64,000 bases of DNA, taken from positions 538,616 to 602,615 of the forward strand of contig OZ245843.1 of assembly GCA_965228875.1 (NCBI GenBank), read 5' to 3'. A program made the translations under genes and the position numbers. The DNA is from Thalassobaculaceae bacterium. Lineage in GTDB: Bacteria > Pseudomonadota > Alphaproteobacteria > Thalassobaculales > Thalassobaculaceae. Under the pieces are notes generated by a model that worked only from the letters and a program-made list of their open reading frames with translations, searched no databases and had not been told where the DNA came from. Positions 1 through 64,000 of this stretch are shown in pieces (the first letter of the stretch is position 1; each line of letters starts with the position of its first letter).

Positions 1-402
1 GATGCCCGGTTCTCGGGTGGGTCCGTCGGGCTGGTGATCGGCCACGTCGGCCCGGAGGCGGCGCTGGGCGGCCCGATCGCGTTGATCGAGGATGGTGACG
101 AGATCGTCGCCGACCTTAACGCCAACGAGTTGAACTGCACCGCGCTGAACGATCCGGCGACCCTGGCGGCCCGCACGGCGAAGTGGGAGAAGGAGGTCGC
201 CGATAACGGTGGCATCCACCCGAACTGCGGCATCGCCGATACGCGTCTGTTGCATCGTGCCCGCCACACGGCGGTGCCGGCGACCCGCGGCGGCGGCCTG
301 CACCCCAACCGGGAGGTCTGGGTGCGCGAGCCCCGCGAGGGGGCGAAGTCGGGCTTTGTGCCGAGGAACAAGTACCGACCGCAGACCGACAAGGCGTTCT
401 GA
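1..402 (+). CDS. IlvD/Edd-family (dihydroxy-acid / sugar-acid) dehydratase, C-terminal fragment; 5' end lies outside the window
   Basis: Frame 1 is open from base 1. The translation [35 protein letters not shown] is the conserved C-terminal block of IlvD/Edd dehydratases. Stop TGA at 400-402. Confidence 0.8.
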
Positions 403-419
403 TCTGCCGGCGATCGGGC

Positions 420-1997
420 TCAGGACGCCGGGCAGGGGACCGCTTGCTCGGGACGGCCGGCGGGGACGACGATCCGGCTGGCCGGCAGGAACACCGTAAC
501 GGTGGTTCCGCTGCCGACCTCGCTGTGCAGATCCAGGCGACCGCCATGCATTTCGGCCATGTGCCGTGCGAGAGGCAGGCCGAGGCCGGTTCCCTTGGGG
601 AACAGGTGCGCGTTGGCCTCGGAACGCCCGAAGGGCTCCAGGACGGTGGACAGATCCTCCTGGGCGATCCCGCTGCCGGTGTCGACGACTCGGAGGGCGA
701 CCCAGCCGCTGTGACCGCAGTCGACATCGACGCAGACCGTCCCGCCCGCCGGGGTGTGCTTGATTGCGTTGCTCAGCAGGTTCAACAGGATCTGCTTGGT
801 CTTCGTCGCATCGATCCGGAGAACCAGCGTCGTGTCGGACGTACCGCTGCACAGGGTTAGGCCACGCTCCTCCGCCAACGGACGGACGACGCGCAGGGCC
901 TCCGCCAGCAGACCGGAGATGGCGACGGGTTCCTCGTCCAGTGTTTCGCGTCCGACCTCGATCCGGGCGATGTCGAGCAGATCGTTGATCACCTTGAGCA
1001 GGTGCTGGCCGCTGAACAGGATGTCGTCGGCGTAGTCCCGGTAGCGCGACGGCTTCAGCGGGCCGAACACCTCTGCGCTGATGATCTCGGAAAAGCCGAT
1101 GATCGCGTTCAGCGGTGTTCGCAACTCGTGGCTCATCGACCATAGAAAACGCGTCTTCGAGTTGTTGGCGCTGTCGGCCTCCCGCTTGGCGGCCTCCAAC
1201 TCGGCGGTGCGCTCCCGGACCCGGGATTCCAGGTCCCGGTTCAGGGCGTTCAGGGCGCATTCCGATTGCCGGATGCGGTCGTAGGAGTCGCGCAGGTCCC
1301 TCTCACGCCGCGCCTCCTGCGCGATCAGACGGTTGTAGGCGTCGACCACAAGGCCGATCTCGTCGGAACTGCGCCATGCGATGGCCTTACGCTCCCCGGC
1401 TGTCGCGGAGGCCAGGATCGTCTCCGTCAACCGGTTCAGCGGCCGCCAGATCAGGAACCGGTAGGAGAGCGCGATACCGGCCAGCACGCAGAGAAAGGCC
1501 AGGCCGATCGCCGAGCCGGCGAGCATCAGTTCGAGATGCCGCGCGTCCTGCAACTCGGTATCGGTGAAGCCGATCCGGAGGGCGTGATGGCCCGCTTCGT
1601 CCACCGGGATGTCGACATAGTGGCCGCCCTGTCCGTCGACGCATCCCTGGGCCGGCGGCAGAGCAGCGATGACGGTGTCCCGGGTCCGCAGCTCCGAGCA
1701 CAGGAAGGCGCGGTCGGCGGCAAGGGGGGCCATCAGGTCGCGGGCGAGATCCGGGGCGCCGAACGCGTCGTGCCGGTCGATGGCACCGGCGGCGCGGGCG
1801 GCGAGGTTGCCGACACGCGAGGTCAGCGCAGCGTTGTCCGCCTGCTCCACGAAGCCGAGCAGCAGCCAGTTCGCCGGTACGATGAAGGCCAGGAACGCCG
1901 CGACGACGATGGCCAGGAACCGGACGTGCAGACGCTGGGCCCAGCGCGGCCGCCGGGAGGCCGTGCCGGGACTGTCGTCGCCGGCGGCTATGGTCAC
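420..1997 (-). CDS. Membrane sensor histidine kinase (TM-periplasmic loop-TM-HAMP-HisKA-HATPase), no cognate response regulator adjacent
   Basis: 525-aa ORF with a GTG start at 1995-1997. It has two hydrophobic segments, the H-box SHELRTPLNAIIGFSE, the N-box LLNLLSNAIKHT and G-boxes DTGSGI / GTGLGL. Confidence 0.9.
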   Translation of the reverse strand: MTIAAGDDSPGTASRRPRWAQRLHVRFLAIVVAAFLAFIVPANWLLLGFVEQADNAALTSRVGNLAARAAGAIDRHDAFGAPDLARDLMAPLAADRAFLCSELRTRDTVIAALPPAQGCVDGQGGHYVDIPVDEAGHHALRIGFTDTELQDARHLELMLAGSAIGLAFLCVLAGIALSYRFLIWRPLNRLTETILASATAGERKAIAWRSSDEIGLVVDAYNRLIAQEARRERDLRDSYDRIRQSECALNALNRDLESRVRERTAELEAAKREADSANNSKTRFLWSMSHELRTPLNAIIGFSEIISAEVFGPLKPSRYRDYADDILFSGQHLLKVINDLLDIARIEVGRETLDEEPVAISGLLAEALRVVRPLAEERGLTLCSGTSDTTLVLRIDATKTKQILLNLLSNAIKHTPAGGTVCVDVDCGHSGWVALRVVDTGSGIAQEDLSTVLEPFGRSEANAHLFPKGTGLGLPLARHMAEMHGGRLDLHSEVGSGTTVTVFLPASRIVVPAGRPEQAVPCPAS

Positions 1998-2404
1998 TTC
2001 AGCCTCTTCACGCGCCCGCTGCTCATCAGGTCGTGCAGCAGCGTCCGATCGGCCACGGCGGTATGGAACACCGAAAACCCGCCGTCGCCGCGCGCCATGT
2101 AGTAGTCGATGGGCACGTTCTTGCCGGCGTTGTCGCGGAAGTCGAAGCAGAGGACGAAGTGCTCGCCGAAGGCCAGAATCATCGGATGGGCGGTGACCGG
2201 GTGCAGGGGGCGGACCTCGCCGGTCTCCTGATGGAGGTAGAGCACGGCCCCGTCCACGGTGACCCGTTCGATGTGGCGCTGCATGGCGGCCTGGAGACCG
2301 GCCTGGTCGGCAAGCGAGAGACTCTGGCTGGCGGACGCTTGGCCGGCGACCAGAGCGAGGACGACGACGAGAGCGCCGGCGGCGGAATTGATGAAACGCG
2401 TCAT
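1994..2404 (-). CDS. Small secreted protein of unknown function (136 aa), translationally coupled to the downstream kinase
   Basis: ATG at 2402-2404. The signal-peptide-like N-terminus is MTRFINSAAGALVVVLALVAGQASA. Its TGA stop overlaps the kinase GTG (GTGA, 4-nt overlap). The rest of the 413-aa track ORF upstream is Arg/Pro-rich shadow sequence. Confidence 0.7.
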   Translation of the reverse strand: MTRFINSAAGALVVVLALVAGQASASQSLSLADQAGLQAAMQRHIERVTVDGAVLYLHQETGEVRPLHPVTAHPMILAFGEHFVLCFDFRDNAGKNVPIDYYMARGDGGFSVFHTAVADRTLLHDLMSSGRVKRLK

Positions 2405-2458
2405 TGAGCGAACCCGCAGGTTGAGAACAGTTTCGCTCTCACTACGCGCGCCGGACTT

Positions 2459-2490
2459 AAAAAACCGTGAAAAGCCACCGGTTCGTGGCC
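2459..2490 (-). terminator. Putative intrinsic terminator downstream of the aminotransferase gene
   Basis: The minus-strand RNA reads GGCCAC-GAACCG-GUGGCU, a 5-6 bp GC stem, followed by UUUUCACGGUUUUUU. Confidence 0.5.
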
Positions 2491-2509
2491 GTCGGCACCG
2501 ACTCGCCCG

Positions 2510-2569
2510 GATCCGATCCGGCCGGATCCGACCCGCAGAGATCCGACCTGCCGAGATCCGAGGCGGGAG
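2510..2569. repeat. Degenerate 15-bp tandem repeat x4, each unit starting with GATCCGA
   Basis: GATCCGA occurs at 2510, 2525, 2540 and 2555, an exact 15-bp phase. An extra off-phase GATCCGG lies at 2515. The region embeds the 14-bp palindrome GATCCGGCCGGATC. Confidence 0.85.
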
Positions 2570-2577
2570 GAGCGGGG

Positions 2578-3513
2578 TCAGCCGTAGTCGACAGGCGTGG
2601 CGTCGCGGCCGTCGCGGTGCCACTGCCAGTAGGTCTCCTTCAGGCGCGCCGAGACCGGGCCGGGTCGGTCGTTCGACAGGATGCGACCGTCGATCCGCGA
2701 GGCCGGCATGACCCCGCCGGCCGTGGTCGAGGTGAAGATCTCGTCGGCGTCGCGCAGTTCGTCGGCGGTGATCGCCCGGACCTCCCAGGGCACGCCCAGC
2801 GAGTCGCACAGGTCGAACACGGTCTGGCGGGTGATCCCCTCCAGCGCGCCGCGGTCCGGCGACACCACCGTGCCGTCCTTGACCATGAAGACGTTGAAGC
2901 CGGGGCCCTCGGTGACCAGCCCGTCGGCGTCGAGCAGCACGGCGTTGTCGGCGCCGGCGTCCTCGGCCTCGAACATGGCGCGGACCAGATCGCCCCAGTG
3001 GAAGTTCTTGATCGTCGGGTCGACGCTCTCCGGCGCGATGCGCGGCGTCCTGGCGACGATCAGGTGGGCGCCCCGCTCCTGCACGTCGGGCGGGATCACG
3101 TCGATCCACGGGATGGCGTAGGCGTAGAACCGGTTCTGCATCAGGCTCGGCCGGCGCGGCATGCCGGGCAGGGGGACGCCGCGGGTCGCGATCATCGCGA
3201 CATAGGCCTCGCGCAGGCCGGATCGCCTCACGCACTCCGCCAGGATTCCGGCGATCTGGTCGCGGTCGTAGGGCAGGGACATCCGCAGGCCGGTCATCGA
3301 TCTCTCGAACCGGGCCAGATGATGATCCAGCCGGAAGAACGCGCCGCCCCAGACGTGGACCACGTCGTATGTCACGTCCGACTTGCCGAATCCCCAGTCC
3401 ATGATCGAGATCGACGCCTCGCCGGCGGGGACGTAGTCGCCGTTGACGAAGGCCGCGCCCTTGGAGAAGTCGGAGCCGGCGGTGGATGCGGGGACGGGGG
3501 TCGGATCGTTCAT
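2578..3513 (-). CDS. Fold-type IV (class IV) PLP aminotransferase, closest by eye to (R)-selective amine transaminases
   Basis: 311 aa from the ATG at 3511-3513. Diagnostic blocks are FSKGAAFVNG, SDVTYDVVHVWGGAFFRLDHHLARF, DPTIKNFHWGDL (catalytic Lys), TEGPGFNVFMVKDG, TSTTAGGVMP and a C-terminal PVDYG. Confidence 0.85.
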   Translation of the reverse strand: MNDPTPVPASTAGSDFSKGAAFVNGDYVPAGEASISIMDWGFGKSDVTYDVVHVWGGAFFRLDHHLARFERSMTGLRMSLPYDRDQIAGILAECVRRSGLREAYVAMIATRGVPLPGMPRRPSLMQNRFYAYAIPWIDVIPPDVQERGAHLIVARTPRIAPESVDPTIKNFHWGDLVRAMFEAEDAGADNAVLLDADGLVTEGPGFNVFMVKDGTVVSPDRGALEGITRQTVFDLCDSLGVPWEVRAITADELRDADEIFTSTTAGGVMPASRIDGRILSNDRPGPVSARLKETYWQWHRDGRDATPVDYG

Positions 3514-3545
3514 ATGAGCCTCCTGACGCTTCGCACAGAGTGCCC

Positions 3546-3591
3546 CCGGTGTTCCGGATTTGTCATGCCCGATCCTGCATCCGGACACCGG
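3546..3591. promoter_or_regulatory. Long imperfect inverted repeat in the divergent promoter region (candidate operator)
   Basis: CCGGTGTTCCGGAT (3546-3559) faces ATCCGGACACCGG (3579-3591). The arms are complementary apart from one missing base. The repeat lies between the aminotransferase (-) and the SnoaL-like gene (+). Confidence 0.35.
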
Positions 3592-3663
3592 TATTGGGGT
3601 GCCGTGCGGCGTTCCGCTGCGATAGGAGTCGGGCTCGGACAGGATCAAGCGGGAGAGGACGCC

Positions 3664-4188
3664 ATGCCCCAGGAGCACATTTCGGTCGAGACGCTGGTCG
3701 ACCGGGAGAAGATCAGGACGCTGAAGGCGCAGTACTGCCGGTTCCTGGACACTAAACAGTGGCCACGCCTGCGCACCCTGTTCGCCGACGACGCGACGTT
3801 CGAGGGGTTCGGATCGGCGCCGACGGGGTCGACCGCCGACCAGTTCATCGCCGGCGCCAGCGCCCGCCTGCAGGAGGCGCTGACCGTGCATCACTGTCAC
3901 ATGGCGGAGATCGCATTCGACGGCCCGGACCGGGCGCGGGCGGTGTGGGCGATGGTCGACGTCGTCGAGTTCCTCGACGGCCGCGAGCCGGTGGAGGCGC
4001 CCGGCGCGCGCGGCTTCACCGGTTGGGGACACTACGAGGACGCCTATGTGCGGGTCGGCGGAGTCTGGCTGTTCGCCTCGAAGAGGCTGTCGCGCATCCG
4101 CATCGACCCGATCCCGACCGATCAGGTCCCCGCGCTGACCAACCGGCTGAAGGCGCACCCGGATTGGGTCGGGGGCGATGGCAGCTAG
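3664..4188 (+). CDS. SnoaL-like / NTF2-fold protein (174 aa)
   Basis: ATG at 3664. The translation MPQEHISVETLVDREKIRTLKAQYCRFLDTKQWPRLRTLFADDATFE is typical of SnoaL_4/NTF2-like proteins. The upstream part of the 573-aa track ORF is shadow sequence. Confidence 0.75.
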   Translation: MPQEHISVETLVDREKIRTLKAQYCRFLDTKQWPRLRTLFADDATFEGFGSAPTGSTADQFIAGASARLQEALTVHHCHMAEIAFDGPDRARAVWAMVDVVEFLDGREPVEAPGARGFTGWGHYEDAYVRVGGVWLFASKRLSRIRIDPIPTDQVPALTNRLKAHPDWVGGDGS

Positions 4189-4259
4189 ACCGCCCGGCGG
4201 ACCGCCTCTGTGGCGCAGGGCCGTCCGCCGGTACCGGTACAGTCGAGGTCGTGGTCCGA

Positions 4260-4472
4260 TCAGGACGGCGTCTGCCGGGATTTCCGGTACTCGGGCACCG
4301 GAAGCCCACCGATCCCCCAATCTTCCGGGGCGACCTCGTCGATGACGACGAAGGTCGAGGCCGGGTTCTTGCCGAGGACGTCTACCAGGACGTCGGTGAC
4401 GCCGCGGATCACAGCGGCCTTCTGTTCTGCAGTGACGCCGTCCCGGGTCACTTTGACGTTCACGTAGGGCAT
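4260..4472 (-). CDS. 4-oxalocrotonate tautomerase family protein (70 aa)
   Basis: The protein begins MPYVNVKV (catalytic Pro after the initiator Met) and has the tautomerase-family length and pattern ...VIRGVTDVLVDVLGK... Confidence 0.8.
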   Translation of the reverse strand: MPYVNVKVTRDGVTAEQKAAVIRGVTDVLVDVLGKNPASTFVVIDEVAPEDWGIGGLPVPEYRKSRQTPS

Positions 4473-4478
4473 GTCGCG

Positions 4479-4877
4479 CTACTCCTCTTCCGGGCGGCTG
4501 CCGGGATCGCGGATGTCGAAGTGGAAGACCTTGGCGATGATCTGCCATCGCCCCTCGACGAAGATGAGCGTCAGGAAGTCGGTGAAGTATTGCGGACCGA
4601 TAGCGCAGTTCACGCGTGCGAAGGCGGTCACCGGTCCGGCGAACTCGATCGAGACGATCGTGTCGACACGGGCCTCCCCCCGACTGGCAGGCGACGGTCG
4701 GGCGTCGACGACCGGAAAGTAGGCGTCCATCGTGAGGTGGTTCAGCGGTACTTCGGTCGCACAGACGTACTGCGCCTGAGGATGGAAGACGGCGCGCAGC
4801 CGATCTGTGTCGCTCCTGTAGAGGCCCTCGAAATAGGTCTCGAGAACCTCAGTCACCGCAGCGTAAGCGTTGGTCAT
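4479..4877 (-). CDS. NTF2-like (putative lumazine-binding type) protein, 132 aa
   Basis: The translation contains ...VLETYFEGLYRSDTDRLRAVFHPQAQYV...FARVNCAIGPQYFTDFLTLIFVEGRWQIIAKVFH. It lies 6 nt upstream of the tautomerase gene on the same strand. Confidence 0.65.
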   Translation of the reverse strand: MTNAYAAVTEVLETYFEGLYRSDTDRLRAVFHPQAQYVCATEVPLNHLTMDAYFPVVDARPSPASRGEARVDTIVSIEFAGPVTAFARVNCAIGPQYFTDFLTLIFVEGRWQIIAKVFHFDIRDPGSRPEEE

Positions 4878-4899
4878 GATCGGTCTCCCCGCTGAAGCG

Positions 4900-5508
4900 T
4901 CACGTCAGTCCTTCCGCGGCAAGCGCCGCGGCGACCGCCGGGCGGGAGCGGATCCGGGTGACCAGAGCGGTGAGCAGGGGCCAGCGGTCCAGAGCGATCC
5001 CCGACGGCGCGGCCCAGTTCGAGACCACGAAGAGGTAAGCGTCCGCTACCGAGAACGCGTCGCCGAGCAGGAACGTCCGCCCGTCGGCGAGCTCGCGTTC
5101 GATATGATCGAACCGGCGGTGGACCTGAGCGCCGGCGGCCGCCTTGTCTCCATCGCTTGCGGTCGGATTGAAGAACGGGCCGAACGCCTTGTGCAGTTCG
5201 GAGGCGATGAAGTTCAGGTATGCCTGCATTCGAGCCCGCGGAAGCGATCCGACCGGCGGGGCGAGCCCGGCACTGGGGCGTGTATCGGCGAGGTACTGGA
5301 CGATAGCGGCCCCCTCGGTGAGGACAGCGCCGTCGTCCAGCCGGAGCGCCGGTACATAGCCCATCGGATTCACCGCGGCGTAGTCCTCGCCGCTTTGGGT
5401 CCGTCCGGTCGCGGTATCGACACGTTCGAGGTCGAAGGCGGCGCCGAGTTCCCGCAGCACAATGTGCGGCGACAAAGAGCACGCGCCGGGGGTGTAGTAG
5501 AGTTTCAC
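4900..5508 (-). CDS. Glutathione S-transferase (GstA/beta-class-like)
   Basis: The sequence MKLYYTPGACSLSPHIVLRELG...GYVPALRLDDGAVLTEGAAIVQYLAD is the canonical bacterial GST N-terminal domain with the Cys/Ser motif. Confidence 0.9.
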   Translation of the reverse strand: MKLYYTPGACSLSPHIVLRELGAAFDLERVDTATGRTQSGEDYAAVNPMGYVPALRLDDGAVLTEGAAIVQYLADTRPSAGLAPPVGSLPRARMQAYLNFIASELHKAFGPFFNPTASDGDKAAAGAQVHRRFDHIERELADGRTFLLGDAFSVADAYLFVVSNWAAPSGIALDRWPLLTALVTRIRSRPAVAAALAAEGLT

Positions 5509-5557
5509 GGTCTGGGTCCTCCAGGGGTGTGTGACACAGCCGAACCTGGATCTGTCC

Positions 5558-5618
5558 GTTACCGATGGAAACCCAGTAACTTGTGGTTACGCCTATTTCG
5601 TGGTAACCGTCCGGTAAC
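5558..5618. promoter_or_regulatory. Cluster of five GTAAC/GTTAC pentamers (candidate HxlR operator) in the GST/HxlR divergent intergenic region
   Basis: GTTAC is at 5558 and 5586; GTAAC is at 5576, 5603 and 5614. This includes the inverted repeat GTAAC-N5-GTTAC at 5576-5590. By composition about 0.06 such pentamers are expected in 60 bp. Confidence 0.45.
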
Positions 5619-5631
5619 TGGAGGTGGTCTT

Positions 5632-6000
5632 ATGGTGCTGAAAGTGCGGAAAAATCAGGCGCCGCCACCGGTGCCGGACTGTCCGCTGACCGAATGCATG
5701 TCGCTGCTCGGTGGCGCATGGACACCAAATGTAATCTGGTACCTGAGCGGCGGGCCGAGACGGTTCATGGAGCTCCGCGCCGACATGCCGGCAATCTCCG
5801 CGAAGATGCTGAGCGCGCGCCTGCGGGATCTGGAGGGCAAGGGGGTGGTGAGCCGCAGTGTCATGCCCACCAGCCCACCTTCCGTCGAGTATGCGCTGAC
5901 GGAACTCGGCGGTGAACTGGTCCCCGCGATCAATGCCATCGTCGATGTCGGCAAGCGCTTGAAACTGGAGCGGCGCCCGATGGGGTCGCGTCGACCGTGA
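5632..6000 (+). CDS. HxlR-family winged-helix transcriptional regulator
   Basis: ATG at 5632 is preceded by GGAGGTGG. The HxlR signature is CPLTECMSLLGGAWTPNVIWYLSGGPRRFMELRADMPAISAKMLSARLRDLEGKGVV. Confidence 0.9.
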   Translation: MVLKVRKNQAPPPVPDCPLTECMSLLGGAWTPNVIWYLSGGPRRFMELRADMPAISAKMLSARLRDLEGKGVVSRSVMPTSPPSVEYALTELGGELVPAINAIVDVGKRLKLERRPMGSRRP

Positions 6001-6126
6001 GCAGGAGCGCGGGCGGCTCGGGGCGATTTGATCCGAACCTTGCACCACCCTGCACGTCACTGGAGATGAAGGAAACTCGCACGACCAGGTGTCTCCATCT
6101 GGTCGCGGCTTTCCCTAGCTGCCGAC

Positions 6127-7473
<1,347 letters not shown>

Positions 7474-7722
7474 GGCGGGCCGCTTCCCTTGTCGACGCAC
7501 GTTGGAATGAAGGCCCTTGAACTAGAAGCTTGGACCGGCCGGAGCAATAGCTGATTGGCCCGGTCAGGGCGGCGGAAACCGCGCCGCCGTTCGGCTCCAC
7601 CTCCTGGCCCGGCTCCCGGCCCACCTTCCGGCGGGATCCGTCACCGTGTTCCGCGGTTCGCCCGTCGCGCGAACAGGGCGTCGCGCACGACCGAGGGATC
7701 GAGAACGATTTTCGCTGGACGT

Positions 7723-7730
7723 ATTGGTCA
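7723..7730 (+). promoter_or_regulatory. ATTGGTCA octamer upstream of udh (candidate regulator half-site)
   Basis: The octamer sits in an AT-rich patch 56-63 bp upstream of the udh ATG. The same octamer recurs upstream of the TRAP operon at 9660-9667. Confidence 0.3.
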
Positions 7731-7785
7731 TATGAAGTTAGATCAAATCAGAAACTAATCATACCAAACAGATTTCGGGGCGGAG

Positions 7786-8622
7786 ATGGAACGAGTGCTG
7801 CTGACCGGAGCGGCCGGTGGGATCGGGGCGCGGATGCGCCGGGAACTGTCCGGCGCCTATCCGGTGCTTCGGGTGTCCGATCTGACGGATCTCGGCCCGG
7901 CCGGAGCGGGGGAGGAGGTCGTTACCGCCGACCTCTGCGATCCGGATGACCGGCGGCGCCTCGTCGACGGGGTCGACGGCATCATCCATCTCGGCGGGCT
8001 GTCGGTGGAAAACCCGTGGGAAGACATCCTGCGGGTCAATATCGACGGCACCTACCGGCTGTTCGAGGCGGCCTACGAGGCCGGGGTGAAGCGGATCGTC
8101 TTCGCCAGTTCGAACCACGCCATCGGCTTCTACCCCCGCGGCCAGCGCCTGGACGGGAGCGAGCGGCCGCGCCCGGACTGCCGCTACGGGCTGAGCAAGG
8201 TCTTCGGCGAGGCGTTGTCCCAATACTTCGCCGACAACTACGGCATCGGCATCCTGTCGATCCGCATCGGCTGGTGTTTCGAGAAGCCGGAGTACCCGCG
8301 CACGCTCGGTTCCTGGGTCAGCATCGGCGACCTGACGCGGCTCTGCCGTCTCGGACTGGAGGCGCCGGACCTGCACCACGAGATCGTCTTCGGCATTTCC
8401 GACAATTCCCGCACCTGGTGGGACAACGCCACGGCCAAGCGGCTCGGCTATGCGCCCCAGGACTCCTCGGACCAGTGGATCGCCGAGGTCGACGCCGCCG
8501 CGAACATCGAACCGGGAGGTCCTGTCTCCCTCGGCGTGCAGGGCGGCCCCTTCGCCAGCACGGGCTACGAGGGTGATCCGGCCCGCGTCCTGCCGGGCGC
8601 GGCGCCCGACGGTGGGCGCTGA
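7786..8622 (+). CDS. udh: Uronate dehydrogenase (NAD-dependent, SDR/epimerase fold)
   Basis: The sequence [18 protein letters not shown]...[29 protein letters not shown]...[15 protein letters not shown]...[11 protein letters not shown]...WWDN aligns block for block with characterised Udh enzymes as I remember them. Confidence 0.88.
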
Positions 8623-8704
8623 GACCGCCGATCGACACCCCCGACGGACGCCTCCGACCGACGCCGTCACATCGAGTTTCATTCACGCTACGGAAGACCC
8701 AGCC

Positions 8705-9634
8705 ATGCCGCTGTCCCCGCAAGACCTGAAAACGAAGATGGGTTCCGGACTGCTGTCCTTTCCCGTCACCCACTTCGATTCCGACCTCCAGTTCGACGAG
8801 GGCCCGTACCGCGAGCATGTGTCGTGGCTGTCCTCCTTCGATGCGGCGACCCTGTTCGCCGCCGGCGGCACCGGCGAGTACTTCTCGCTCGGCGAGGATG
8901 AGTATCCGCAGATTGTCCGCGCCGCGGTCGAGGCGGCCGACGGTCGCTGTCCGGTGGTGGCCGGCTGTGGCGTGAACACACGGCGGGCCGTCGCCGACGC
9001 GAAGGCGGCCGAGGCCGCCGGCGCCGACGGGCTGCTGCTGCTGCCGACCTACCTGATGGGCGGTACCCAGGACGGACAGTTTGCCCACGCCAAGGCGGTG
9101 TGCGACGCCGTTTCTATCGGCGTGGTCGTCTACAACCGCGCGACCTCGGTCATGACGGCCGACACCGTCGCCCGACTGGCCGATGCCTGCCCGAACCTCA
9201 TCGGCTTCAAGGATGGCGTCGGGGAGATCGATCTGGTCACCCGTATCCGCGCCACCCTCGGCGACCGGCTGGTCTATGTCGGCGGCATGCCGACCCATGA
9301 ACTGTTCGCCTCCGCCTACGATGCGGCGGGCTTCTCGACCTACTCCTCGGCGGTCTTCAATTTCGTGCCGGAACTGGCGCTGTCGTTCTACGCCGCGCTG
9401 CGGGCCGGGGACCGGTCGACCATGGACCGGATCCTGCACGGTTTCTTCTACCCCTTCGCCGACATCCGCGACCGCGTGGCCGGCTATCCGGTCGCGCTCA
9501 TCAAGGGCGGGTTGAAGGCGGTGGGGCGCGATGCGGGCCGGGTGCGGCCGCCGCTCGTCGATCCGACGGAACAGGACGTCGCCGATCTCGCGCGGGTCAT
9601 CGGATCCGCCGGCGCCCTGAGCTCGGCGGCATAG
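8705..9634 (+). CDS. kdgD: 5-dehydro-4-deoxyglucarate dehydratase (DapA/NAL superfamily)
   Basis: ATG at 8705. The sequence [25 protein letters not shown]...[13 protein letters not shown]...GFKDGVG is the KdgD-type pattern, and the gene sits immediately after udh. Confidence 0.85.
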
Positions 9635-9659
9635 AGATACGATCAATGGACAGATAGAT

Positions 9660-9667
9660 TGACCAAT
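9660..9667 (-). promoter_or_regulatory. ATTGGTCA octamer (reverse strand) upstream of the TRAP transporter genes
   Basis: The plus strand reads TGACCAAT inside the AT-rich patch GATAGATTGACCAATTTTTC, 144-151 bp upstream of the SBP start codon. Confidence 0.3.
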
Positions 9668-9810
9668 TTTTCAAAGGAGCCATACTTCTAGAAAACCAGG
9701 AACCGGCGCGCGGACACGACCGAGAAAACGGCGGTATCGCACGCGGGCCCGCGTTACGACGCGAGCACGTAAGCCCGGCCATGAGCCGGGCAACCATAGG
9801 GAGGACCAAG

Positions 9811-10797
9811 ATGAGACTGATCAAGAAAATCGGGTCGGCCACGGCGGTGGCGGCTCTGGTTGCCGGCCTTGCCGGGTTTGCCCAGGCGGCCGAGTGGAAG
9901 GGCTGGAACATCCACAAGCCCGGCTACCCGAACACCGTTGCGATGGACAAGTTCGCGGATCTTCTGGCGGAGAAGAGCGACGGCCGCATTACCCTGAAGA
10001 TGTTCCACTCCGGCGTACTCGGCAGCCAGCCGGACGCGATCGAGCAGCTGCGCATCGGCGCGTTGGCGATCGGCAACTTCAACCTCGGCCCGATCGGTCC
10101 CGTGGCGCCGGAGGCGAACGTCGTGTCGCTGCCGTTTATCTTCAAGGACATGGGCCACATGCACCGGGCCATGGACGGGACGGCCGGCGATCAGATCAGC
10201 GCCGGCATGGCGAAGAAGGGAATGGTCGCGCTGGCCTGGTACGATTCCGGGGCGCGCTCCTTCTACAACTCCAAGAAGCCGATCGAGACGCCGGCCGACG
10301 TGACCGGCATGAAGGTCCGGGTCATGAACAACGACCTGTACTCCGGCATGATCGCCGCGCTTGGCGGCAACCCGTCGCCGATGGCCTTCTCCGAAGTCTA
10401 CCAGTCGCTGAAGACCGGCGTGGTCGACGGCGCCGAGAACAACTGGCCGTCCTACGAGTCCACCGGCCACTTCGAGGTCGCCGGCTACTACTCGCTGTCG
10501 CAGCATCTGATCATTCCGGAATGCGTCTGCATCAACGCCGACACGTGGAATGCCCTGTCCGACGCCGACAAGGAGATCGTCCGGTCGGCGGCCCGGGAGT
10601 CGGCCGAACTGCAACGTGAGCTCTGGGCCGAGCGCGCCAAGTCGAGCCGGGAGAAGGTCATGCAGGCCGGGGTGAAGTTCAACGACGTCGCCGACAAGGC
10701 GGCGTTCCAGAACGCCATGAAGCCGGTCTACGAGAAGTTCCTGGCCTCCAACCCTGACCTGAAGCCGTTGGTCGAAACTATCCAGGCCACGGAATAA
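9811..10797 (+). CDS. TRAP transporter substrate-binding protein (DctP family), probably for a hexuronate/aldarate
   Basis: ATG at 9811 follows GGGAGGA. The signal peptide is MRLIKKIGSATAVAALVAGLAGFAQA. DctP-family blocks are present (NHKPGYP-like, LGSQPDAIEQLRIGAL, VMNNDLY). Confidence 0.9.
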   Translation: MRLIKKIGSATAVAALVAGLAGFAQAAEWKGWNIHKPGYPNTVAMDKFADLLAEKSDGRITLKMFHSGVLGSQPDAIEQLRIGALAIGNFNLGPIGPVAPEANVVSLPFIFKDMGHMHRAMDGTAGDQISAGMAKKGMVALAWYDSGARSFYNSKKPIETPADVTGMKVRVMNNDLYSGMIAALGGNPSPMAFSEVYQSLKTGVVDGAENNWPSYESTGHFEVAGYYSLSQHLIIPECVCINADTWNALSDADKEIVRSAARESAELQRELWAERAKSSREKVMQAGVKFNDVADKAAFQNAMKPVYEKFLASNPDLKPLVETIQATE

Positions 10798-10813
10798 GGG
10801 TCTCCTCGACGGT

Positions 10814-10856
10814 CACCGGAGCGGTACGTCCCACACCCTCCGGTGGCCCTTTTTTC
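10814..10856 (+). terminator. Hairpin plus T-tract after the TRAP SBP gene (partial terminator or mRNA stabiliser)
   Basis: CACCGGAG (10814-10821) pairs with CTCCGGTG (10838-10845) and is followed by GCCCTTTTTT. Confidence 0.45.
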
Positions 10857-10904
10857 GCGGCGCGCCTCTGCGGAGCGCCCGCGCTGACAGGGTTGGACAC
10901 CGCG

Positions 10905-11477
10905 ATGACAGCATCGAACCCGCCGGGCCGGGTCGACCGGGCCGGGCCGCTGCGCCGGGCGCTCGACGTCTTCTACCGCGCTCTCGACCTGATCTGCCAC
11001 GGCAGCCTGCTGATCTGCGGGACGGCGATGGTCTTCCTGACCACGATCTTCGGCTGGCTGGTCTACGGCCGCTACGTCCTGAACGCCACGCCCACCTGGG
11101 TCGAGCAGGTCTCGCTGCTGCTGGTGGCGCTTATCGGTTTCCTCGGCGCCTCCACCGGCGTGCACGAGCGATCGCATCTTGGGGTGTCGTTCTTCCGCGA
11201 CATCGCCCCCCGGCCGGTCCGCCTGGCGATGGAGGTGGTCTCCTACGTCATCATGGCGGTCTTCGGCGCGGTCATGATGGTGCACAGCTACGCGCTGGTT
11301 CTCTTCAAGTGGGATACCGAGATCCCGCTGATCCATCTTCCCGAAGGCCTTCGCGCCGTCCCGCTGACGCTCTGCGGCGCGCTATGCCTGCTCTATTCGG
11401 TCGGCCACCTGATCCGGTTCTTCACCGGCGAGCGGTTGGACGACCAGATCCTGGAAACGCCTCCGGGCGATAGCTGA
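10905..11477 (+). CDS. TRAP transporter small permease (DctQ family)
   Basis: The protein is hydrophobic with four TM segments and sits between the DctP- and DctM-type genes. A TTG at 10893 is an alternative start. Confidence 0.85.
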   Translation: MTASNPPGRVDRAGPLRRALDVFYRALDLICHGSLLICGTAMVFLTTIFGWLVYGRYVLNATPTWVEQVSLLLVALIGFLGASTGVHERSHLGVSFFRDIAPRPVRLAMEVVSYVIMAVFGAVMMVHSYALVLFKWDTEIPLIHLPEGLRAVPLTLCGALCLLYSVGHLIRFFTGERLDDQILETPPGDS

Positions 11478-11490
11478 ACGGACCGCGATC

Positions 11491-12774
11491 ATGGGGCTGC
11501 TCATTCTGCTCGGGGTATTCGCCGTGTGCGTGGTGATCGGTGTGCCGGTCGCCTTCGCGCTGGGGGTCGCCGCGGTCACCGCCTTCTTCATCGAGGGGCT
11601 GCCGCTGGTTGTCGCCTTCCAGCGCATCATCTCCGGGATCAACGTCTTCTCGCTCATGGCGATCCCGTTCTTCATCTTCGCCGGAGAGCTGATGTTCCAC
11701 GGCGGCATCGCCATCCGGCTGGTGCGTTTCGCCTCGGCGGCGGTCGGCGCCGTGCGCGGCGGCCTGGGCGTGGTCAACGTGCTCTCCTCCATGCTGTTCG
11801 GCGGCATTTCCGGATCGGCCGTCGCCGACATCTCGGCCCTCGGCTCGATCCTGATTCCGGTGATGAAGGAGAAGGGCTACGACGACGACTACGCCGTGAA
11901 CGTGACGGTGACGTCCTCGATCGCCGGCATCATGGTGCCGCCGAGCCACAACATGATCCTCTACGCGATCGCCGCCGGCGGCGGCATCTCGATCTCGCAG
12001 CTGTTCCTCGCCGGCGTCGTCCCCGGGGTGCTGATGTGCGTCTGTCTTGCGGTCGCCGCCTACCTGATCGCCGTACGCCGCGGATACAAGGCCGAGGTGT
12101 TCCCCGGATTCTCCGCCCTGTTCCTGACCTTCGTCGCCGCGATCCCGGGCCTGTTCACCGCTGTCATCATCGTCGGTGGCGTGCTCTCCGGCATATTCAC
12201 GGTCACCGAGTCCGGCGCCTTCGGGACGCTCTACGCTTTCGCCGTCACCCTGGTCGTCTACCGGTCGATGAGCTGGAGCGCGTTCAAGACGGCGGTGATC
12301 AATTCGGTACGCACGACCTCGATGGTGCTGATCCTGGTCGCGTCGGCCACGGCCTTCGCCTACATGCTCACGTTCTATCAGGTGCCGTCTCGGATGATCG
12401 ACTTCATGGCCGGGGTGACCGACAACCCGATCGTGATGCTGCTGCTGATCAACCTGATGCTCCTGGTGCTGGGCATGATCATGGACATGGCGGCGCTGAT
12501 CCTGATCTGTACGCCGATTTTCCTGCCGGTGGTGATCTCCATCGGCATGGATCCGGTCCAGTTCGGGATGATCCTGATGATGAACCTGGGCCTCGGTCTG
12601 TGCACGCCGCCCGTCGGCGCCTGCCTGTTCCTCGGCTGCGCGGTAGGCAAGGTTCCGATCGAACGCGCGGTGCGCACGATCTGGCCGTTCTACGCGGCCA
12701 TTCTCGTGGCCCTGGTCCTGACGACGTTCATTCCGGAGATCTCGATGACCCTGCCGAAACTGCTCTCCGGCTAG
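11491..12774 (+). CDS. TRAP transporter large permease (DctM family)
   Basis: A 427-aa polytopic protein. The sequence MGLLILLGVFAVCVVIGVPVAFALGV...FAGELMFHGGIA...LFGGISGSAVAD is the DctM pattern. Confidence 0.92.
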   Translation: MGLLILLGVFAVCVVIGVPVAFALGVAAVTAFFIEGLPLVVAFQRIISGINVFSLMAIPFFIFAGELMFHGGIAIRLVRFASAAVGAVRGGLGVVNVLSSMLFGGISGSAVADISALGSILIPVMKEKGYDDDYAVNVTVTSSIAGIMVPPSHNMILYAIAAGGGISISQLFLAGVVPGVLMCVCLAVAAYLIAVRRGYKAEVFPGFSALFLTFVAAIPGLFTAVIIVGGVLSGIFTVTESGAFGTLYAFAVTLVVYRSMSWSAFKTAVINSVRTTSMVLILVASATAFAYMLTFYQVPSRMIDFMAGVTDNPIVMLLLINLMLLVLGMIMDMAALILICTPIFLPVVISIGMDPVQFGMILMMNLGLGLCTPPVGACLFLGCAVGKVPIERAVRTIWPFYAAILVALVLTTFIPEISMTLPKLLSG

Positions 12775-12778
12775 AGAC

Positions 12779-12884
12779 AACCACGATCGGATGGAAACAT
12801 CCGGTCGTTTGAAATTGCCCTTTCTTTAAGGGCTTAGAGGGCTGTTCATGGTTCAGATCAATTCGATCTGAACCGATCGCGATC
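12779..12884 (+). repeat. Intergenic structured repeat, copy A (64-nt core plus 42-nt second module)
   Basis: The core AACCACGATCGGATGGAAACATCCGGTCGTTTGAAATTGCCCTTTCTTTAAGGGCTTAGAGGGC matches the copies at 28959 and 55580. The second module contains the hairpin TTCAGATC-AATTC-GATCTGAA. Confidence 0.85.
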
Positions 12885-12893
12885 CGGGACAGC

Positions 12894-13799
12894 TCAGGCG
12901 GCCGCCGCCGGCGGGGCATAGCCCGCGACGCCGGCGGCGAAGGCGAAGATCCCGCCGGCCTGCGGCTGCTGAGCCTCGGTGCCCGGTGCGATCAGTCCGG
13001 CACCCATGCTGGTGAGGTACAGCGTGTCCAGACGGGGACCGCCGAAGGCGAGGCAGGTCGGCTTCTGCACGGGCACCGGCACGACCCGGTCGATCCGTCC
13101 GTCGGGAGCGATCCGCACGACCTGCCAACCGTCGACGCCGGCCATCCAGTAGCAGCCGTCGGCGTCGATGGCGGCACCGTCGGGCCGCCCGTCGACCTGG
13201 CGGGTGTCGAAGAAGACCCGTCGGTTGGCGATCGCCGCGGTTTCCCGATCGTAGTCGAAGGCCCAGATGGTCCGCACGGTCGGGTGGCTGTCGGACAGGT
13301 ACAGGGTGCGGCCGTCCGGCGCGAACGCCAGGCCGTTCTGGATGTACAGACCGTCGAGCGCGAGGGTGCAGTGCCGGTCGGCGTCGAGGTGAAACAGATC
13401 GCCCCGTGCCGGCGCGCCCGCAGCCGCATCGGCCGGGCCGGCCTTGGGCATGGTGCCCGCCCAGAATCGTCCGGCCGGATCGACCGCGCCGTCGTTGAAG
13501 CGCATGCCCGCGCCGCGCGGCGCGTCGGCATTCAGCACGTCGATGGCCCCGGTCGCCGGATCGACGGCGCACCAGCCGCTCTCAAGTCCGACGATGGCCC
13601 CGCCGGAGGCCCTTGGAGCGACGCAACCGATCGCCGAGGGCATCTGCCAGGTCTCATCGCCGCCGGTGGCCGGGTCGAAGCGATGCAGGGCAGGGGCGGC
13701 GATGTCGACCCACCAGAGCCGGCCCGCCGTGGCATCCCAGACGATGCCCTCGCCAAGCGTCGCCTTGGCGTCGAGAACGCAATCCACCTTGGGGGCCAT
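12894..13799 (-). CDS. SMP-30/gluconolactonase/LRE-family lactonase (likely uronolactone or aldarolactone lactonase)
   Basis: The sequence ATLGEGIVWDATAGRLWWVDIAAPALHRFDP...NDGAVDPAGRFWAGTM...NGLAFAPDGRTLYLSDS shows beta-propeller SGL repeats. Confidence 0.85.
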   Translation of the reverse strand: MAPKVDCVLDAKATLGEGIVWDATAGRLWWVDIAAPALHRFDPATGGDETWQMPSAIGCVAPRASGGAIVGLESGWCAVDPATGAIDVLNADAPRGAGMRFNDGAVDPAGRFWAGTMPKAGPADAAAGAPARGDLFHLDADRHCTLALDGLYIQNGLAFAPDGRTLYLSDSHPTVRTIWAFDYDRETAAIANRRVFFDTRQVDGRPDGAAIDADGCYWMAGVDGWQVVRIAPDGRIDRVVPVPVQKPTCLAFGGPRLDTLYLTSMGAGLIAPGTEAQQPQAGGIFAFAAGVAGYAPPAAAA

Positions 13800-13819
13800 A
13801 CTGCCGCTCCTGCTTCGGA

Positions 13820-14515
13820 TCAGAGTGAGTCGCGATAGCGGGCGATGCTGCCGCTCAGATGGGCGCGCATGGCGGCGCGCGCCCGGTCGGCGTCGCCGGC
13901 GCCGATCGCCTCGGCGATCGCCAGATGCTCCTGATGCACCCGCTCCAGATAGTCGTGGTTGATCAGCCGGTCACGCTGGTCCTGGGACAGCGTGCTGCGC
14001 GGAATGGCGGCGCGGCCGAGGGAGTCCAGAAAGGCCGGAAACAGGGCGTTGTTGGTTCCCAGGGCGATGGAGGCGTGGAAGGCGATGTCCAACTCGACGG
14101 TCTTGCCGCCGGTTTCCAGCGCCCGGCCGAAATCGGCGGTGCATTCGCGAATGCGGGCGTCCTGGGACAGGCTCCTGCGGGTGGCGGCCAGCCCGGCGGC
14201 CTCGACCTCCACCGCCATGCGCAGCTCGAGCAGGTCGAGGGCCTCATATTCCTGGTTCGGCAGAAAGGCCGGCATCCCGCGGGCTCGGCTGGCGGCGGGA
14301 TCGATCACGAAAATCCCGGCCCCCCGGCGCGGCTGGACGAGACCGTCCGCCTTCAACACGGCGACCGCCTCGCGGATGACCGTCCGGCTGACGCCGAACT
14401 CGGCCTCGAGTTCCTTCTCGGTCGGCAGCCGGTCACCCGGCTTCATAGGTCCTTCGGCGATCTTGGCGCGAAGAGCCTCGGTGGTCTGCTGTGTCAGGCT
14501 GCGGCTGCCGGTCAT
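13820..14515 (-). CDS. GntR-family (FadR subfamily, FCD domain) transcriptional regulator
   Basis: ATG at 14513-14515. The wHTH is GDRLPTEKELEAEFGVSRTVIREAVAVLKADGLV, followed by an all-helical FCD-like C-terminal domain. The gene ends 20 nt upstream of the lactonase gene. Confidence 0.88.
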   Translation of the reverse strand: MTGSRSLTQQTTEALRAKIAEGPMKPGDRLPTEKELEAEFGVSRTVIREAVAVLKADGLVQPRRGAGIFVIDPAASRARGMPAFLPNQEYEALDLLELRMAVEVEAAGLAATRRSLSQDARIRECTADFGRALETGGKTVELDIAFHASIALGTNNALFPAFLDSLGRAAIPRSTLSQDQRDRLINHDYLERVHQEHLAIAEAIGAGDADRARAAMRAHLSGSIARYRDSL

Positions 14516-14549
14516 GGGCGGCGTCTGAGGCTCCCGGAGTGCGATCAAC

Positions 14550-14583
14550 AAAGTCGGACTTATGAGTAATTATGTACGACTTT
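14550..14583. promoter_or_regulatory. Inverted repeat with GT-N3-AC cores upstream of the GntR gene (candidate autoregulatory operator)
   Basis: AAAGTCGGAC (14550-14559) faces GTACGACTTT (14574-14583) with one mismatch. The left arm contains the 11-bp palindrome AAGTC-G-GACTT. The repeat lies 35-68 bp upstream of the GntR start. Confidence 0.4.
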
Positions 14584-14767
14584 TCATCTGAAATCGTCAC
14601 ATGAATTCTCCGGCGGCCGATTGACCGCGCGGACGGTGGTCCTGGTCACCGGCGCGGCCTTAACCAATTTGTTACGAAGCGGACGGTAGAACTCCCGATG
14701 GTCGGCAGGGTGACAGGCATAGCGGCGCCTCTTGTCCGCGGGCACGGATAGTGACGGAGGCGCGGGC

Positions 14768-17700
14768 GTGCGCTTTTCATTGAGGACATTGGCGATCGGC
14801 CTCGCTGGCCTGCTCGTCCTGGCGGGGGCCATCGGCATCGGGGCGACGGCCTGGATGAACCACCGCGTCGTGGAGACGCAGGAGCGCTGGCACGCCTATC
14901 GCGACGCAAGTTCGCTCCGGGCGCGGTCTCTGGTCGAGATCACCGACCGGCTCGGATATGGCGGCGCGATCCATCATCTTCTCAACTTCGTCCTGCGCGG
15001 CGATGCGCGATATCACGACGATCTTATGCTCGACCTGAACGCGGTGCGCGCGGCTATCCATCGATACCAGGCGGTCGATTCCTCGCCGGCGGAACGGGTC
15101 GCTCTCGGCGAGATCGAGGACCTGGTGGAAACGCTGGTCGATCGTTCGGAACTCGCGCAGATCATGCGGGCCTACGGCGCGGCGCCGAAGGCGATCGGAC
15201 GGTCCATGTCGCTGTGGACGCCGGGCGCGCTTGAGGCGCTGGCGACCCTCGATGAAGCGGTCGCCGCCGGCCGGGCGTTGCGTACCGGACAGACGACGAA
15301 ACTGGAGACCCTGCGCGAGCTGCGTCGACATATCGGTTTTGGCGGTATGATCGACTTCTTCAAGAAGCTCGCCCTGCTGGGCGACACGGCGTTCGCTCCC
15401 CTGTCCAGACGAGGCGCGGAGCTTGGGCTCGAAACCATCTCTCGGTACCGGGGCATGGGCGTCAATGCGCTGGAACGCTTCGCGCTCTCCACGATCGAGT
15501 CAACCATCGAACAGTACGAAACGGCCACGGACGTGGCGCGCGCCATGGCCGAGGACGGGGCGTCGGCGCTCGAGATCGATGCCGCGGTCGTTGTCGACGA
15601 CGCGCCGGCACTCGCCGCCTTCGCGGTCCTAGAGCGCGAGATCGCGCGCGAGGCCGACCGGCTCATCCAGCAGATCGAGTCCGACCTCGCACGGGTTTCC
15701 CGGCTGGCAGACATGCTTGTCGTTCTGTTCTCGGTCGGAGCCGGGCTGTTGAGCCTGACCATCGCCGGGGTGTTGATCAATTCGGTACAGCGGCCGTTGT
15801 CGACGATTGCGGACGCGATGGTCCGCATTCCCGAGGGCGATCTTGCGCCGATCGGCGCGGTGGAGCGCCGGCTGCGCGAAGTGGCTGATCTGGCGGCGTC
15901 GCTGGACGTGTTTCGCCGGTATGCCTCCGAACTCGACAAGACCGCATCGATTCTTCAGCAGTTCCAGTCGCTGTCGACCGATGCGACGCTGTCGATCGAC
16001 GAGCGGGTCGAGCGCATCCTGCAACTCGGGATCAACCATTTCCGCACGGATCTCGGCAGCGCCAGCGCGACTCACAGTGGCCGCTACGTGGTTCAGCGTT
16101 CGGTGGGCAAGGGGGTGACCCGGTCGTCCGGGACCAGCTTCGACCTGGAGACGACCTACTGCGTCCATACCCTGGCGGCCGGTCACGCCCTGGCCTTCCA
16201 TGACATCACCGAAACGGAGTTCGCCGACGCGCTCTGCTTCCGCACCTTCGGGCGCAAGACGTACATCGGCGCTCCCGTCATCGTCGAAGGCGAGGTGTAC
16301 GGGACCATCAACTTCTCCTCGCTCGAGGCCCGCGACCTGCCGTTCACCAAGAGCGACATGGTTCTGGTCGAGATGATGGGACGGTGGCTCGGCATGGAGA
16401 TCGAGCGCCAGAAGGCGATGCAGCGCCTGGCCGATGCCAGGGACGCCGCCGAGGAAGGGACGCGGGCGAAGTCCGCCTTCCTTGCCAACATGAGCCACGA
16501 GATCCGCACGCCGCTGAACGGGATCATCGGCCTCAGCCGGCTCCTGGCGCAGACTCCGCTGTCCTACAAGCAGCGCGACTACACCCGCAAGGTGCTGTTC
16601 TCGTCGGAGAATCTGCTCGGGATCATCAACGATATCCTGGACTTCTCGAAAATCGAGGCCGGACAGCTTGCGATCGAGAGCACCGACTTCAGGCTGCTCG
16701 ACGTGATCGAGGGGGTCAGTGCGATCGTCGCCCCGCGGGCGGCGGAGAAGGATCTCGAGTTCCTGATCAGCGTCGATCCGAACACGCCGCAGGACCTGGT
16801 CGGCGACCCGCTGCGCCTCGGTCAGATCCTGACCAACCTGTGCACCAACGCCATCAAGTTCACCGAAGAGGGCGAGATCATCGTCTCGGTCCGGGCCGCC
16901 GATGTGTCCGACGGGCGGGCGGAACTGCATTTTTCCGTTCGCGACACGGGCGTCGGCATGACGCCGGAGCAGATCAGCCAGATCTTCCGGCCCTTCACCC
17001 AGGCGGATGTCTCGACGACGCGCAGGTTCGGCGGTACCGGCCTCGGCCTGACGATCTCCAAGGAGTTCGCCGAGCGCATGGACGGCCGGATCTGGGTCGA
17101 GTCGGAGCATGGCGTGGGGAGCACCTTCCAGTTCACGGTGCGGCTCGCCCTGAGCGCCGGCGGAGAGCAGCTGCCGCCGGTACTGCCGTCGGACCTGCGA
17201 GACCTCAGGATCCTGGTGGTCGACGACAACGAGATGGCCCGGCTGGTCATCGGCGACACGCTGCGGTCCATGGGTTTCGAGGTGGATGTCGCGTCCAGCG
17301 GTCAGGCCGCCATTCGGCGGGTCTGCGACGATGTCGGCAGCCTGAGCTACAACGTCGTGCTCATGGACTGGATGATGCCGGGCCTGGACGGCATCGAGAC
17401 AGCGCGGAAGATCCGCGAGAAGCTCGGCGACGGGCCGCATCCGGACACGATCCTGGTATCGGCCTACATGCCCGATGAAGGTCTGATGGAGCAGGCCGGA
17501 GCCGATCTCTCGGGCTATGTCGCCAAACCGGTGAACCAGTCGTCGCTGTTCGACGCCATCGCCTCGGCGATCGGCGCGCGCTCCGGGCTGAGCTACTCCC
17601 GGGCGACGGAACCGGCGCTGTCGGCGGAGATTGGCGGGCTGGTCGTGCTCTTGGCGGAGGATAACGAGATCAATCAGGAGGTCGCGGTCTCCGTTCTGGA

Positions 17701-18685
17701 ACAGCAGGGGGTCCACGTCGATGTCGCAGGGAACGGACAGGAGGCGATCGACCGTCTGATGGCGGTCGGACCCGATCACTACGATGCGATCCTGATGGAT
17801 GTGCAGATGCCCGTCATGGACGGTCTGGACGCGACCCGGCGGATCAAGGGCGACCCGCGGTTCCGGGACGTGCCGATCATCGCCATGACCGCCCATGCCC
17901 TGGAGGCGGAGCGCGACCGATGCTTCGCCGCCGGCATGAACGATCACGTGGCGAAACCGCTGGACGAACAGAGACTCTTCGAATCCCTGGCCCGCCAGTG
18001 CAGGAACCGCCTCGGGGCGCGGAACTCCGAGCGTCCGGTCGCCACGGCCGCCCCGGTGTCGGCGCCGGAACCGGCGACAAGCGTCGATCTCGACCAACTG
18101 ACGACAATCGACGTCGCGGGGCTTCGGCGGGTGCTGCCTGACGATGCCTTGACCTCGCAGCTGCTCCTGAAGTTCCGCTCCGGACAGGCCGGCGTGCCCG
18201 AGGCGATCCGCGCGTCGCTCGTCGAGGGAAGCGGGGAGGAGGTTCGCCGTCTCGCCCACCAGATGCGCGGGGTCGCCGGCAATCTCAGGGCGATCGAGGT
18301 GCTCGAAGCCGCGAAGGCCCTGGAGCAGCATGTCGAACGTGACGGCATTGCCGATCGCGACGTGGTCGGCCCGCTCGTCCAGGCTCTCGCTGCCGCGCTC
18401 GAGGCCGTGATGGCGGACATCGACGGCGCCAGCCGGACCGCCGGACCGCCGGTCGGGTCGGGCGAGGGAGACGGTACTGTTGCGACCGTTTCGCCGGCGG
18501 AGATCGAAGGGCTGGCGCGGCAGCTGCGTTCCGGCGATATGGAGGCGGAAGACACGTGGGCCCGACTGGCGGCCGGGGTCCGCGCGCGAGACCCGGCCCT
18601 TGCCGACGCGGTCGCCGCCAGTATCGACGACCTCGACTATGCCGCCGCCGCGGAAAAGCTCGAACCCCTGTTAAGTCCGGTGTGA
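14768..18685 (+). CDS. Hybrid sensor histidine kinase: TM-periplasmic domain-TM-HAMP-GAF-HisKA-HATPase-REC-REC-Hpt
   Basis: GTG at 14768 lies 7 nt after GGAGG. The H-box is SHEIRTPLNGIIG, with N/G boxes NLCTNAIKFT, DTGVGM and GTGLGL. The two receiver domains contain LMDWMMPGLDG and LMDVQMPVMDG. The Hpt motif is HQMRGVAGNL. Confidence 0.92.
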   Translation: MRFSLRTLAIGLAGLLVLAGAIGIGATAWMNHRVVETQERWHAYRDASSLRARSLVEITDRLGYGGAIHHLLNFVLRGDARYHDDLMLDLNAVRAAIHRYQAVDSSPAERVALGEIEDLVETLVDRSELAQIMRAYGAAPKAIGRSMSLWTPGALEALATLDEAVAAGRALRTGQTTKLETLRELRRHIGFGGMIDFFKKLALLGDTAFAPLSRRGAELGLETISRYRGMGVNALERFALSTIESTIEQYETATDVARAMAEDGASALEIDAAVVVDDAPALAAFAVLEREIAREADRLIQQIESDLARVSRLADMLVVLFSVGAGLLSLTIAGVLINSVQRPLSTIADAMVRIPEGDLAPIGAVERRLREVADLAASLDVFRRYASELDKTASILQQFQSLSTDATLSIDERVERILQLGINHFRTDLGSASATHSGRYVVQRSVGKGVTRSSGTSFDLETTYCVHTLAAGHALAFHDITETEFADALCFRTFGRKTYIGAPVIVEGEVYGTINFSSLEARDLPFTKSDMVLVEMMGRWLGMEIERQKAMQRLADARDAAEEGTRAKSAFLANMSHEIRTPLNGIIGLSRLLAQTPLSYKQRDYTRKVLFSSENLLGIINDILDFSKIEAGQLAIESTDFRLLDVIEGVSAIVAPRAAEKDLEFLISVDPNTPQDLVGDPLRLGQILTNLCTNAIKFTEEGEIIVSVRAADVSDGRAELHFSVRDTGVGMTPEQISQIFRPFTQADVSTTRRFGGTGLGLTISKEFAERMDGRIWVESEHGVGSTFQFTVRLALSAGGEQLPPVLPSDLRDLRILVVDDNEMARLVIGDTLRSMGFEVDVASSGQAAIRRVCDDVGSLSYNVVLMDWMMPGLDGIETARKIREKLGDGPHPDTILVSAYMPDEGLMEQAGADLSGYVAKPVNQSSLFDAIASAIGARSGLSYSRATEPALSAEIGGLVVLLAEDNEINQEVAVSVLEQQGVHVDVAGNGQEAIDRLMAVGPDHYDAILMDVQMPVMDGLDATRRIKGDPRFRDVPIIAMTAHALEAERDRCFAAGMNDHVAKPLDEQRLFESLARQCRNRLGARNSERPVATAAPVSAPEPATSVDLDQLTTIDVAGLRRVLPDDALTSQLLLKFRSGQAGVPEAIRASLVEGSGEEVRRLAHQMRGVAGNLRAIEVLEAAKALEQHVERDGIADRDVVGPLVQALAAALEAVMADIDGASRTAGPPVGSGEGDGTVATVSPAEIEGLARQLRSGDMEAEDTWARLAAGVRARDPALADAVAASIDDLDYAAAAEKLEPLLSPV

Positions 18686-18698
18686 CCTGGAGAGCCCG

Positions 18699-19628
18699 AT
18701 GCTCAAAGAACTGGACACCTCGACGTCCCGCCTGCTCATCGTCGACGATGCCCGCGAGAACGTCCGCGTGCTCGCAAGTATTCTGAAGGACGAGGCGGCG
18801 GTCTCGTTCTCGCTCGGCGGCGAGGATGCCCTGGCGAAGGCCTCCGCCACGCTGCCGGATCTGATTCTGCTCGATATCGAGATGCCGGACATGGACGGTC
18901 ACGAGGTCATCCGCCGGTTGAAGGCGGATCCGCGGACGGCGCCGATCCCGGTGATCTTCGTGACCAGCCATTCCGATGCCGCCGACGAGGAGGAGGGGCT
19001 GCGGCTGGGCGCGATCGACTACATCACCAAGCCTTACAATCCGGCCATCGTGCGCGTGCGGGTGCGCAACCAGCTCATGATCCGGGCCTACGCCAAACAA
19101 CTCGAATCGTTCAATGCCGAGCTCGAGCGGCTGGCGGCGACGGATCCACTGACCGGCATCGCCAATCGTCGCGCGTTCCGCGAGCGGGCGACGGCCGAGT
19201 TGCGTCGGATCGACCGTTACGGGGGCGAGGCGTGCCTGCTGATGATGGACCTGGACCACTTCAAGCAGATTAACGATTCCTATGGGCACGATGCCGGCGA
19301 CGCCGTGCTGCTCGCCGTGGTGGAGCGGGTCCGCACGCATCTGCGGGAGACCGACGTGTTCGGTCGTCTGGGCGGTGAGGAGTTCGCAATTCTGGCGACC
19401 CAGACGGCGCTCGCGTACGGGACCCAGGTGGCCGAACGGATCGTCGCGCTGATCCGCGACGAACCGGTGCGCTGGAACGGGCTTGAGATCCCGGTCACGA
19501 CCAGTATCGGGATGACCGCACTGGGCGAAGGCGACGGATCGATCGACGCCGCGCTCGCCCGGGCCGACGAGGCGCTCTACAGTAGCAAGGACGGCGGGCG
19601 GGATCAGGTTCAGATCCTGGCGGCCTGA
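18699..19628 (+). CDS. Response regulator with GGDEF output (diguanylate cyclase, PleD/WspR-like)
   Basis: The REC domain contains LLIVDD...LILLDIEMPDMDG...ITKP. The active site GGEEF is intact and an RxxD I-site (RETD) lies 5 residues upstream. The gene starts 13 nt after the hybrid kinase gene. Confidence 0.92.
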   Translation: MLKELDTSTSRLLIVDDARENVRVLASILKDEAAVSFSLGGEDALAKASATLPDLILLDIEMPDMDGHEVIRRLKADPRTAPIPVIFVTSHSDAADEEEGLRLGAIDYITKPYNPAIVRVRVRNQLMIRAYAKQLESFNAELERLAATDPLTGIANRRAFRERATAELRRIDRYGGEACLLMMDLDHFKQINDSYGHDAGDAVLLAVVERVRTHLRETDVFGRLGGEEFAILATQTALAYGTQVAERIVALIRDEPVRWNGLEIPVTTSIGMTALGEGDGSIDAALARADEALYSSKDGGRDQVQILAA

Positions 19629-19834
19629 AACGGCGGGGTCATCGTCCGCGCCATCCTCATGTCCGGCGATGTTGCTGTGCAGCATCGGTCGGATCCGTCG
19701 TCTCTCCTGCGATAACTCAACGAATCTGCAAGCTTATTGCACCCCCGGCGGGAGTGCGGCAGCATTGCCGTGCCACGGTGCACAAAACGGATCCGTGCGT
19801 CAGATAATGAGTTGATAGGGACAGGGGTGGTGTC

Positions 19835-20866
19835 ATGAACAAGACTATGGCGATGGCCCGGGCCGGCTGGACCCGGCGCGGCGTGCTGGGCGCGTCCGGA
19901 GCGGCGATGGCCGCCGGGCTGCTGGCGAAACCGTCGGGCCTCTTCGCGGCGGAGCCGATCAAGACGGCCGGCATCTACACGGTTCCGGTGGAGCAGCAGT
20001 GGGTGAGCCGGATCCACAAGGCCGCCGAGGCGGCGCAGGCGGCCGGAGAGGTCACCTACACGTTCTCCGAAAACACGGCCAACACCGACTACCCGCGGGT
20101 GATGCGCGAATATGCCGAGCAGGGCGTGAAGCTGATCGTCGGCGAGATCTTCGGCGTCGAGCAGGAGGCCCGCGAGGTCACCCTGGAGTATCCGGACGTG
20201 GCCTTCCTCATGGGCTCCAGCTTCCTCGACGACCCCGCCTATCCGAACCTGTCGGTGTTCGACAACTACATCCAGGACGCGTCCTATCTTTCCGGAATCA
20301 TCGCCGGCGCGATGACCGAGTCGGGCAACATCGGCATGGTCGGCGGATTCCCGATTCCCGAGGTGAACCGCCTGATGCACGCCTTCATGGCCGGTGCGAA
20401 GGAGATGAAGCCGGACATCACCTTCCAGGTGAGCTTCATCGGCTCCTGGTTCGATCCGCCGAAGGCCAAGGAGACCGCCTTCGCGATGATCGAGAACGGC
20501 GCCGACCTGCTCTATGCCGAGCGTTTCGGCGTGTCCGACGCGGCGCAAGAGAAGGGCATTCTCGCCATCGGCAACGTGATCGACACCCAGCCGGAATACC
20601 CGGACACGGTGGTCGCGTCCGCCCTCTGGCATTTCGAGCCGACGTTCAACGCCGCGCTCGCCAAGGTGAAGGCGGGCGCCTTCAAGGCGGAGAACTACGG
20701 CGTCTACTCCTTCATGAAGGAGGGCGGCTGCTCGCTCGCGCCGCTCGGTACGTTCGAAGGCAAGGTGCCGGAGGCGGCCCTGGCACTGGTGAAGGAGCGC
20801 GAGGCGGCGATCAAGGCCGGGACCTACACCGTCGCGATCAACGACGAAGAACCGAAGTCGAGCTGA
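19835..20866 (+). CDS. BMP-family (basic membrane protein / nucleoside-type) ABC transporter substrate-binding protein
   Basis: The Tat-like signal is MNKTMAMARAGWTRRGVLGASGAAMAAG. BMP-family blocks are GSWFDPPKAKE and IGNVIDTQ. Confidence 0.85.
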   Translation: MNKTMAMARAGWTRRGVLGASGAAMAAGLLAKPSGLFAAEPIKTAGIYTVPVEQQWVSRIHKAAEAAQAAGEVTYTFSENTANTDYPRVMREYAEQGVKLIVGEIFGVEQEAREVTLEYPDVAFLMGSSFLDDPAYPNLSVFDNYIQDASYLSGIIAGAMTESGNIGMVGGFPIPEVNRLMHAFMAGAKEMKPDITFQVSFIGSWFDPPKAKETAFAMIENGADLLYAERFGVSDAAQEKGILAIGNVIDTQPEYPDTVVASALWHFEPTFNAALAKVKAGAFKAENYGVYSFMKEGGCSLAPLGTFEGKVPEAALALVKEREAAIKAGTYTVAINDEEPKSS

Positions 20867-22416
20867 TGCCGTCGACGGAGGAGGCGCAGGTCGTCCTGCG
20901 CCTCCGCGACATCACCAAGCGGTTCGGGCCGCTCACCGCCAATGACGCGATCTCGTTCGACCTGCGTGCGGGCGAGGTGATCGCGCTTCTCGGTGAGAAC
21001 GGCGCGGGCAAGACGACCCTGATGAACATCCTGTTCGGCCACTACACGGCCGACGAGGGAGATATCGAGGCGTTCGGCCACACCCTGCCGCCTGGAAACC
21101 CGCGGGCCGCGCTGGAGGCCGGGGTCGGCATGGTGCACCAGCACTTCACATTGGCCGACAACCTGTCGGTCCTGGACAACATCGTCCTCGGCACGGAGCC
21201 GCTGTGGCGTCCGCGTTCCGACCGCAGGGCGGCGCGGGCGCGCATCGCCCAGCTCAGCCGCGATTTCGGCCTCGCCGTGCATCCGGACGCCAAGGCCGGC
21301 ACCCTCAGCGTCGGCGAGCGCCAGCGGGTGGAGATCCTGAAGGCGCTGTACCGCGACGCCCGCATCCTGATCCTGGACGAGCCGACGGCCGTGCTGACGC
21401 CGCAGGAGACGGACGACCTGTTCGCCACCCTGCGCAAGGCGGTGGCGCGCGGCCTGTCGATCATCTTCATCTCTCACAAGATGCACGAGGTGCTGGCCAT
21501 CTCGTCGCGCGTGCTGGTGCTGCGCCATGGCAAGCTGGTCGGCGAGGTGGCGACGCAAGACACCGACCGCCACCAACTCGCCCATATGATGGTCGGCTCG
21601 GAGATCGAGGCTCCTGAGGTCGGCGGCGCCGAACCGGGCGAGGTGCTGCTGCGGCTGTGCGAGGTCACGACCCTCCCGGTCGGTAATGCCGTCGGGCTGC
21701 GTTCCTTCTCCCTGGACCTGCGGGCGGGGCAGATCACCGGACTGGCCGGCGTGTCCGGCAACGGGCAGGCGGCCCTGGCCGACCTGATCGCCGGCGAGAC
21801 GGTCCCGGCCTCCGGCACGGTTGAGGTGGCGGGCGAGGCGATCGGCGACTGGACGCCGCGCGCCGCACTCGACGCCCGGATCGGCCGCATCCCGGAGGAC
21901 CGGCACAAGACCGGCACCATCTCCGATTTCTCGCTGGCCGAGAACGCGGTGCTGGAAGGCTATGCCGGCCCGCCGTTCTCCAGGCGTGGCTGGTTCGATT
22001 GGAAGGCGGTCGACGGCCACACGAGGGCGATCATCGAGCGCTATGACGTCCGCTGTCCCGGGCCGGACGCGCGTATCCGCCTGCTGTCCGGCGGCAACAT
22101 GCAGAAGCTGATCCTCGGCCGGGCGCTGGAAGCCGAGCCGAAGATCATCCTCGCCGTCCAGCCGGTGCGCGGTCTCGACATCGGCGCGGTGACGTATGTC
22201 CAGAACCGGCTGATCGAGGCGCGGGATTCCGGCGCCGCGGTGCTGCTGATCTCGGAGGACCTGGACGAGATCCTGACCCTGGCCGACGTCATCCACGTGA
22301 TCTCCGAGGGGCGTCTGTCACCGGCCTTCCCACGCGGCTCCATGACGCCGGCCGAACTGGGCGTTTGGATGGCGGGGCAGGGCTTCGAAGGGCGGGAGGA
22401 CGGCCATGCGGCTTGA
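20866..22416 (+). CDS. ABC transporter ATP-binding protein, duplicated NBD
   Basis: The ATG overlaps the SBP stop codon (TGATG). Walker A is GENGAGKTT and the signature is LSVGERQRVEI. The second NBD has GVSGNGQ and LSGGNMQKL. Confidence 0.92.
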   Translation: MPSTEEAQVVLRLRDITKRFGPLTANDAISFDLRAGEVIALLGENGAGKTTLMNILFGHYTADEGDIEAFGHTLPPGNPRAALEAGVGMVHQHFTLADNLSVLDNIVLGTEPLWRPRSDRRAARARIAQLSRDFGLAVHPDAKAGTLSVGERQRVEILKALYRDARILILDEPTAVLTPQETDDLFATLRKAVARGLSIIFISHKMHEVLAISSRVLVLRHGKLVGEVATQDTDRHQLAHMMVGSEIEAPEVGGAEPGEVLLRLCEVTTLPVGNAVGLRSFSLDLRAGQITGLAGVSGNGQAALADLIAGETVPASGTVEVAGEAIGDWTPRAALDARIGRIPEDRHKTGTISDFSLAENAVLEGYAGPPFSRRGWFDWKAVDGHTRAIIERYDVRCPGPDARIRLLSGGNMQKLILGRALEAEPKIILAVQPVRGLDIGAVTYVQNRLIEARDSGAAVLLISEDLDEILTLADVIHVISEGRLSPAFPRGSMTPAELGVWMAGQGFEGREDGHAA

Positions 22417-23455
22417 GCCGGTCGCCGACCCCGGATGGCTTCGTACCCTAGGGCTGCCTGCGCTGGCGCTTGCCGGTACGGTGGCGATCGCCATGGCCCT
22501 GGCCCTGGTCGCCGGCTCCAACCCCTTGGCGGTGCTCGGCCTGATCGTCAAAGGGGCGGTCGGCTCGAAGTTCGCGCTGCTGGAGACGCTGAACCGGGCG
22601 ACGCCGCTGATCTTCACCGGCCTCGCCGTCGCGGTCGCCTTTCGCGCCAAGCTCTGGAACATCGGGGCGGAGGCGCAGCTCTACATGGGGGCGCTGCTGG
22701 CGGTGGTGCTGGGCACCGGCCTGTTGCCGCTGCCGTCCTTCCTGCTGATCCCTCTCCTGATGATTGCCGCGATCGTCGGCGGGGCGCTCATGCTGCTCGG
22801 TCCGGCCTTTCTTAAGATGCGAATGGGCGTGGACGAGGTGGTGACCACGCTGCTGCTCAACTTCGTGATGATCCTCTTCGTCTCCATGCTGCTGGAGGGG
22901 CCGATGAAGGACCCGATGGGCATGGGCTGGCCGAAATCGGAGCGGCTTGTGGCCGACGCGCGCCTGCCGCGCATCGCCACCGGTCTGCGGTTGCACTGGG
23001 GCTTCGGCATCGCGCTCGTCTGCGCACTCGCGGTCTGGGTGATGCAGGTCCGCACCACGCTCGGCTACGAGATCCGCGCGGTCGGCCTGAACCGGAGGGC
23101 CGCAGCCTTCGCCGGCATTCCGGTCACCGCCGTTGTCATCAAAACGGCGCTGATTTCCGGCGGTCTCGCCGGTCTCGCCGGCTTCTCCGAGGTGGCCGGG
23201 CTCAAGGGTAGCCTGACCTTGGATCTCAGCCCGGGCTTCGGCTACACCGGCATCGTCGTCGCCATGCTGGCGCTGCTGCACCCGCTCGGCGTCGTGATCT
23301 CGGCCCTGTTCGTCGCCGGCGTGTTTGTCGGCGCCGACAGCATGAGCCGGGCCGCCGAGGTTCCGACCTACATCGCCGACATCCTGCTCGCCTCGGCGCT
23401 GCTGCTGATGGTGCTTGCGATCATGCTGACGCGCTTCCGCGTGGTGAGGGGGTAG
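22406..23455 (+). CDS. ABC transporter permease
   Basis: A 349-aa polytopic membrane protein that overlaps the ATPase gene by 11 nt. Confidence 0.88.
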   Translation: MRLEPVADPGWLRTLGLPALALAGTVAIAMALALVAGSNPLAVLGLIVKGAVGSKFALLETLNRATPLIFTGLAVAVAFRAKLWNIGAEAQLYMGALLAVVLGTGLLPLPSFLLIPLLMIAAIVGGALMLLGPAFLKMRMGVDEVVTTLLLNFVMILFVSMLLEGPMKDPMGMGWPKSERLVADARLPRIATGLRLHWGFGIALVCALAVWVMQVRTTLGYEIRAVGLNRRAAAFAGIPVTAVVIKTALISGGLAGLAGFSEVAGLKGSLTLDLSPGFGYTGIVVAMLALLHPLGVVISALFVAGVFVGADSMSRAAEVPTYIADILLASALLLMVLAIMLTRFRVVRG

Positions 23456-23458
23456 GCG

Positions 23459-24403
23459 GTGGAGGTCTTCGACATCCTCGTCTCGGCCAGCTTCTGGGCG
23501 GCCGCCGTGCGGATCGCCAGCCCGCTGATCTTCGCCACCCTGGGCGAACTGATCTGCGAGCGCGCCGGCGTCCTGAACCTCGGCATCGAGGGAATCATGG
23601 TGGTCGGCGCCTTCGCCGGCTGGATGGCGGTCTATTCCGGAACGGATCTCTGGGTCGGGGTCGGCGTGGCCATGGCGGCGGGCATGCTCTTCGGCCTGCT
23701 GCACGCGATCCTGTCCGTGCCGTTCGGCCTCAGCCAGCACGTGGTCGGTCTCGGGATCACCCTCCTGGCCACCGCCTCCACGTATTTCGCCTACCGCATC
23801 GCCCTGCCGCAGGTGACCAACCCGCCGCGGATCGAGGCGTTCAAGGAATTGCCGATCCCCCTGCTCTCCGACATCCCGGTCATCGGTCCCGCTCTGTTCG
23901 CCCAGACGCCGCTGACGTATCTGGCCTTCGTCACGGCCGCCGTGGTCGCCTTCGTGCTGTATCGCACACCGCTGGGCCTGGCGGTGCGCGCCGTCGGCGA
24001 GAACCCGCATTCGGTCGAGGCCCAGGGCCTGTCCGTCACCGCCTTGCGCATGGGCGCGGTGGTGGTCGGCTCCGGCCTGATGGCGGTGGGCGGCGCCTTC
24101 CTGACCATGTCGGCCTTCAATTCGTTCTTCTTCGAGATGGTCAACGGGCGCGGCTGGATCTGCATCGCCCTGGTGGTGTTCGGTGCCTGGAAGCCGGGCA
24201 AGGCCCTGCTCGGCGCGCTGCTGTTCGCGGCATTCGATGCTCTGCAGATCCGTCTGCAGCAGACCTCGCTGGGGGCCGATATTCCCTACCAGATCTTCCT
24301 GATGATGCCGTATCTCCTGTCGATCCTGGCGCTGGTGGTGATGTCGCGTCGGGCCGAAGTACCCGCGGCCCTGATGGTGCCGTTCAACAGGGGAGAGCGC
24401 TGA
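23459..24403 (+). CDS. ABC transporter permease (second subunit)
   Basis: GTG start 3 nt after the previous stop. The translation begins MEVFDILVSASFWAAAVRIASPLIFATLGELICERAGVLNLGIEG. Confidence 0.88.
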   Translation: MEVFDILVSASFWAAAVRIASPLIFATLGELICERAGVLNLGIEGIMVVGAFAGWMAVYSGTDLWVGVGVAMAAGMLFGLLHAILSVPFGLSQHVVGLGITLLATASTYFAYRIALPQVTNPPRIEAFKELPIPLLSDIPVIGPALFAQTPLTYLAFVTAAVVAFVLYRTPLGLAVRAVGENPHSVEAQGLSVTALRMGAVVVGSGLMAVGGAFLTMSAFNSFFFEMVNGRGWICIALVVFGAWKPGKALLGALLFAAFDALQIRLQQTSLGADIPYQIFLMMPYLLSILALVVMSRRAEVPAALMVPFNRGER

Positions 24404-24404
24404 G

Positions 24405-25685
24405 ATGTTCAATATCGTCGTGAAGGGCGGCACCCTACCGGACGGTCGGGTCGCCGATATCGGGATCCGCGACGGCCGCATCGTGGCGATGGAGCGGCTG
24501 GACGACGGCGTCGAGGCCGGGGAGGTGATCGACGCCGCGGGCGACCTGGTCAGTCCGCCGTTCGTCGACCCGCACTTCCACATGGACGCCACGCTGAGCT
24601 ACGGCCTGCCGCGGATCAACGCGTCGGGCACCCTGCTGGAGGGCATCGCGCTCTGGGGCGAGCTGAAACAGATGATGACCGTCGACGAGGTCAAGGAGCG
24701 CGCGCTCGCCTACTGCGACTGGGCGGCCAGTCTCGGCCTCCTGGCGATCCGCAGCCACGTCGATACGTGCGACGACCGGCTGCTCGGGGTCGAGGCGCTG
24801 CTCGACGTGCGCGAGGCAGTTAAGGGCTACATCAACCTGCAGCTCGTCGCCTTCCCCCAGGACGGGCTGTACCGCGACCCGACCGCCTATGCGAACACGG
24901 TCCGTGCTCTGGACATGGGCGTCGACGTGGTCGGCGGCATTCCGCATTTCGAGCGGACCATGGCCGACGGGGCCGCGTCCGTGACGGCACTCTGCGAGAT
25001 TGCCGCCGAACGCGGCCTGATGGTCGACATGCATTGCGACGAGACCGACGATCCGATGTCGCGCCATATCGAGATGCTGGCCTACGAGACCCAGCGGCTC
25101 GGTCTGCAGGGACGGGTGGCCGGCTCGCACCTGACCTCCATGCATTCCATGGACAACTACTACGTCTCCAAACTGCTGCCGCTGATGGCAGAGGCGCAGG
25201 TGGCCGCGATCCCCAACCCGCTGATCAACATCATGCTGCAGGGGCGTCACGACACCTTCCCGAAGCGCCGGGGCCTCACCCGGGTGAAGGAGATGCAGGC
25301 GCTCGGCATCACCGTCGGCTGGGGCCAGGACTGCGTGCGCGACCCGTGGTACTCGCTCGGCACCGGAGACATGCTGGACGTCGCCTTCATGGGCCTGCAC
25401 GTGGCGCAGATGAGCGCGCCGGAGGAGATGGCGCGCTGCTTCGACATGGTCACCACCGAAAGCGCGAGGATCATGAACCTCGACGGCTACGGTCTTGAGA
25501 TCGGGTCGGTCGCGTCGCTGGTTGTGCTGGATGCGGGCGACAGGACAGAGGCGGTGCGGCTGCGGCCGGCGCGGCTCTGCGTGATCGCCAAGGGGAAGGT
25601 CATCTCCCGCCAGGCCCGCAACGACGCAACGCTGTCCCTTCCCGGTCGTCCGGCGACGGTGCGGCGGCGACACCGGGCCGGGTGA
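24405..25685 (+). CDS. Cytosine deaminase-like amidohydrolase
   Basis: The sequence GDLVSPPFVDPHFHMDATL carries the HxH metal motif in the CodA context. Further blocks are VDMHCDETDD and GQDCVRDPWY. The gene is the last in the BMP-ABC operon. Confidence 0.8.
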   Translation: MFNIVVKGGTLPDGRVADIGIRDGRIVAMERLDDGVEAGEVIDAAGDLVSPPFVDPHFHMDATLSYGLPRINASGTLLEGIALWGELKQMMTVDEVKERALAYCDWAASLGLLAIRSHVDTCDDRLLGVEALLDVREAVKGYINLQLVAFPQDGLYRDPTAYANTVRALDMGVDVVGGIPHFERTMADGAASVTALCEIAAERGLMVDMHCDETDDPMSRHIEMLAYETQRLGLQGRVAGSHLTSMHSMDNYYVSKLLPLMAEAQVAAIPNPLINIMLQGRHDTFPKRRGLTRVKEMQALGITVGWGQDCVRDPWYSLGTGDMLDVAFMGLHVAQMSAPEEMARCFDMVTTESARIMNLDGYGLEIGSVASLVVLDAGDRTEAVRLRPARLCVIAKGKVISRQARNDATLSLPGRPATVRRRHRAG

Positions 25686-25742
25686 GGGGCGAACGCCTCC
25701 CGGTACCTGAACAGCGGCCGAAAGGAATTCGGTCCCGGGTGA

Positions 25743-26435
25743 TCAGGACGGGGCCGGTGTGGTCGGCGACAGGAACAGGGGGCCCGTAAGACCTTCCTTC
25801 GCGGCCGCCGCGAGGGCGGCCGGTCGCTCCTGCAGGCGGGTCAGCATCGCCACCACGTGCGGGAAGCGCTCGAGATCGGCGCGGGCGAGAACCGGATCGT
25901 CCGTTGCGTAGATCTGGGCCCAGCGCAGGCAGGCGGCGAGGTAGTAGTCGCAGACGCTGATCGCCTCGCCCAGGATCCACAAGCGTCCGTCGGCGAGCAG
26001 ATCGTCGTAGATTGCGACGCTCTCCAGGGTCTCGCGACCGCTCCATCGGGCCACGCCGGCCGATACCGTCGGCTCCTCTGAAACCCGGTCGGCGTAGAAC
26101 CCGAGGCGCAGGTAGGCATGCACCGTGTTGGACAGGTGAAACAGCCGGCGCAAATACTCTCCGCGACCGGCGGAATCCCCCGGACCGGGGCCGAGGCGCC
26201 CGTGCTTGTCCGTGAGGTAGAGCAGGATGGCCGCCGTTTCGGCGATCGGGATTTCCGTGTCGCGGTCGATCAGCACCGGCAGCAGGCCCGTCGGGTTCAG
26301 TCTGTGAAAGGCCGCGTCGCGCCCGGTCCGGCGGGACGGGACCAGATGGTCGTCGTAGTCGGCGCCGAGTTCCTCCAACGCGAACCGGATGACGAGGTTG
26401 GCGCTGTCGGGGCTGTAGAACAGGGTGTAGGACAT
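25743..26435 (-). CDS. Glutathione S-transferase family protein
   Basis: The thioredoxin-like N-domain is MSYTLFYSPDSANLVIRFALEELG...NPTGLLPVLIDRDTEIPIAETAAILLYL, followed by a helical C-domain. Confidence 0.8.
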   Translation of the reverse strand: MSYTLFYSPDSANLVIRFALEELGADYDDHLVPSRRTGRDAAFHRLNPTGLLPVLIDRDTEIPIAETAAILLYLTDKHGRLGPGPGDSAGRGEYLRRLFHLSNTVHAYLRLGFYADRVSEEPTVSAGVARWSGRETLESVAIYDDLLADGRLWILGEAISVCDYYLAACLRWAQIYATDDPVLARADLERFPHVVAMLTRLQERPAALAAAAKEGLTGPLFLSPTTPAPS

Positions 26436-26496
26436 CGGAGCGGGCCTGCGGGGAGTTGCGCTGCCGGTCGAGCCTGCGGCGATGATCCGGCGGCGT

Positions 26497-27111
26497 CTAT
26501 CTCTCGAACGACGTCGCGATTGCCGAGGGCCGAGCGCGCAGTCGTTGCCACCACTCGGTCACGCGGGGGTGCTCGTCCAGCATCCGCTTCCCGGTCTCGC
26601 ACATGGCGAACAGGTCGAGTGTCGGCAGGAAGTGGGTGTCGCCCAGCGTGAACGTCTCGCCCGCGACCCAAGGACCGTTCCCCAGCCAGAGTTCCAATTC
26701 CCGCAGGACCGTCCGCGACTGCGCGACCGCCTTGTCATGGGGCAGGCATCCGTCCTCACCGCGGACCTCCGAGATGAAGACGCTCCACACCATCGCCGGA
26801 TAGGCGTAGCTGTCCATCACTCGCATCGCCTGGGCGGCACGGGCCAGCGCCGCCGGATCCGACGGCAGCAGTGGCGGCTGCGGATACTTCGCCTCGAGAT
26901 AGCGCTGAATCGCGTCGCTCTCGTACAGCCGGACATCGCCGTCCTCGAAGGCGGGGATCCTGCCGAAGGGGTGGAGCTCCCGGTAGGTGTCCGGGAGTCC
27001 CTGTTCGGCGAAGGGGTCGACCTCCACAAGCTCGTAGTCCAGGCCCTTCTCGTGCAGGCAGAGCCGCACGCAGCGGACGTAGACGCTGAACGGCCGGCCG
27101 TAGAGCCTCAT
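26497..27111 (-). CDS. Glutathione S-transferase family protein
   Basis: The sequence MRLYGRPFSVYVRCVRLCLHEKGLDYELVEVDP...HPFGRIPAFEDGDVRLYESDAIQRYL is GST-like. Confidence 0.85.
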   Translation of the reverse strand: MRLYGRPFSVYVRCVRLCLHEKGLDYELVEVDPFAEQGLPDTYRELHPFGRIPAFEDGDVRLYESDAIQRYLEAKYPQPPLLPSDPAALARAAQAMRVMDSYAYPAMVWSVFISEVRGEDGCLPHDKAVAQSRTVLRELELWLGNGPWVAGETFTLGDTHFLPTLDLFAMCETGKRMLDEHPRVTEWWQRLRARPSAIATSFER

Positions 27112-27121
27112 GGTTCCCCCT

Positions 27122-27157
27122 CCGGCGCCTTAACCGGCGCCTTAACCGGCGCCTCAG
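27122..27157 (-). repeat. 12-bp tandem repeat (about 2.75 units) spanning the ECH stop codon and the ECH-GST spacer
   Basis: The plus strand reads CCGGCGCCTTAA CCGGCGCCTTAA CCGGCGCCTCAG. The minus strand reads TGA GGCGCCGGTTAA GGCGCCGGTTAA GGCGCCGGAGGGGGAACC ATG. Confidence 0.9.
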
Positions 27158-27951
27158 CGACCGGTGAAGGCCGGCTTGCGCTTTTCCATGAACGCCTTAC
27201 GGCCCTCGGCGTAATCGGCGCTGTTGAAGCAGCGGTCGACCATGGCCTGGATGCCCGCCGCGTCTATGTCGCCGCGGGTCTTCACCAGCTCGTCGATGGT
27301 GAACTTGGAGGCCTCCATCGACAGCGGTGCGTTCACGGCCGTCTCGGCGCAGAATTCCGACACGGTGGACTCCAGGGCGTCCGGGGCCACGACCTGATTG
27401 ATCAGGCCCATGGCGAGAGCCTGCTCCGCCGGATAGCGCCGGCCGGTGAACAGGATCTCCTTGGCGCGTGACGGCCCGACCAGACTGACGAGGCGCATCA
27501 GGTTCATGGTGTCGTAGGCGATGCCCAGGCGCGCCGCCGGAATGCCGAAGACCGATCCCTCAGCGGCGATCCGCAGATCGGCGGTCATGGCGATGCCGAG
27601 GCCGCCGCCCATGCAGAAGCCTCGGATCATGGCGATGACCGGCTTGCGGAAGCCGATGATGGTCTGTCGCGCGTCCCGCGAGATCTGGGCGTAACGCTCG
27701 GCGGCGTCGGCGTCGGCGCGGTTCTTGTCGAACTGCGAGATGTCGGCCCCGGCGGTGAAGGCCTTGTCGCCGGCGCCGGTCATCACGACAGAGCGCACGT
27801 CGTCGGCGGCATCGAAGGCGTCGAAGGCCTTCTGGATGCCCTCCCACATCTCGAGCGAGATGGCGTTGCGCCGCTCCGGCTGGTTGATGGTCAGCCAGCC
27901 GGTCGCGTCGCGGATTTCGGCCAGGATCTTCTCGGTTCCGGTGTCGACCAT
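27154..27951 (-). CDS. Enoyl-CoA hydratase/isomerase (crotonase) family protein
   Basis: The sequence LTINQPERRNAISLEMWEGI...VVMTGAGDKAFTAGADISQF...CMGGGLGIAMTADLRIA shows the crotonase oxyanion-hole blocks. Confidence 0.9.
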   Translation of the reverse strand: MVDTGTEKILAEIRDATGWLTINQPERRNAISLEMWEGIQKAFDAFDAADDVRSVVMTGAGDKAFTAGADISQFDKNRADADAAERYAQISRDARQTIIGFRKPVIAMIRGFCMGGGLGIAMTADLRIAAEGSVFGIPAARLGIAYDTMNLMRLVSLVGPSRAKEILFTGRRYPAEQALAMGLINQVVAPDALESTVSEFCAETAVNAPLSMEASKFTIDELVKTRGDIDAAGIQAMVDRCFNSADYAEGRKAFMEKRKPAFTGR

Positions 27952-28042
27952 GTCGGTCTCCTTCAGGTGGTGCCGCCGCCGGGAATGCGGCCGGGAGCGG
28001 ATTGTATACCAGGGGAGGAGGGGGGAGCGGACCCCGGAAAAC

Positions 28043-28924
28043 TCACCCGGCGACCGCGATCACGTCGACCGACTGCGATGTCTCCTGCGACCCCGCCGTG
28101 CGGAGCGCGCCCTTGACCGGAGCGACATCGAAGTAGTCACGGCCGACCGCGACCACGACGTGGTCCTCTCCGGCGGTCATGTTGTTGGTCGGATCGAACT
28201 CGACCCAGCCCATCTCCACGCCGCACCAGGCGCGGACCCAGGCGTGCATGGCGTCGGCCCCCTCGAGCCGGGCGCTGCCCTTCGGCGGGATCGTGCGCAG
28301 GAAGCCGCTCACGTAGCCGGCCGGGATACCGATGCTGCGCAGCGCCGCGATGGCTATATGGGTGAAGTCCTGGCAGACGCCGTGGCGGGCGCGGAACGCC
28401 TCCTCCAGTGGCGTGTCGACGGCCGTCGCCTCGGGATCGAAGGCCATCTCCTCGTGGAGCGCGCCGCAGATCCTCGACACCGCGTCCAGTGCGCTCGGGC
28501 TGCCGGCGGTCACGGCACGGGTCCAGGCGGCGATCTCCGCCGACGGCGGAATCCGGGGGGAGGGTGCGCGGAAGTGATGCGGCGCATCGGGCGCAAGCGA
28601 GGCGATGCCGTCGAGCTCCTCCTGCAAACGCGCGAGGGACGGCGAGACGTCGAACAGCGGGTCCAGCGGGCTGCGATCGACCCGGGCCCGCATCAGGAAG
28701 GCGGTTTCCTCGACCGCTCCGTCGTAGGTGATGCCGACGCACCGGTTGCCGAAGAAGTCCGTCATCTGGGTCCGTTCGAACGGGGCCGGGGCGACGTCGA
28801 GGCTGGTGGCGACGACCCGCTGCTGGCCGGCGAGGCTGATGGGCATCAGCCGCAGCAGGTGGCGTCCGGCATCGGCCAGGCTCTCGTAGGTGTATTCGAT
28901 GCGAAGCGTGATGTCGTACAGCAT
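28043..28924 (-). CDS. Transglutaminase-family protein (Bact_transglu_N plus transglutaminase core), 293 aa
   Basis: The translation begins MLYDITLRIEYTYES. The Cys-His-Asp triad context is GVCQDFTHIAIAALRSIGIPAGYVSGF, DAMHAWVRAW and WVEFDPTN. Confidence 0.9.
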   Translation of the reverse strand: MLYDITLRIEYTYESLADAGRHLLRLMPISLAGQQRVVATSLDVAPAPFERTQMTDFFGNRCVGITYDGAVEETAFLMRARVDRSPLDPLFDVSPSLARLQEELDGIASLAPDAPHHFRAPSPRIPPSAEIAAWTRAVTAGSPSALDAVSRICGALHEEMAFDPEATAVDTPLEEAFRARHGVCQDFTHIAIAALRSIGIPAGYVSGFLRTIPPKGSARLEGADAMHAWVRAWCGVEMGWVEFDPTNNMTAGEDHVVVAVGRDYFDVAPVKGALRTAGSQETSQSVDVIAVAG

Positions 28925-28958
28925 GGCCGGTCTCCGGAGCCCGGTGGACGCTAGAACA

Positions 28959-29063
28959 AATCACGACAAGATGGAAACTTCTGGTCGTGTGAATTTGCTC
29001 TTTCAGTATGGGTTTGCAGGGCGACTTACGCTTCAGATCGGTTCGATCCGAAGCGACCGCGCT
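28959..29063 (+). repeat. Intergenic structured repeat, copy B (core plus second module)
   Basis: The core is AATCACGACAAGATGGAAACTTCTGGTCGTGTGAATTTGCTCTTTCAGTATGGGTTTGCAGGGC, followed by the second-module hairpin CTTCAGATC-GGTTC-GATCCGAAG. It lies between two minus-strand operon genes. Confidence 0.8.
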
Positions 29064-31466
29064 CTATCGCAGATAGGTTTCGGCCAGAAGTCCGCTGAGA
29101 GCGGCCGCGTCGTCGGCCATCGCCGCCAGTCGGGCCGGCGTCATCTCGCTGGCCGACGCGGTGGTGAGCGTCGTCCGCATCTCCAGGACCCGGCGCTGAA
29201 ACGGAGTCATCCGCACCTCCTCCACCGTTACCGGCAGGTAGGAGGCGTGCGCGTCGAGCGCCTCGAGCTGATGCAGAACCGAGCGCGGATTCATGTCGTC
29301 GAGCATCAGCAGGTCGATCACCGTCTCACGGCTCATGCCGGCGGCGTAGCGGCGGCGATGGGTCATCACGGAATCGCCGACCTCGATGGCGAGGTCGAGC
29401 GCGCCGTCCGGCGCCTCGGCGTCGGTGAAGACCTGCAGGAAGGCGATCATCGCGGCGGTCCGCTCCACCGCCCGGCCGATCCCGAGGAACCGCCATCCGG
29501 TGAACCTGTACATGTTCTCGTGCACCAGACCGGAGAAGCCGGCGATCTTGCGCAACAGCACGCTGAACGCGCGGGAAGCGTCATCGCCGGGCTGCACCCG
29601 CTCCTGGAACATCTCGGTGGTGCGCGTCAGATCGACCAGGGCGTTCCAGGCGTCGGTCGAGAACCGGTCGCGGACCTGTCCAGAGCTGCGCAGCGCCGAG
29701 CGCAGGTCCTCAAGAAGGCCGTCGGGAACAGGCGCCATGGCGTCGAGGCCGAAGACCGCGAGGTACTCCGACAGCATGTCGGCCAGGGGATATTCGCCGC
29801 CCCCGGTCTCGGCCAGACGCACATGGTAGGCGCGCAGCAGGCGGATCTTGAAGTCCGCGCGCTCGACGTAGCGGCCGAGCCAGAAGAGGTTGTCCGCCGC
29901 CGTGCTCGGCAGGGTGACGTCCTGGGCACGCCGAGGGCCGGCGCCGTTGCTCTGCAGCAGGGTGTCCACCGGTCCGGCGGCGTCCGAAACCACCCAGACG
30001 TCGCTGACCGCGCCGCCGCGCTGCATCGAGATGTCGGCGCTCTCCGCCGAGTGTCCGATCCGCGCGAAGCCGCCGGGCATGACGACCCAGCCGTCGCGGG
30101 TGCGGGCGACGAACACGCGCAGGCTCATCGGCCGCGCCACCAGTTTGCCGTCGACCAGTGCCGGCGCGGTCGACAGGGACACCACCTCCTGCGCCGCGAG
30201 ACCGGAGCCCTCGGCGTCGATCCAGTCTGGATCGGCGGGCTTCCCGTCCTGCCGAATGCCGCCGATCACCGCGTTGGGGCCGTGGTCGAACGGCAGCCGC
30301 GTGGACATCGCGCTGTCGATGGTCATGCGGGCGAGGTTTTCCTTGACGTAGGCGCGTTCCTGCGCGCCGCCGCACCACCAGGTCGCGATGTTGGCCATGG
30401 CCAGCGGACGGTCGGTCAGGTACTCGCAGATCCGCGGCATGAAGGCCATCAGCGCGCGGATCTCGATCGCGCCGGAGCCGACGGCGTTGACCATCGTGAA
30501 CGAACCGGAGCGCAGCGCGCCAAGCATGCCCGGCGTGCCGAGCTGGGACGTCTCGTTGAGTTCCAGCGGGTCGGTCCAGTCGGAGTCGAGCCGGCGCCAG
30601 ACCACCGAGATCGGCTTCAGGCCGCTGACCGTACGCACCATCAACCGGTTCTCGCGCACCGCGAGGTCGGCGCCGCGCACGAGCATGAAGCCGAGGTATC
30701 GGGCGATGTAGGAGTGCTCGAAATAGGTGTCGTTGAGGGGCCCCGGTGTGAGGATCGCCACCCGGCTGCCGTCGTTCTCGCGCAGATCCAGCAGCGTGTC
30801 GCGGAACCGCCGGAAGAATCCCGCCAGCCGCTGGACCTTGGCGTTGCTGACCATGGTCGAGAAGCTGCGCGAGGTGGCCATCCGGGTCTCGAGCGCGAAC
30901 CCGGCGCCCGACGGCGCCTGGGTCCGGTCGCCCAGCACCCACCACTTGCCGTCCGGACCGCGGCCGATGTCGAAGGCGAGGAAATGCAGGTAGTGGCCGT
31001 TCCTGGGCTGGACGCCGACCATGGGGCGCAGCCATTCCGGATTGGCGGCCAGCAGCCGCGCCGGGACGACACCGTCGGCGACCAGCCGGTTGGGGCCGTA
31101 GATGTCGGCCATCACCGCCTCGAGCACGTCCGCGCGCTGGGTCAGCGCCGTCGCGATCCCGTCCCATTCCCGTGCCTCGAGCAGCACCGGCAGGTGGCTG
31201 AGGGGCCAGTCGCGCTCGGTCGAGGCGTCGGGCCCGTAGTGGCGGAAGAAGACACCGGCATCGCGCAGGTACTGATTGCCGCGGGCCAGGGCGTGGTCCA
31301 GTTCCTCCGCGTCCATCGCCGCCAGATCGCGCAGGAACGGCTGCCAGACCGGGCGTACGTTGCCGTCGCCGTCGAACAGTTCGTCCGCCACGCCCGGCAG
31401 CGTGCGGTAGGTGTCCAGGAGGCTGCTCCAGTCCGGTTCGTCGGCAGCCTGTCGGGCCTCGCTCAT
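29064..31466 (-). CDS. Circularly permuted ATP-grasp (type 2) protein fused to an alpha-E domain, 800 aa
   Basis: The N-terminal part contains ...ANIATWWCGGAQERAYV..., typical of cpATP-grasp. The C-terminal part contains STAADNLFWLGRYVERADFKIRLLR, the alpha-E signature. The ATG lies 1 nt after the stop of the upstream gene. Confidence 0.88.
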   Translation of the reverse strand: MSEARQAADEPDWSSLLDTYRTLPGVADELFDGDGNVRPVWQPFLRDLAAMDAEELDHALARGNQYLRDAGVFFRHYGPDASTERDWPLSHLPVLLEAREWDGIATALTQRADVLEAVMADIYGPNRLVADGVVPARLLAANPEWLRPMVGVQPRNGHYLHFLAFDIGRGPDGKWWVLGDRTQAPSGAGFALETRMATSRSFSTMVSNAKVQRLAGFFRRFRDTLLDLRENDGSRVAILTPGPLNDTYFEHSYIARYLGFMLVRGADLAVRENRLMVRTVSGLKPISVVWRRLDSDWTDPLELNETSQLGTPGMLGALRSGSFTMVNAVGSGAIEIRALMAFMPRICEYLTDRPLAMANIATWWCGGAQERAYVKENLARMTIDSAMSTRLPFDHGPNAVIGGIRQDGKPADPDWIDAEGSGLAAQEVVSLSTAPALVDGKLVARPMSLRVFVARTRDGWVVMPGGFARIGHSAESADISMQRGGAVSDVWVVSDAAGPVDTLLQSNGAGPRRAQDVTLPSTAADNLFWLGRYVERADFKIRLLRAYHVRLAETGGGEYPLADMLSEYLAVFGLDAMAPVPDGLLEDLRSALRSSGQVRDRFSTDAWNALVDLTRTTEMFQERVQPGDDASRAFSVLLRKIAGFSGLVHENMYRFTGWRFLGIGRAVERTAAMIAFLQVFTDAEAPDGALDLAIEVGDSVMTHRRRYAAGMSRETVIDLLMLDDMNPRSVLHQLEALDAHASYLPVTVEEVRMTPFQRRVLEMRTTLTTASASEMTPARLAAMADDAAALSGLLAETYLR

Positions 31467-31467
31467 G

Positions 31468-34400
31468 TCAGATTCCGGCCGGGCGTCTGAGGTCGAGGGT
31501 CATGGGGAACTCGGGGTGCGGGGTCTCCGGCCCCGGTGCGTAGGCGCCGGGCGTGTGGCCATGGTACTCGAACCTGGCCAGCCGACGCGCCTCCGCCTCG
31601 TTGGCGTTGACCGGAAACGTCTCGTAGTTGCGCCCGCCGGGATGCGCCACATGGTAGACGCAGCCGCCGAGGGGGCGGCCCGACCAGGTGTCGAAGATGT
31701 CGAACGTCAGGGGCGCGTGCACGTCGATCACCGGATGCAGCGCCATTGCCGGGCGCCACGCCTTGAAGCGCACGCCACCGACCGACACGCCGCTCGATCC
31801 GCCATCGGCGAGCGGCATCCGACGTCGGTTGCAGGTGACGACATAGCGGTCGGGGTCGGGGGCGGTGAGCTTGACCTGAAGGCGTTCGGTCGAGCTGTCG
31901 GTGTAGCGGGCGGTGCCGCCGATGGCCCCGGTCTCGCCAAGCACGTGCCACGGCTCCAGAGCCTGGCGCAGTTCGAGATGCACGCCCTCGTATTCCACCT
32001 CGCCGCAGAACGGGAAGCGAAACTCCGCCTGGGCCTCGTACCACTCGGAACGGAAGTCGAAGCCGTGCTGCCGGAGGTCCCGCAGGACGTCCAGGAAGTC
32101 GCTCCACACGAAGTGCGGCAGCATGAACCGGTCGAGCAGGGTCGTGCCCCAGCGCGTGAAGTTGCCGCCGACCGGCACCTTCCAGAACCGGGCGATCAGG
32201 GCGCGGAGCAGAAGCTGCTGGGCCAGGCTCATCCGCGGGTCCGGCGGCATCTCGAAGCCGCGGAACTCGACCAGACCGAGCCGTCCGGTCGGGCCGTCCG
32301 GCGAATACAGCTTGTCGATGCAGATCTCGGCCCGGTGGGTGTTGCCGGTGACGTCGGTCAGCAGGTTGCGCAGCAGCCGGTCGACCAGCCACGGCAGCGG
32401 GGGCGTCCCCTGGTCCGGGTGCGGGATCTGGCTGAGCGCGATCTCCAGTTCGTAGAGGCTGTCATGCCGGGCGTCGTCGACCCGCGGTGCCTGGCTTGTC
32501 GGACCGATGAACAGGCCGGAGAACAGGTGTGACAGGCTGGGATGGCGCTGCCAGTGCAGGATGATCGAGCGCAGCACGTCCGGGCGCCGCAGGAACGGAC
32601 TGTCGGCGGGCGTGGCGCCGCCGACGACCACGTGGTTGCCGCCTCCCGTGCCCGTATGCTTGCCGTCGATCATGAACTTGTCGGCGCCGAGACGGGACTG
32701 CCGCGCCTCCTCGTAGACCGCCTCGGTGATCGCCACGCAGTCGCGCCAGCTCGACGCCGGGTGGATGTTCACCTCGATCACGCCGGGATCCGGGGCGACG
32801 CGGATCACGTTCAGCCGTGGATCGGTCGGCGGCGCGTACCCTTCGATGTGAACCTTCACGCCCAGCCCGGCGGCCGCCCGCTCCACCGCGTCCAGCAGTT
32901 CGAGGTAGTCGTCCGCCCGCTCGACCGGCGGCATGAAGACGCAGAGCCGGCCGTCCCTCGGCTCGACCGCCAGCGCGGTGCGCACGGCCCCGCCGATCTC
33001 CCCGATATGCTGTTCGATAACGGTCTGGACATGCCCCGACGGCGTGAAGCGGGCGCGGGCCTGATCCGGGTCGGTCTCGGCGTCGTCATCCGACCGGGGC
33101 TCCGCGAATTCCGGCAGCGGGCCACGCTCCTCCCAGGGGTCGGCGATGTTCACGTAGGGATACTGAGACGGCGGCACGTAGGGCAGGGCGCCCAGGGGCA
33201 GTCGATAGCCGGCCGGACTGTCGCCGGGGACCAGAAAGACGTGACCGCGCCGGGGCCGCCAGAGCTCCGAGCGCCAGCGCCGGGATTCCCGCGCCTGCGA
33301 CTGCCAGCGCTGGACCGGGAGCACATAGCTGGCGGGTTCGGTCAGACCGCGATTGAACACGCGGGCGATGCGGTGACGCTCCTCGGCATCGCGCAGCTTC
33401 GAGTTCTCCGGCGTCACGTTCTCGGGCAGGTTGGCTTCCTTGAGCAGCCATTCCGCCGGATCCTCGTAGGCGGGGACGACGTTTCCCTGGTCGACCTCGA
33501 GATTGTCGGCGATGGCCCGGAGCAGCGCCTCCGCCTCTTTCTGGCCGGCGTGGAGACGCTCGGTCTCGCCGGCGATCAGGTCGGCGTTGCGCCAGACCGG
33601 CTTGCCGTCGCGCCGCCAGTACAGCGAGAACGTCCAGCGCGGCAGCGTCTCGCCCGGATACCACTTGCCCTGACCGTAGTGCAGGAAGCCGCCGGGCGCG
33701 AAACGCGTGCGCAGCCGGCGGATCAGCACATCCGCGAGTCCCCGCTTCATCGGGCCGACGGCGGCGGTGTTCCACTCGGGCGACTCGAAGTCGTCGATCG
33801 AGACGAAGGTCGGCTCGCCGCCCATGGTCAGGCGGACGTCGGCATCGGCCAGATCCCGGTCGACCCGCTCGCCGAGGGCGTCGAGCGCCTGCCAGGACTC
33901 CTCGGAGAACGGCTTGGTGATCCGTGGGTGCTCGGCGACGCGCTCGACGGTCATGTCGAAGGAGAAATCGACCTCGGCGGCGGTGGCGACGCCCGAGATC
34001 GGTGCGGCGTTGCGGTAGTGCGGGCAGGCGGACAGCGGGATGTGGCTCTCGCCCGTCAGGAGGCCCGAGGTCGGATCGAGGCCGATCCAGCCGGCGCCGG
34101 GCAGGTAGACCTCGGCCCAGGCGTGCAGGTCGGTGAAGTCGTGATCCGTGCCGGCGGGACCGTCCAGCGCCACCAGGTCCGGCTTGAGCTGGATGAGGTA
34201 GCCGGAAACGAAGCGGGCGGCGAAGCCGAGATGGCGCAGGATCTGGACGATCAGCCAGCTCGAGTCCCGGCACGAGCCGCTCGCCAGTTCCAGCGTTTCC
34301 TCGGGCGTCTGCACACCCGGTTCCATGCGGATCAGGTACTTGATCTCCTGCGACACCCGGTGATTCAGGTCGACGACGAAGTCGACGGTCCGTTTCGGCG

Positions 34401-34815
34401 TCCGGTCGATCCCGTCGAGAAACGCCTGGACGCGCGGTCCCGCCGGTTCTGGCGTGCGGTAGATCGACAGGTCGTCCCGCAGTTCTGCGGGATAGTCGAA
34501 CGGCCACTCCTCGGCGGATTCCTCGACGAAGAAATCGAACGGGTTGTACACCGTCATGTCGGCGACCAGATCGACCTCGATCTTCAACTCGGTCACCGGC
34601 TCCGGAAAGACGAAGCGCGACTGCCAGTTGCCGTAGGGGTCCTGCTGGTGGTTCACGAAGTGGCCGGCAGGCGACACCTTCAGGGAGTGCGAAACCACGC
34701 GGGTCCGGCTGTACGGCGCCGGGCGCAGGCGGATGACCTGGGGGCCGAGGGTGACCGGCCGGTCGTAGCGGTAATGCGTCAGGTGATGGATCGCAGCCTT
34801 GATCGACATGGGCAT
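31468..34815 (-). CDS. Giant transglutaminase-family protein (Bact_transglu_N + transglutaminase core + DUF2126-type putative amidoligase region), about 1115 aa
   Basis: The N-terminus is [21 protein letters not shown]. The triad context is [36 protein letters not shown] and GLDPTSG. A long C-terminal region is typical of this family. An alternative start is the second ATG at 34807-34809. Confidence 0.88.
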
Positions 34816-35002
34816 CCAACTGGTTGCAGCGTCCGGAAATCGAGTTTCCCTTTATATCCCAAGGCGCAAAGGGATGGCGAGGCCGTGGTCGTCGTTGCCG
34901 GGCCGGCCGAAGATTTCTGGCGGCATCCATTGCTGCCGCATCTGAGAATTGTATAGTGGTGCCAGTTCAAAAGCACACCATCCACAAAAAGAGGAAACCT
35001 CC

Positions 35003-36187
35003 ATGAAACGCTTGCTACCGTTGCTCTGCGCGGCGGTGTTCTCCACCGCGGCGCATGCTCAGGACGAGGTTAAGGTCGGCATGCTCCAGGGCTTCACCGG
35101 GCCGACCGAGTCGCTGGTCAAGCCGATGGCGCTCGGCGGCGAACTGGCGATCCAGGAAATCTCCGACAGCGGTCTGTTCCTTGGCGGCAAGAAGGTCGTC
35201 TCCGTTCGCGGTGACAGCACCTGCATCGATGCCGCCGCGGCGACCGCTGCCGCGGATCGCCTGATCACGTCCGAAGGCGTTGTCGGCATCGTCGGCGCGA
35301 CCTGCTCTGGCGCCACCACCGCCGTCCTCAACAACGTCGTGCGGCCGAACGGCATCGTCATGATCTCGCCGTCGGCCACCTCGCCGGCGCTGAGCACCAT
35401 CGAGGATGATGGTCTGTTCTTCCGCTCCGCGCCTTCCGACGCGCGTCAGGGCGAGGTGATCGGCGCGATCCTGTCCGGCAAGGGCATCAAGTCCGCCGCG
35501 CTGACCTACACCAACAACGACTACGGCAAGGGCCTGGCCGACGCGATTCAGGCGGCGTTCGAGGCCAATGGCGGCACGATCACCGCCGTGGCCGCGCACG
35601 AGGACGGCAAGGCCGACTACTCGGCCGAAGTCGCGACCCTGGCCTCCGCCGGCGGCGACATCCTGATCGTGGCCGGCTACCTCGACCAGGGCGGCAAGGG
35701 CATGATCCAGGCCGCGCTCGATACCGGAGCGTTCGACACGTTCATGCTGCCGGACGGCATGGTCGGCGAGGCGCTGACCGACAATTTCGGCGCCGATCTG
35801 GACGGTTCCATCGGCACCAACCCCGGTACCGACAGCCCGGGTGCCTCCATGCTGGCCAAGCTCGCCGAGGGCAAGGGCTTCAAGGGCGATGACCCCTATG
35901 TTCCGGAAGCCTATGACGCGGCCGCCGTCCTGCTGCTCGCCATGCAGTCCGCCGGCAGCACCGACAGCGCGACCTACAAGAGCCATGTCGAGAAGGTCGC
36001 CAACGCCCCGGGCGAGAAGATCTACCCGGGCGAGTTGGCCAAGGCGTTGAAGATTCTCGCCGACGGTGGCGACATCGACTACGTCGGCGGCACCGCGCTC
36101 GAGCTGATCGGCCCGGGCGAGTCGGCCGGCAGCTTCCGCGAGACCACCGTCGAGGGCGGTGCGTGGAAGACCGTCGCCTACCACTGA
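35003..36187 (+). CDS. Branched-chain amino-acid (Leu/Ile/Val-type) ABC transporter substrate-binding protein
   Basis: ATG at 35003 follows AGAGGAAAC. The signal peptide is MKRLLPLLCAAVFSTAAHA. The periplasmic-binding-protein type 1 pattern is VKVGMLQGFTGP...GVVGIVGATCSGAT. Confidence 0.88.
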   Translation: MKRLLPLLCAAVFSTAAHAQDEVKVGMLQGFTGPTESLVKPMALGGELAIQEISDSGLFLGGKKVVSVRGDSTCIDAAAATAAADRLITSEGVVGIVGATCSGATTAVLNNVVRPNGIVMISPSATSPALSTIEDDGLFFRSAPSDARQGEVIGAILSGKGIKSAALTYTNNDYGKGLADAIQAAFEANGGTITAVAAHEDGKADYSAEVATLASAGGDILIVAGYLDQGGKGMIQAALDTGAFDTFMLPDGMVGEALTDNFGADLDGSIGTNPGTDSPGASMLAKLAEGKGFKGDDPYVPEAYDAAAVLLLAMQSAGSTDSATYKSHVEKVANAPGEKIYPGELAKALKILADGGDIDYVGGTALELIGPGESAGSFRETTVEGGAWKTVAYH

Positions 36188-36212
36188 CCGTCTGACGGTC
36201 CGACAGATACGA

Positions 36213-36245
36213 GGGAACGGTCAGGCCAGCGCCTGACCGTTTCCC
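36213..36245 (+). terminator. Strong hairpin between the SBP and ATPase genes (attenuator or mRNA-stabilising element)
   Basis: GGGAACGGTCAGGC-CAGC-GCCTGACCGTTTCCC forms a 14-bp stem with one bulged T. There is no clear U-tract. Confidence 0.4.
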
Positions 36246-36262
36246 GCATTCAGGTTCGTTCG

Positions 36263-37045
36263 ATGATCAGAGTTGAAAACGTCACCAAGAACTTTGGTGG
36301 CATTCGCGCGGTCGACGGGGTCTCGCTCGAGATCGCGCAGGGATCGATTACCGGGCTGATCGGCCCGAACGGTGCCGGCAAGACCACACTGTTCAACATT
36401 ATCGCCGGTCACTTTCCGCCGTCGTCGGGGTCTATCCACCTCGACGGTGAGGACGTGACCGATTTGGAGCCGCACGAGCTGTTCCACAAGGGCCTGCTGC
36501 GCACCTTCCAGATCGCCCACGAGTTCTCCAGCCTGACCGTGCTGGAGAACCTGATGATGGTTCCGGGCGATCAGCCGGGCGAGAACCTGCGTCACTCCTG
36601 GTTCAATTTCCGCCGGGTGATGGAGGTCGAGGCCAAGGTCCGCGACCGGGCCCGCGAGGTGATCGAGTTTCTGGAGATCGAGCACGTCGCCGACGAACTG
36701 GCCGGCAACCTCTCCGGCGGTCAGAAGAAGCTTCTAGAGCTCGGGCGTACCATGATGGTGGACGCCAAGATCGTGTTCCTGGACGAGGTCGGCGCCGGCG
36801 TGAACCGCACGCTGCTTCAGACCATCGCGCGGTCGATCCGGCGCCTGAACGAGGAACGGGGCTACACCTTCTGTCTGATCGAGCACGACATGGATTTCAT
36901 CGCCCGGCTCTGCGATCCGGTGATCGTCATGGCCGAGGGCCGGCTGCTGACCCAGGGGACGGTCGACGCGGTGATGAACAACGAGGACGTCATCGAGGCC
37001 TATCTCGGCACCGGGCGTAAGCACAAACGGGTGTCAGAGGCATGA
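36263..37045 (+). CDS. Branched-chain amino-acid ABC transporter ATP-binding protein (LivG-like)
   Basis: Walker A is GPNGAGKTT and the signature is LSGGQKKLLELGR. The C-terminus has the LivG-type ending DVIEAYLG. Confidence 0.9.
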   Translation: MIRVENVTKNFGGIRAVDGVSLEIAQGSITGLIGPNGAGKTTLFNIIAGHFPPSSGSIHLDGEDVTDLEPHELFHKGLLRTFQIAHEFSSLTVLENLMMVPGDQPGENLRHSWFNFRRVMEVEAKVRDRAREVIEFLEIEHVADELAGNLSGGQKKLLELGRTMMVDAKIVFLDEVGAGVNRTLLQTIARSIRRLNEERGYTFCLIEHDMDFIARLCDPVIVMAEGRLLTQGTVDAVMNNEDVIEAYLGTGRKHKRVSEA

Positions 37046-37746
37046 GCTTCCTCTCTGCAACCGGCATGACCGGCGGATATGGCGGCGTCGATATCATCAC
37101 CGACTGCGATCTGAAGGTGGAACGCGGCGAGATCGCCGTGGTCGTCGGTCCCAACGGCGCCGGCAAGTCGACGGCGATGAAGGCGGTGTTCGGCATGCTG
37201 AACCTGCGCCAGGGCAGCGTGGTGTTCGACGGCGACGACATCACCGCGCTGGCGCCGCAGGAGCGGGTGCGCCATGGCATGGGATTCGTGCCGCAGAACC
37301 GCAACGTCTTCGTCTCGCTGAGCGTCGAGGAGAACCTGGAAATGGGCGCCTTCATCCGGGAGGACGACATCTCCGGAACCAAGGAGCAGGTGTTCGACCT
37401 GTTTCCGATCCTGGCGGAGAAGCGGTCCCAGCCGGCGGGAGAGCTGTCCGGGGGCCAGCGCCAGCAGGTGGCGGTCGGGCGGGCGCTGATGACCCAGCCG
37501 CGCCTGCTCATGCTGGACGAGCCGACCGCCGGCGTGTCGCCGATCGTCATGGACGAACTGTTCGACCGCATCGTCGAGATCGCCAAGACCGGCATCGCCA
37601 TCCTGATGGTCGAGCAGAACGCCCGTCAGGCTCTGGAGATCGCCGATCACGGTTTCGTCCTTGTCCAGGGCACAAACCGCTTCACCGATACCGGCGAGGC
37701 GCTGCTGGCGAACGACGAAGTCCGCCGATCGTTCCTGGGGGGCTGA
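37042..37746 (+). CDS. Branched-chain amino-acid ABC transporter ATP-binding protein (LivF-like)
   Basis: Walker A is GPNGAGKST and the signature is LSGGQRQQVAVGRAL. It overlaps the previous gene by 4 nt. Confidence 0.9.
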   Translation: MSFLSATGMTGGYGGVDIITDCDLKVERGEIAVVVGPNGAGKSTAMKAVFGMLNLRQGSVVFDGDDITALAPQERVRHGMGFVPQNRNVFVSLSVEENLEMGAFIREDDISGTKEQVFDLFPILAEKRSQPAGELSGGQRQQVAVGRALMTQPRLLMLDEPTAGVSPIVMDELFDRIVEIAKTGIAILMVEQNARQALEIADHGFVLVQGTNRFTDTGEALLANDEVRRSFLGG

Positions 37747-37749
37747 GGG

Positions 37750-38760
37750 ATGGACGTGCTCAACGCCTTCGCGCTGCTCGCGAATTTCGTCATCGTCCCG
37801 GCGACGGCCTATGGTGCTCAGCTCGCGCTGGGTGCGCTCGGGGTGACGATCATCTTCGGCATCCTGCGCTTCGCCAACTTCTCCCACGGCGAGCTGATGT
37901 CCTTCGGCGCCATGGTGACGATCCTGGTCACCTGGCTGCTGCAGATGAACGGGATCGGCATCGCGCCGCTGCCGACGGCGCTGCTGGCGCTGCCGGTCGG
38001 GATCCTCGCGACGGTCGCCATGGCGGCGCTGACCGACCGCTACGTCTTCCGGTTCTACAGGAAGAAGCGCGCCAACCCGATCGTCTTCGCCATCGTCTCG
38101 GTCGGCGTGATGTTCGTCATGGCCGGGCTGATCCGCATCATCATCGGCCCGGACGATCACAGCTTCGCCGACGGCGCGCGGTTTCTGATATCGGTGCGCG
38201 ATTTCAAGAACGCGACCGGCATGGAGCAGGGCATCGCGATCAAACAGACCCAGGTCGTCACCGTCGTGGTCGCCCTCATCGTCGTCGCCTACCTGTTCTG
38301 GTTCCTGCAGAAGACCCGGTCCGGCAAGGCCATGCGAGCGTATTCCGACGACGAGGATCTGGCCCTGCTGTCCGGCATCAACCCGGAGCGGGTGGTGCTG
38401 ATCGCGTGGATCATCGCCGGCTCGCTCGCCTGCATCGCGGGGACGCTGTATGGCCTCGACAAGACCTACAAGCCGTTCATCTTCCTCCAGATCCTCCTGC
38501 CGATCTTCGCCGCGACGATCCTCGGCGGCATCGGCCAGCCGGTCGGCGCCGTGCTCGGCGGCTTCATCGTCGCCTTCTCCGAGGTGACGGTGACCTACGC
38601 CTTCAAGCGGTTCCTGGCCTATCTCGGGCCGGAGGGGTGGGTTCCCGAGGGGCTCGTTCAGCTGCTGTCCACCGACTACAAGTTCGCGGTCTCCTTCGTC
38701 ATTCTGGTCGTCGTGCTGCTGGTCCGGCCGACCGGCATCATCCGGGGTAAAGTGATATGA
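37750..38760 (+). CDS. Branched-chain amino-acid ABC transporter permease (LivH-like)
   Basis: A polytopic 336-aa protein containing ...NFSHGELMSFGAM... and MRAYSDDEDLALLSGINP, both typical of LivH. Confidence 0.88.
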   Translation: MDVLNAFALLANFVIVPATAYGAQLALGALGVTIIFGILRFANFSHGELMSFGAMVTILVTWLLQMNGIGIAPLPTALLALPVGILATVAMAALTDRYVFRFYRKKRANPIVFAIVSVGVMFVMAGLIRIIIGPDDHSFADGARFLISVRDFKNATGMEQGIAIKQTQVVTVVVALIVVAYLFWFLQKTRSGKAMRAYSDDEDLALLSGINPERVVLIAWIIAGSLACIAGTLYGLDKTYKPFIFLQILLPIFAATILGGIGQPVGAVLGGFIVAFSEVTVTYAFKRFLAYLGPEGWVPEGLVQLLSTDYKFAVSFVILVVVLLVRPTGIIRGKVI

Positions 38761-40055
38761 CGAGGCGGGTGCTCCTGTACTACGGCCTGATGCTGCTGGT
38801 GCTGATCGCCGTCGGCTTCCTGCAGAGCTGGAACGTCGCCTTCGGCATCTTCAACCTGTGTCTGATCTCCGCCGTCATGGCGCTCGGCGTGAATATGCAG
38901 TGGGGCTATGCCGGGCTGTTCAATGTCGGGATCATGGGGTTCACCGCGCTTGGCGCCCTGACCGCGGTGCTGGTTTCGATGCCGCCGGTACAGCAGGCCT
39001 GGGCCGTGGCGGGCGGCGGTCTCGCCCTGTCGGCTCTCAGTCTGGCGGCGACCGTCGTGGCCGTGATCGTCGCGCGCCGCCTCGTCCCGCCGGTGCTGAA
39101 GATCCCGGTCACGGCGCTCGTGGTGGTCGGCGGCTACTTCCTGATCGGGCAGTTCTTCTTGCCGGCGACCGAGAAGATCGAGGCGATCGATCCGGCGCTC
39201 TCCGGCTATCTCGGCGGCATGGGCCTGCCGGTGCTGATCGCCTGGCCGCTCGGCGGACTGGTCGCGGCGGGGGCGGGCTGGCTGATCGGCAAGATCTCCC
39301 TCGGGTTGCGGGCCGACTACCTCGCCATCGCCACGCTCGGGATCTCCGAGATCATCATCGCCATCATCAAATACGAGGAATGGCTGTCGCGGGGCGTGAA
39401 GAACGTCACCGGCATCCCGCGTCCGGTCCCCTACGAGGTCGACCTGGTCGAGACGCAGTGGTTCATCGATCTGGCCGCCTCCCTCGGAGCGACGGACACC
39501 TCCGAGGCGGCGAGCCTGTTCGTCAAGTTCTGCTATGCGATCCTGTTTATGGCCGTGCTCGCCGTCGTCATGTGGCTGGCCGAGCGGGCGCTGAAGTCGC
39601 CCTGGGGCCGGATGATGCGGGCGATCCGTGACAACCGGGACGCCGCCGCGGCCATGGGCAAGGACGTCAAGGCGCGTCACCTGCAGGTCTTCGTTCTCGG
39701 TTGTGCCACCTGCGGCATCGCCGGCGCCATGCTGGCCACGTTGGACGGTCAGCTCACGCCCACCAGCTACATCCCGCTTCGGTTCACGTTCCTGATCTGG
39801 GTCATGGTGATCCTGGGTGGCTCCGGCAACAACTGGGGCGCGGTGCTGGGCGGCTTCGTGATCTGGTTCCTGTGGGTCGAGGCGGAACCGCTGGGCAACT
39901 GGTTCATGGCGACGATCACGGCGCCGCTACCGGAGGGCTCGGCGATCGCCGATCATCTGATGCTCGGGGCGGCCTATACCCGCTACCTGCTGATGGGGGC
40001 GATCCTGCTTCTGGTCATGCGGTTCGCGCCGAAGGGCCTCATTCCCGAGCGGTGA
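38757..40055 (+). CDS. Branched-chain amino-acid ABC transporter permease (LivM-like)
   Basis: A polytopic 432-aa protein containing WGYAGLFNVGIMGF and MRAIRDNRDAAAAMGKDV, both typical of LivM. It overlaps livH-like by 4 nt. Confidence 0.88.
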   Translation: MTRRVLLYYGLMLLVLIAVGFLQSWNVAFGIFNLCLISAVMALGVNMQWGYAGLFNVGIMGFTALGALTAVLVSMPPVQQAWAVAGGGLALSALSLAATVVAVIVARRLVPPVLKIPVTALVVVGGYFLIGQFFLPATEKIEAIDPALSGYLGGMGLPVLIAWPLGGLVAAGAGWLIGKISLGLRADYLAIATLGISEIIIAIIKYEEWLSRGVKNVTGIPRPVPYEVDLVETQWFIDLAASLGATDTSEAASLFVKFCYAILFMAVLAVVMWLAERALKSPWGRMMRAIRDNRDAAAAMGKDVKARHLQVFVLGCATCGIAGAMLATLDGQLTPTSYIPLRFTFLIWVMVILGGSGNNWGAVLGGFVIWFLWVEAEPLGNWFMATITAPLPEGSAIADHLMLGAAYTRYLLMGAILLLVMRFAPKGLIPER

Positions 40056-40695
40056 GAGGGAGGCTGTCGACCGGCTGGTTCAGGGTCCGCGCGACGATGT
40101 AGCGGATCCACCGTCGGGTCTGCGGGTCGTCCGGGTCCCGAGCCGAGCCGCCGCCGAGACTGCCGATCAGCCAGTCGCCGTGCAGGGCGTCCAGGAACAG
40201 CCGCGCCGCGAGCTCCGGGTCGTCGATATCGGCCTGGCCGCGATCCCGGACTCCGGCGAGGTAGCGCGCGAGGCGGGCCTGCAGGCGGCACGGACCGTTG
40301 CCGAGGAATGCGTCGACCACCTGAGGGAAGCGGTGGCCCTCTGTCAGGAAGTCACCGAAGATCCGTTTCGCCTCCGCCGTCCAGATCTGGGAGACGAGAT
40401 CGCGGGCGAGAGCGGTGAGCGTGGCCGCGGGATCCTCGCTGCCGTCCAGCACCGTCATCATCCGCTGGGCGAAAGCGGCACAGTTCTCTCCGACCGCCGT
40501 CTCGATCAGCCCGTCCTTGTCGCCGAAGGCGGAATAGATCGTGGCCCGCGAACCTCCGGCGCGGGCGATGATCTCGTCCACGGTGGTGGCTTCTATGCCG
40601 CGTTCCCTGAACAGCTCCCAGGCGGCGTCGAGCAGGGCCCGCCGCCGGGCTTCGCCGCGCGACAGGGCCGTGCCACCATCGTCTTCGCCGGTCAT
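40039..40695 (-). CDS. TetR/AcrR-family transcriptional regulator
   Basis: The TetR HTH is RRRALLDAAWELFRERGIEATTVDEIIARAGGSRATIYSAFGDKDGL. The gene is divergent from the RND efflux genes. Confidence 0.9.
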   Translation of the reverse strand: MTGEDDGGTALSRGEARRRALLDAAWELFRERGIEATTVDEIIARAGGSRATIYSAFGDKDGLIETAVGENCAAFAQRMMTVLDGSEDPAATLTALARDLVSQIWTAEAKRIFGDFLTEGHRFPQVVDAFLGNGPCRLQARLARYLAGVRDRGQADIDDPELAARLFLDALHGDWLIGSLGGGSARDPDDPQTRRWIRYIVARTLNQPVDSLPLTARE

Positions 40696-40761
40696 GGCGC
40701 TGTCGGTCCTCCCGTCAGAGATGTTTTTTGGCGCACGTCGATCTTGTTGTGCGGCGCAATA

Positions 40762-40777
40762 TGTACTACCTAGTACA
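40762..40777. promoter_or_regulatory. 16-bp palindrome TGTACTA-CC-TAGTACA (candidate TetR operator)
   Basis: The 7-bp arms are perfect and extend to 10 bp with one mismatch. The palindrome lies in the 177-bp TetR/efflux divergent intergenic region. Confidence 0.6.
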
Positions 40778-40872
40778 CATCGTATCCGCCTCGCAATCCC
40801 GCACGACTGTTCCGACCGGCCACGCGACCGGCATTCCGGCGCGGGCCTGCCTCATGCATAAGGACTGACGAC

Positions 40873-42063
40873 GTGTCGAAGGTTTTCCTGACCCGTTTCC
40901 TCGCGGCCGCCCTGGCCATGTTCGCCCTGGTGGCCTGCGAGCAGGAGCAGGCCGCGGCTCCGGCGGCACGGCCGCCGGCGCAGGTCGGTTTCAAGACGGT
41001 CTCGGCGCAGCCGGTCGACCTGACGGCGCGCCTGCCGGGGCGCGTCGTCGCCTACCGGATGGCGGAGGTCCGCCCCCAGGTCGCCGGCATCGTTACCCGC
41101 CGGCTGTTCGAGGAGGGGTCGACGGTCGAGGCGGGTCAGCCGCTCTACCAGATCGACGCGGCGGTCTACGAGGCCGAGGTCAAGATGGCGGAGGCCGAGC
41201 TTGCCCGGGCGACGGCGACCCTGAATTCCACGCGCACCAAGCTCCGGCGCTACGAGAGCCTGGTGAAGACCAACGCCGTCAGCCGCCAGGCGTACGACGA
41301 CGTGGTCGCCGAGGAGCAGGAAAACCGCGCCGGCGTGGCCGCCGCCAAGGCGTCCCTGGACGCGGCCAAGATCGATCTCGGCCATACCCAGGTCCTGGCC
41401 CCGATCGCCGGCCAGATCGGCCGGTCCTCCATCACCGAGGGCGCGCTGGTCACCGCCAACCAGGCGGCGGCGCTGGCGACGATCACCCAGCTCGATCCGA
41501 TCAATGTCGACTTCACCCAGTCCAGCGCCTCGCTTCTGCGGCTGCGGCAGATGTTCCGAACCGGCGAGCGGGCGCAGGGAAGCGGGGAGGCGCTGCCGGT
41601 CACGCTGATCCTCGACGCCATCGACATCGAGTACGGCCATCCCGGAGTCCTGCAGTTCTCCGAGGTGACGGTCGAGGAGACGACGGGATCGGTCCGTCTG
41701 CGCGCGGTGTTCCCCAACCCCGACCGCGAGTTGCTGCCTGGCATGTTCGTGCACGGCATCGTCAACCAGGGGGTGGTCGAACGCGGCTATCTCATCCCGC
41801 AGGCGGCGGTCAGCTTCACCCGCATGGGCGATCCCTATGTGTATGTCATCGGCGAGGACGAAACGGTGACCCAGGCCCAGGTGCACATCGTCGACGCGGC
41901 GGGAACCGACTGGCTGGTCGACCGCGGCCTCAGCGACGGTACCCGGGTGGTGGTCGACGGGCTGCAGCGGATTCGGCCGGGCGCCAAGGTGACCCCGGTC
42001 GAGGTGCCGGCGCCGGCCGCCACGGCGTCCGGCAAGGCGCAGAAACTCAGCGCCCTGAACTGA
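40873..42063 (+). CDS. RND efflux periplasmic adaptor (membrane fusion protein, AcrA/MexA-like lipoprotein)
   Basis: GTG start. The lipobox is LAMFALVAC. HlyD/MFP blocks are [15 protein letters not shown] and [15 protein letters not shown]. Confidence 0.9.
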
Positions 42064-42073
42064 AGGACCGGTC

Positions 42074-45000
42074 ATGGCCAGCTTTTTCATCGATCGCCCG
42101 GTCTTCGCCTGGGTCATCGCCATCGTCATCATGCTTGCCGGCGGCCTTTCGATCGCGCAGCTGCCGGTCGAGCAGTATCCGTCGGTTGCGCCGCCCTCGG
42201 TGCAGATCACCGCAACCTATCCCGGCGCCTCGGCACAGACCCTGGAGAACACCGTCACCCAGGTGATCGAGCAGCAGATGACGGGGCTCGATCATCTTCG
42301 ATACATCTCGGCCAACAGCGACAGCAGCGGCGTCGCGGTCATCACCCTGACCTTCGATCCTGAGGCCGATCCGGACATCGCCCAGGTTCAGACCCAGAAC
42401 AAGCTGCAGCTCGCAACGCCGCTCCTGCCCGAAGCCGTCGTCAATCAGGGCATCGAGGTGGCGAAGAGCAGTGGCAGCTTCCTGATGGTGCTCGGCTTCG
42501 TGTCGGACACCGACATGCCGCAGACCGATATCGCCGACTTCGTCGCCGACAGCATCCGCGACCCGATCAGCCGGGTGAACGGCGTCGGTTCGGTTCGGCT
42601 GTTCGGTTCGCAGCATGCCATGCGGATCTGGCTCGATCCGGACAAGCTCCAGAGCTTCCGCATCACGACGTCCGAGGTGCGCGCCGCCATCGTCGCCCAG
42701 AATGCGGAGATCTCCGCCGGTCAGATCGGCGGCGCACCGGCGGTGCCGGGCCAGCAGATCAACGCGACGCTGATCGCCCAGACCCGTCTGGAGACACCGG
42801 AGGCGTTCGGCAACATCCTGGTGCGGGTGAATACCGACGGTTCCCAGGTCCGGCTGAAGGATCTGGCGCGGATCGAGATCGGGGCCGCGTCCTACGACAC
42901 GGTGGCGCGCTACAACGGGCGTCCGGCCGCCGGCGTCGGCATCAACCTCGCCTCCGGCGCCAACGCGCTGGATACCGCGGAGGCGGTGCGGGCCAAGATC
43001 ACGGAGCTTCAGCCGTTCTTCCCGGCCGGCCTCGAGGTGGTCTACCCCTACGACACCACGCCCTTCGTCGAGATCTCGATCACCGAGGTGGTGCACACGC
43101 TGTTCGAGGCGATCGCGCTGGTCTTCGTCGTGATGTTCCTGTTCCTGCAGAACCTTCGCGCGACGTTGATCCCGACCATCGCCGTCCCGGTCATCCTGCT
43201 CGGCACCTTCGGGGTGCTCGCGGCGTTCGGCTTCTCGATCAACACGCTGACCATGTTCGGCATGGTGCTGGCCATCGGCCTGCTGGTGGACGATGCCATC
43301 GTGGTCGTCGAGAACGTCGAGCGCGTGATGCACGAGGAGGGCCTGGGCCCGCGCGAGGCGACGCGCAAGTCGATGTCGCAGATCACCGGCGCCCTGGTCG
43401 GCATCGCCATGGTCCTGTCGGCCGTGTTCGTGCCGATGGCGTTCTTCGGCGGCTCGACCGGTGCGATCTACCGCCAGTTCTCGATCACCATCGTGTCGTC
43501 GATGGTGCTGTCGGTGATCGTCGCCATCGTCCTGACCCCGGCGCTCTGCGCCTCGATGCTGCGCGCCAAGGACGGCCACGCCAGCACCAAGGGGCCGTTC
43601 GGCTGGTTCAATCGGGGCTTCGACTGGACCAACCGCTTCTACCAGGGCAGCGTCGGCCATGTGGTCGGGCGCAAGTGGCGCTACGGGTTGGTCTACCTGC
43701 TGATCGTCGGCGGGCTCGGCCTGCTGTTCCTGCGCCTTCCGACGTCGTTCATCCCGAACGAGGACCAGGGCATCATGTTCGCCCAGGTGTCGCTGCCGGA
43801 CAATGCCAGCCAGGAGCGAACCCTGGACGTGCTGCGCAAGGTGGAGCATCACTTCCTGGAAACTGAGAAGGAGACGGTCAACGGTCTGTTCACTGTCGCT
43901 GGATTCAGTTTCAGCGGCCGCGGCCAGAACGCCGGCATCGCCTTCGTCAACCTGAAGCACTGGGACGAGCGTCAGGATCCCCAGAGCAGCGTGTTCGCCA
44001 TCGCCGGCCGGGCCATGGGCGCCTTCTCCCAGATCCGGGAGGCACAGATCTTCGCGTTCACGCCGCCCTCCATCATCGAACTCGGCAACGCGAGCGGGTT
44101 CGACTTCCAACTCGTCGACCGCAGTGGCGTCGGCCATGACGTCCTGATGCAGGCGCGCGGCCAGATGCTCGGCATGGCGTCGCAGGACCCGAGGCTCGTC
44201 GGGGTGCGGCCGAACGGTTATCCGGACACGCCGCAGTTCCGCGTCACGGTCGACCACGAGAAGGCCAGTGCGCTGGGTCTGTCGGTCTCCGACATCAACG
44301 CCACCCTGTCGACCGCCTGGGGCGCCTCCTACGTCAACGACTTCATGGAGAACGGCAAGGTCAAGAAGGTCTACCTGCAGGCTGACGCCCCGTTCCGCAT
44401 GATGCCGCAGGATCTGGACCGCTGGTACGTGCGCAACGCCTTCGACGAGATGGTGCCGTTCTCCGCCTTCGCCACGTCCGAGTGGACCTACGGCTCGCCG
44501 CGGCTGGAACGGTTCAACGGCACCTCGTCGGTGCAGATCCTCGGTCAGCCGGCTCCGGGCGTAAGTTCCGGCGTGGCCATGCAGGCGATGATGGAACTCG
44601 CCGACAACCTGCCGGACGGGATCGGGTACGAATGGTCGGGACTGTCGTACGAGGAGCGGTTGTCCGGCGACCAGGCGCCGATGCTGTACGCGCTGTCGAT
44701 CCTCGTGGTGTTCCTGTGCCTGGCGGCGCTGTACGAGAGCTGGAGCATTCCGGTCTCGGTCATGATGGTGGTACCGCTCGGCGTGTTCGGCGCTGTGGCT
44801 GCCGCCTACCTGAGGGTGCTTCCGAACGACGTGTATTTCCAGGTCGGCCTGCTGACCACGGTCGGGCTGTCGGCCAAGAACGCCATCCTCATCGTCGAGT
44901 TCGCCCGCGAGCTCTACGACGAGGGCATGGGGCTGCTCGAGGCGACGGTCGAGGCGGCGCGTCAGCGCTTCCGTCCGATCGTCATGACGTCGATGGCGTT

Positions 45001-45208
45001 CACCCTTGGCGTGCTGCCCTTGGCGATCAGCACCGGCGCCGGCGCGGCCAGCCGTCAGGCCATCGGTACAAGCGTCATGGGCGGGATGATCTCCGCCACG
45101 GTGCTGGCGATCTTCTTCGTGCCCCTGTTCTTCGTCCTGGTGATGCAACTCTTCTCCAGGCGCAGGACGGCGACCGCGGAGACGCGGGAAGCGACCCCCG
45201 CCGAGTAG
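42074..45208 (+). CDS. RND multidrug efflux permease (AcrB/MexB-like, HAE1 family)
   Basis: The translation begins [41 protein letters not shown] and the protein is 1044 aa with 12 TM segments. Confidence 0.95.
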
Positions 45209-45227
45209 CCGGTCGACGCGGACGTGC

Positions 45228-45254
45228 GATGGGGGCGGTCGATCCGCCCCCATC
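45228..45254 (+). terminator. Perfect 11-bp hairpin after the RND gene
   Basis: GATGGGGGCGG-TCGAT-CCGCCCCCATC begins 20 nt after the stop codon. The downstream T-tract is weak (GGGTTG). Confidence 0.55.
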
Positions 45255-45366
45255 GGGTTGCAGGCCACCAGTCATTTCCAACCGTCGTATTAACCACTTC
45301 TAAATGACGTGCCGCGCATGGTGCTTCGGGTATCGGCTTGAGCGGATCCTCCCGGGGGAGCAGCGG

Positions 45367-46692
45367 ATGAGTGCATCGGAAATGACGGAAACCCATTCGG
45401 CGGAAGCCCTGATCGACGCCATGCTGTCCGGCAACGAGGACCTCGTGGTGCGGGAAGGCGGCGAGATCGGCCGAAAGCTGATGCGGCTCAAGAGCGGCAT
45501 CGACGGCGAGGAACAGCTCGAGAGCTGGATCGAGATGTCGCTGACCGCCAACAGCAGTGTCCGCCAAGTCGCCGAGATGATGACCTCGCTGCGGGAGGTC
45601 GACAACCGTTCCCAGTCGATCGCCGCCGCCGTGGAGGAACTGTCGGCCACGGTGCAGACGATCAACCAGACCACCGAGGCGGTGTCGTCCGAGGCCCAGG
45701 AGGCGGCACAGGTGTCCGACACCGGCCGGTCGGCCGCGACCCAGGCCGTCGAGGCGATGGAAGCGGTGTTCCAGGTTGTCCAGTCCGCCGTCCAGAAGGT
45801 GGATGCGCTGGCCGAGGCGTCGGTGAAGATCGGCGATATCGTGTCGACGATCGAGACGATCGCCAAGCAGACGAACCTGCTCGCCCTGAACGCGACGATC
45901 GAGGCGGCGCGGGCCGGCGAGGCGGGCAAGGGTTTCGCGGTGGTCGCCAGCGAGGTGAAGACGCTGGCGAACCAGACGGCGTCCGCGACGGTCGACATCC
46001 GCGAACGGATCTCCGCGATCCGCCGCGACATGGAGGAGATCGTCGAGGTCATGCGTTCCGGGGCGGAGAGAGTCGAGGACGGGCGCGGCACGATCCAGAC
46101 CGTCGGCTCCGAGATGGAAAGCCTGGCCGACCGGATCGGATCGGTGACGCGCAGCATGGGCGAGGTCGCGCAGGTGCTCGGCGAGCAGCAGTCGGCGACC
46201 GTGGAGATCTCCGAGGGCGTGAGCGTCATCGCCGATATGAGCGCGCGCAACGTCTACATGATCGACGCGACGATCGAGACGCTGGAAAAGACCGGCCCGA
46301 CCATCGGCCGGGCGGTCGACGGGTTCGTCAAGGCCGGGGTGCCGAACGCGACGATTCACGCCGCCAAGTCGGATCACATGATCTGGATGCGCCGGCTGGC
46401 GCAGATGCTGGTCGGCCGCGAGGTGCTGCGCCCGGACGAATTGGCGGATCATCACAGCTGCCGGCTCGGCAAGTGGTACGATTCCCAGAAGGATCCGCGT
46501 CTGACTGGCCATCCCGCCTGGACGGCGATGATGGACCCGCATCAGAAGGTGCATCGCGCCGGCATCGAGGCGGCGCGGGCCTTCGCCGCCGGGGACCTGG
46601 ACAAGGCGACCCGGCTGGTCGACGAGGCCGGCGAGGCGTCGAAGGACGTCATGCGGCTGCTGAACGACCTGACCGCTCACATGAAGAATTAG
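45367..46692 (+). CDS. Cytoplasmic methyl-accepting chemotaxis protein with C-terminal CZB (chemoreceptor zinc-binding) domain
   Basis: No hydrophobic segment is present. The MCP hairpin tip is [37 protein letters not shown]. The CZB motif is HMIW-x24-CRLGKW-x21-HQKVH. I prefer the ATG at 45367 over the start at 45304. Confidence 0.88.
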
Positions 46693-46720
46693 CCGCTCTC
46701 GGCGCCCGAGCCCGAATCGA

Positions 46721-46757
46721 AACGGCCGCCCGCTCGCTACCGAGCCGGGCGGCCGTT
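46721..46757. terminator. 12-bp-stem hairpin between convergent genes (bidirectional terminator candidate)
   Basis: AACGGCCGCCCG-(13-nt loop)-CGGGCGGCCGTT lies between the MCP stop (46692) and the Mo-enzyme large-subunit stop (46799). Confidence 0.5.
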
Positions 46758-46798
46758 CCATGGTCAATTCGTGGCCGGGACGTTGCCCCGACCGGCGG

Positions 46799-49057
46799 CT
46801 ACTCCGCCGCCTGCCGGGTCTGGGCGTCGAATGCCGCAAGCACGCGCGGCGGCGACAGCGGCAGGTCGTCGATCCAGATCCCGAGCGCGTCATAAACGGC
46901 GTTGCGCACCGCGGCCGGACCGGGGACCAGCGGCACCTCGCCGACGCCGCGCACACCCTGCGGATGCTTCGGATTCGGGATCTCGATGATGCCGCAGTCG
47001 AGCATCGGCAGGTCCGAGCAGACCGGCATCCGGTAGTCAAGGAAGCCCGGATTATCGACCCGGCCCTGCTTGTCGTAGATGTACTCCTCGTTGATCGCCC
47101 AGCCGATTCCCTGAGCCATCCCGCCCTGCAGTTGTCCCTCGACGTAGCTCGGGTGGATCGCACGCCCGACATCCTGGAAGCAGGTGTAGCGCAGCACCCG
47201 GACGATCCCGAGATCGACATCCACCTCCACGTCGCAGACATGGGTGGCGAATCCGCCTTCGGCGCCGACGGTATTGCTCTGGCTGCCGGCGCCGATCGGG
47301 CCGCCGGTGGCGTTCGCCTTGGCGGCGATCTCAGCCAGGGTCATGGTCGGGAAGTTGCCGCTGTGCTCGCCGATCGGGCGGGCCTCGCCGTTCTCCCAGA
47401 CCACCTGGCCCGGATCGATGCCCCAGATCTTGGCGGCCCGGCCCTTGAGCTGGTCGATCACCTCCTCGGTCGATTCGGTGACCACCATGGCCGAGGCGAA
47501 CAGGACGCGGCTGCCGCCGGTCAGGTTGCTGTAGCCGATGGTGGCGGTGTCGCCGATCTGCACCGAGACCTGGTCGTAATCGATGCCCAGCAACTCGGCA
47601 GTGATGTTGGCGATCGCCGCGCGCGAGCCGCCGATATCCGGATGGCCGGTGGTGACCACGACGTTGCCGTCCTCGGTGATGTTCACCTGCGCGCTCGACT
47701 CGCCGCCGGCGTTGAACCAGAAGCCGCTGGCCACGCCCCGGCCCTGGTGCTTGCCGGTCAGCGGCGTCTTGTAGTGCTCGCTGTTCAACGCCGTCTCGAC
47801 GGTCTCGGCATAGCCGATGCGGGGATAGACCGGCCCATGCGCCGCCTTCGTGCCTTCCTTGGCGGCGTTCTTCAGCCGAAGCTTCAGCGGGTCCATGCCG
47901 ATCTCGCGGGCGACCTCATCCAGCACGCTCTCGACCGCGAAGGCGCCGATCGGCGCGCCGGGAGCGCGATAGGCGGCGACCTTGGACCGGTTCGACACCA
48001 CGTCGTATCCAAGAGAGTGCACGTTCGCGATGTCGTAGGGCGCGAAGGCGCAGCCTGCGGCCCCGCGAATCGGCGAGCCCGGGAAGCATCCGGCCTGCAG
48101 GTAGAAGGTACCCTGGCCGGCGACGATGGTGCCGTCCTTCTTGGCGCCGATCTTCACCGTGCTCTTCGAGCCGGAGGTCGGGCCGGTGGCGCGCATCACC
48201 TCCTCGCGGGTCATGACCATCTTCACCGGACGGCCCGACTTCTTCGACAGCACGGTCGCAACCGGTTCCAGGTAGACGATCGTCTTGCCGCCGAAACCGC
48301 CGCCGATCTCGGCCGGGATGGCCGTGATCTTCGACTGCGGAATGCCGGTCAGGTACGTGGTCATGGCGCGGACCATGAACTGGCCCTGGCTCGAGCTCCA
48401 GATCGTGGTGCGGTCGTCGGGGGCGACACTCACGACACAGGCGTGCGGCTCGATGTAGCCCTGGTGTACCGGTTTGGTGGTGAAGCTGCGCTCGACCACC
48501 ACGTCGGCTTCGGCGAATCCGGCATCGGGGTCGCCGAGCTTGTGTTCCAGGGTGCCCGCGATGTTCGACGGCTGGCCTTCGAACTGGACGAAGTCGTGCA
48601 GGACCGGAGCGTCCGGCGCCAGGGCGTCATCGATCTCGATGGCGAAGGGCAGGACCTCGTAGTCGACCTCGATCAGGGCGCATGCCTCGGCGGCGATCTC
48701 CTCGCTGGTCGCGGCCACGGCGGCGATCGGATGACCGTGGAACAGGGCCTTTTCCTTGGCCAGCATGTTGCGGCTCATCCACCGCATGTCCTGGATTCCC
48801 AGCGGCACCGGCGTGTCGACCGGGAAGTCGACGAAGTCGGCGGCGGTGGCCACGGCCTTCACTCCGGCCAAGGCCTCGGCCTTGGAGGTGTCGATCGACT
48901 TGATCACCGCATGGGGATGCGGGCTGCGGAGCACCTTGCCCCAGATCATCCCGGGCATGGCGGCGTCGGCGGCGTAGGCCGCGCGGCCCGTTACCTTGTC
49001 GGCCCCGTCGGGGCGGATGGTGCGTTTGCCAATCCACTTGTTGCTTTGGTCGTTCAT
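46799..49057 (-). CDS. Xanthine dehydrogenase/aldehyde oxidase-family molybdopterin-binding large subunit
   Basis: 752 aa from the ATG at 49055-49057. The sequence MNDQSNKWIGKRTIRPDGADKVTGRAAYAADAAMPGMIWGKVLRSPHPHA is followed by family blocks GGGFGGK and GVGEVPLVP. The start overlaps the small-subunit stop (ATGA). Confidence 0.9.
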   Translation of the reverse strand: MNDQSNKWIGKRTIRPDGADKVTGRAAYAADAAMPGMIWGKVLRSPHPHAVIKSIDTSKAEALAGVKAVATAADFVDFPVDTPVPLGIQDMRWMSRNMLAKEKALFHGHPIAAVAATSEEIAAEACALIEVDYEVLPFAIEIDDALAPDAPVLHDFVQFEGQPSNIAGTLEHKLGDPDAGFAEADVVVERSFTTKPVHQGYIEPHACVVSVAPDDRTTIWSSSQGQFMVRAMTTYLTGIPQSKITAIPAEIGGGFGGKTIVYLEPVATVLSKKSGRPVKMVMTREEVMRATGPTSGSKSTVKIGAKKDGTIVAGQGTFYLQAGCFPGSPIRGAAGCAFAPYDIANVHSLGYDVVSNRSKVAAYRAPGAPIGAFAVESVLDEVAREIGMDPLKLRLKNAAKEGTKAAHGPVYPRIGYAETVETALNSEHYKTPLTGKHQGRGVASGFWFNAGGESSAQVNITEDGNVVVTTGHPDIGGSRAAIANITAELLGIDYDQVSVQIGDTATIGYSNLTGGSRVLFASAMVVTESTEEVIDQLKGRAAKIWGIDPGQVVWENGEARPIGEHSGNFPTMTLAEIAAKANATGGPIGAGSQSNTVGAEGGFATHVCDVEVDVDLGIVRVLRYTCFQDVGRAIHPSYVEGQLQGGMAQGIGWAINEEYIYDKQGRVDNPGFLDYRMPVCSDLPMLDCGIIEIPNPKHPQGVRGVGEVPLVPGPAAVRNAVYDALGIWIDDLPLSPPRVLAAFDAQTRQAAE

Positions 49058-49536
49058 CGGGCAGCCTCCCGCATGTCGGCGGCGGTCTCCATGACCGCGC
49101 GGACGATCTTGTCGTAGCCGGTGCACCGGCACAGGTTGCCGGCGAGCCAGTATCGGACTTCGGTTTCGGACGGATCCGGGTTTTGCTCGAGCAGCGACTT
49201 GGCGGCGACCAGCATGCCGGGCGTGCAGATGCCGCACTGCAGGGCCGCCATCTCGAGGAACTTCTGCTGCAGAGGATGCAGGTGGTCGCCGTCGGCCAGG
49301 CCCTCGATCGTGCCGATCTCGTGACCTTCGGCCTCGGCCGCCAGCATCAGGCAGGAGCAGACCAGCCGTCCGTCGAGGGTGATGCTGCACGCTCCGCAGT
49401 CGCCGGAGCCGCAGCCCTCCTTCGAGCCGGTGAGGCCGAGCGTGTCGCGCAGCGCGTCGAGCATGCTGTCCGCCGGATCGCACAGGAACTCGGTCGGCTC
49501 GCCGTTGATGGTCGTGGTGACGTGAATCTTCGACAT
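49054..49536 (-). CDS. (2Fe-2S)-binding small subunit of the molybdenum hydroxylase
   Basis: The cysteine motifs are CGSGDCGACSITLDG and QCGICTPGM...CRCTGY. Confidence 0.92.
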   Translation of the reverse strand: MSKIHVTTTINGEPTEFLCDPADSMLDALRDTLGLTGSKEGCGSGDCGACSITLDGRLVCSCLMLAAEAEGHEIGTIEGLADGDHLHPLQQKFLEMAALQCGICTPGMLVAAKSLLEQNPDPSETEVRYWLAGNLCRCTGYDKIVRAVMETAADMREAAR

Positions 49537-49541
49537 AGTTC

Positions 49542-50411
49542 TCAGGCCCTCCCGGCGCGCTCGGCGGCGATTGCGGTCGTGCGCTTCAAGAGCACGCCGG
49601 CCACCTTCGTTCGGTATTCGATGGTTCCGCGCTTGTCGTCGATCGGATTGCAGGCGGCGCTGCAGGCGGCGGCGGCGGCATCCAGGGCCGCGTCGTCGAG
49701 CTTGCTGCCGACCAGCGCCTTTGCGGCGTCCTCGACAAGAAGAACCGTCGGCGCGACGGCCCCCAGCCCGACCCGCGCCGCGGTGCAGGTTCCGCCGTCC
49801 AGCGTCAAGGCGACGCCGACGCCGACCACCGCGATATCCATTTCCGTGCGCGGGATCATCCGCAGGTAGGCGTCACTCGATCCCTTGGGCAGGGCAGGGA
49901 AGGCGAAGCTGACCAGGATCTCACCCGGCTTCAGGTTGGTCTTGCCGGGACCGGCGGGCACGTCCTCGACCTTCAGTTCGCGGGTGCCGTCCGGACCCTT
50001 GACCGTCGCGACCGCGCCGGCCGCCACCAGCGCGGGAACACTGTCGCCCGCCGGCGAGCCGTTGCACAGGTTGCCACCCATGGAGGCACGGCCCTGGACC
50101 TGGGTGGAGCCGATCAAGTTCAGCGCCTCCAGGACTCCGGGCCACACCGTGCCGAAGCGCGGATGTTCCTGGAGAACGGCTCCGGAAACCGCGGCGCCGA
50201 CAACGAAACCGCCATCCGCGGTCTCCTCGATGGCGGTCAGCTCCGGGACCTGCTTCACGTCGACGATGGTGCTCGGCTTGAGGACGCCGGAACGCATCTG
50301 CACCAGCAGATCCGTGCCGCCGGCCAGGATGCGCGCGGCCCCGGAGGCCGCGGCGAATTGGGCGACCGCGTCGTCGAGCGTCTGCGGTGCCAGATATCGA
50401 ATATCGGTCAT
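49542..50411 (-). CDS. FAD-binding medium subunit of the molybdenum hydroxylase (CoxM/XdhB-like)
   Basis: ATG at 50409-50411. The sequence MTDIRYLAPQTLDDAV...ILAGGTDLLVQM...GGNLCNGSPAGD is the family pattern. Confidence 0.88.
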   Translation of the reverse strand: MTDIRYLAPQTLDDAVAQFAAASGAARILAGGTDLLVQMRSGVLKPSTIVDVKQVPELTAIEETADGGFVVGAAVSGAVLQEHPRFGTVWPGVLEALNLIGSTQVQGRASMGGNLCNGSPAGDSVPALVAAGAVATVKGPDGTRELKVEDVPAGPGKTNLKPGEILVSFAFPALPKGSSDAYLRMIPRTEMDIAVVGVGVALTLDGGTCTAARVGLGAVAPTVLLVEDAAKALVGSKLDDAALDAAAAACSAACNPIDDKRGTIEYRTKVAGVLLKRTTAIAAERAGRA

Positions 50412-50538
50412 GGCTCTTCCCGTTTCGTTTCCCGTTTCCGCTCGTTGGCGGACGGCGTCCCCTCTTCGGCGGGGGATTGCATACAAAGATCCAGTTGCGA
50501 GGCTACGACGGAGCGCGGGCCCCGGCCAACCCCAAACC

Positions 50539-50561
50539 GCCGCGACCCCTGGGGTCGCGGC
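50539..50561 (-). terminator. Palindromic GC hairpin downstream of the amidohydrolase gene
   Basis: GCCGCGACC-CCTGG-GGTCGCGGC forms a 9-10 bp stem 15 nt after the stop codon. On the minus strand it is followed by GGUUUGGGGUUGG. Confidence 0.45.
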
Positions 50562-50575
50562 GCCCGGGTATTCGC

Positions 50576-52204
50576 CTATCGCTGGTAGACGACTTTACCG
50601 CCCAGGATCGTCGTGTCGACCTGGACCTCGCGAATTTCTTCCGTCGGAATTGAGAAGTAGTCGCGGTCCAGCACGGCCACGTCGGCAAGCTTGCCGAGTT
50701 CGAGCGATCCCTTGAGGTGCTCCTCGCGGCCCGAATAGGCGCCGAGCCAGGTATAGGCCCGCAGCGCCTCGGTCGGCGTGATCGCCTGGCTCGCATCCAG
50801 GTCGCCGCCGGTGTCCGACTTCCGGTTCACCATCGACCACAGCGCCAGGAAGGGGTTCGCCTGGCAGACCATGGCGTCGGAGTGCCCGGGCGTCGGGATG
50901 CCGGCGTCGATCATCGAGCGGTGCGGCCACATCCGCGCCATCGCCTCCTGGCCGCGATTGGCGATGTAGGCGTCGCCGAGATCGTACATGAAGCCGGTGG
51001 CCGAACTGTCGATCGCGCCCAGTGCTTTGATGCGATCCTGCAGTTCCGGCGTGATGTAGCAGCAGTGCTCGACGCGCATGCGGTGATCGTCGACCGGGTG
51101 ATGTTTCAGGCAGTGCTCGATGGCGTCGAGCGCGAAGTCGATGCCACGGTCGCCGACTCCCTCGATCATGACCTGCAGGCCGGCGCGATGGGCGGCCAGC
51201 GCCCGGCCCTTGAGATCCTCGAGTTCATAGAGCAGGACGCCGGTGTTCGGATCCGGCTCGCCCTCAACCTTGCGGCCGATGTACGGCTCGTAGTAGGCGG
51301 CGGTTCGCCCGGAGGTGGAGCAGTCCGGACACCACTCGACGCCGATCACCCGCACCCAGTCGTCGCCGAAACCCGAGCGGATGCCGGCGGCGGCGGTCGC
51401 CTCGACCAACCCGTCCTCGCGCCCCGAGACGATGATGCCGACGCGCATGCCGAGCCGACCCTCGTCCTTCATCATCTGGTAGGCCTGGATCGCCTTGGCC
51501 GGGGTCAGGGAGTTGTAGACCGAGGTGATGCCGAACGCCGTCCACTCGTCGAACACCTGCTCAAGGCCCTTGGCAATGCTCTCCGGCGTGTCGTTGTGAT
51601 GGACCTGGTCGAGGAACAGGTGGGCGGCCATCTCGCGCACGACGCCGGTCAGTTTGCCCGTCGTCGGATGCTTGTCGAAGATGCCGAAGGGCGGCGGCGG
51701 CGTGTTCTCGTCGATGCCGAGTTCCTTGAAGGCCCGGCTGTTGGCCAGCCCGATATGGCCGTCGGTGCGAAGAATGAACAGCGGCCGGCCCTTGGCGGCC
51801 GCGTCCATCTCCTCGATGGTCGGATAACCGCCGGATTTGTTCTCGTTCAGCCGGTAGCCGGCGATCCATTCGTCGGGACCCTTGGTCTCGGCGACGTCGG
51901 CGATTCGGGCGAGCAGCGCCTCGCGGCTCTGAATGCGGTCCGGGCTCAGCAGTTCCCAGTTGATGATACGGGCGGCGTAGGAGTCCGGGTGGCAATGGCT
52001 GTCGACGATGCCGGGGATCGCCGTGCGGCCGGCAAGGTCGATCACGGTGGTCTCGGGGCCGATCAGCTCATCCATGTCGGCGTTGGCGCCGAGGGCGACA
52101 ATTCTGCCGTCGCGCGCCGCCAGGGCCTCCACGGTCCGGTTGTCGCTGTCGAGGGTGGCGATACGCCCGGTGGTCATCACCAGGTCGGCGGTGAGGCGGC
52201 TCAT
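50576..52204 (-). CDS. Amidohydrolase-3 (YtcJ-like) metal-dependent hydrolase, 542 aa
   Basis: ATG at 52202-52204. The sequence MSRLTADLVMTTGRIATLD...AIPGIVDSHCHPDSY carries the HxH motif, with ...VEHCCY and TPGHSDAMV downstream. Confidence 0.85.
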   Translation of the reverse strand: MSRLTADLVMTTGRIATLDSDNRTVEALAARDGRIVALGANADMDELIGPETTVIDLAGRTAIPGIVDSHCHPDSYAARIINWELLSPDRIQSREALLARIADVAETKGPDEWIAGYRLNENKSGGYPTIEEMDAAAKGRPLFILRTDGHIGLANSRAFKELGIDENTPPPPFGIFDKHPTTGKLTGVVREMAAHLFLDQVHHNDTPESIAKGLEQVFDEWTAFGITSVYNSLTPAKAIQAYQMMKDEGRLGMRVGIIVSGREDGLVEATAAAGIRSGFGDDWVRVIGVEWCPDCSTSGRTAAYYEPYIGRKVEGEPDPNTGVLLYELEDLKGRALAAHRAGLQVMIEGVGDRGIDFALDAIEHCLKHHPVDDHRMRVEHCCYITPELQDRIKALGAIDSSATGFMYDLGDAYIANRGQEAMARMWPHRSMIDAGIPTPGHSDAMVCQANPFLALWSMVNRKSDTGGDLDASQAITPTEALRAYTWLGAYSGREEHLKGSLELGKLADVAVLDRDYFSIPTEEIREVQVDTTILGGKVVYQR

Positions 52205-52336
52205 ACAAGTCTCCGGCTGTCGCGAGGCGGGAAGGAGGGGCATTCTGTCGATCAGACAATCCTTGCGAGGTTCGTCGCGCCAGACAAGCGCCGTTCCGCG
52301 TACCCGCTTCAATTCCGCCCGCACAGGGAGACCGCA

Positions 52337-53125
52337 ATGCTGCCCGGCCCGACCTTCGACCGCATGCCGACCGCCGACAACTGGTTCGCCATCGAGTGGC
52401 TTCCACTCGATGTCCTGCGGATCTGGGAACCGCACGTCTCGCGACTGCTGCGGGCGAACATGTTCCTGGTGCGCGGCCGCGACCGGGATCTGCTGGTCGA
52501 CTCCGGGATGGGCGTGTGCAGCCTGCGGCGGTTTCTGGATCCCTATCTCGACAAGCCGGTCGTCCACGTCCTGTCGCACACCCATGTCGATCACATCGGC
52601 TCGACACACGAGTTCGCCGAAGACCTGGTGATGCACGCCGCCGAAGCGGAGATCATCCGCAATCCGCCGGCCGATCTCGAACTCTCCTTTGACGGGTATC
52701 CGCCGGAGAAGAAGGAACAGCTGCGACGGTCCGGCTTCGACGTGTCCGGCGCGCTGATCGCCGCAACCCCGTCACCCGTGTTCGACCCGTCGCAGTGGCA
52801 GGTGCCGGGGGCGGAGGCGACCCGGCTGGTGGCGGACGGCGATACCGTGGACCTTGGCGGACGGTCGTTCGAGGTGCTGCATACGCCGGGACACAGCCCG
52901 GGTTCCATCTGCCTGTGGGAGGCGGCGACCGGCATGCTGATCGGCGGCGACACGATCTACGACGGTCTGCTGATCGACACCCTTCCGGACAGCGATTCCG
53001 CCGCTTATGCTGTTTCTATGCGCAGACTTAAACAACTAAATGTCACTACGGTCCACGGCGGACACAGGGAAAGCTTTGGGTTTGCGAAGTATCAGTTTCT
53101 TATTGATCAATATTTGGGCAGCTAA
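52337..53125 (+). CDS. MBL-fold metallo-hydrolase
   Basis: ATG at 52337 lies 6 nt after GGGAG. Motifs are LSHTHVDHIG (HxHxDH), HTPGHSPGS and a C-terminal TVHGGH. The last 40 or so codons are strikingly AT-rich. Confidence 0.85.
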   Translation: MLPGPTFDRMPTADNWFAIEWLPLDVLRIWEPHVSRLLRANMFLVRGRDRDLLVDSGMGVCSLRRFLDPYLDKPVVHVLSHTHVDHIGSTHEFAEDLVMHAAEAEIIRNPPADLELSFDGYPPEKKEQLRRSGFDVSGALIAATPSPVFDPSQWQVPGAEATRLVADGDTVDLGGRSFEVLHTPGHSPGSICLWEAATGMLIGGDTIYDGLLIDTLPDSDSAAYAVSMRRLKQLNVTTVHGGHRESFGFAKYQFLIDQYLGS

Positions 53126-53207
53126 TGCTCGAAATTTGGGCTTGCATTGGTCTTGCCTAAAAGCGCAGCATATCGCTCTCGCTATTCGGTGAGTAAGGAA
53201 CACACAC

Positions 53208-54314
53208 ATGCCGGACGGATCGAACGGGGCGCGGAGCGGCCATGCCCTGTCATTGCGGAACCTTTCCAAGGTCTACGGATCGCTTGCCGCGGTCGACGGG
53301 GTGGACCTCGACGTTCCGCGGGGATCGTTCCTGACGCTGCTGGGCCCGTCCGGCTCCGGAAAGACGACGATCCTGATGTCGATCGCCGGCTTCGTCGAGC
53401 CGAGCGGCGGCAGCATCCTGCTGGACGACAAGGACATCACGCGGTTCCCGCCGGACAAGCGGAACTTCGGCATGGTGTTCCAGGGCTATGCCCTGTTCCC
53501 GCATATGACGGTGGCCGACAACATCTGGTTCCCCCTGAAGGTGCGCGGCGTGTCGCGCGCCGATGCGGCGGCCAAGATCAAGAGCGCGCTGGAGCTGGTG
53601 CAGATGGGCCACCTGGCCGAGCGCTATCCCTCGCAGCTCTCCGGCGGCCAGCAGCAGCGCGTCGCTCTCGCCCGCGCCATCGTCTTCGAGCCGGACCTGC
53701 TGCTCCTCGACGAGCCGCTCTCGGCGCTGGACAAGAAGCTGCGCGCTGACCTCCAGTGGGAGCTTAAGTCGCTGCACCAGCGGCTCGGCACCACGTTCAT
53801 CTACGTCACGCACGACCAGGAAGAGGCGCTGTCCATGTCGGACACGATCATCATCCTGCGCGATGGCAAGATCGAGCAGCAGGGCGTGCCGGGCGAGCTC
53901 TACGAGAAGCCGGCCACCCGTTTCGTCGCCGACTTCCTTGGCAAGTCGAACTTCCTGCTGGGCACGGTGGGGGAGAAGAAGGAAGGCGCCTTCACCTATG
54001 TCTGCGGCGGTCAGCCTCTGGTGCAGGCCGGATCCGCCAGCCACACCAAGGTGAACGGCGAGGTCCTGATCGCGCTGCGCCCGGAGAAGATCGCGCTCAC
54101 GGCCGAGCGGCCGGCGGCGACCAACGCGGTCTCGGGCAGGATCACCGCCTTCAACTACTATGGTTCGGCCTATCATTTTCAGGTGCAGACCGAGGCGCTG
54201 GGCGAGCTGATCGCCACCACGCCGGCCTGGACCTGCACGATCGAGCCGTCGATCGGAAACACGATCTGGCTCGGTTGGGAGCCGGACGCATCGGTTGTCG
54301 TCCGCGACCGCTGA
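53208..54314 (+). CDS. ABC transporter ATP-binding protein (PotA/spermidine-putrescine-type with C-terminal TOBE-like domain)
   Basis: Walker A is GPSGSGKTT, the signature is LSGGQQQRVALARA and Walker B is LLLLDEPLSALD. Confidence 0.92.
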   Translation: MPDGSNGARSGHALSLRNLSKVYGSLAAVDGVDLDVPRGSFLTLLGPSGSGKTTILMSIAGFVEPSGGSILLDDKDITRFPPDKRNFGMVFQGYALFPHMTVADNIWFPLKVRGVSRADAAAKIKSALELVQMGHLAERYPSQLSGGQQQRVALARAIVFEPDLLLLDEPLSALDKKLRADLQWELKSLHQRLGTTFIYVTHDQEEALSMSDTIIILRDGKIEQQGVPGELYEKPATRFVADFLGKSNFLLGTVGEKKEGAFTYVCGGQPLVQAGSASHTKVNGEVLIALRPEKIALTAERPAATNAVSGRITAFNYYGSAYHFQVQTEALGELIATTPAWTCTIEPSIGNTIWLGWEPDASVVVRDR

Positions 54315-54368
54315 TACCCAGAAATCCGCGGTCGGCAGGGGGCCGGCCGCCAATGTGAGGAGCCTGGC

Positions 54369-55559
54369 ATGACCCTGACCAAGACCTTGTATGAAAAGGA
54401 TCTCTACCCGGAGATCGAGGAAGCCGGTGACAGCGACTTCGCGCGCGATTGCGTGGAGATCGCGGCCGAGCGCCTGGCGAAGGGCCAGATCGATCGACGC
54501 ACCTTCCTGCAGGCCCTGACCATCCTGGGCGCGGGCACCTCCGTGCTGACCCTGGGCGGCGGTTCCGCCAAGGCGGCCGACGAGGTCGTGGTCGTGAACT
54601 GGGGCGGCCCGGCCGTCGAGGCCTATCAGAATGCGTTCGGCGCGCCGTTCGAGAAGGCCACCGGCACCAAGGTCGTGATCGACGGCACCGGTCCGCTCGG
54701 CTCCAAGATCAAGGCGATGGTCGACGCCGGCGCGGTGACCTGGGACGTCTGCGACACCGGCACCGGTACCACGCTGGTCCTGGAGAAGCAGGGCGTGCTC
54801 GAGCCGATCGACTACTCGGTCGTCGACAAGTCCAAGATGCAGGAGATCTTCGCCTACGAGTACGGCTGCGCGAACTACATGTTCAGCTTCGTGCTGGCCT
54901 ACAACAAGAAGTCGGTCTCGGCCGAGCCGACCGGCTGGAAGGATTTCTGGGATCTGGAGAAGTTCCCGGGCAACCGGACCCTGCGCAAGCAGCCGAACGG
55001 CATGCTCGAGGCGTGCATGATGGCTGCCGGCAAGTCGACGAAGGACGTCTATCCGATCGACCTCGACCTGGCCGTCTCCAAGCTGAAGGAGATCAAGGAC
55101 TACGTGATCGCCTGGGGCTCGGGCTCGCAGAGCCAGGAGCTGTTCCGCACCGGCGAGGTGGTGATGGGCGACATCTGGCACACCCGCGCCAACCTGCTGA
55201 ACCAGGAGACCAACGGCGACGTCACCTGGACCTGGAAGGACGGCATCGTGACCGCCGGCATGTGGAACGTGCCGAAGGGCAATCCGGCCGGCGTGGAGAC
55301 CGCGATGAAGTTCATCGCCTCGTCGCAGGATCCGGAGCAGCAGCTCGTGCTGTTCAACGCCATGGGCAACGGCCCGGCCAACCCGGCCGCCGCGGACATG
55401 GTACCGGCCGACAAGAAATACATCGATCCGGGCCAGCCCGAGAACCTCGCCGTCCAGGTGCTCCAGAACGGCCCCTGGTACCAGGAGGACAGCGGCGTCC
55501 GGAACCTGACCAACGACGAGCTGTCGCGCGAGATGTGGCTCGACGCCCTGTCGTCGTAA
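54369..55559 (+). CDS. ABC transporter periplasmic substrate-binding protein (PotD/PotF-like, family 1), Tat signal
   Basis: The twin-arginine signal is QIDRRTFLQALTILGAGTSVLTLGGGSAKA. The SBP_bac_1/6-like body contains VVVNWGGPAVEAYQNAF. Confidence 0.88.
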   Translation: MTLTKTLYEKDLYPEIEEAGDSDFARDCVEIAAERLAKGQIDRRTFLQALTILGAGTSVLTLGGGSAKAADEVVVVNWGGPAVEAYQNAFGAPFEKATGTKVVIDGTGPLGSKIKAMVDAGAVTWDVCDTGTGTTLVLEKQGVLEPIDYSVVDKSKMQEIFAYEYGCANYMFSFVLAYNKKSVSAEPTGWKDFWDLEKFPGNRTLRKQPNGMLEACMMAAGKSTKDVYPIDLDLAVSKLKEIKDYVIAWGSGSQSQELFRTGEVVMGDIWHTRANLLNQETNGDVTWTWKDGIVTAGMWNVPKGNPAGVETAMKFIASSQDPEQQLVLFNAMGNGPANPAAADMVPADKKYIDPGQPENLAVQVLQNGPWYQEDSGVRNLTNDELSREMWLDALSS

Positions 55560-55579
55560 GGCGATCGGTCACGCGGGCA

Positions 55580-55643
55580 AACCACGATCGGATGGAAACA
55601 TCCGATCGTGTGAATTTGCTCTGTCTTTAATAGGTTAGAGGGC
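55580..55643 (+). repeat. Intergenic structured repeat, copy C (core only)
   Basis: The sequence is AACCACGATCGGATGGAAACATCCGATCGTGTGAATTTGCTCTGTCTTTAATAGGTTAGAGGGC. It contains a perfect 12-bp stem, CACGATCGGATG / CATCCGATCGTG, capped by a GAAA loop. It lies between the SBP and permease genes. Confidence 0.85.
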
Positions 55644-55658
55644 ATTGGCAGGCCGCAC

Positions 55659-56495
55659 ATGCACGCTTCACTTCGCCGGGTCTATTGGTGGCTGATCGCG
55701 CCGGCGGTCCTGCTCATGCTCGTCTTCTACATCTATCCGCTGATCCAGGTTCTCTGGATCAGCGTCACCGATCCGGTTCCGGGATTCGGCAACTACAGCG
55801 AACTCATCGACCGGGCGCTGATTCACCGGATCTGGATGACCACCATCCGGGTCTGCGTCATCACGACGGTCATCACGGTGATCTGCGGCTACATCGTCGC
55901 CTATGCCATGGCGCAGGTTGGCGAGCGCCAGCGCACCTGGATGATGTTCTGCGTCCTGCTCACCTTCTGGCTCAGCGTGCTGATCCGCGCCTTCGCCTGG
56001 GTGATGCTGCTGCGCACCCAGGGGCTGATCAACACCGGCCTGCAGGAGTTGGGTCTGATCGACCAGCCGCTGCGCCTGGTGCGCAATGAGTTCGGCGTGA
56101 TCGTCGGCATGGTGCATTTCATGCTGCCCCTGGCGGTGCTGCCGATCTATTCGAACATGACCGGGATCCAGTCGCGGCTGGTGAGCGCGGCCCGAGGCCT
56201 CGGCGCTTCCCCCTGGGTGGCGTTCAAGGACGTCTATCTGCCGCTGAGCAAGCCCGGGCTGATCTCCGCGACCATTCTGGTCTTCGTGTTCTCCCTCGGC
56301 TTCTTCATCACGCCGGCCCTGCTCGGCGGCGGCAAGGTGGTGATGATCTCCGAATACATCCAGGTGAGCTTCGAGGAGACGCTGCGCTGGGGACAGGCCA
56401 CCATGCTGGCCTCGACCCTCCTGTTCTCGGTGTTCCTGTCGCTCGCCCTTGTGGCCCGCTTCGTCGACTTGAAGAAAGTGTTTGGTGCGCGATGA
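55659..56495 (+). CDS. ABC transporter permease (PotB-like)
   Basis: A polytopic 278-aa protein. The EAA-like loop is SAARGLGASPWVAFKDVYLPLSKPG. Confidence 0.9.
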   Translation: MHASLRRVYWWLIAPAVLLMLVFYIYPLIQVLWISVTDPVPGFGNYSELIDRALIHRIWMTTIRVCVITTVITVICGYIVAYAMAQVGERQRTWMMFCVLLTFWLSVLIRAFAWVMLLRTQGLINTGLQELGLIDQPLRLVRNEFGVIVGMVHFMLPLAVLPIYSNMTGIQSRLVSAARGLGASPWVAFKDVYLPLSKPGLISATILVFVFSLGFFITPALLGGGKVVMISEYIQVSFEETLRWGQATMLASTLLFSVFLSLALVARFVDLKKVFGAR

Positions 56496-57322
56496 AAAAG
56501 GATCCGCGCGTCGTATTCGGTCGCTGTGTGGTCTATGGCCTTGCCTGGACCGTGCTGGCCTTCCTGGTTCTGCCGATGATCATCGTGGTACCGGTCTCCT
56601 TCACCGACCAGTACTACCTGTCGCTGCCCAAGGAAGGCCTGTCGCTGCAGCACTACGCGGCGTTCTTCGAGAAGGAGATCTGGCTGGCCGCCACGCTGGA
56701 CAGCGTGATCGTCGCCACCTGTTCGACGCTCTCCGCCCTGGTGCTCGGCACGCTCTGCGCCATCGGCTGCTGGCGCTTGGCGAGCAATGCGGCGGAATCG
56801 GTGCGGACCTTCATGCTGACGCCGATCATCGTGCCGACGATCGTCCAGGCGCTGGCCATGTACCGGTTCTGGATCGATCTCGGGATCATGGACACCTATT
56901 TCGGCCTGATCCTGGCGCACACGCTCATCGCCATTCCCTATGTGGTGATCACCGTCTCCGCCTCGCTGGCGAATTTCGACGTCCGCCTGGAGCAGGCCTC
57001 GCGCAATCTGGGCGCCTCAACCTCGCAGACCATCCGCTGGGTGATCCTGCCGAGCATCGTCCCGGGCATGCTGTCGGGCGCCCTGTTCGCCTTCACGATC
57101 TCCTTCGACGAGATCGTCGTCGCGCTCTTCATCACCAGCCGCAACGTCTATACGCTGCCCAAGCGCATCTGGGACGGCATCCAGGACCATCTCGACCCCA
57201 CCATCGCCTCGATCGCCACCATGCTGATCGCCATCACGCTCGCGCTGCTGCTGACCGAGCTGTGGGCGCGCCAGCGTCGGCGGGCGCGTCTGACCGCCCG
57301 CATCGAGGGCGGCGAGGCCTGA
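56492..57322 (+). CDS. ABC transporter permease (PotC-like)
   Basis: It overlaps the previous gene by 4 nt. The EAA-like loop is EQASRNLGASTSQTIRWVILPSIVPG. Confidence 0.9.
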   Translation: MKKDPRVVFGRCVVYGLAWTVLAFLVLPMIIVVPVSFTDQYYLSLPKEGLSLQHYAAFFEKEIWLAATLDSVIVATCSTLSALVLGTLCAIGCWRLASNAAESVRTFMLTPIIVPTIVQALAMYRFWIDLGIMDTYFGLILAHTLIAIPYVVITVSASLANFDVRLEQASRNLGASTSQTIRWVILPSIVPGMLSGALFAFTISFDEIVVALFITSRNVYTLPKRIWDGIQDHLDPTIASIATMLIAITLALLLTELWARQRRRARLTARIEGGEA

Positions 57323-57377
57323 CCTCCCGGCGCCGGCGCCTGCCGCCGGTCGCCACTACACATCGACGGAGACGACA

Positions 57378-58991
57378 ATGACCGCGGAGCTGACGCCCGC
57401 CAAGCGGACCGCCCTTGCCTGGGTAGAGGCCAATGCCGAGCGCCTGTCGCGCGACCATATGGAGATCTGGAACCTGCACGAGCCGTCCTGGCGCGAGTAC
57501 AAGTCCGCCGCCTGGTACGTGGAGCGACTGCGGGCGGAGGGCTTCGAGGTCGAGCCGGGCTCGGCCGGCATGCCGACCGCCCTCTGCGCCACCTGGGAGA
57601 ACGGGACCGGCGGGCCGACCATCTGCTGCTATGCCGAATACGACGCCGTGGTCGGCTCCAGCCAGGAGGCGGTTCCCTACCGCAAGCCGCGCGAGGGCGT
57701 GCACCCCTACGCCGCCGGCCATACCGACCCGCACTCCGCCCTCGGCCTCGGCGGGCTGACCGGGGCGCTGGCCATGCAGGCAGCGATGAAGGAGCACAAC
57801 ATCGCCGGCCGCATCAAGTTCTTCGGCGAGCCGGCGGAAAAGATGTGCGGCTCCAAGCCGATCCACGCCAGCCACGGCTACTACGACGACATCGACGCGC
57901 TGATCAGCTTCCACCCGACCTCGCTGCCGGACCTGTCGAACACGGTGATCTGGGAGACCCATTGCGGCTGCTACTGGTCGAAGGTCTATACCTTCGAATC
58001 CGTCGATCCGGAGACCTGGGGGTCGGCCGGCGAGCGCAAGGGCTCGCAGAACAGCCACGCCATCGCCCGCGCGCCGGCGGCGCTGGACGCCATGTGCCTG
58101 ATGTACACGACCACCAAGTACACCAAGGAGAACATGCTGCCGCATCGGGGTTCCTGGACCCTGAACGAGGCGATCCTGAACGGCGGATTCGCGACCGCCG
58201 ATAACCTGCCGCCGCGCTACTCGCAGATCCAGTACGCCTGGCGCTGCCCGTCCATCGAGATGGCCGAGGCGATCGAGCGGGTGCTGGACAACAACGCCGA
58301 GCATGTCGCCGGCCTGACCCATTGCCAGGTGAAGTCCGAGTGGGTGACCAAGACCCGGCCGGGCATGGCGAACAATGCCCTGGCCGAGATCACCTATGCG
58401 AACTTCGAGCTGGTCGGCCCGCCGAAATTCACCGATGAGGCCAAGGAGTTCGGCCGCGAGATCATCCGCAACCTCGGCTACGAGGCGCCGGAGGAGCCGT
58501 TTCCGGAGATCCTGGAGCAGCTCGTCGACCCGAAGGAGGGCGAGGCGATCCTGCGTTCGCAGATCCCGTCCTGGCAGAAGAACTACACCTCCGACGACTA
58601 CACCGACATGACCTGGCACACGCCGACCGTGCGCCTCTATGTCGGCCGGGCCGCGCTGAAGAATCCCGCGCCCGGCGTGAAGGTTCCGCACTGGTGCCAC
58701 TGTGCGCTCGGCGGTGTGCCGGGGGCGATGGACCCGATGTTCCTGACGGCTGGCAAGGTGATCGCCACAACCGGCCTGGAGCTGATGGAAAGCCCCGAGG
58801 CTCTGTCCCGCTGCAAGGCCGAATTCGACGAGCGGACCGGCGGCGGCATCGGCGGTTCGAAGTGGATCCCGCCGCTGCTCGGCGAGAACGCGCCGGCGCC
58901 GATCCATTTCCCGTGGCCGGAGTATGTGGAGACGGTGCGCGGTGCCGAATGGGTGATGCCGACCCCGCCGACGACGGCCGACGCGGGCTGA
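57378..58991 (+). CDS. M20-family amidohydrolase (AbgB / M20D-like), 537 aa
   Basis: The sequence IWNLHEPSWREYKSAAWYVERLRAEGFEV...CYAEYDAVVGSSQ...GHTDPHS...FFGEPAEK...ALISFHP aligns by eye with the aminobenzoyl-glutamate hydrolase subunit B type. Confidence 0.75.
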   Translation: MTAELTPAKRTALAWVEANAERLSRDHMEIWNLHEPSWREYKSAAWYVERLRAEGFEVEPGSAGMPTALCATWENGTGGPTICCYAEYDAVVGSSQEAVPYRKPREGVHPYAAGHTDPHSALGLGGLTGALAMQAAMKEHNIAGRIKFFGEPAEKMCGSKPIHASHGYYDDIDALISFHPTSLPDLSNTVIWETHCGCYWSKVYTFESVDPETWGSAGERKGSQNSHAIARAPAALDAMCLMYTTTKYTKENMLPHRGSWTLNEAILNGGFATADNLPPRYSQIQYAWRCPSIEMAEAIERVLDNNAEHVAGLTHCQVKSEWVTKTRPGMANNALAEITYANFELVGPPKFTDEAKEFGREIIRNLGYEAPEEPFPEILEQLVDPKEGEAILRSQIPSWQKNYTSDDYTDMTWHTPTVRLYVGRAALKNPAPGVKVPHWCHCALGGVPGAMDPMFLTAGKVIATTGLELMESPEALSRCKAEFDERTGGGIGGSKWIPPLLGENAPAPIHFPWPEYVETVRGAEWVMPTPPTTADAG

Positions 58992-59036
58992 CGACGCATA
59001 ACGACGAAGACGACGACCAGAAGGAGGATCCCCGCC

Positions 59037-60050
59037 ATGGGCGCGGTCAGCGAGTTCGAATACCGCTACAACATGACCATCAAGACCTTCCCCAGCCACG
59101 AGGAGCCGGGCTTCGAGAGCACCGCCCAGCAGGAGACGGTCTGGGGCCGCCAGTGGGGCTGCGACAACGATGTCGGCCAGCTCCGCATGGTGCTGATGCA
59201 CCGGCCGGGCGAGGAGATGAAGATTCTCGACCCGTCCAAGCGCCTCGAGCATCTGGGGTCTTATGGCGACGCCGAGGGCCAGACCTGGTATTGGCGTGGC
59301 GACAAGATCCACACCATGGAAGAGCAGCAGGAGCAGCATGACGGACTCGCCAACGCCCTGCGGGCCGAAGGTGTGGAGGTTGTTTACCTGAAGCGCTGCG
59401 CGCCGGGTAAGCACAAGTCGATCTACACCCGGGACAGCTGCATCGGCGTGAAGGGCGGGGCGATCGTCACCCGCCTCGGCCCGATCGTGCGCCGCGGCGA
59501 GGAAGCCCCGGTGACCGAGACCCTCGGCGCACTCGGCATGCCGATCCTGCGTACGGTTCACGGGACCGGACTGATGGAGGGCGGCAGCTTCGTCTGGCTG
59601 AACCCGAGGACCGCCGTGATCGGCCGCTCCTCGCGCGTGAACGAGGAGGGCACGCGCCAGGTCGAGGAAGTGCTGAACGCCCAGGGCGTGGAACTGCTTC
59701 GGGTCGACCTGACCGGCTACCGCCTGCACATCGACGGCGCGCTGGTGATGATCGATGTCGACACCGCGATCATCAACCCGACACAGCTCCCGTTCTGGTT
59801 CCTCGGCAAGCTGAAGGAACTGGGTATCCGTACCATCGAGGTGCATCCGGACGACCCCTCGGGCGTGGTGAACTGCATCGCGGTGAAGCCGGGCCGGGTG
59901 ATCATGGAGGCGGGCGCTTCCAAGCACACCGCAGACGCGCTGGACAAGCTCGGCATCGAGATTGTCCCGGTGAAGTACGACAAGGTCTTCCAGGGCGGTG
60001 GCGGCATCCACTGCTCGACCTCCCCGCTGATCCGCGACTCGATCGAGTAG
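59037..60050 (+). CDS. Guanidino-group-modifying enzyme superfamily protein (arginine deiminase / DDAH / amidinotransferase fold), 337 aa
   Basis: The N-terminal block DVGQLRMVLMHRPGEE resembles arginine deiminase. The C-terminal block GGGGIHCSTSPL carries the catalytic Cys in the family context. Confidence 0.75.
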   Translation: MGAVSEFEYRYNMTIKTFPSHEEPGFESTAQQETVWGRQWGCDNDVGQLRMVLMHRPGEEMKILDPSKRLEHLGSYGDAEGQTWYWRGDKIHTMEEQQEQHDGLANALRAEGVEVVYLKRCAPGKHKSIYTRDSCIGVKGGAIVTRLGPIVRRGEEAPVTETLGALGMPILRTVHGTGLMEGGSFVWLNPRTAVIGRSSRVNEEGTRQVEEVLNAQGVELLRVDLTGYRLHIDGALVMIDVDTAIINPTQLPFWFLGKLKELGIRTIEVHPDDPSGVVNCIAVKPGRVIMEAGASKHTADALDKLGIEIVPVKYDKVFQGGGGIHCSTSPLIRDSIE

Positions 60051-60090
60051 GGCCGTCCAGGCTTACGGCGTCGCAGAGACCCGTCGCGTT

Positions 60091-60993
60091 CTATCCGGCC
60101 CGTGAGTCCCGGTAGAACGCGACAGTGCGGGTCAGGCCGTCGGCGAGGGATGTGCGAGGGAGCGGCCCGAGCACGGAGCCGATGGTCGGGCTCGGCGCGA
60201 TCACCGGATGCAGAGGCAGCGGCGGGCCGGACCAGTCGATCGCGGCGTCCGGGACGAGCGTCCGGATACCGGCGGCGATCTCGTCCACATCGGCCACCTG
60301 GCCGACCAGCGAGAAGGCATGGGCTCCGTCCACGGGGCGGGTCGCCGCCGCCTCGACCACGGCGGCGACGTCGTCGACGAAGATCATGTCGGCCCGTCCG
60401 GAATAGCCGATGGTGTAGGGCCGGCCGGCAACCGCCTCGCGGCAGGCGATGGTCGGCCCGGCGGTCAGGCCGGTCTCGCGCCCCGGACCGTAGACGATGG
60501 CCGGGCGGAACCCGACGCTGGAGATGCCCGCGTCCTGCCAGTAGGCGCGTGCGGAACCTTCGCAGGCCAGCTTGAACGCGCCGTAGTGTGTGGTCGGAAA
60601 GGGGATGGTGCCGTCGTCCGGACCGAACACGCCGGCGCTGCTGGCGTAGCAGACGCCGCGCATTCCCTCCGCTCGGGCGGCCTCGAACACGTTGAGGGTG
60701 CCGAGCAGGTTCACCTGCGCGCCCAGGATCGGGTTCTCGGCGCAGGCAGGGGTGAGCAGGGCTGCGAGATGGATGGCGAAGTCGCAGCCTTCGGCGGCGC
60801 GATTCACCGCGTCCGCGTCCGCGATGTCGCCGGTGCGCCAGTCGAGCCGTTCAGCCACGTCGCCGGCGATGGCGCGCATGAGGGCCCGGTCCTCCCGGCG
60901 GTCGAAGACTCGCACCTCGACCCCTGTGGCGGTCAGACGGCGGACGATCCAGGCGCCGAGAAAGCCGCTACCACCGGTCAGCAGGACAGTCAT
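60091..60993 (-). CDS. NAD-dependent epimerase/dehydratase (extended SDR)
   Basis: The Rossmann motif is MTVLLTGGSGFLGAWIV and the YxxxK motif is YGAFKLACE. Confidence 0.88.
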   Translation of the reverse strand: MTVLLTGGSGFLGAWIVRRLTATGVEVRVFDRREDRALMRAIAGDVAERLDWRTGDIADADAVNRAAEGCDFAIHLAALLTPACAENPILGAQVNLLGTLNVFEAARAEGMRGVCYASSAGVFGPDDGTIPFPTTHYGAFKLACEGSARAYWQDAGISSVGFRPAIVYGPGRETGLTAGPTIACREAVAGRPYTIGYSGRADMIFVDDVAAVVEAAATRPVDGAHAFSLVGQVADVDEIAAGIRTLVPDAAIDWSGPPLPLHPVIAPSPTIGSVLGPLPRTSLADGLTRTVAFYRDSRAG

Positions 60994-62060
60994 CGTCTGT
61001 CTCCCGTTTCCGCCGCCAGGGCCGCCAGGTCGACGGATCGCCCCGTCGCCGCCGAGCGTTTGATCGCGGCGACCACGTGCATGTTGCGGATGCCGTCATC
61101 GCAGGTGACGAGCGGATCCGCTTCGCCGCGGATGACGGCGGCGAAGTGCTCCATCTGCGCGACGTAGGTGTCGCCGGTGCCGCGCTCGACGGTCCGGCGC
61201 TCGAGCGGGTGGGTCCAGTCGCCGCCGGGGCCGTAGGTCCACAACGACAGGTCCGGCAGGCTGAGCCCGCCGTCGCGCCCGCTATACAGGTGGGTCGTGG
61301 CGTCGTGCCGGGGAAAGCGCCCGGGGTTCTCGCCCGAAGACAGTTCCCAGGCCCAGGGGCCGACGCCGGCGTCGGACAGCGCGATGGTGGCGAGCCCGCC
61401 CTCCGCGAAGGTCAGAATGGCGGCGGTGGTGTCCTCCACGTCGAGGCCACGGGTGGCGCTGGAGGCCGTTCCCTGAACCATGGCGACCTCGCCGAAGAAG
61501 TGGCGCAGCAGGTCGATGTCGTGGATGGCGTTGATCAGCAGCGGGCCGCCCTGGTCCGGATCGCGACGCCAGGGCACATCGAAATAATCCATCGGCTTGA
61601 GCATGGCGCAGGTTACCGTGGCCATGACCAGCGGCCCGATGGCACCGTCCGTGATCGCCCTCCTGGCCGCCTTGATCACCGGGTTGTGGCGGCGGTGATG
61701 GCCGACCAGAACCGGTTGGCCGCTGCGGGCGGCGGCCGCGGCGAGGGCGGCGCCTTCCGCCAGGGTGCTGGCGACCGGCTTCTCCAGGAGGATCGGAAGC
61801 CCGACCCCGAGCGCGGCCTCGGCGATCGGAACGTGAGTGTCGTTGGGCGAGGCGATGACCGCGCCGTCGGCGACACCGGCCGAGAGCAGACTCTCCGCGT
61901 CCGCGAAGTAGCGCGCCTGATGCCGTTCCGCGAGATCCCGGGCCGCCGGAGAGGGATCGGCGATCGCCGACAGGGAGACGCCTTCGGCGGTTTTCAGCGT
62001 GTCGATGTGCGTTCGGCCGATCACGCCGGCGCCGATCACCGCGATCCGCAGATCCGCCAT
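60990..62060 (-). CDS. Gfo/Idh/MocA-family oxidoreductase
   Basis: The sequence is MADLRIAVIGAGVIGRTHIDTL...PILLEKPVA. It overlaps the SDR gene by 4 nt. Confidence 0.88.
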   Translation of the reverse strand: MADLRIAVIGAGVIGRTHIDTLKTAEGVSLSAIADPSPAARDLAERHQARYFADAESLLSAGVADGAVIASPNDTHVPIAEAALGVGLPILLEKPVASTLAEGAALAAAAARSGQPVLVGHHRRHNPVIKAARRAITDGAIGPLVMATVTCAMLKPMDYFDVPWRRDPDQGGPLLINAIHDIDLLRHFFGEVAMVQGTASSATRGLDVEDTTAAILTFAEGGLATIALSDAGVGPWAWELSSGENPGRFPRHDATTHLYSGRDGGLSLPDLSLWTYGPGGDWTHPLERRTVERGTGDTYVAQMEHFAAVIRGEADPLVTCDDGIRNMHVVAAIKRSAATGRSVDLAALAAETGDRR

Positions 62061-62113
62061 GTCCCTTCCTCCCCTTTTTCCGCGAGCCTACACGGCTGGC
62101 CGCGGGAAGGCGA

Positions 62114-63664
62114 CTACAGCCCGACCGCCTTTCGCGCCGCCGCCAGGGTCGCGTCGGGATCGCCGCCGGCATCCACCCGGACCCAGTTCAGCGGACCAGG
62201 ATCGCGGTCGGCCTGGGCCTCGACCACTGCGCCGGTCGCATCGGAGGCGTCGCTGACCCGCGCGTCGGCTCTGGCGACCAGCACTGGCGTCGGCGCCTCC
62301 AGCCACAGACCGGCGAACGGTACCCGCATCCGCGTCGCCAGGGCCGACAGCGCCTCGCGCTCCTCCGGGCGCTGGTTGACGGCGTCCACTATGACGCTCT
62401 GTCCGGCCCGCAGCCCGGCCTCCGCCTCGGCGAGCAGGGTCCGATAGACCCGTTCGGTCACCTCCGCCGCATAGCCCGCCGGCGGCAACGGCTCCAGTTC
62501 CGGGACCCCACAGAGCCGCTTGCGGATGACGTCGCTGCGCAGGTGCACGGCCCCGGGAAAGGGTGCCAGATCGGGCGCCAAGCGGGCGGCCAGCGTGCTC
62601 TTTCCGCTGCCGGACAGGCCGCCGACGGCGATCAGCCGCGGATCCACCGGTCGCAGAACCGCCTCGGCGAAGTCGAGGTAGCGGCGCGCCTCGGACGCCA
62701 GACGGTCGCGGGCGCCGCCCTCGGCATGGGCGAGACCGGCGGCGGCGACCTTGGCGCGGATCGCGGCACGCACGCTCACGAACATCTGCATCGCCGCCAG
62801 GCCGGAGATCTGGCTAGGGTCCCTGTCCTCGGCCAGATATCGGTTGAGCAGCAGATTGGCTTGCGCCCGCAGTCCCCGCTCCCCCAGGTCCATCAGCAGA
62901 AAGGCGAGATCGTAGAGCACGTCGGTCGTAGCCAGGGACTCGTCGAACTCGATGGCGTCGAACAGGGTCGGCGCATCGCCGATCAGGACGATGTTGCGCA
63001 GGTGCAGGTCGCCATGACAGCGGCGCACGTGACCGTGGCGCTCCCGCCCCTCCAGGACCGGCGTGACGGTGTGCAGGATGTCCAGCGACCTTCGGGTCAA
63101 TGCCCGCACCCGGTCGGCCGCGAACAGATCCGGGAATTCGTTCAGGCTGTCGCGGTTCTCCTCGACCAGGCCGGCGAAGGCGCCAGCGAAGCCGGTCGCC
63201 CGCCGCTGCGGCGCGCCCGCGTGGGAGCGAACGATGGCCGCAGCGGTCCGGCGGATCAGATCGTCGCTCAATCGCCCGGTCTCGGCCAACCTGTCCAGCG
63301 TCCGGGTCTCGTCGAAACGGCGCATGTGGACGCACCACTCGACGACCTCGCCGGTGCCGCCGAGGGACAGGGTGTCGCCGTTCCGGGTGATGGGGACCGC
63401 GCCAAGGTAGATGTCCGGCGCGTTCGGCCGATTGACGGCGATCTCCGCCTCGCAGGCCGACCGACGGCGGTCCAGGGTCGAGAAGTCCATGAACGGGAAC
63501 CGCACCGCACGCTTCACCTTGAACGCGTCGTCGCCGGCGAGGAACACCGCCGCGCCGTGGGTGTCGATGCGGGAGACCTGTCCGTCGAGGCCGTGGGTCG
63601 CCGGATCGGCGAGGAAGGCGAAGACCGCGCTCTGATCCTCGACCACATGGGAGGAGGTGGTCAT
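62114..63664 (-). CDS. Fusion of an aminoglycoside-phosphotransferase-like kinase domain and a P-loop (AAA_33/zeta-like) kinase domain, 516 aa
   Basis: ATG at 63662-63664. The APH/eukaryotic-like kinase motifs are HGDLHLRNIVL and FDAIEFD. The C-terminal Walker A is GGLSGSGKST. Confidence 0.8.
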   Translation of the reverse strand: MTTSSHVVEDQSAVFAFLADPATHGLDGQVSRIDTHGAAVFLAGDDAFKVKRAVRFPFMDFSTLDRRRSACEAEIAVNRPNAPDIYLGAVPITRNGDTLSLGGTGEVVEWCVHMRRFDETRTLDRLAETGRLSDDLIRRTAAAIVRSHAGAPQRRATGFAGAFAGLVEENRDSLNEFPDLFAADRVRALTRRSLDILHTVTPVLEGRERHGHVRRCHGDLHLRNIVLIGDAPTLFDAIEFDESLATTDVLYDLAFLLMDLGERGLRAQANLLLNRYLAEDRDPSQISGLAAMQMFVSVRAAIRAKVAAAGLAHAEGGARDRLASEARRYLDFAEAVLRPVDPRLIAVGGLSGSGKSTLAARLAPDLAPFPGAVHLRSDVIRKRLCGVPELEPLPPAGYAAEVTERVYRTLLAEAEAGLRAGQSVIVDAVNQRPEEREALSALATRMRVPFAGLWLEAPTPVLVARADARVSDASDATGAVVEAQADRDPGPLNWVRVDAGGDPDATLAAARKAVGL

Positions 63665-63795
63665 TCCGGGCTCCTGGATGTTCTGTGCGATGCAGCATCT
63701 CCCGATGCCGCCGCGCCCGGGATGATGCAGATCAAATCCCGATGCAAGGCCGAACCGGCGATGCGCTCTGCGCAGTCCTGTAACCAATCCGGTGT

Positions 63796-64000
63796 TCAAT
63801 CGGGCGCGTGCACCCGTTCGCGGATGCCGGTGACGACCCGGTCGGCGACGGCCGAGACCCGTTTCAGGCGGACGTCGGTTGCGTGGCGGATCAGGTAGAA
63901 GGAGCGGGTCAGGGCGATTTCGTCGCCGCGGATCGGTTCCAACTCCGGGCAGGTGCGGGCGATGAAGTCGGGCAGGATGCCGACACCGGCGCCGGCCCGC
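63796..64000 (-). CDS. LysR-family regulator, C-terminal fragment (start outside the window)
   Basis: The reverse frame is open to the window edge. The translation is ...RAGAGVGILPDFIARTCPELEPIRGDEIALTRSFYLIRHATDVRLKRVSAVADRVVTGIRERVHAPD, with stop TGA at 63796-63798. Confidence 0.6.
   Translation of the reverse strand, partial: RAGAGVGILPDFIARTCPELEPIRGDEIALTRSFYLIRHATDVRLKRVSAVADRVVTGIRERVHAPD

Follow-up and report, generated by a model that had tools for sequence, protein, structure and literature searches.

The three-gene operon on the minus strand of a 64,000-nucleotide stretch of Thalassobaculaceae bacterium contig OZ245843.1 (the whole stretch is referred to as the window) is an ordinary member of the widespread Rv2566/Rv2567/Rv2569c-type module and not a new kind of system. 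The initial annotation had proposed an undescribed system, which stands as far as experiments are concerned and falls otherwise, since the module has been catalogued, is very common and is represented here by a typical copy. Our preferred reading, to which we give an even chance, is that of a cytoplasmic, self-contained module that would both form and cleave amide bonds, of the peptide or isopeptide type, in a conserved substrate resembling a peptide, within the nitrogen economy. What is shown comprises the domain identities, the intact and invariant catalytic residues, the coupling of the operon and the fact that dead paralogues have lost a set of residues together.

The three genes and their domains, as listed in the initial annotation, were recovered exactly using profile HMMs (Pfam), and every domain call passed (Table 1). 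The DNA is 68% GC and carries long shadow ORFs on the other strand; the coding frames were settled by conserved synteny, the Pfam scores and over 8000 full-length homologues. The true start of gene 1 is probably at 34809 (MSIK..., 1113 aa), as favoured by database protein P0001, which is 100% identical and counts 1113 aa. According to the ORF coordinates, genes 1 and 2 are separated by 1 nt and genes 2 and 3 by 139 nt.

Table 1. Operon features, with positions numbered from the first letter of the window.
Feature	Position	Strand	Details
Gene 1, large protein	31468..34815	(-)	1115 aa from first ATG; ORF + Pfam
Bact_transglu_N (PF08379), large protein aa 8-85	34561..34794	(-)	Pfam E 1e-27
Transglut_core (PF01841), large protein aa 132-248	34072..34422	(-)	Pfam E 1e-17
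DUF2126 (PF09899), large protein aa 279-1110	31486..33981	(-)	Pfam E=0, 1323 bits
Gene 2, middle protein	29064..31466	(-)	800 aa; ORF + Pfam
CP_ATPgrasp_2, middle protein aa 93-470	30057..31190	(-)	Pfam 2.7e-126
Alpha-E (PF04168), middle protein aa 519-799	29070..29912	(-)	Pfam 8.3e-52; all-helical
Gene 3, small protein	28043..28924	(-)	293 aa; ORF + Pfam
Small-protein domains: Bact_transglu_N aa 3-82; Transglut_core aa 133-245			Pfam; Transglut_core 1.8e-20
Gene 2-3 spacer	28925..29063	(-)	139 nt, two predicted hairpins
Putative sigma-70-type promoter CTCGCC-N17-GATATA	34853..34881	(-)	upstream of gene 1; inferred

Both triads described in the initial annotation are intact (GSCRD, HAWAEVY and GLDPTSG in the large protein; GVCQD, HAWVRAW and FDPTN in the small protein). 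The triad of the large protein, Cys180/His229/Asp245 in MSIK numbering, is invariant in 80/80 three-gene-type sequences, and its transglutaminase core was matched by Foldseek to 3isr (3e-12) and to TgpA 6g49. The small protein, a stand-alone transglutaminase-fold protein, is paralogous to the first 275 residues encoded by gene 1 (26% identity to the N-terminus of the large protein); its sequence matches in the PDB were 6g49 and 3isr, and its triad (Cys184/His227/Asp244) is invariant in 61/61 sequences.

Judged by identity to homologues of several orders, mostly alphaproteobacterial (76-82%), conservation of the large protein is unusually high. Ten residues of DUF2126 were selected as candidate metal, ATP or acyl-phosphate residues (E332, E679, N681, H683, H726, R826, E828, E848, R850 and E853), nine of which are invariant in all 80 sequences, the exception being H683 (H in 63, Q in 17). 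The family call of DUF2126 was confirmed by Pfam, while the glutamine synthetase (GS)-like amidoligase nature given by the initial annotation, which goes back to the Pfam description and a proposal of Iyer et al. 2008 (PMC2588565), found no independent support here. Foldseek yielded weak matches only (Dop 7oy3, E 0.3; GlnA 8v1y, E 0.5), the AF2 model of the large protein was mediocre (pLDDT 65.9), hhalign of DUF2126 against a GS gave no match, and neither sequence nor profile comparison with the PafA/Dop/GS superfamily was significant. The pattern of Glu/His/Arg motifs is reminiscent of GS; if Dop-like, the fold could be an amidase instead of a ligase.

In six-gene variants of the cluster, a second copy of the large protein is present besides the first. 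This second copy lacks the transglutaminase Cys as well as E332, E679, N681, H683, H726, E848 and R850, all of which are kept in the first. The joint loss of the Cys and seven ligase candidates indicates where the active site probably lies and suggests that the activities are coupled; it also hints at oligomers, and the large protein probably acts as one.

In the middle protein, ATP-grasp and alpha-E are fused in 65/65 related loci carrying the gene, and a confident AF2 model was obtained (pLDDT 86.8, pTM 0.83). The ATP-grasp half matched PDB 3n6x by sequence (2.8e-67) and by Foldseek (6e-28, TM 0.83), followed in Foldseek by glutathione and homoglutathione synthetases (1e-11 to 1e-8), the E-64 ligase Cp1B (2e-6) and YgiC/YjfC (3-6e-6). 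For the ATP-grasp protein of the Yersinia Anbu operon, release of phosphate from ATP has been reported (PMC6376114). The alpha-E half carries the ER motif GRYVERAD, with R532, Y533 and R536 invariant; no PDB fold match was obtained for it by Foldseek, all matches outside ATP-grasp relatives having E>0.27.

Of 73 related genomes whose flanking sequence was long enough, 64 keep the order large-middle-small; the median gaps are 6 and -4 nt, a 4-nt overlap being usual, and Ralstonia has the identical gene order. Synteny among related loci thus bears out the tight coupling noted in the initial annotation, the three genes being a conserved, translationally coupled unit. At the other 9/73 loci the large gene has neither partner close by, and the full module may therefore be optional. 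The neighbourhood survey that had been suggested, Anbu variants included, did not place Anbu among the neighbours: no Anbu gene was found in or adjoining the window operon or at 80 related loci. Nor was any further conserved neighbour (transporter, pathway enzyme) found among related loci. The Liv importer reported beside the operon is indeed divergent from it (Peripla_BP_6, then LivG/F/H/M-type ABC genes); as a conserved neighbour it did not hold, being lineage-specific, and it says nothing general on function. The 139-nt spacer is particular to this genome, relatives having a gap of 8-12 nt or a 4-nt overlap; its RNA fold was predicted at -57.2 kcal/mol (z -3.64), and no second copy was found within the window. 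The putative promoter block is kept in the window and in T. salexigens L086 and L088; a generic scan for a consensus promoter upstream gave none.

Induction under nitrogen limitation is known only from the work of others or from other lineages. In B. cenocepacia, the cluster that includes the large protein is NtrC/σ54-dependent and induced by nitrogen limitation; expression of I35_5080-83 fell 6- to 9-fold when ntrC was mutated (PMC5491218). The related Anbu operon was the most induced one in nitrogen-limited P. putida (PMC3235984). A σ54 promoter, TGGCAYAAGTCTTGCG, was found at -53/-54 in 7/7 Pseudomonas-type loci (background 0.025 per 200 nt), with the variant TGGCACAACTCTTGCC in the Pseudomonas-type locus L075. 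Neither a σ54 promoter nor a recognisable NtrC site was found in the window's lineage, so that the nitrogen link is an extrapolation from what is seen in beta- and gammaproteobacteria.

Following the preferred reading, the ATP-grasp half would convert a carboxylate to an acyl-phosphate and then join it to an amine, chemistry that is proposed because its nearest characterised structural relatives (glutathione/homoglutathione synthetase, YgiC/YjfC, Cp1B) do likewise; the fused alpha-E domain might hold the substrate or a partner protein. A second ATP-dependent carboxylate-amine (or carboxylate-ammonia) ligation would be carried out in a Glu/His/Arg-rich site of DUF2126, with the large protein working as an oligomer. 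Of the two transglutaminase-fold domains with a Cys-His-Asp triad, one is fused to the DUF2126 ligase candidate and the other is free; both would hydrolyse or transfer amides via a thioester, so that each ligase would have its own amidase partner, as is the case in glutathionylspermidine synthetase/amidase (Gss). Substrate, flux direction and physiological role are the parts that we infer. A cytoplasmic location fits the proteins having no N-terminal signal-like sequence by eye, and a link to peptides is provided by the Peptidase_Mx gene that adjoins some of the related loci (see below). This reading is weakened in that neither the mediocre model nor the weak Dop and GlnA matches confirmed the GS-like fold of DUF2126, and in that the present evidence fits a small-molecule as well as a protein substrate. 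Furthermore, no orthologous system with a defined substrate, product or role, nor a phenotype of orthologues, was found in the full-text literature, in agreement with the initial annotation; according to a 2024 paper, ML2678, the orthologue in M. leprae, has been the subject of no experimental study (PMC11597610). The proposal from comparative genomics that is mentioned in that annotation is to be found in Iyer, Burroughs & Aravind 2008 (PMC2588565), who defined the family combining transglutaminase with a DUF2126 'carboxylate-amine ligase', and in Iyer et al. 2009 as cited in PMC6376114.

Protein tagging, the proposal of Iyer et al., is a possible but doubtful alternative, in which the ligases would add an amino acid or a short peptide to carboxylates on the side chains or at the C-terminus of a target protein and the transglutaminase-fold enzymes would remove or trim this tag, steering turnover during starvation; it is likened to pupylation or RimK/TTL-type glutamylation, without a dedicated tag gene. 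Transglutaminase-fold enzymes typically target protein glutamine residues, the proteasome-like Anbu replaces the large protein in the sister operon (PMC6376114, PMC3235984), a Peptidase_Mx zinc metallopeptidase gene directly adjoins the module in 11/80 loci of several orders, a weak Proteasome-family gene lies near the six-gene cluster L085, the weak fold match of DUF2126 is the depupylase Dop, and the dead paralogues suggest a big scaffolded assembly. These observations are countered by the absence of a conserved small ORF in or beside the operon, whose genes overlap or abut (likewise Iyer 2008, PMC2588565), by the characterised structural relatives of the ATP-grasp half, which all use small molecules or short peptides, and by the Yersinia Anbu operon proteins, for which no stable complexes and no peptidase activity were found (PMC6376114). 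A small-molecule substrate would be used if the module builds up and breaks down a conjugate of the glutathione, gamma-glutamyl or polyamine type that serves to scavenge or store nitrogen or to buffer the redox state, similarly to Gss or the PuuA/PuuD gamma-glutamylation pathway, an explanation that we likewise regard as possible but doubtful. Gss is a precedent, pairing a ligase with a papain-fold thiol amidase; the very high conservation of the large protein fits a universal metabolite substrate, as does membership of a nitrogen-limitation regulon a small-molecule role, and in the window's lineage the operon is followed by a pair of GST genes, although GSTs are missing from all 80 other loci. 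The ATP-grasp half resembles glutathione/homoglutathione synthetases and the peptide-spermidine ligases YgiC/YjfC (PMC12568646), but YgiC had no glutathionylspermidine synthase activity (Sui 2012, as far as cited in PMC12506659), so a likeness of fold among these ligases does not tell which substrate is used. Small-molecule amides are further disfavoured by the lack of a conserved transporter or further pathway enzyme, by the peptidase association, which suits peptides better, and by an Rv2567 lysate that made no GABA-trehalose (bioRxiv 10.64898/2026.04.15.718621), a narrow negative.

It is very improbable that gene 3 encodes a secreted virulence protease like M. tuberculosis Rv2569c and that the operon serves host interaction. 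Rv2569c has been reported as a protease, the recombinant protein degrading casein and cleaving E-cadherin and the deletion mutant having a translocation phenotype, but its inhibition by PMSF and AEBSF and not by E-64 or NEM, despite the Cys-His-Asp fold, leaves the invariant Cys (61/61) unexplained (PMC11081392). Moreover, the module is present almost unchanged in thousands of bacteria, including free-living marine and soil bacteria, and no N-terminal signal-like sequence was seen by eye in any of the three proteins, gene 3 included. Rv2569c is only a presumed orthologue of gene 3. ATP-grasp ligases and papain-like peptidases are generally known in both anti-phage defence and strain-specific secondary-metabolite (RiPP-like) clusters; that the operon belongs to either is hardly credible, as PADLOC gave no match, a precursor peptide ORF was not found in or beside the operon, identities of 56-82% and a fixed order across classes are core-gene-like rather than island-like, and the window composition is without marked anomaly.

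Among known systems, the closest solved structures are JCSG 3n6x (Methylobacillus Mfla_0391) for the ATP-grasp half and JCSG 3isr (Cytophaga hutchinsonii putative cysteine protease) for the transglutaminase domains, both structural-genomics entries without functional data. With Gss/YgiC/YjfC, the eukaryotic-type glutathione and homoglutathione synthetases and Cp1B (Foldseek 1e-11 to 6e-6), the ATP-grasp half shares the fold and, as proposed, the chemistry from ATP via acyl-phosphate to joined carboxylate and amine, at only 9-14% identity in structural alignments; the amidase is a separate transglutaminase-fold protein in the module and CHAP in Gss, and the alpha-E fusion has no counterpart there. 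Likeness to PafA/Dop (pupylation) and the GS superfamily is a proposal (Pfam, Iyer 2008) accompanied by the weak Dop/GlnA fold matches; DUF2126 has twice the length and is joined to a transglutaminase domain, and the module has neither a Pup-like gene nor a proteasome. The Anbu operon (CP ATP-grasp, alpha-E, transglutaminase, Anbu proteasome-like subunit), the function of which is undefined despite Anbu crystal structures (PMC6376114, PMC5666114, PMC3235984), has grasp, alpha-E and transglutaminase in common with the window module, which carries the DUF2126 protein in place of Anbu. B. cenocepacia I35_5080-5083 (BCAM1233-1236) is the only case with regulatory data (PMC5491218). Its order is grasp, alpha-E, transglutaminase and large protein, the first two being encoded separately, whereas the window operon has large, fused grasp-alpha-E and transglutaminase, without a σ54 promoter. 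The mycobacterial Rv2566/Rv2567/Rv2569c-type module (M. tuberculosis; ML2678 in M. leprae) has the same large-protein architecture, a transglutaminase-like N-terminus followed by DUF2126, and the same partner families, a CP ATP-grasp/alpha-E protein and a small protein of transglutaminase fold. A one-to-one correspondence with the mycobacterial genes, and the order of the latter, are presumed from the literature; the window copy is of the alphaproteobacterial type.

The initial annotation had placed a three-gene operon with products of 1115, 800 and 293 aa on the minus strand, and this was borne out by the ORF listing (table below). Its domain calls all passed a check against Pfam profile HMMs, and the transglutaminase motifs quoted for the large (gene 1) and small (gene 3) proteins were all found in the sequences. 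In the large protein, Bact_transglu_N (PF08379, aa 8-85) and Transglut_core (PF01841, aa 132-248) are followed by DUF2126 (PF09899, aa 279-1110; E = 0, 1323 bits). The middle protein (gene 2) carries CP_ATPgrasp_2 (PF14403, aa 93-470; 2.7e-126) and, on the same chain, Alpha-E (PF04168, aa 519-799; 8.3e-52), and the small protein is a stand-alone Bact_transglu_N and Transglut_core protein with Cys-His-Asp. The module consists of three genes encoding two ATP-dependent ligase-type and two intact thiol amidase/transamidase-type domains. The small protein is 26% identical to residues 1-275 of the large protein and, judged by sequence, the two are paralogues. None of the three proteins matched an NCBIfam model. 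Inspection by eye revealed no signal-like N-terminus in any of them, which points to a cytoplasmic module.

Long antisense shadow ORFs abound in the window DNA (68% GC); the coding frames were nevertheless settled by the HMM scores and the thousands of homologues. Since the database copy of gene 1 (P0001, 100% identity) has 1113 aa, translation probably begins at the second ATG (34809), and residues of the large protein are numbered accordingly. Genes 1 and 2 are separated by 1 nt and genes 2 and 3 by 139 nt.

Coordinates of features in the window and in related loci (L numbers, fetched loci)
Feature	Sequence	Position	Strand	Remark
Gene 1, large protein, 1115 aa	window	31468-34815	-	ORF listing
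Gene 2, middle protein, 800 aa	window	29064-31466	-	ORF listing
Gene 3, small protein, 293 aa	window	28043-28924	-	ORF listing
Gene 2/gene 3 spacer	window	28925-29063		139 nt
Enoyl-CoA hydratase (ECH)	window	27154-27951	-	same strand as operon
GST, first	window	26497-27111	-	same strand as operon
GST, second	window	25743-26435	-	same strand as operon
First ABC uptake set	window	22448-25685
BPD_transp_2 permease	window	23459-24403		in first ABC uptake set
Amidohydro_3 gene	window	24405-25685		after BPD_transp_2 permease
Peripla_BP_6/LivGFHM-type ABC uptake set	window	35004-40055		divergent from operon
TGGCACCACTATACAA, rejected as σ54 site	window	~34940-34955
Six-gene cluster	L082	3625-10087
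Six-gene cluster	L085	4753-11255
Six-gene cluster	L084	14-5754
Peptidase_Mx gene	L014	13331-14473
Peptidase_Mx gene	L029	15467-16579
Peptidase_Mx gene	L032, L038, L042, L049, L050, L060, L063, L072, L074
Large gene in two pieces, then IS110-family transposase	L028	13068-14423
Glutamine synthetase-type gene	L016	7652-9238	-	Rhizobium lemnae
σ54 promoter TGGCAYAAGTCTTGCG	L067, L069, L075-L078, L080	~9950		L075, variant TGGCACAACTCTTGCC
CTTGCTTTC-N~10-GCATTGCACAAA block	L011, L015, L016, L020, L021, L022, L026
No ATP-grasp/alpha-E or small gene within 10 kb	L007, L013, L014, L033, L035, L052, L056, L066

More than 8000 full-length homologues of the large protein were retrieved by a word-indexed search, and an exhaustive phmmer search gave 12597 cluster representatives at E<1e-3 (2894 at E<1e-30). 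The protein is 76-82% identical to proteins of Rhizobiales, Rhodobacterales and Rhodospirillales, and also of the gammaproteobacterium Porticoccus. Gene neighbourhoods were surveyed in 80 loci fetched from species-representative genomes, 73 of which had sufficient downstream sequence. The operon is kept as a unit: large, middle and small genes follow each other in this order on the same strand in 64 of the 73 loci (88%), Ralstonia solanacearum megaplasmids have the same arrangement as the window, and the order is likewise kept in Thalassobaculum salexigens. Median intergenic distances across related loci are 6 and -4 nt, and the ATP-grasp and alpha-E domains share one chain wherever both are present (65/65). 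Measured against the window copy, the large protein has a median identity of 65-67% and the small protein one of 42%, while the two halves of the middle protein reach 47% (ATP-grasp) and 37% (alpha-E); strong purifying selection acts on the module. The operon had been put forward as an undescribed system. It is still uncharacterised, but the module has long been recognised and the window copy is an ordinary member of it, so that there is nothing surprising about the window itself.

The large gene stands alone in nine loci, in one of which it adjoins an IS110 transposase. Downstream of the solitary large genes listed in the table, unrelated genes were seen (aldo-keto reductase, GGDEF, HrpB helicase, MinCD); partners of such genes may lie elsewhere in the genome or be dispensable. 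The split large gene of L028 is likely a disrupted operon copy. Copies from Xanthomonadales and Porticoccus (L013, L025 and the database homologues P0075 and P0090) are 72-77% identical to the alphaproteobacterial type, whereas those of Pseudomonas reach only 56-59%, which suggests that, on top of the purifying selection, the whole module was horizontally transferred between classes.

The Cys-His-Asp triads are invariant in the large (80/80) as well as the small protein (61/61). Within DUF2126, E332 (GGEPTF), E679 and N681 (VIEVNIHP), H726 (GGGNHV), R826 and E828 (HRAEI) and E848, R850 and E853 (VEFRGFE) are invariant in 80/80 sequences, and position 683 is H in 63 and Q in 17 of the 80. The most distant full-length relatives of the large protein lack the transglutaminase Cys. 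In the contigs inspected, each such relative is encoded by the second gene of a tandem large-protein pair, within a six-gene cluster with the layout ATP-grasp, alpha-E, big1, big2, grasp–alpha-E, small transglutaminase. Every listed transglutaminase and DUF2126 residue is kept in big1; big2 has lost the Cys along with E332, E679, N681, H683, H726, E848 and R850, and retains fold-level similarity and the RAE motif. Because the Cys and seven candidate DUF2126 residues were lost at once, big2 is read by us as a natural pseudoenzyme partner. If this holds, the listed residues would belong to the active sites, the transglutaminase and DUF2126 activities, being lost together, would be coupled, and the large protein would work as an oligomer. 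By motif-level, alignment-free reasoning, the candidate residues may be equivalent to the metal, ATP and acyl-phosphate residues of glutamine synthetase (GS).

The structural model of the middle protein was confident (pLDDT 86.8, pTM 0.83). Using Foldseek, its ATP-grasp half was matched to 3n6x (E 6e-28, TM 0.83), named 'putative glutathionylspermidine synthase' by its depositors, to eukaryotic-type glutathione and homoglutathione synthetases (1e-11 to 1e-8), to the E-64 amide ligase Cp1B (2e-6) and to E. coli YgiC and YjfC (3-6e-6). These ATP-grasp relatives all join a carboxylate and an amine via an acyl-phosphate. YgiC and YjfC are reportedly peptide–spermidine ligases (Pederick 2023, as cited in PMC12568646). 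No PDB match to the alpha-E half was returned by Foldseek.

For the large protein, the AF2 model was moderate (pLDDT 65.9); its transglutaminase part matched 3isr and TgpA, and this domain dominated the whole-chain Foldseek search. Matches to the DUF2126 part were weak (depupylase Dop, E 0.3, prob 0.33; GlnA, E 0.5). Sequence and profile searches of the PDB returned transglutaminase relatives only, and hhalign comparison of the family alignment with a single GS, taken from L016, gave a probability of 0.3%. As our own comparisons gave weak or no match, the glutamine-synthetase-like nature of DUF2126 proposed in the initial annotation, which would place it in the carboxylate-amine ligase superfamily with GS, GCS2 and PafA/Dop, stands on the assignment by Pfam and by Iyer et al. 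2008 (PMC2588565) and on motif-level inference.

The locus is syntenic with T. salexigens GCA_000423805.1, where a divergent Liv-type ABC importer is followed by the large, middle and small genes and a GST; in a metagenomic relative, two GSTs follow the small gene. The divergent importer described earlier for the window was recovered as the Peripla_BP_6/LivGFHM-type set. The T. salexigens counterpart of the BPD_transp_2 set additionally has a Bmp-type binding protein. The two ABC uptake sets suggest that, in this lineage alone, the operon sits among genes for the uptake of nitrogen compounds. Clustering of all ORFs of the 80 related loci gave no conserved gene beyond the three. A general linkage of the module to GST was ruled out, since no GST homologue occurs in these 80 loci (0/80); GSTs follow the operon directly in T. 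salexigens and L088. The spacer between genes 2 and 3 is AT-richer and peculiar to the window genome; the closest relatives lack it, their genes being 8-12 nt apart or overlapping by 4 nt. Two hairpins, one of 12 bp and one of ~20 bp, form when the spacer is folded (z = -3.6), and it may represent an insertion or serve in regulation or processing within the operon.

A zinc metallopeptidase of the Peptidase_Mx family (PF15887) with a zinc ribbon directly adjoins the module in 11 of the 80 loci, on varying sides and strands, in Rhodobacterales, Hyphomicrobiales, Methylobacterium, Hyphomicrobium, Rhizomicrobium and Acidobacteriota. The window has no such gene. A weak Proteasome-family gene lies near one six-gene cluster. 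In Rhizobium lemnae, as a single case, the operon is preceded at a distance of ~400 nt by a glutamine synthetase-type gene in which both PROSITE GS signatures occur.

Nitrogen regulation of relatives has been reported. In B. cenocepacia H111, I35_5080-83 (DUF404/407, DUF403, a transglutaminase-like and a large transglutaminase-like protein) belong to the σ54/NtrC nitrogen-limitation regulon, their expression falling 6- to 9-fold when ntrC is mutated (PMC5491218). According to a note added in proof to PMC3235984, no operon was more strongly induced by nitrogen limitation in P. putida than the sister Anbu operon, which carries the proteasome-like Anbu. Upstream of the large gene, TGGCAYAAGTCTTGCG was found at -53/-54 from the start codon in 7/7 Pseudomonas-type loci, against a background of 0.025 such sites per 200 nt. 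GGTGC/GCAC-rich blocks lie further upstream in these loci and could be NtrC sites. Weaker -24/-12-like sites occur in several other loci. No σ54/NtrC site was found upstream of the window operon or of its alphaproteobacterial relatives, so the nitrogen link is extrapolated for the window genome; TGGCACCACTATACAA was rejected, the GC at -12 being missing.

Three Thalassobaculum-type genomes share a CTCGCC-N17-GATATA block; GCATTGC precedes the putative -10 in T. salexigens L086 and in L088, and the window has GCCTTGG there. A CTTGCTTTC-N~10-GCATTGCACAAA block lies 45-100 nt upstream of the large gene in Rhizobiaceae, and 7-mer enrichment over 75 upstream regions gave lineage-specific motifs only. 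No riboswitch or other RNA element reached the Rfam gathering score in the window, matches at E ≤ 1 in 27800-35300 were at chance level, and a generic promoter/terminator scan of the window was uninformative.

The literature on the module and its relatives yielded only comparative-genomics proposals and the data given below; no characterised orthologue with a defined product was found in the literature searched. The term 'DUF2126' was absent from the 8 million full texts searched, and nitrogen-starvation transcriptome papers on Agrobacterium and Paraburkholderia do not mention the operon. Anbu structures have been published together with negative activity and interaction data (PMC6376114, PMC5666114), and a Yersinia ATP-grasp protein was subjected to a phosphate-release assay (PMC6376114). 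Rv2567 tested negative as GABA-trehalose synthetase (bioRxiv 10.64898/2026.04.15.718621). Recombinant Rv2569c was reported as a PMSF-sensitive, E-64-insensitive protease (PMC11081392), which is hard to reconcile with the invariant Cys and the occurrence of the module in free-living bacteria. Papers on Rlo and a Shewanella 'inactive transglutaminase' were set aside as dealing with an unrelated membrane system.

With middling confidence, we propose that the module uses ATP to ligate amides on a conserved peptide-like substrate and removes them again, in a cycle tied to nitrogen economy. By analogy with glutathionylspermidine synthetase/amidase, either ligase would have a papain-fold amidase as its counterpart. 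The Peptidase_Mx and Proteasome-family associations point to peptides or proteins as input, and no conserved small ORF or tag gene was found in or beside the module in the 80 related loci. A protein, as in a tagging model, and a small conjugate, of the kind handled by several ATP-grasp relatives of the middle protein, are in our estimate equally likely as the substrate, each at clearly less than even odds.

It is improbable, in our estimate, that the large protein is a glutamine-dependent amidotransferase, or an amide-cycling machine, of a class not seen before. Its Cys-His-Asp domain would then act as a glutaminase/transamidase, taking an amide nitrogen or acyl group from protein- or peptide-bound glutamine for use at the DUF2126 ligase site, which would depend on ATP and belong to the same oligomer. 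The free transglutaminase and the ATP-grasp/alpha-E ligase would complete a reversible system, free of a tag gene, in which peptide or protein carboxylates are amidated or extended and the fate of their carriers is controlled when cells are starved of nitrogen. If the two domains form a coupled pair, joint loss of their active sites, as in the dead paralogues, is what would be expected.

Few bacterial enzyme systems without a known reaction are as widespread and as conserved as this module, and M. leprae has retained an orthologue despite its reduced genome. Solving it would assign a reaction to three domains (DUF2126, CP ATP-grasp type 2 and alpha-E), probably a role to the sister Anbu operon, and supply a missing piece of the bacterial nitrogen-limitation response. 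The window copy adds nothing unusual; its value is as a well-defined entry to a question open since 2008. Handles are the minimal three-gene unit, which is of the window type in the tractable hosts Agrobacterium fabrum, Sinorhizobium, Pseudomonas brassicacearum/fluorescens and Ralstonia solanacearum, the candidate catalytic residues, corroborated by dead paralogues that occur in nature, the Pseudomonas σ54 promoter and the recurrent metallopeptidase partner.

In the comparison with known systems, PADLOC returned no match to an anti-phage defence system for any of the three proteins. A Pup-like small gene with proteasome/Mpa neighbours was not found, related loci having no conserved small ORF or extra gene. 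The Anbu operon has separate genes, ordered ATP-grasp, alpha-E, transglutaminase, whereas the window operon begins with the DUF2126 gene and has ATP-grasp fused to alpha-E; no Anbu gene occurs among the window neighbours (ECH, two GSTs, amidohydrolase, ABC genes) or within 9 kb in T. salexigens, and the 80 loci have no extra conserved gene. Set against the GspS-type synthetase domain of the glutathionylspermidine synthetase/amidase (Gss) family, the middle protein shows fold-level likeness to YgiC/YjfC and 3n6x, and Pfam assigns it CP_ATPgrasp_2 and not GSP_synth. Gss carries an N-terminal CHAP amidase on the same chain, whereas the operon proteins have no CHAP, a C-terminal alpha-E and transglutaminase-fold amidase candidates. 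The closest likeness is to the Rv2566/Rv2567/Rv2569c-type module, which combines an N-terminal transglutaminase and DUF2126 on one chain, as does the large protein; adjacent CP ATP-grasp and alpha-E, fused in the middle protein; and a stand-alone Cys-His-Asp transglutaminase protein, with the same features as the small protein. Its neighbourhood is kept across distant bacteria, as is that of the window type in 64/73 loci.
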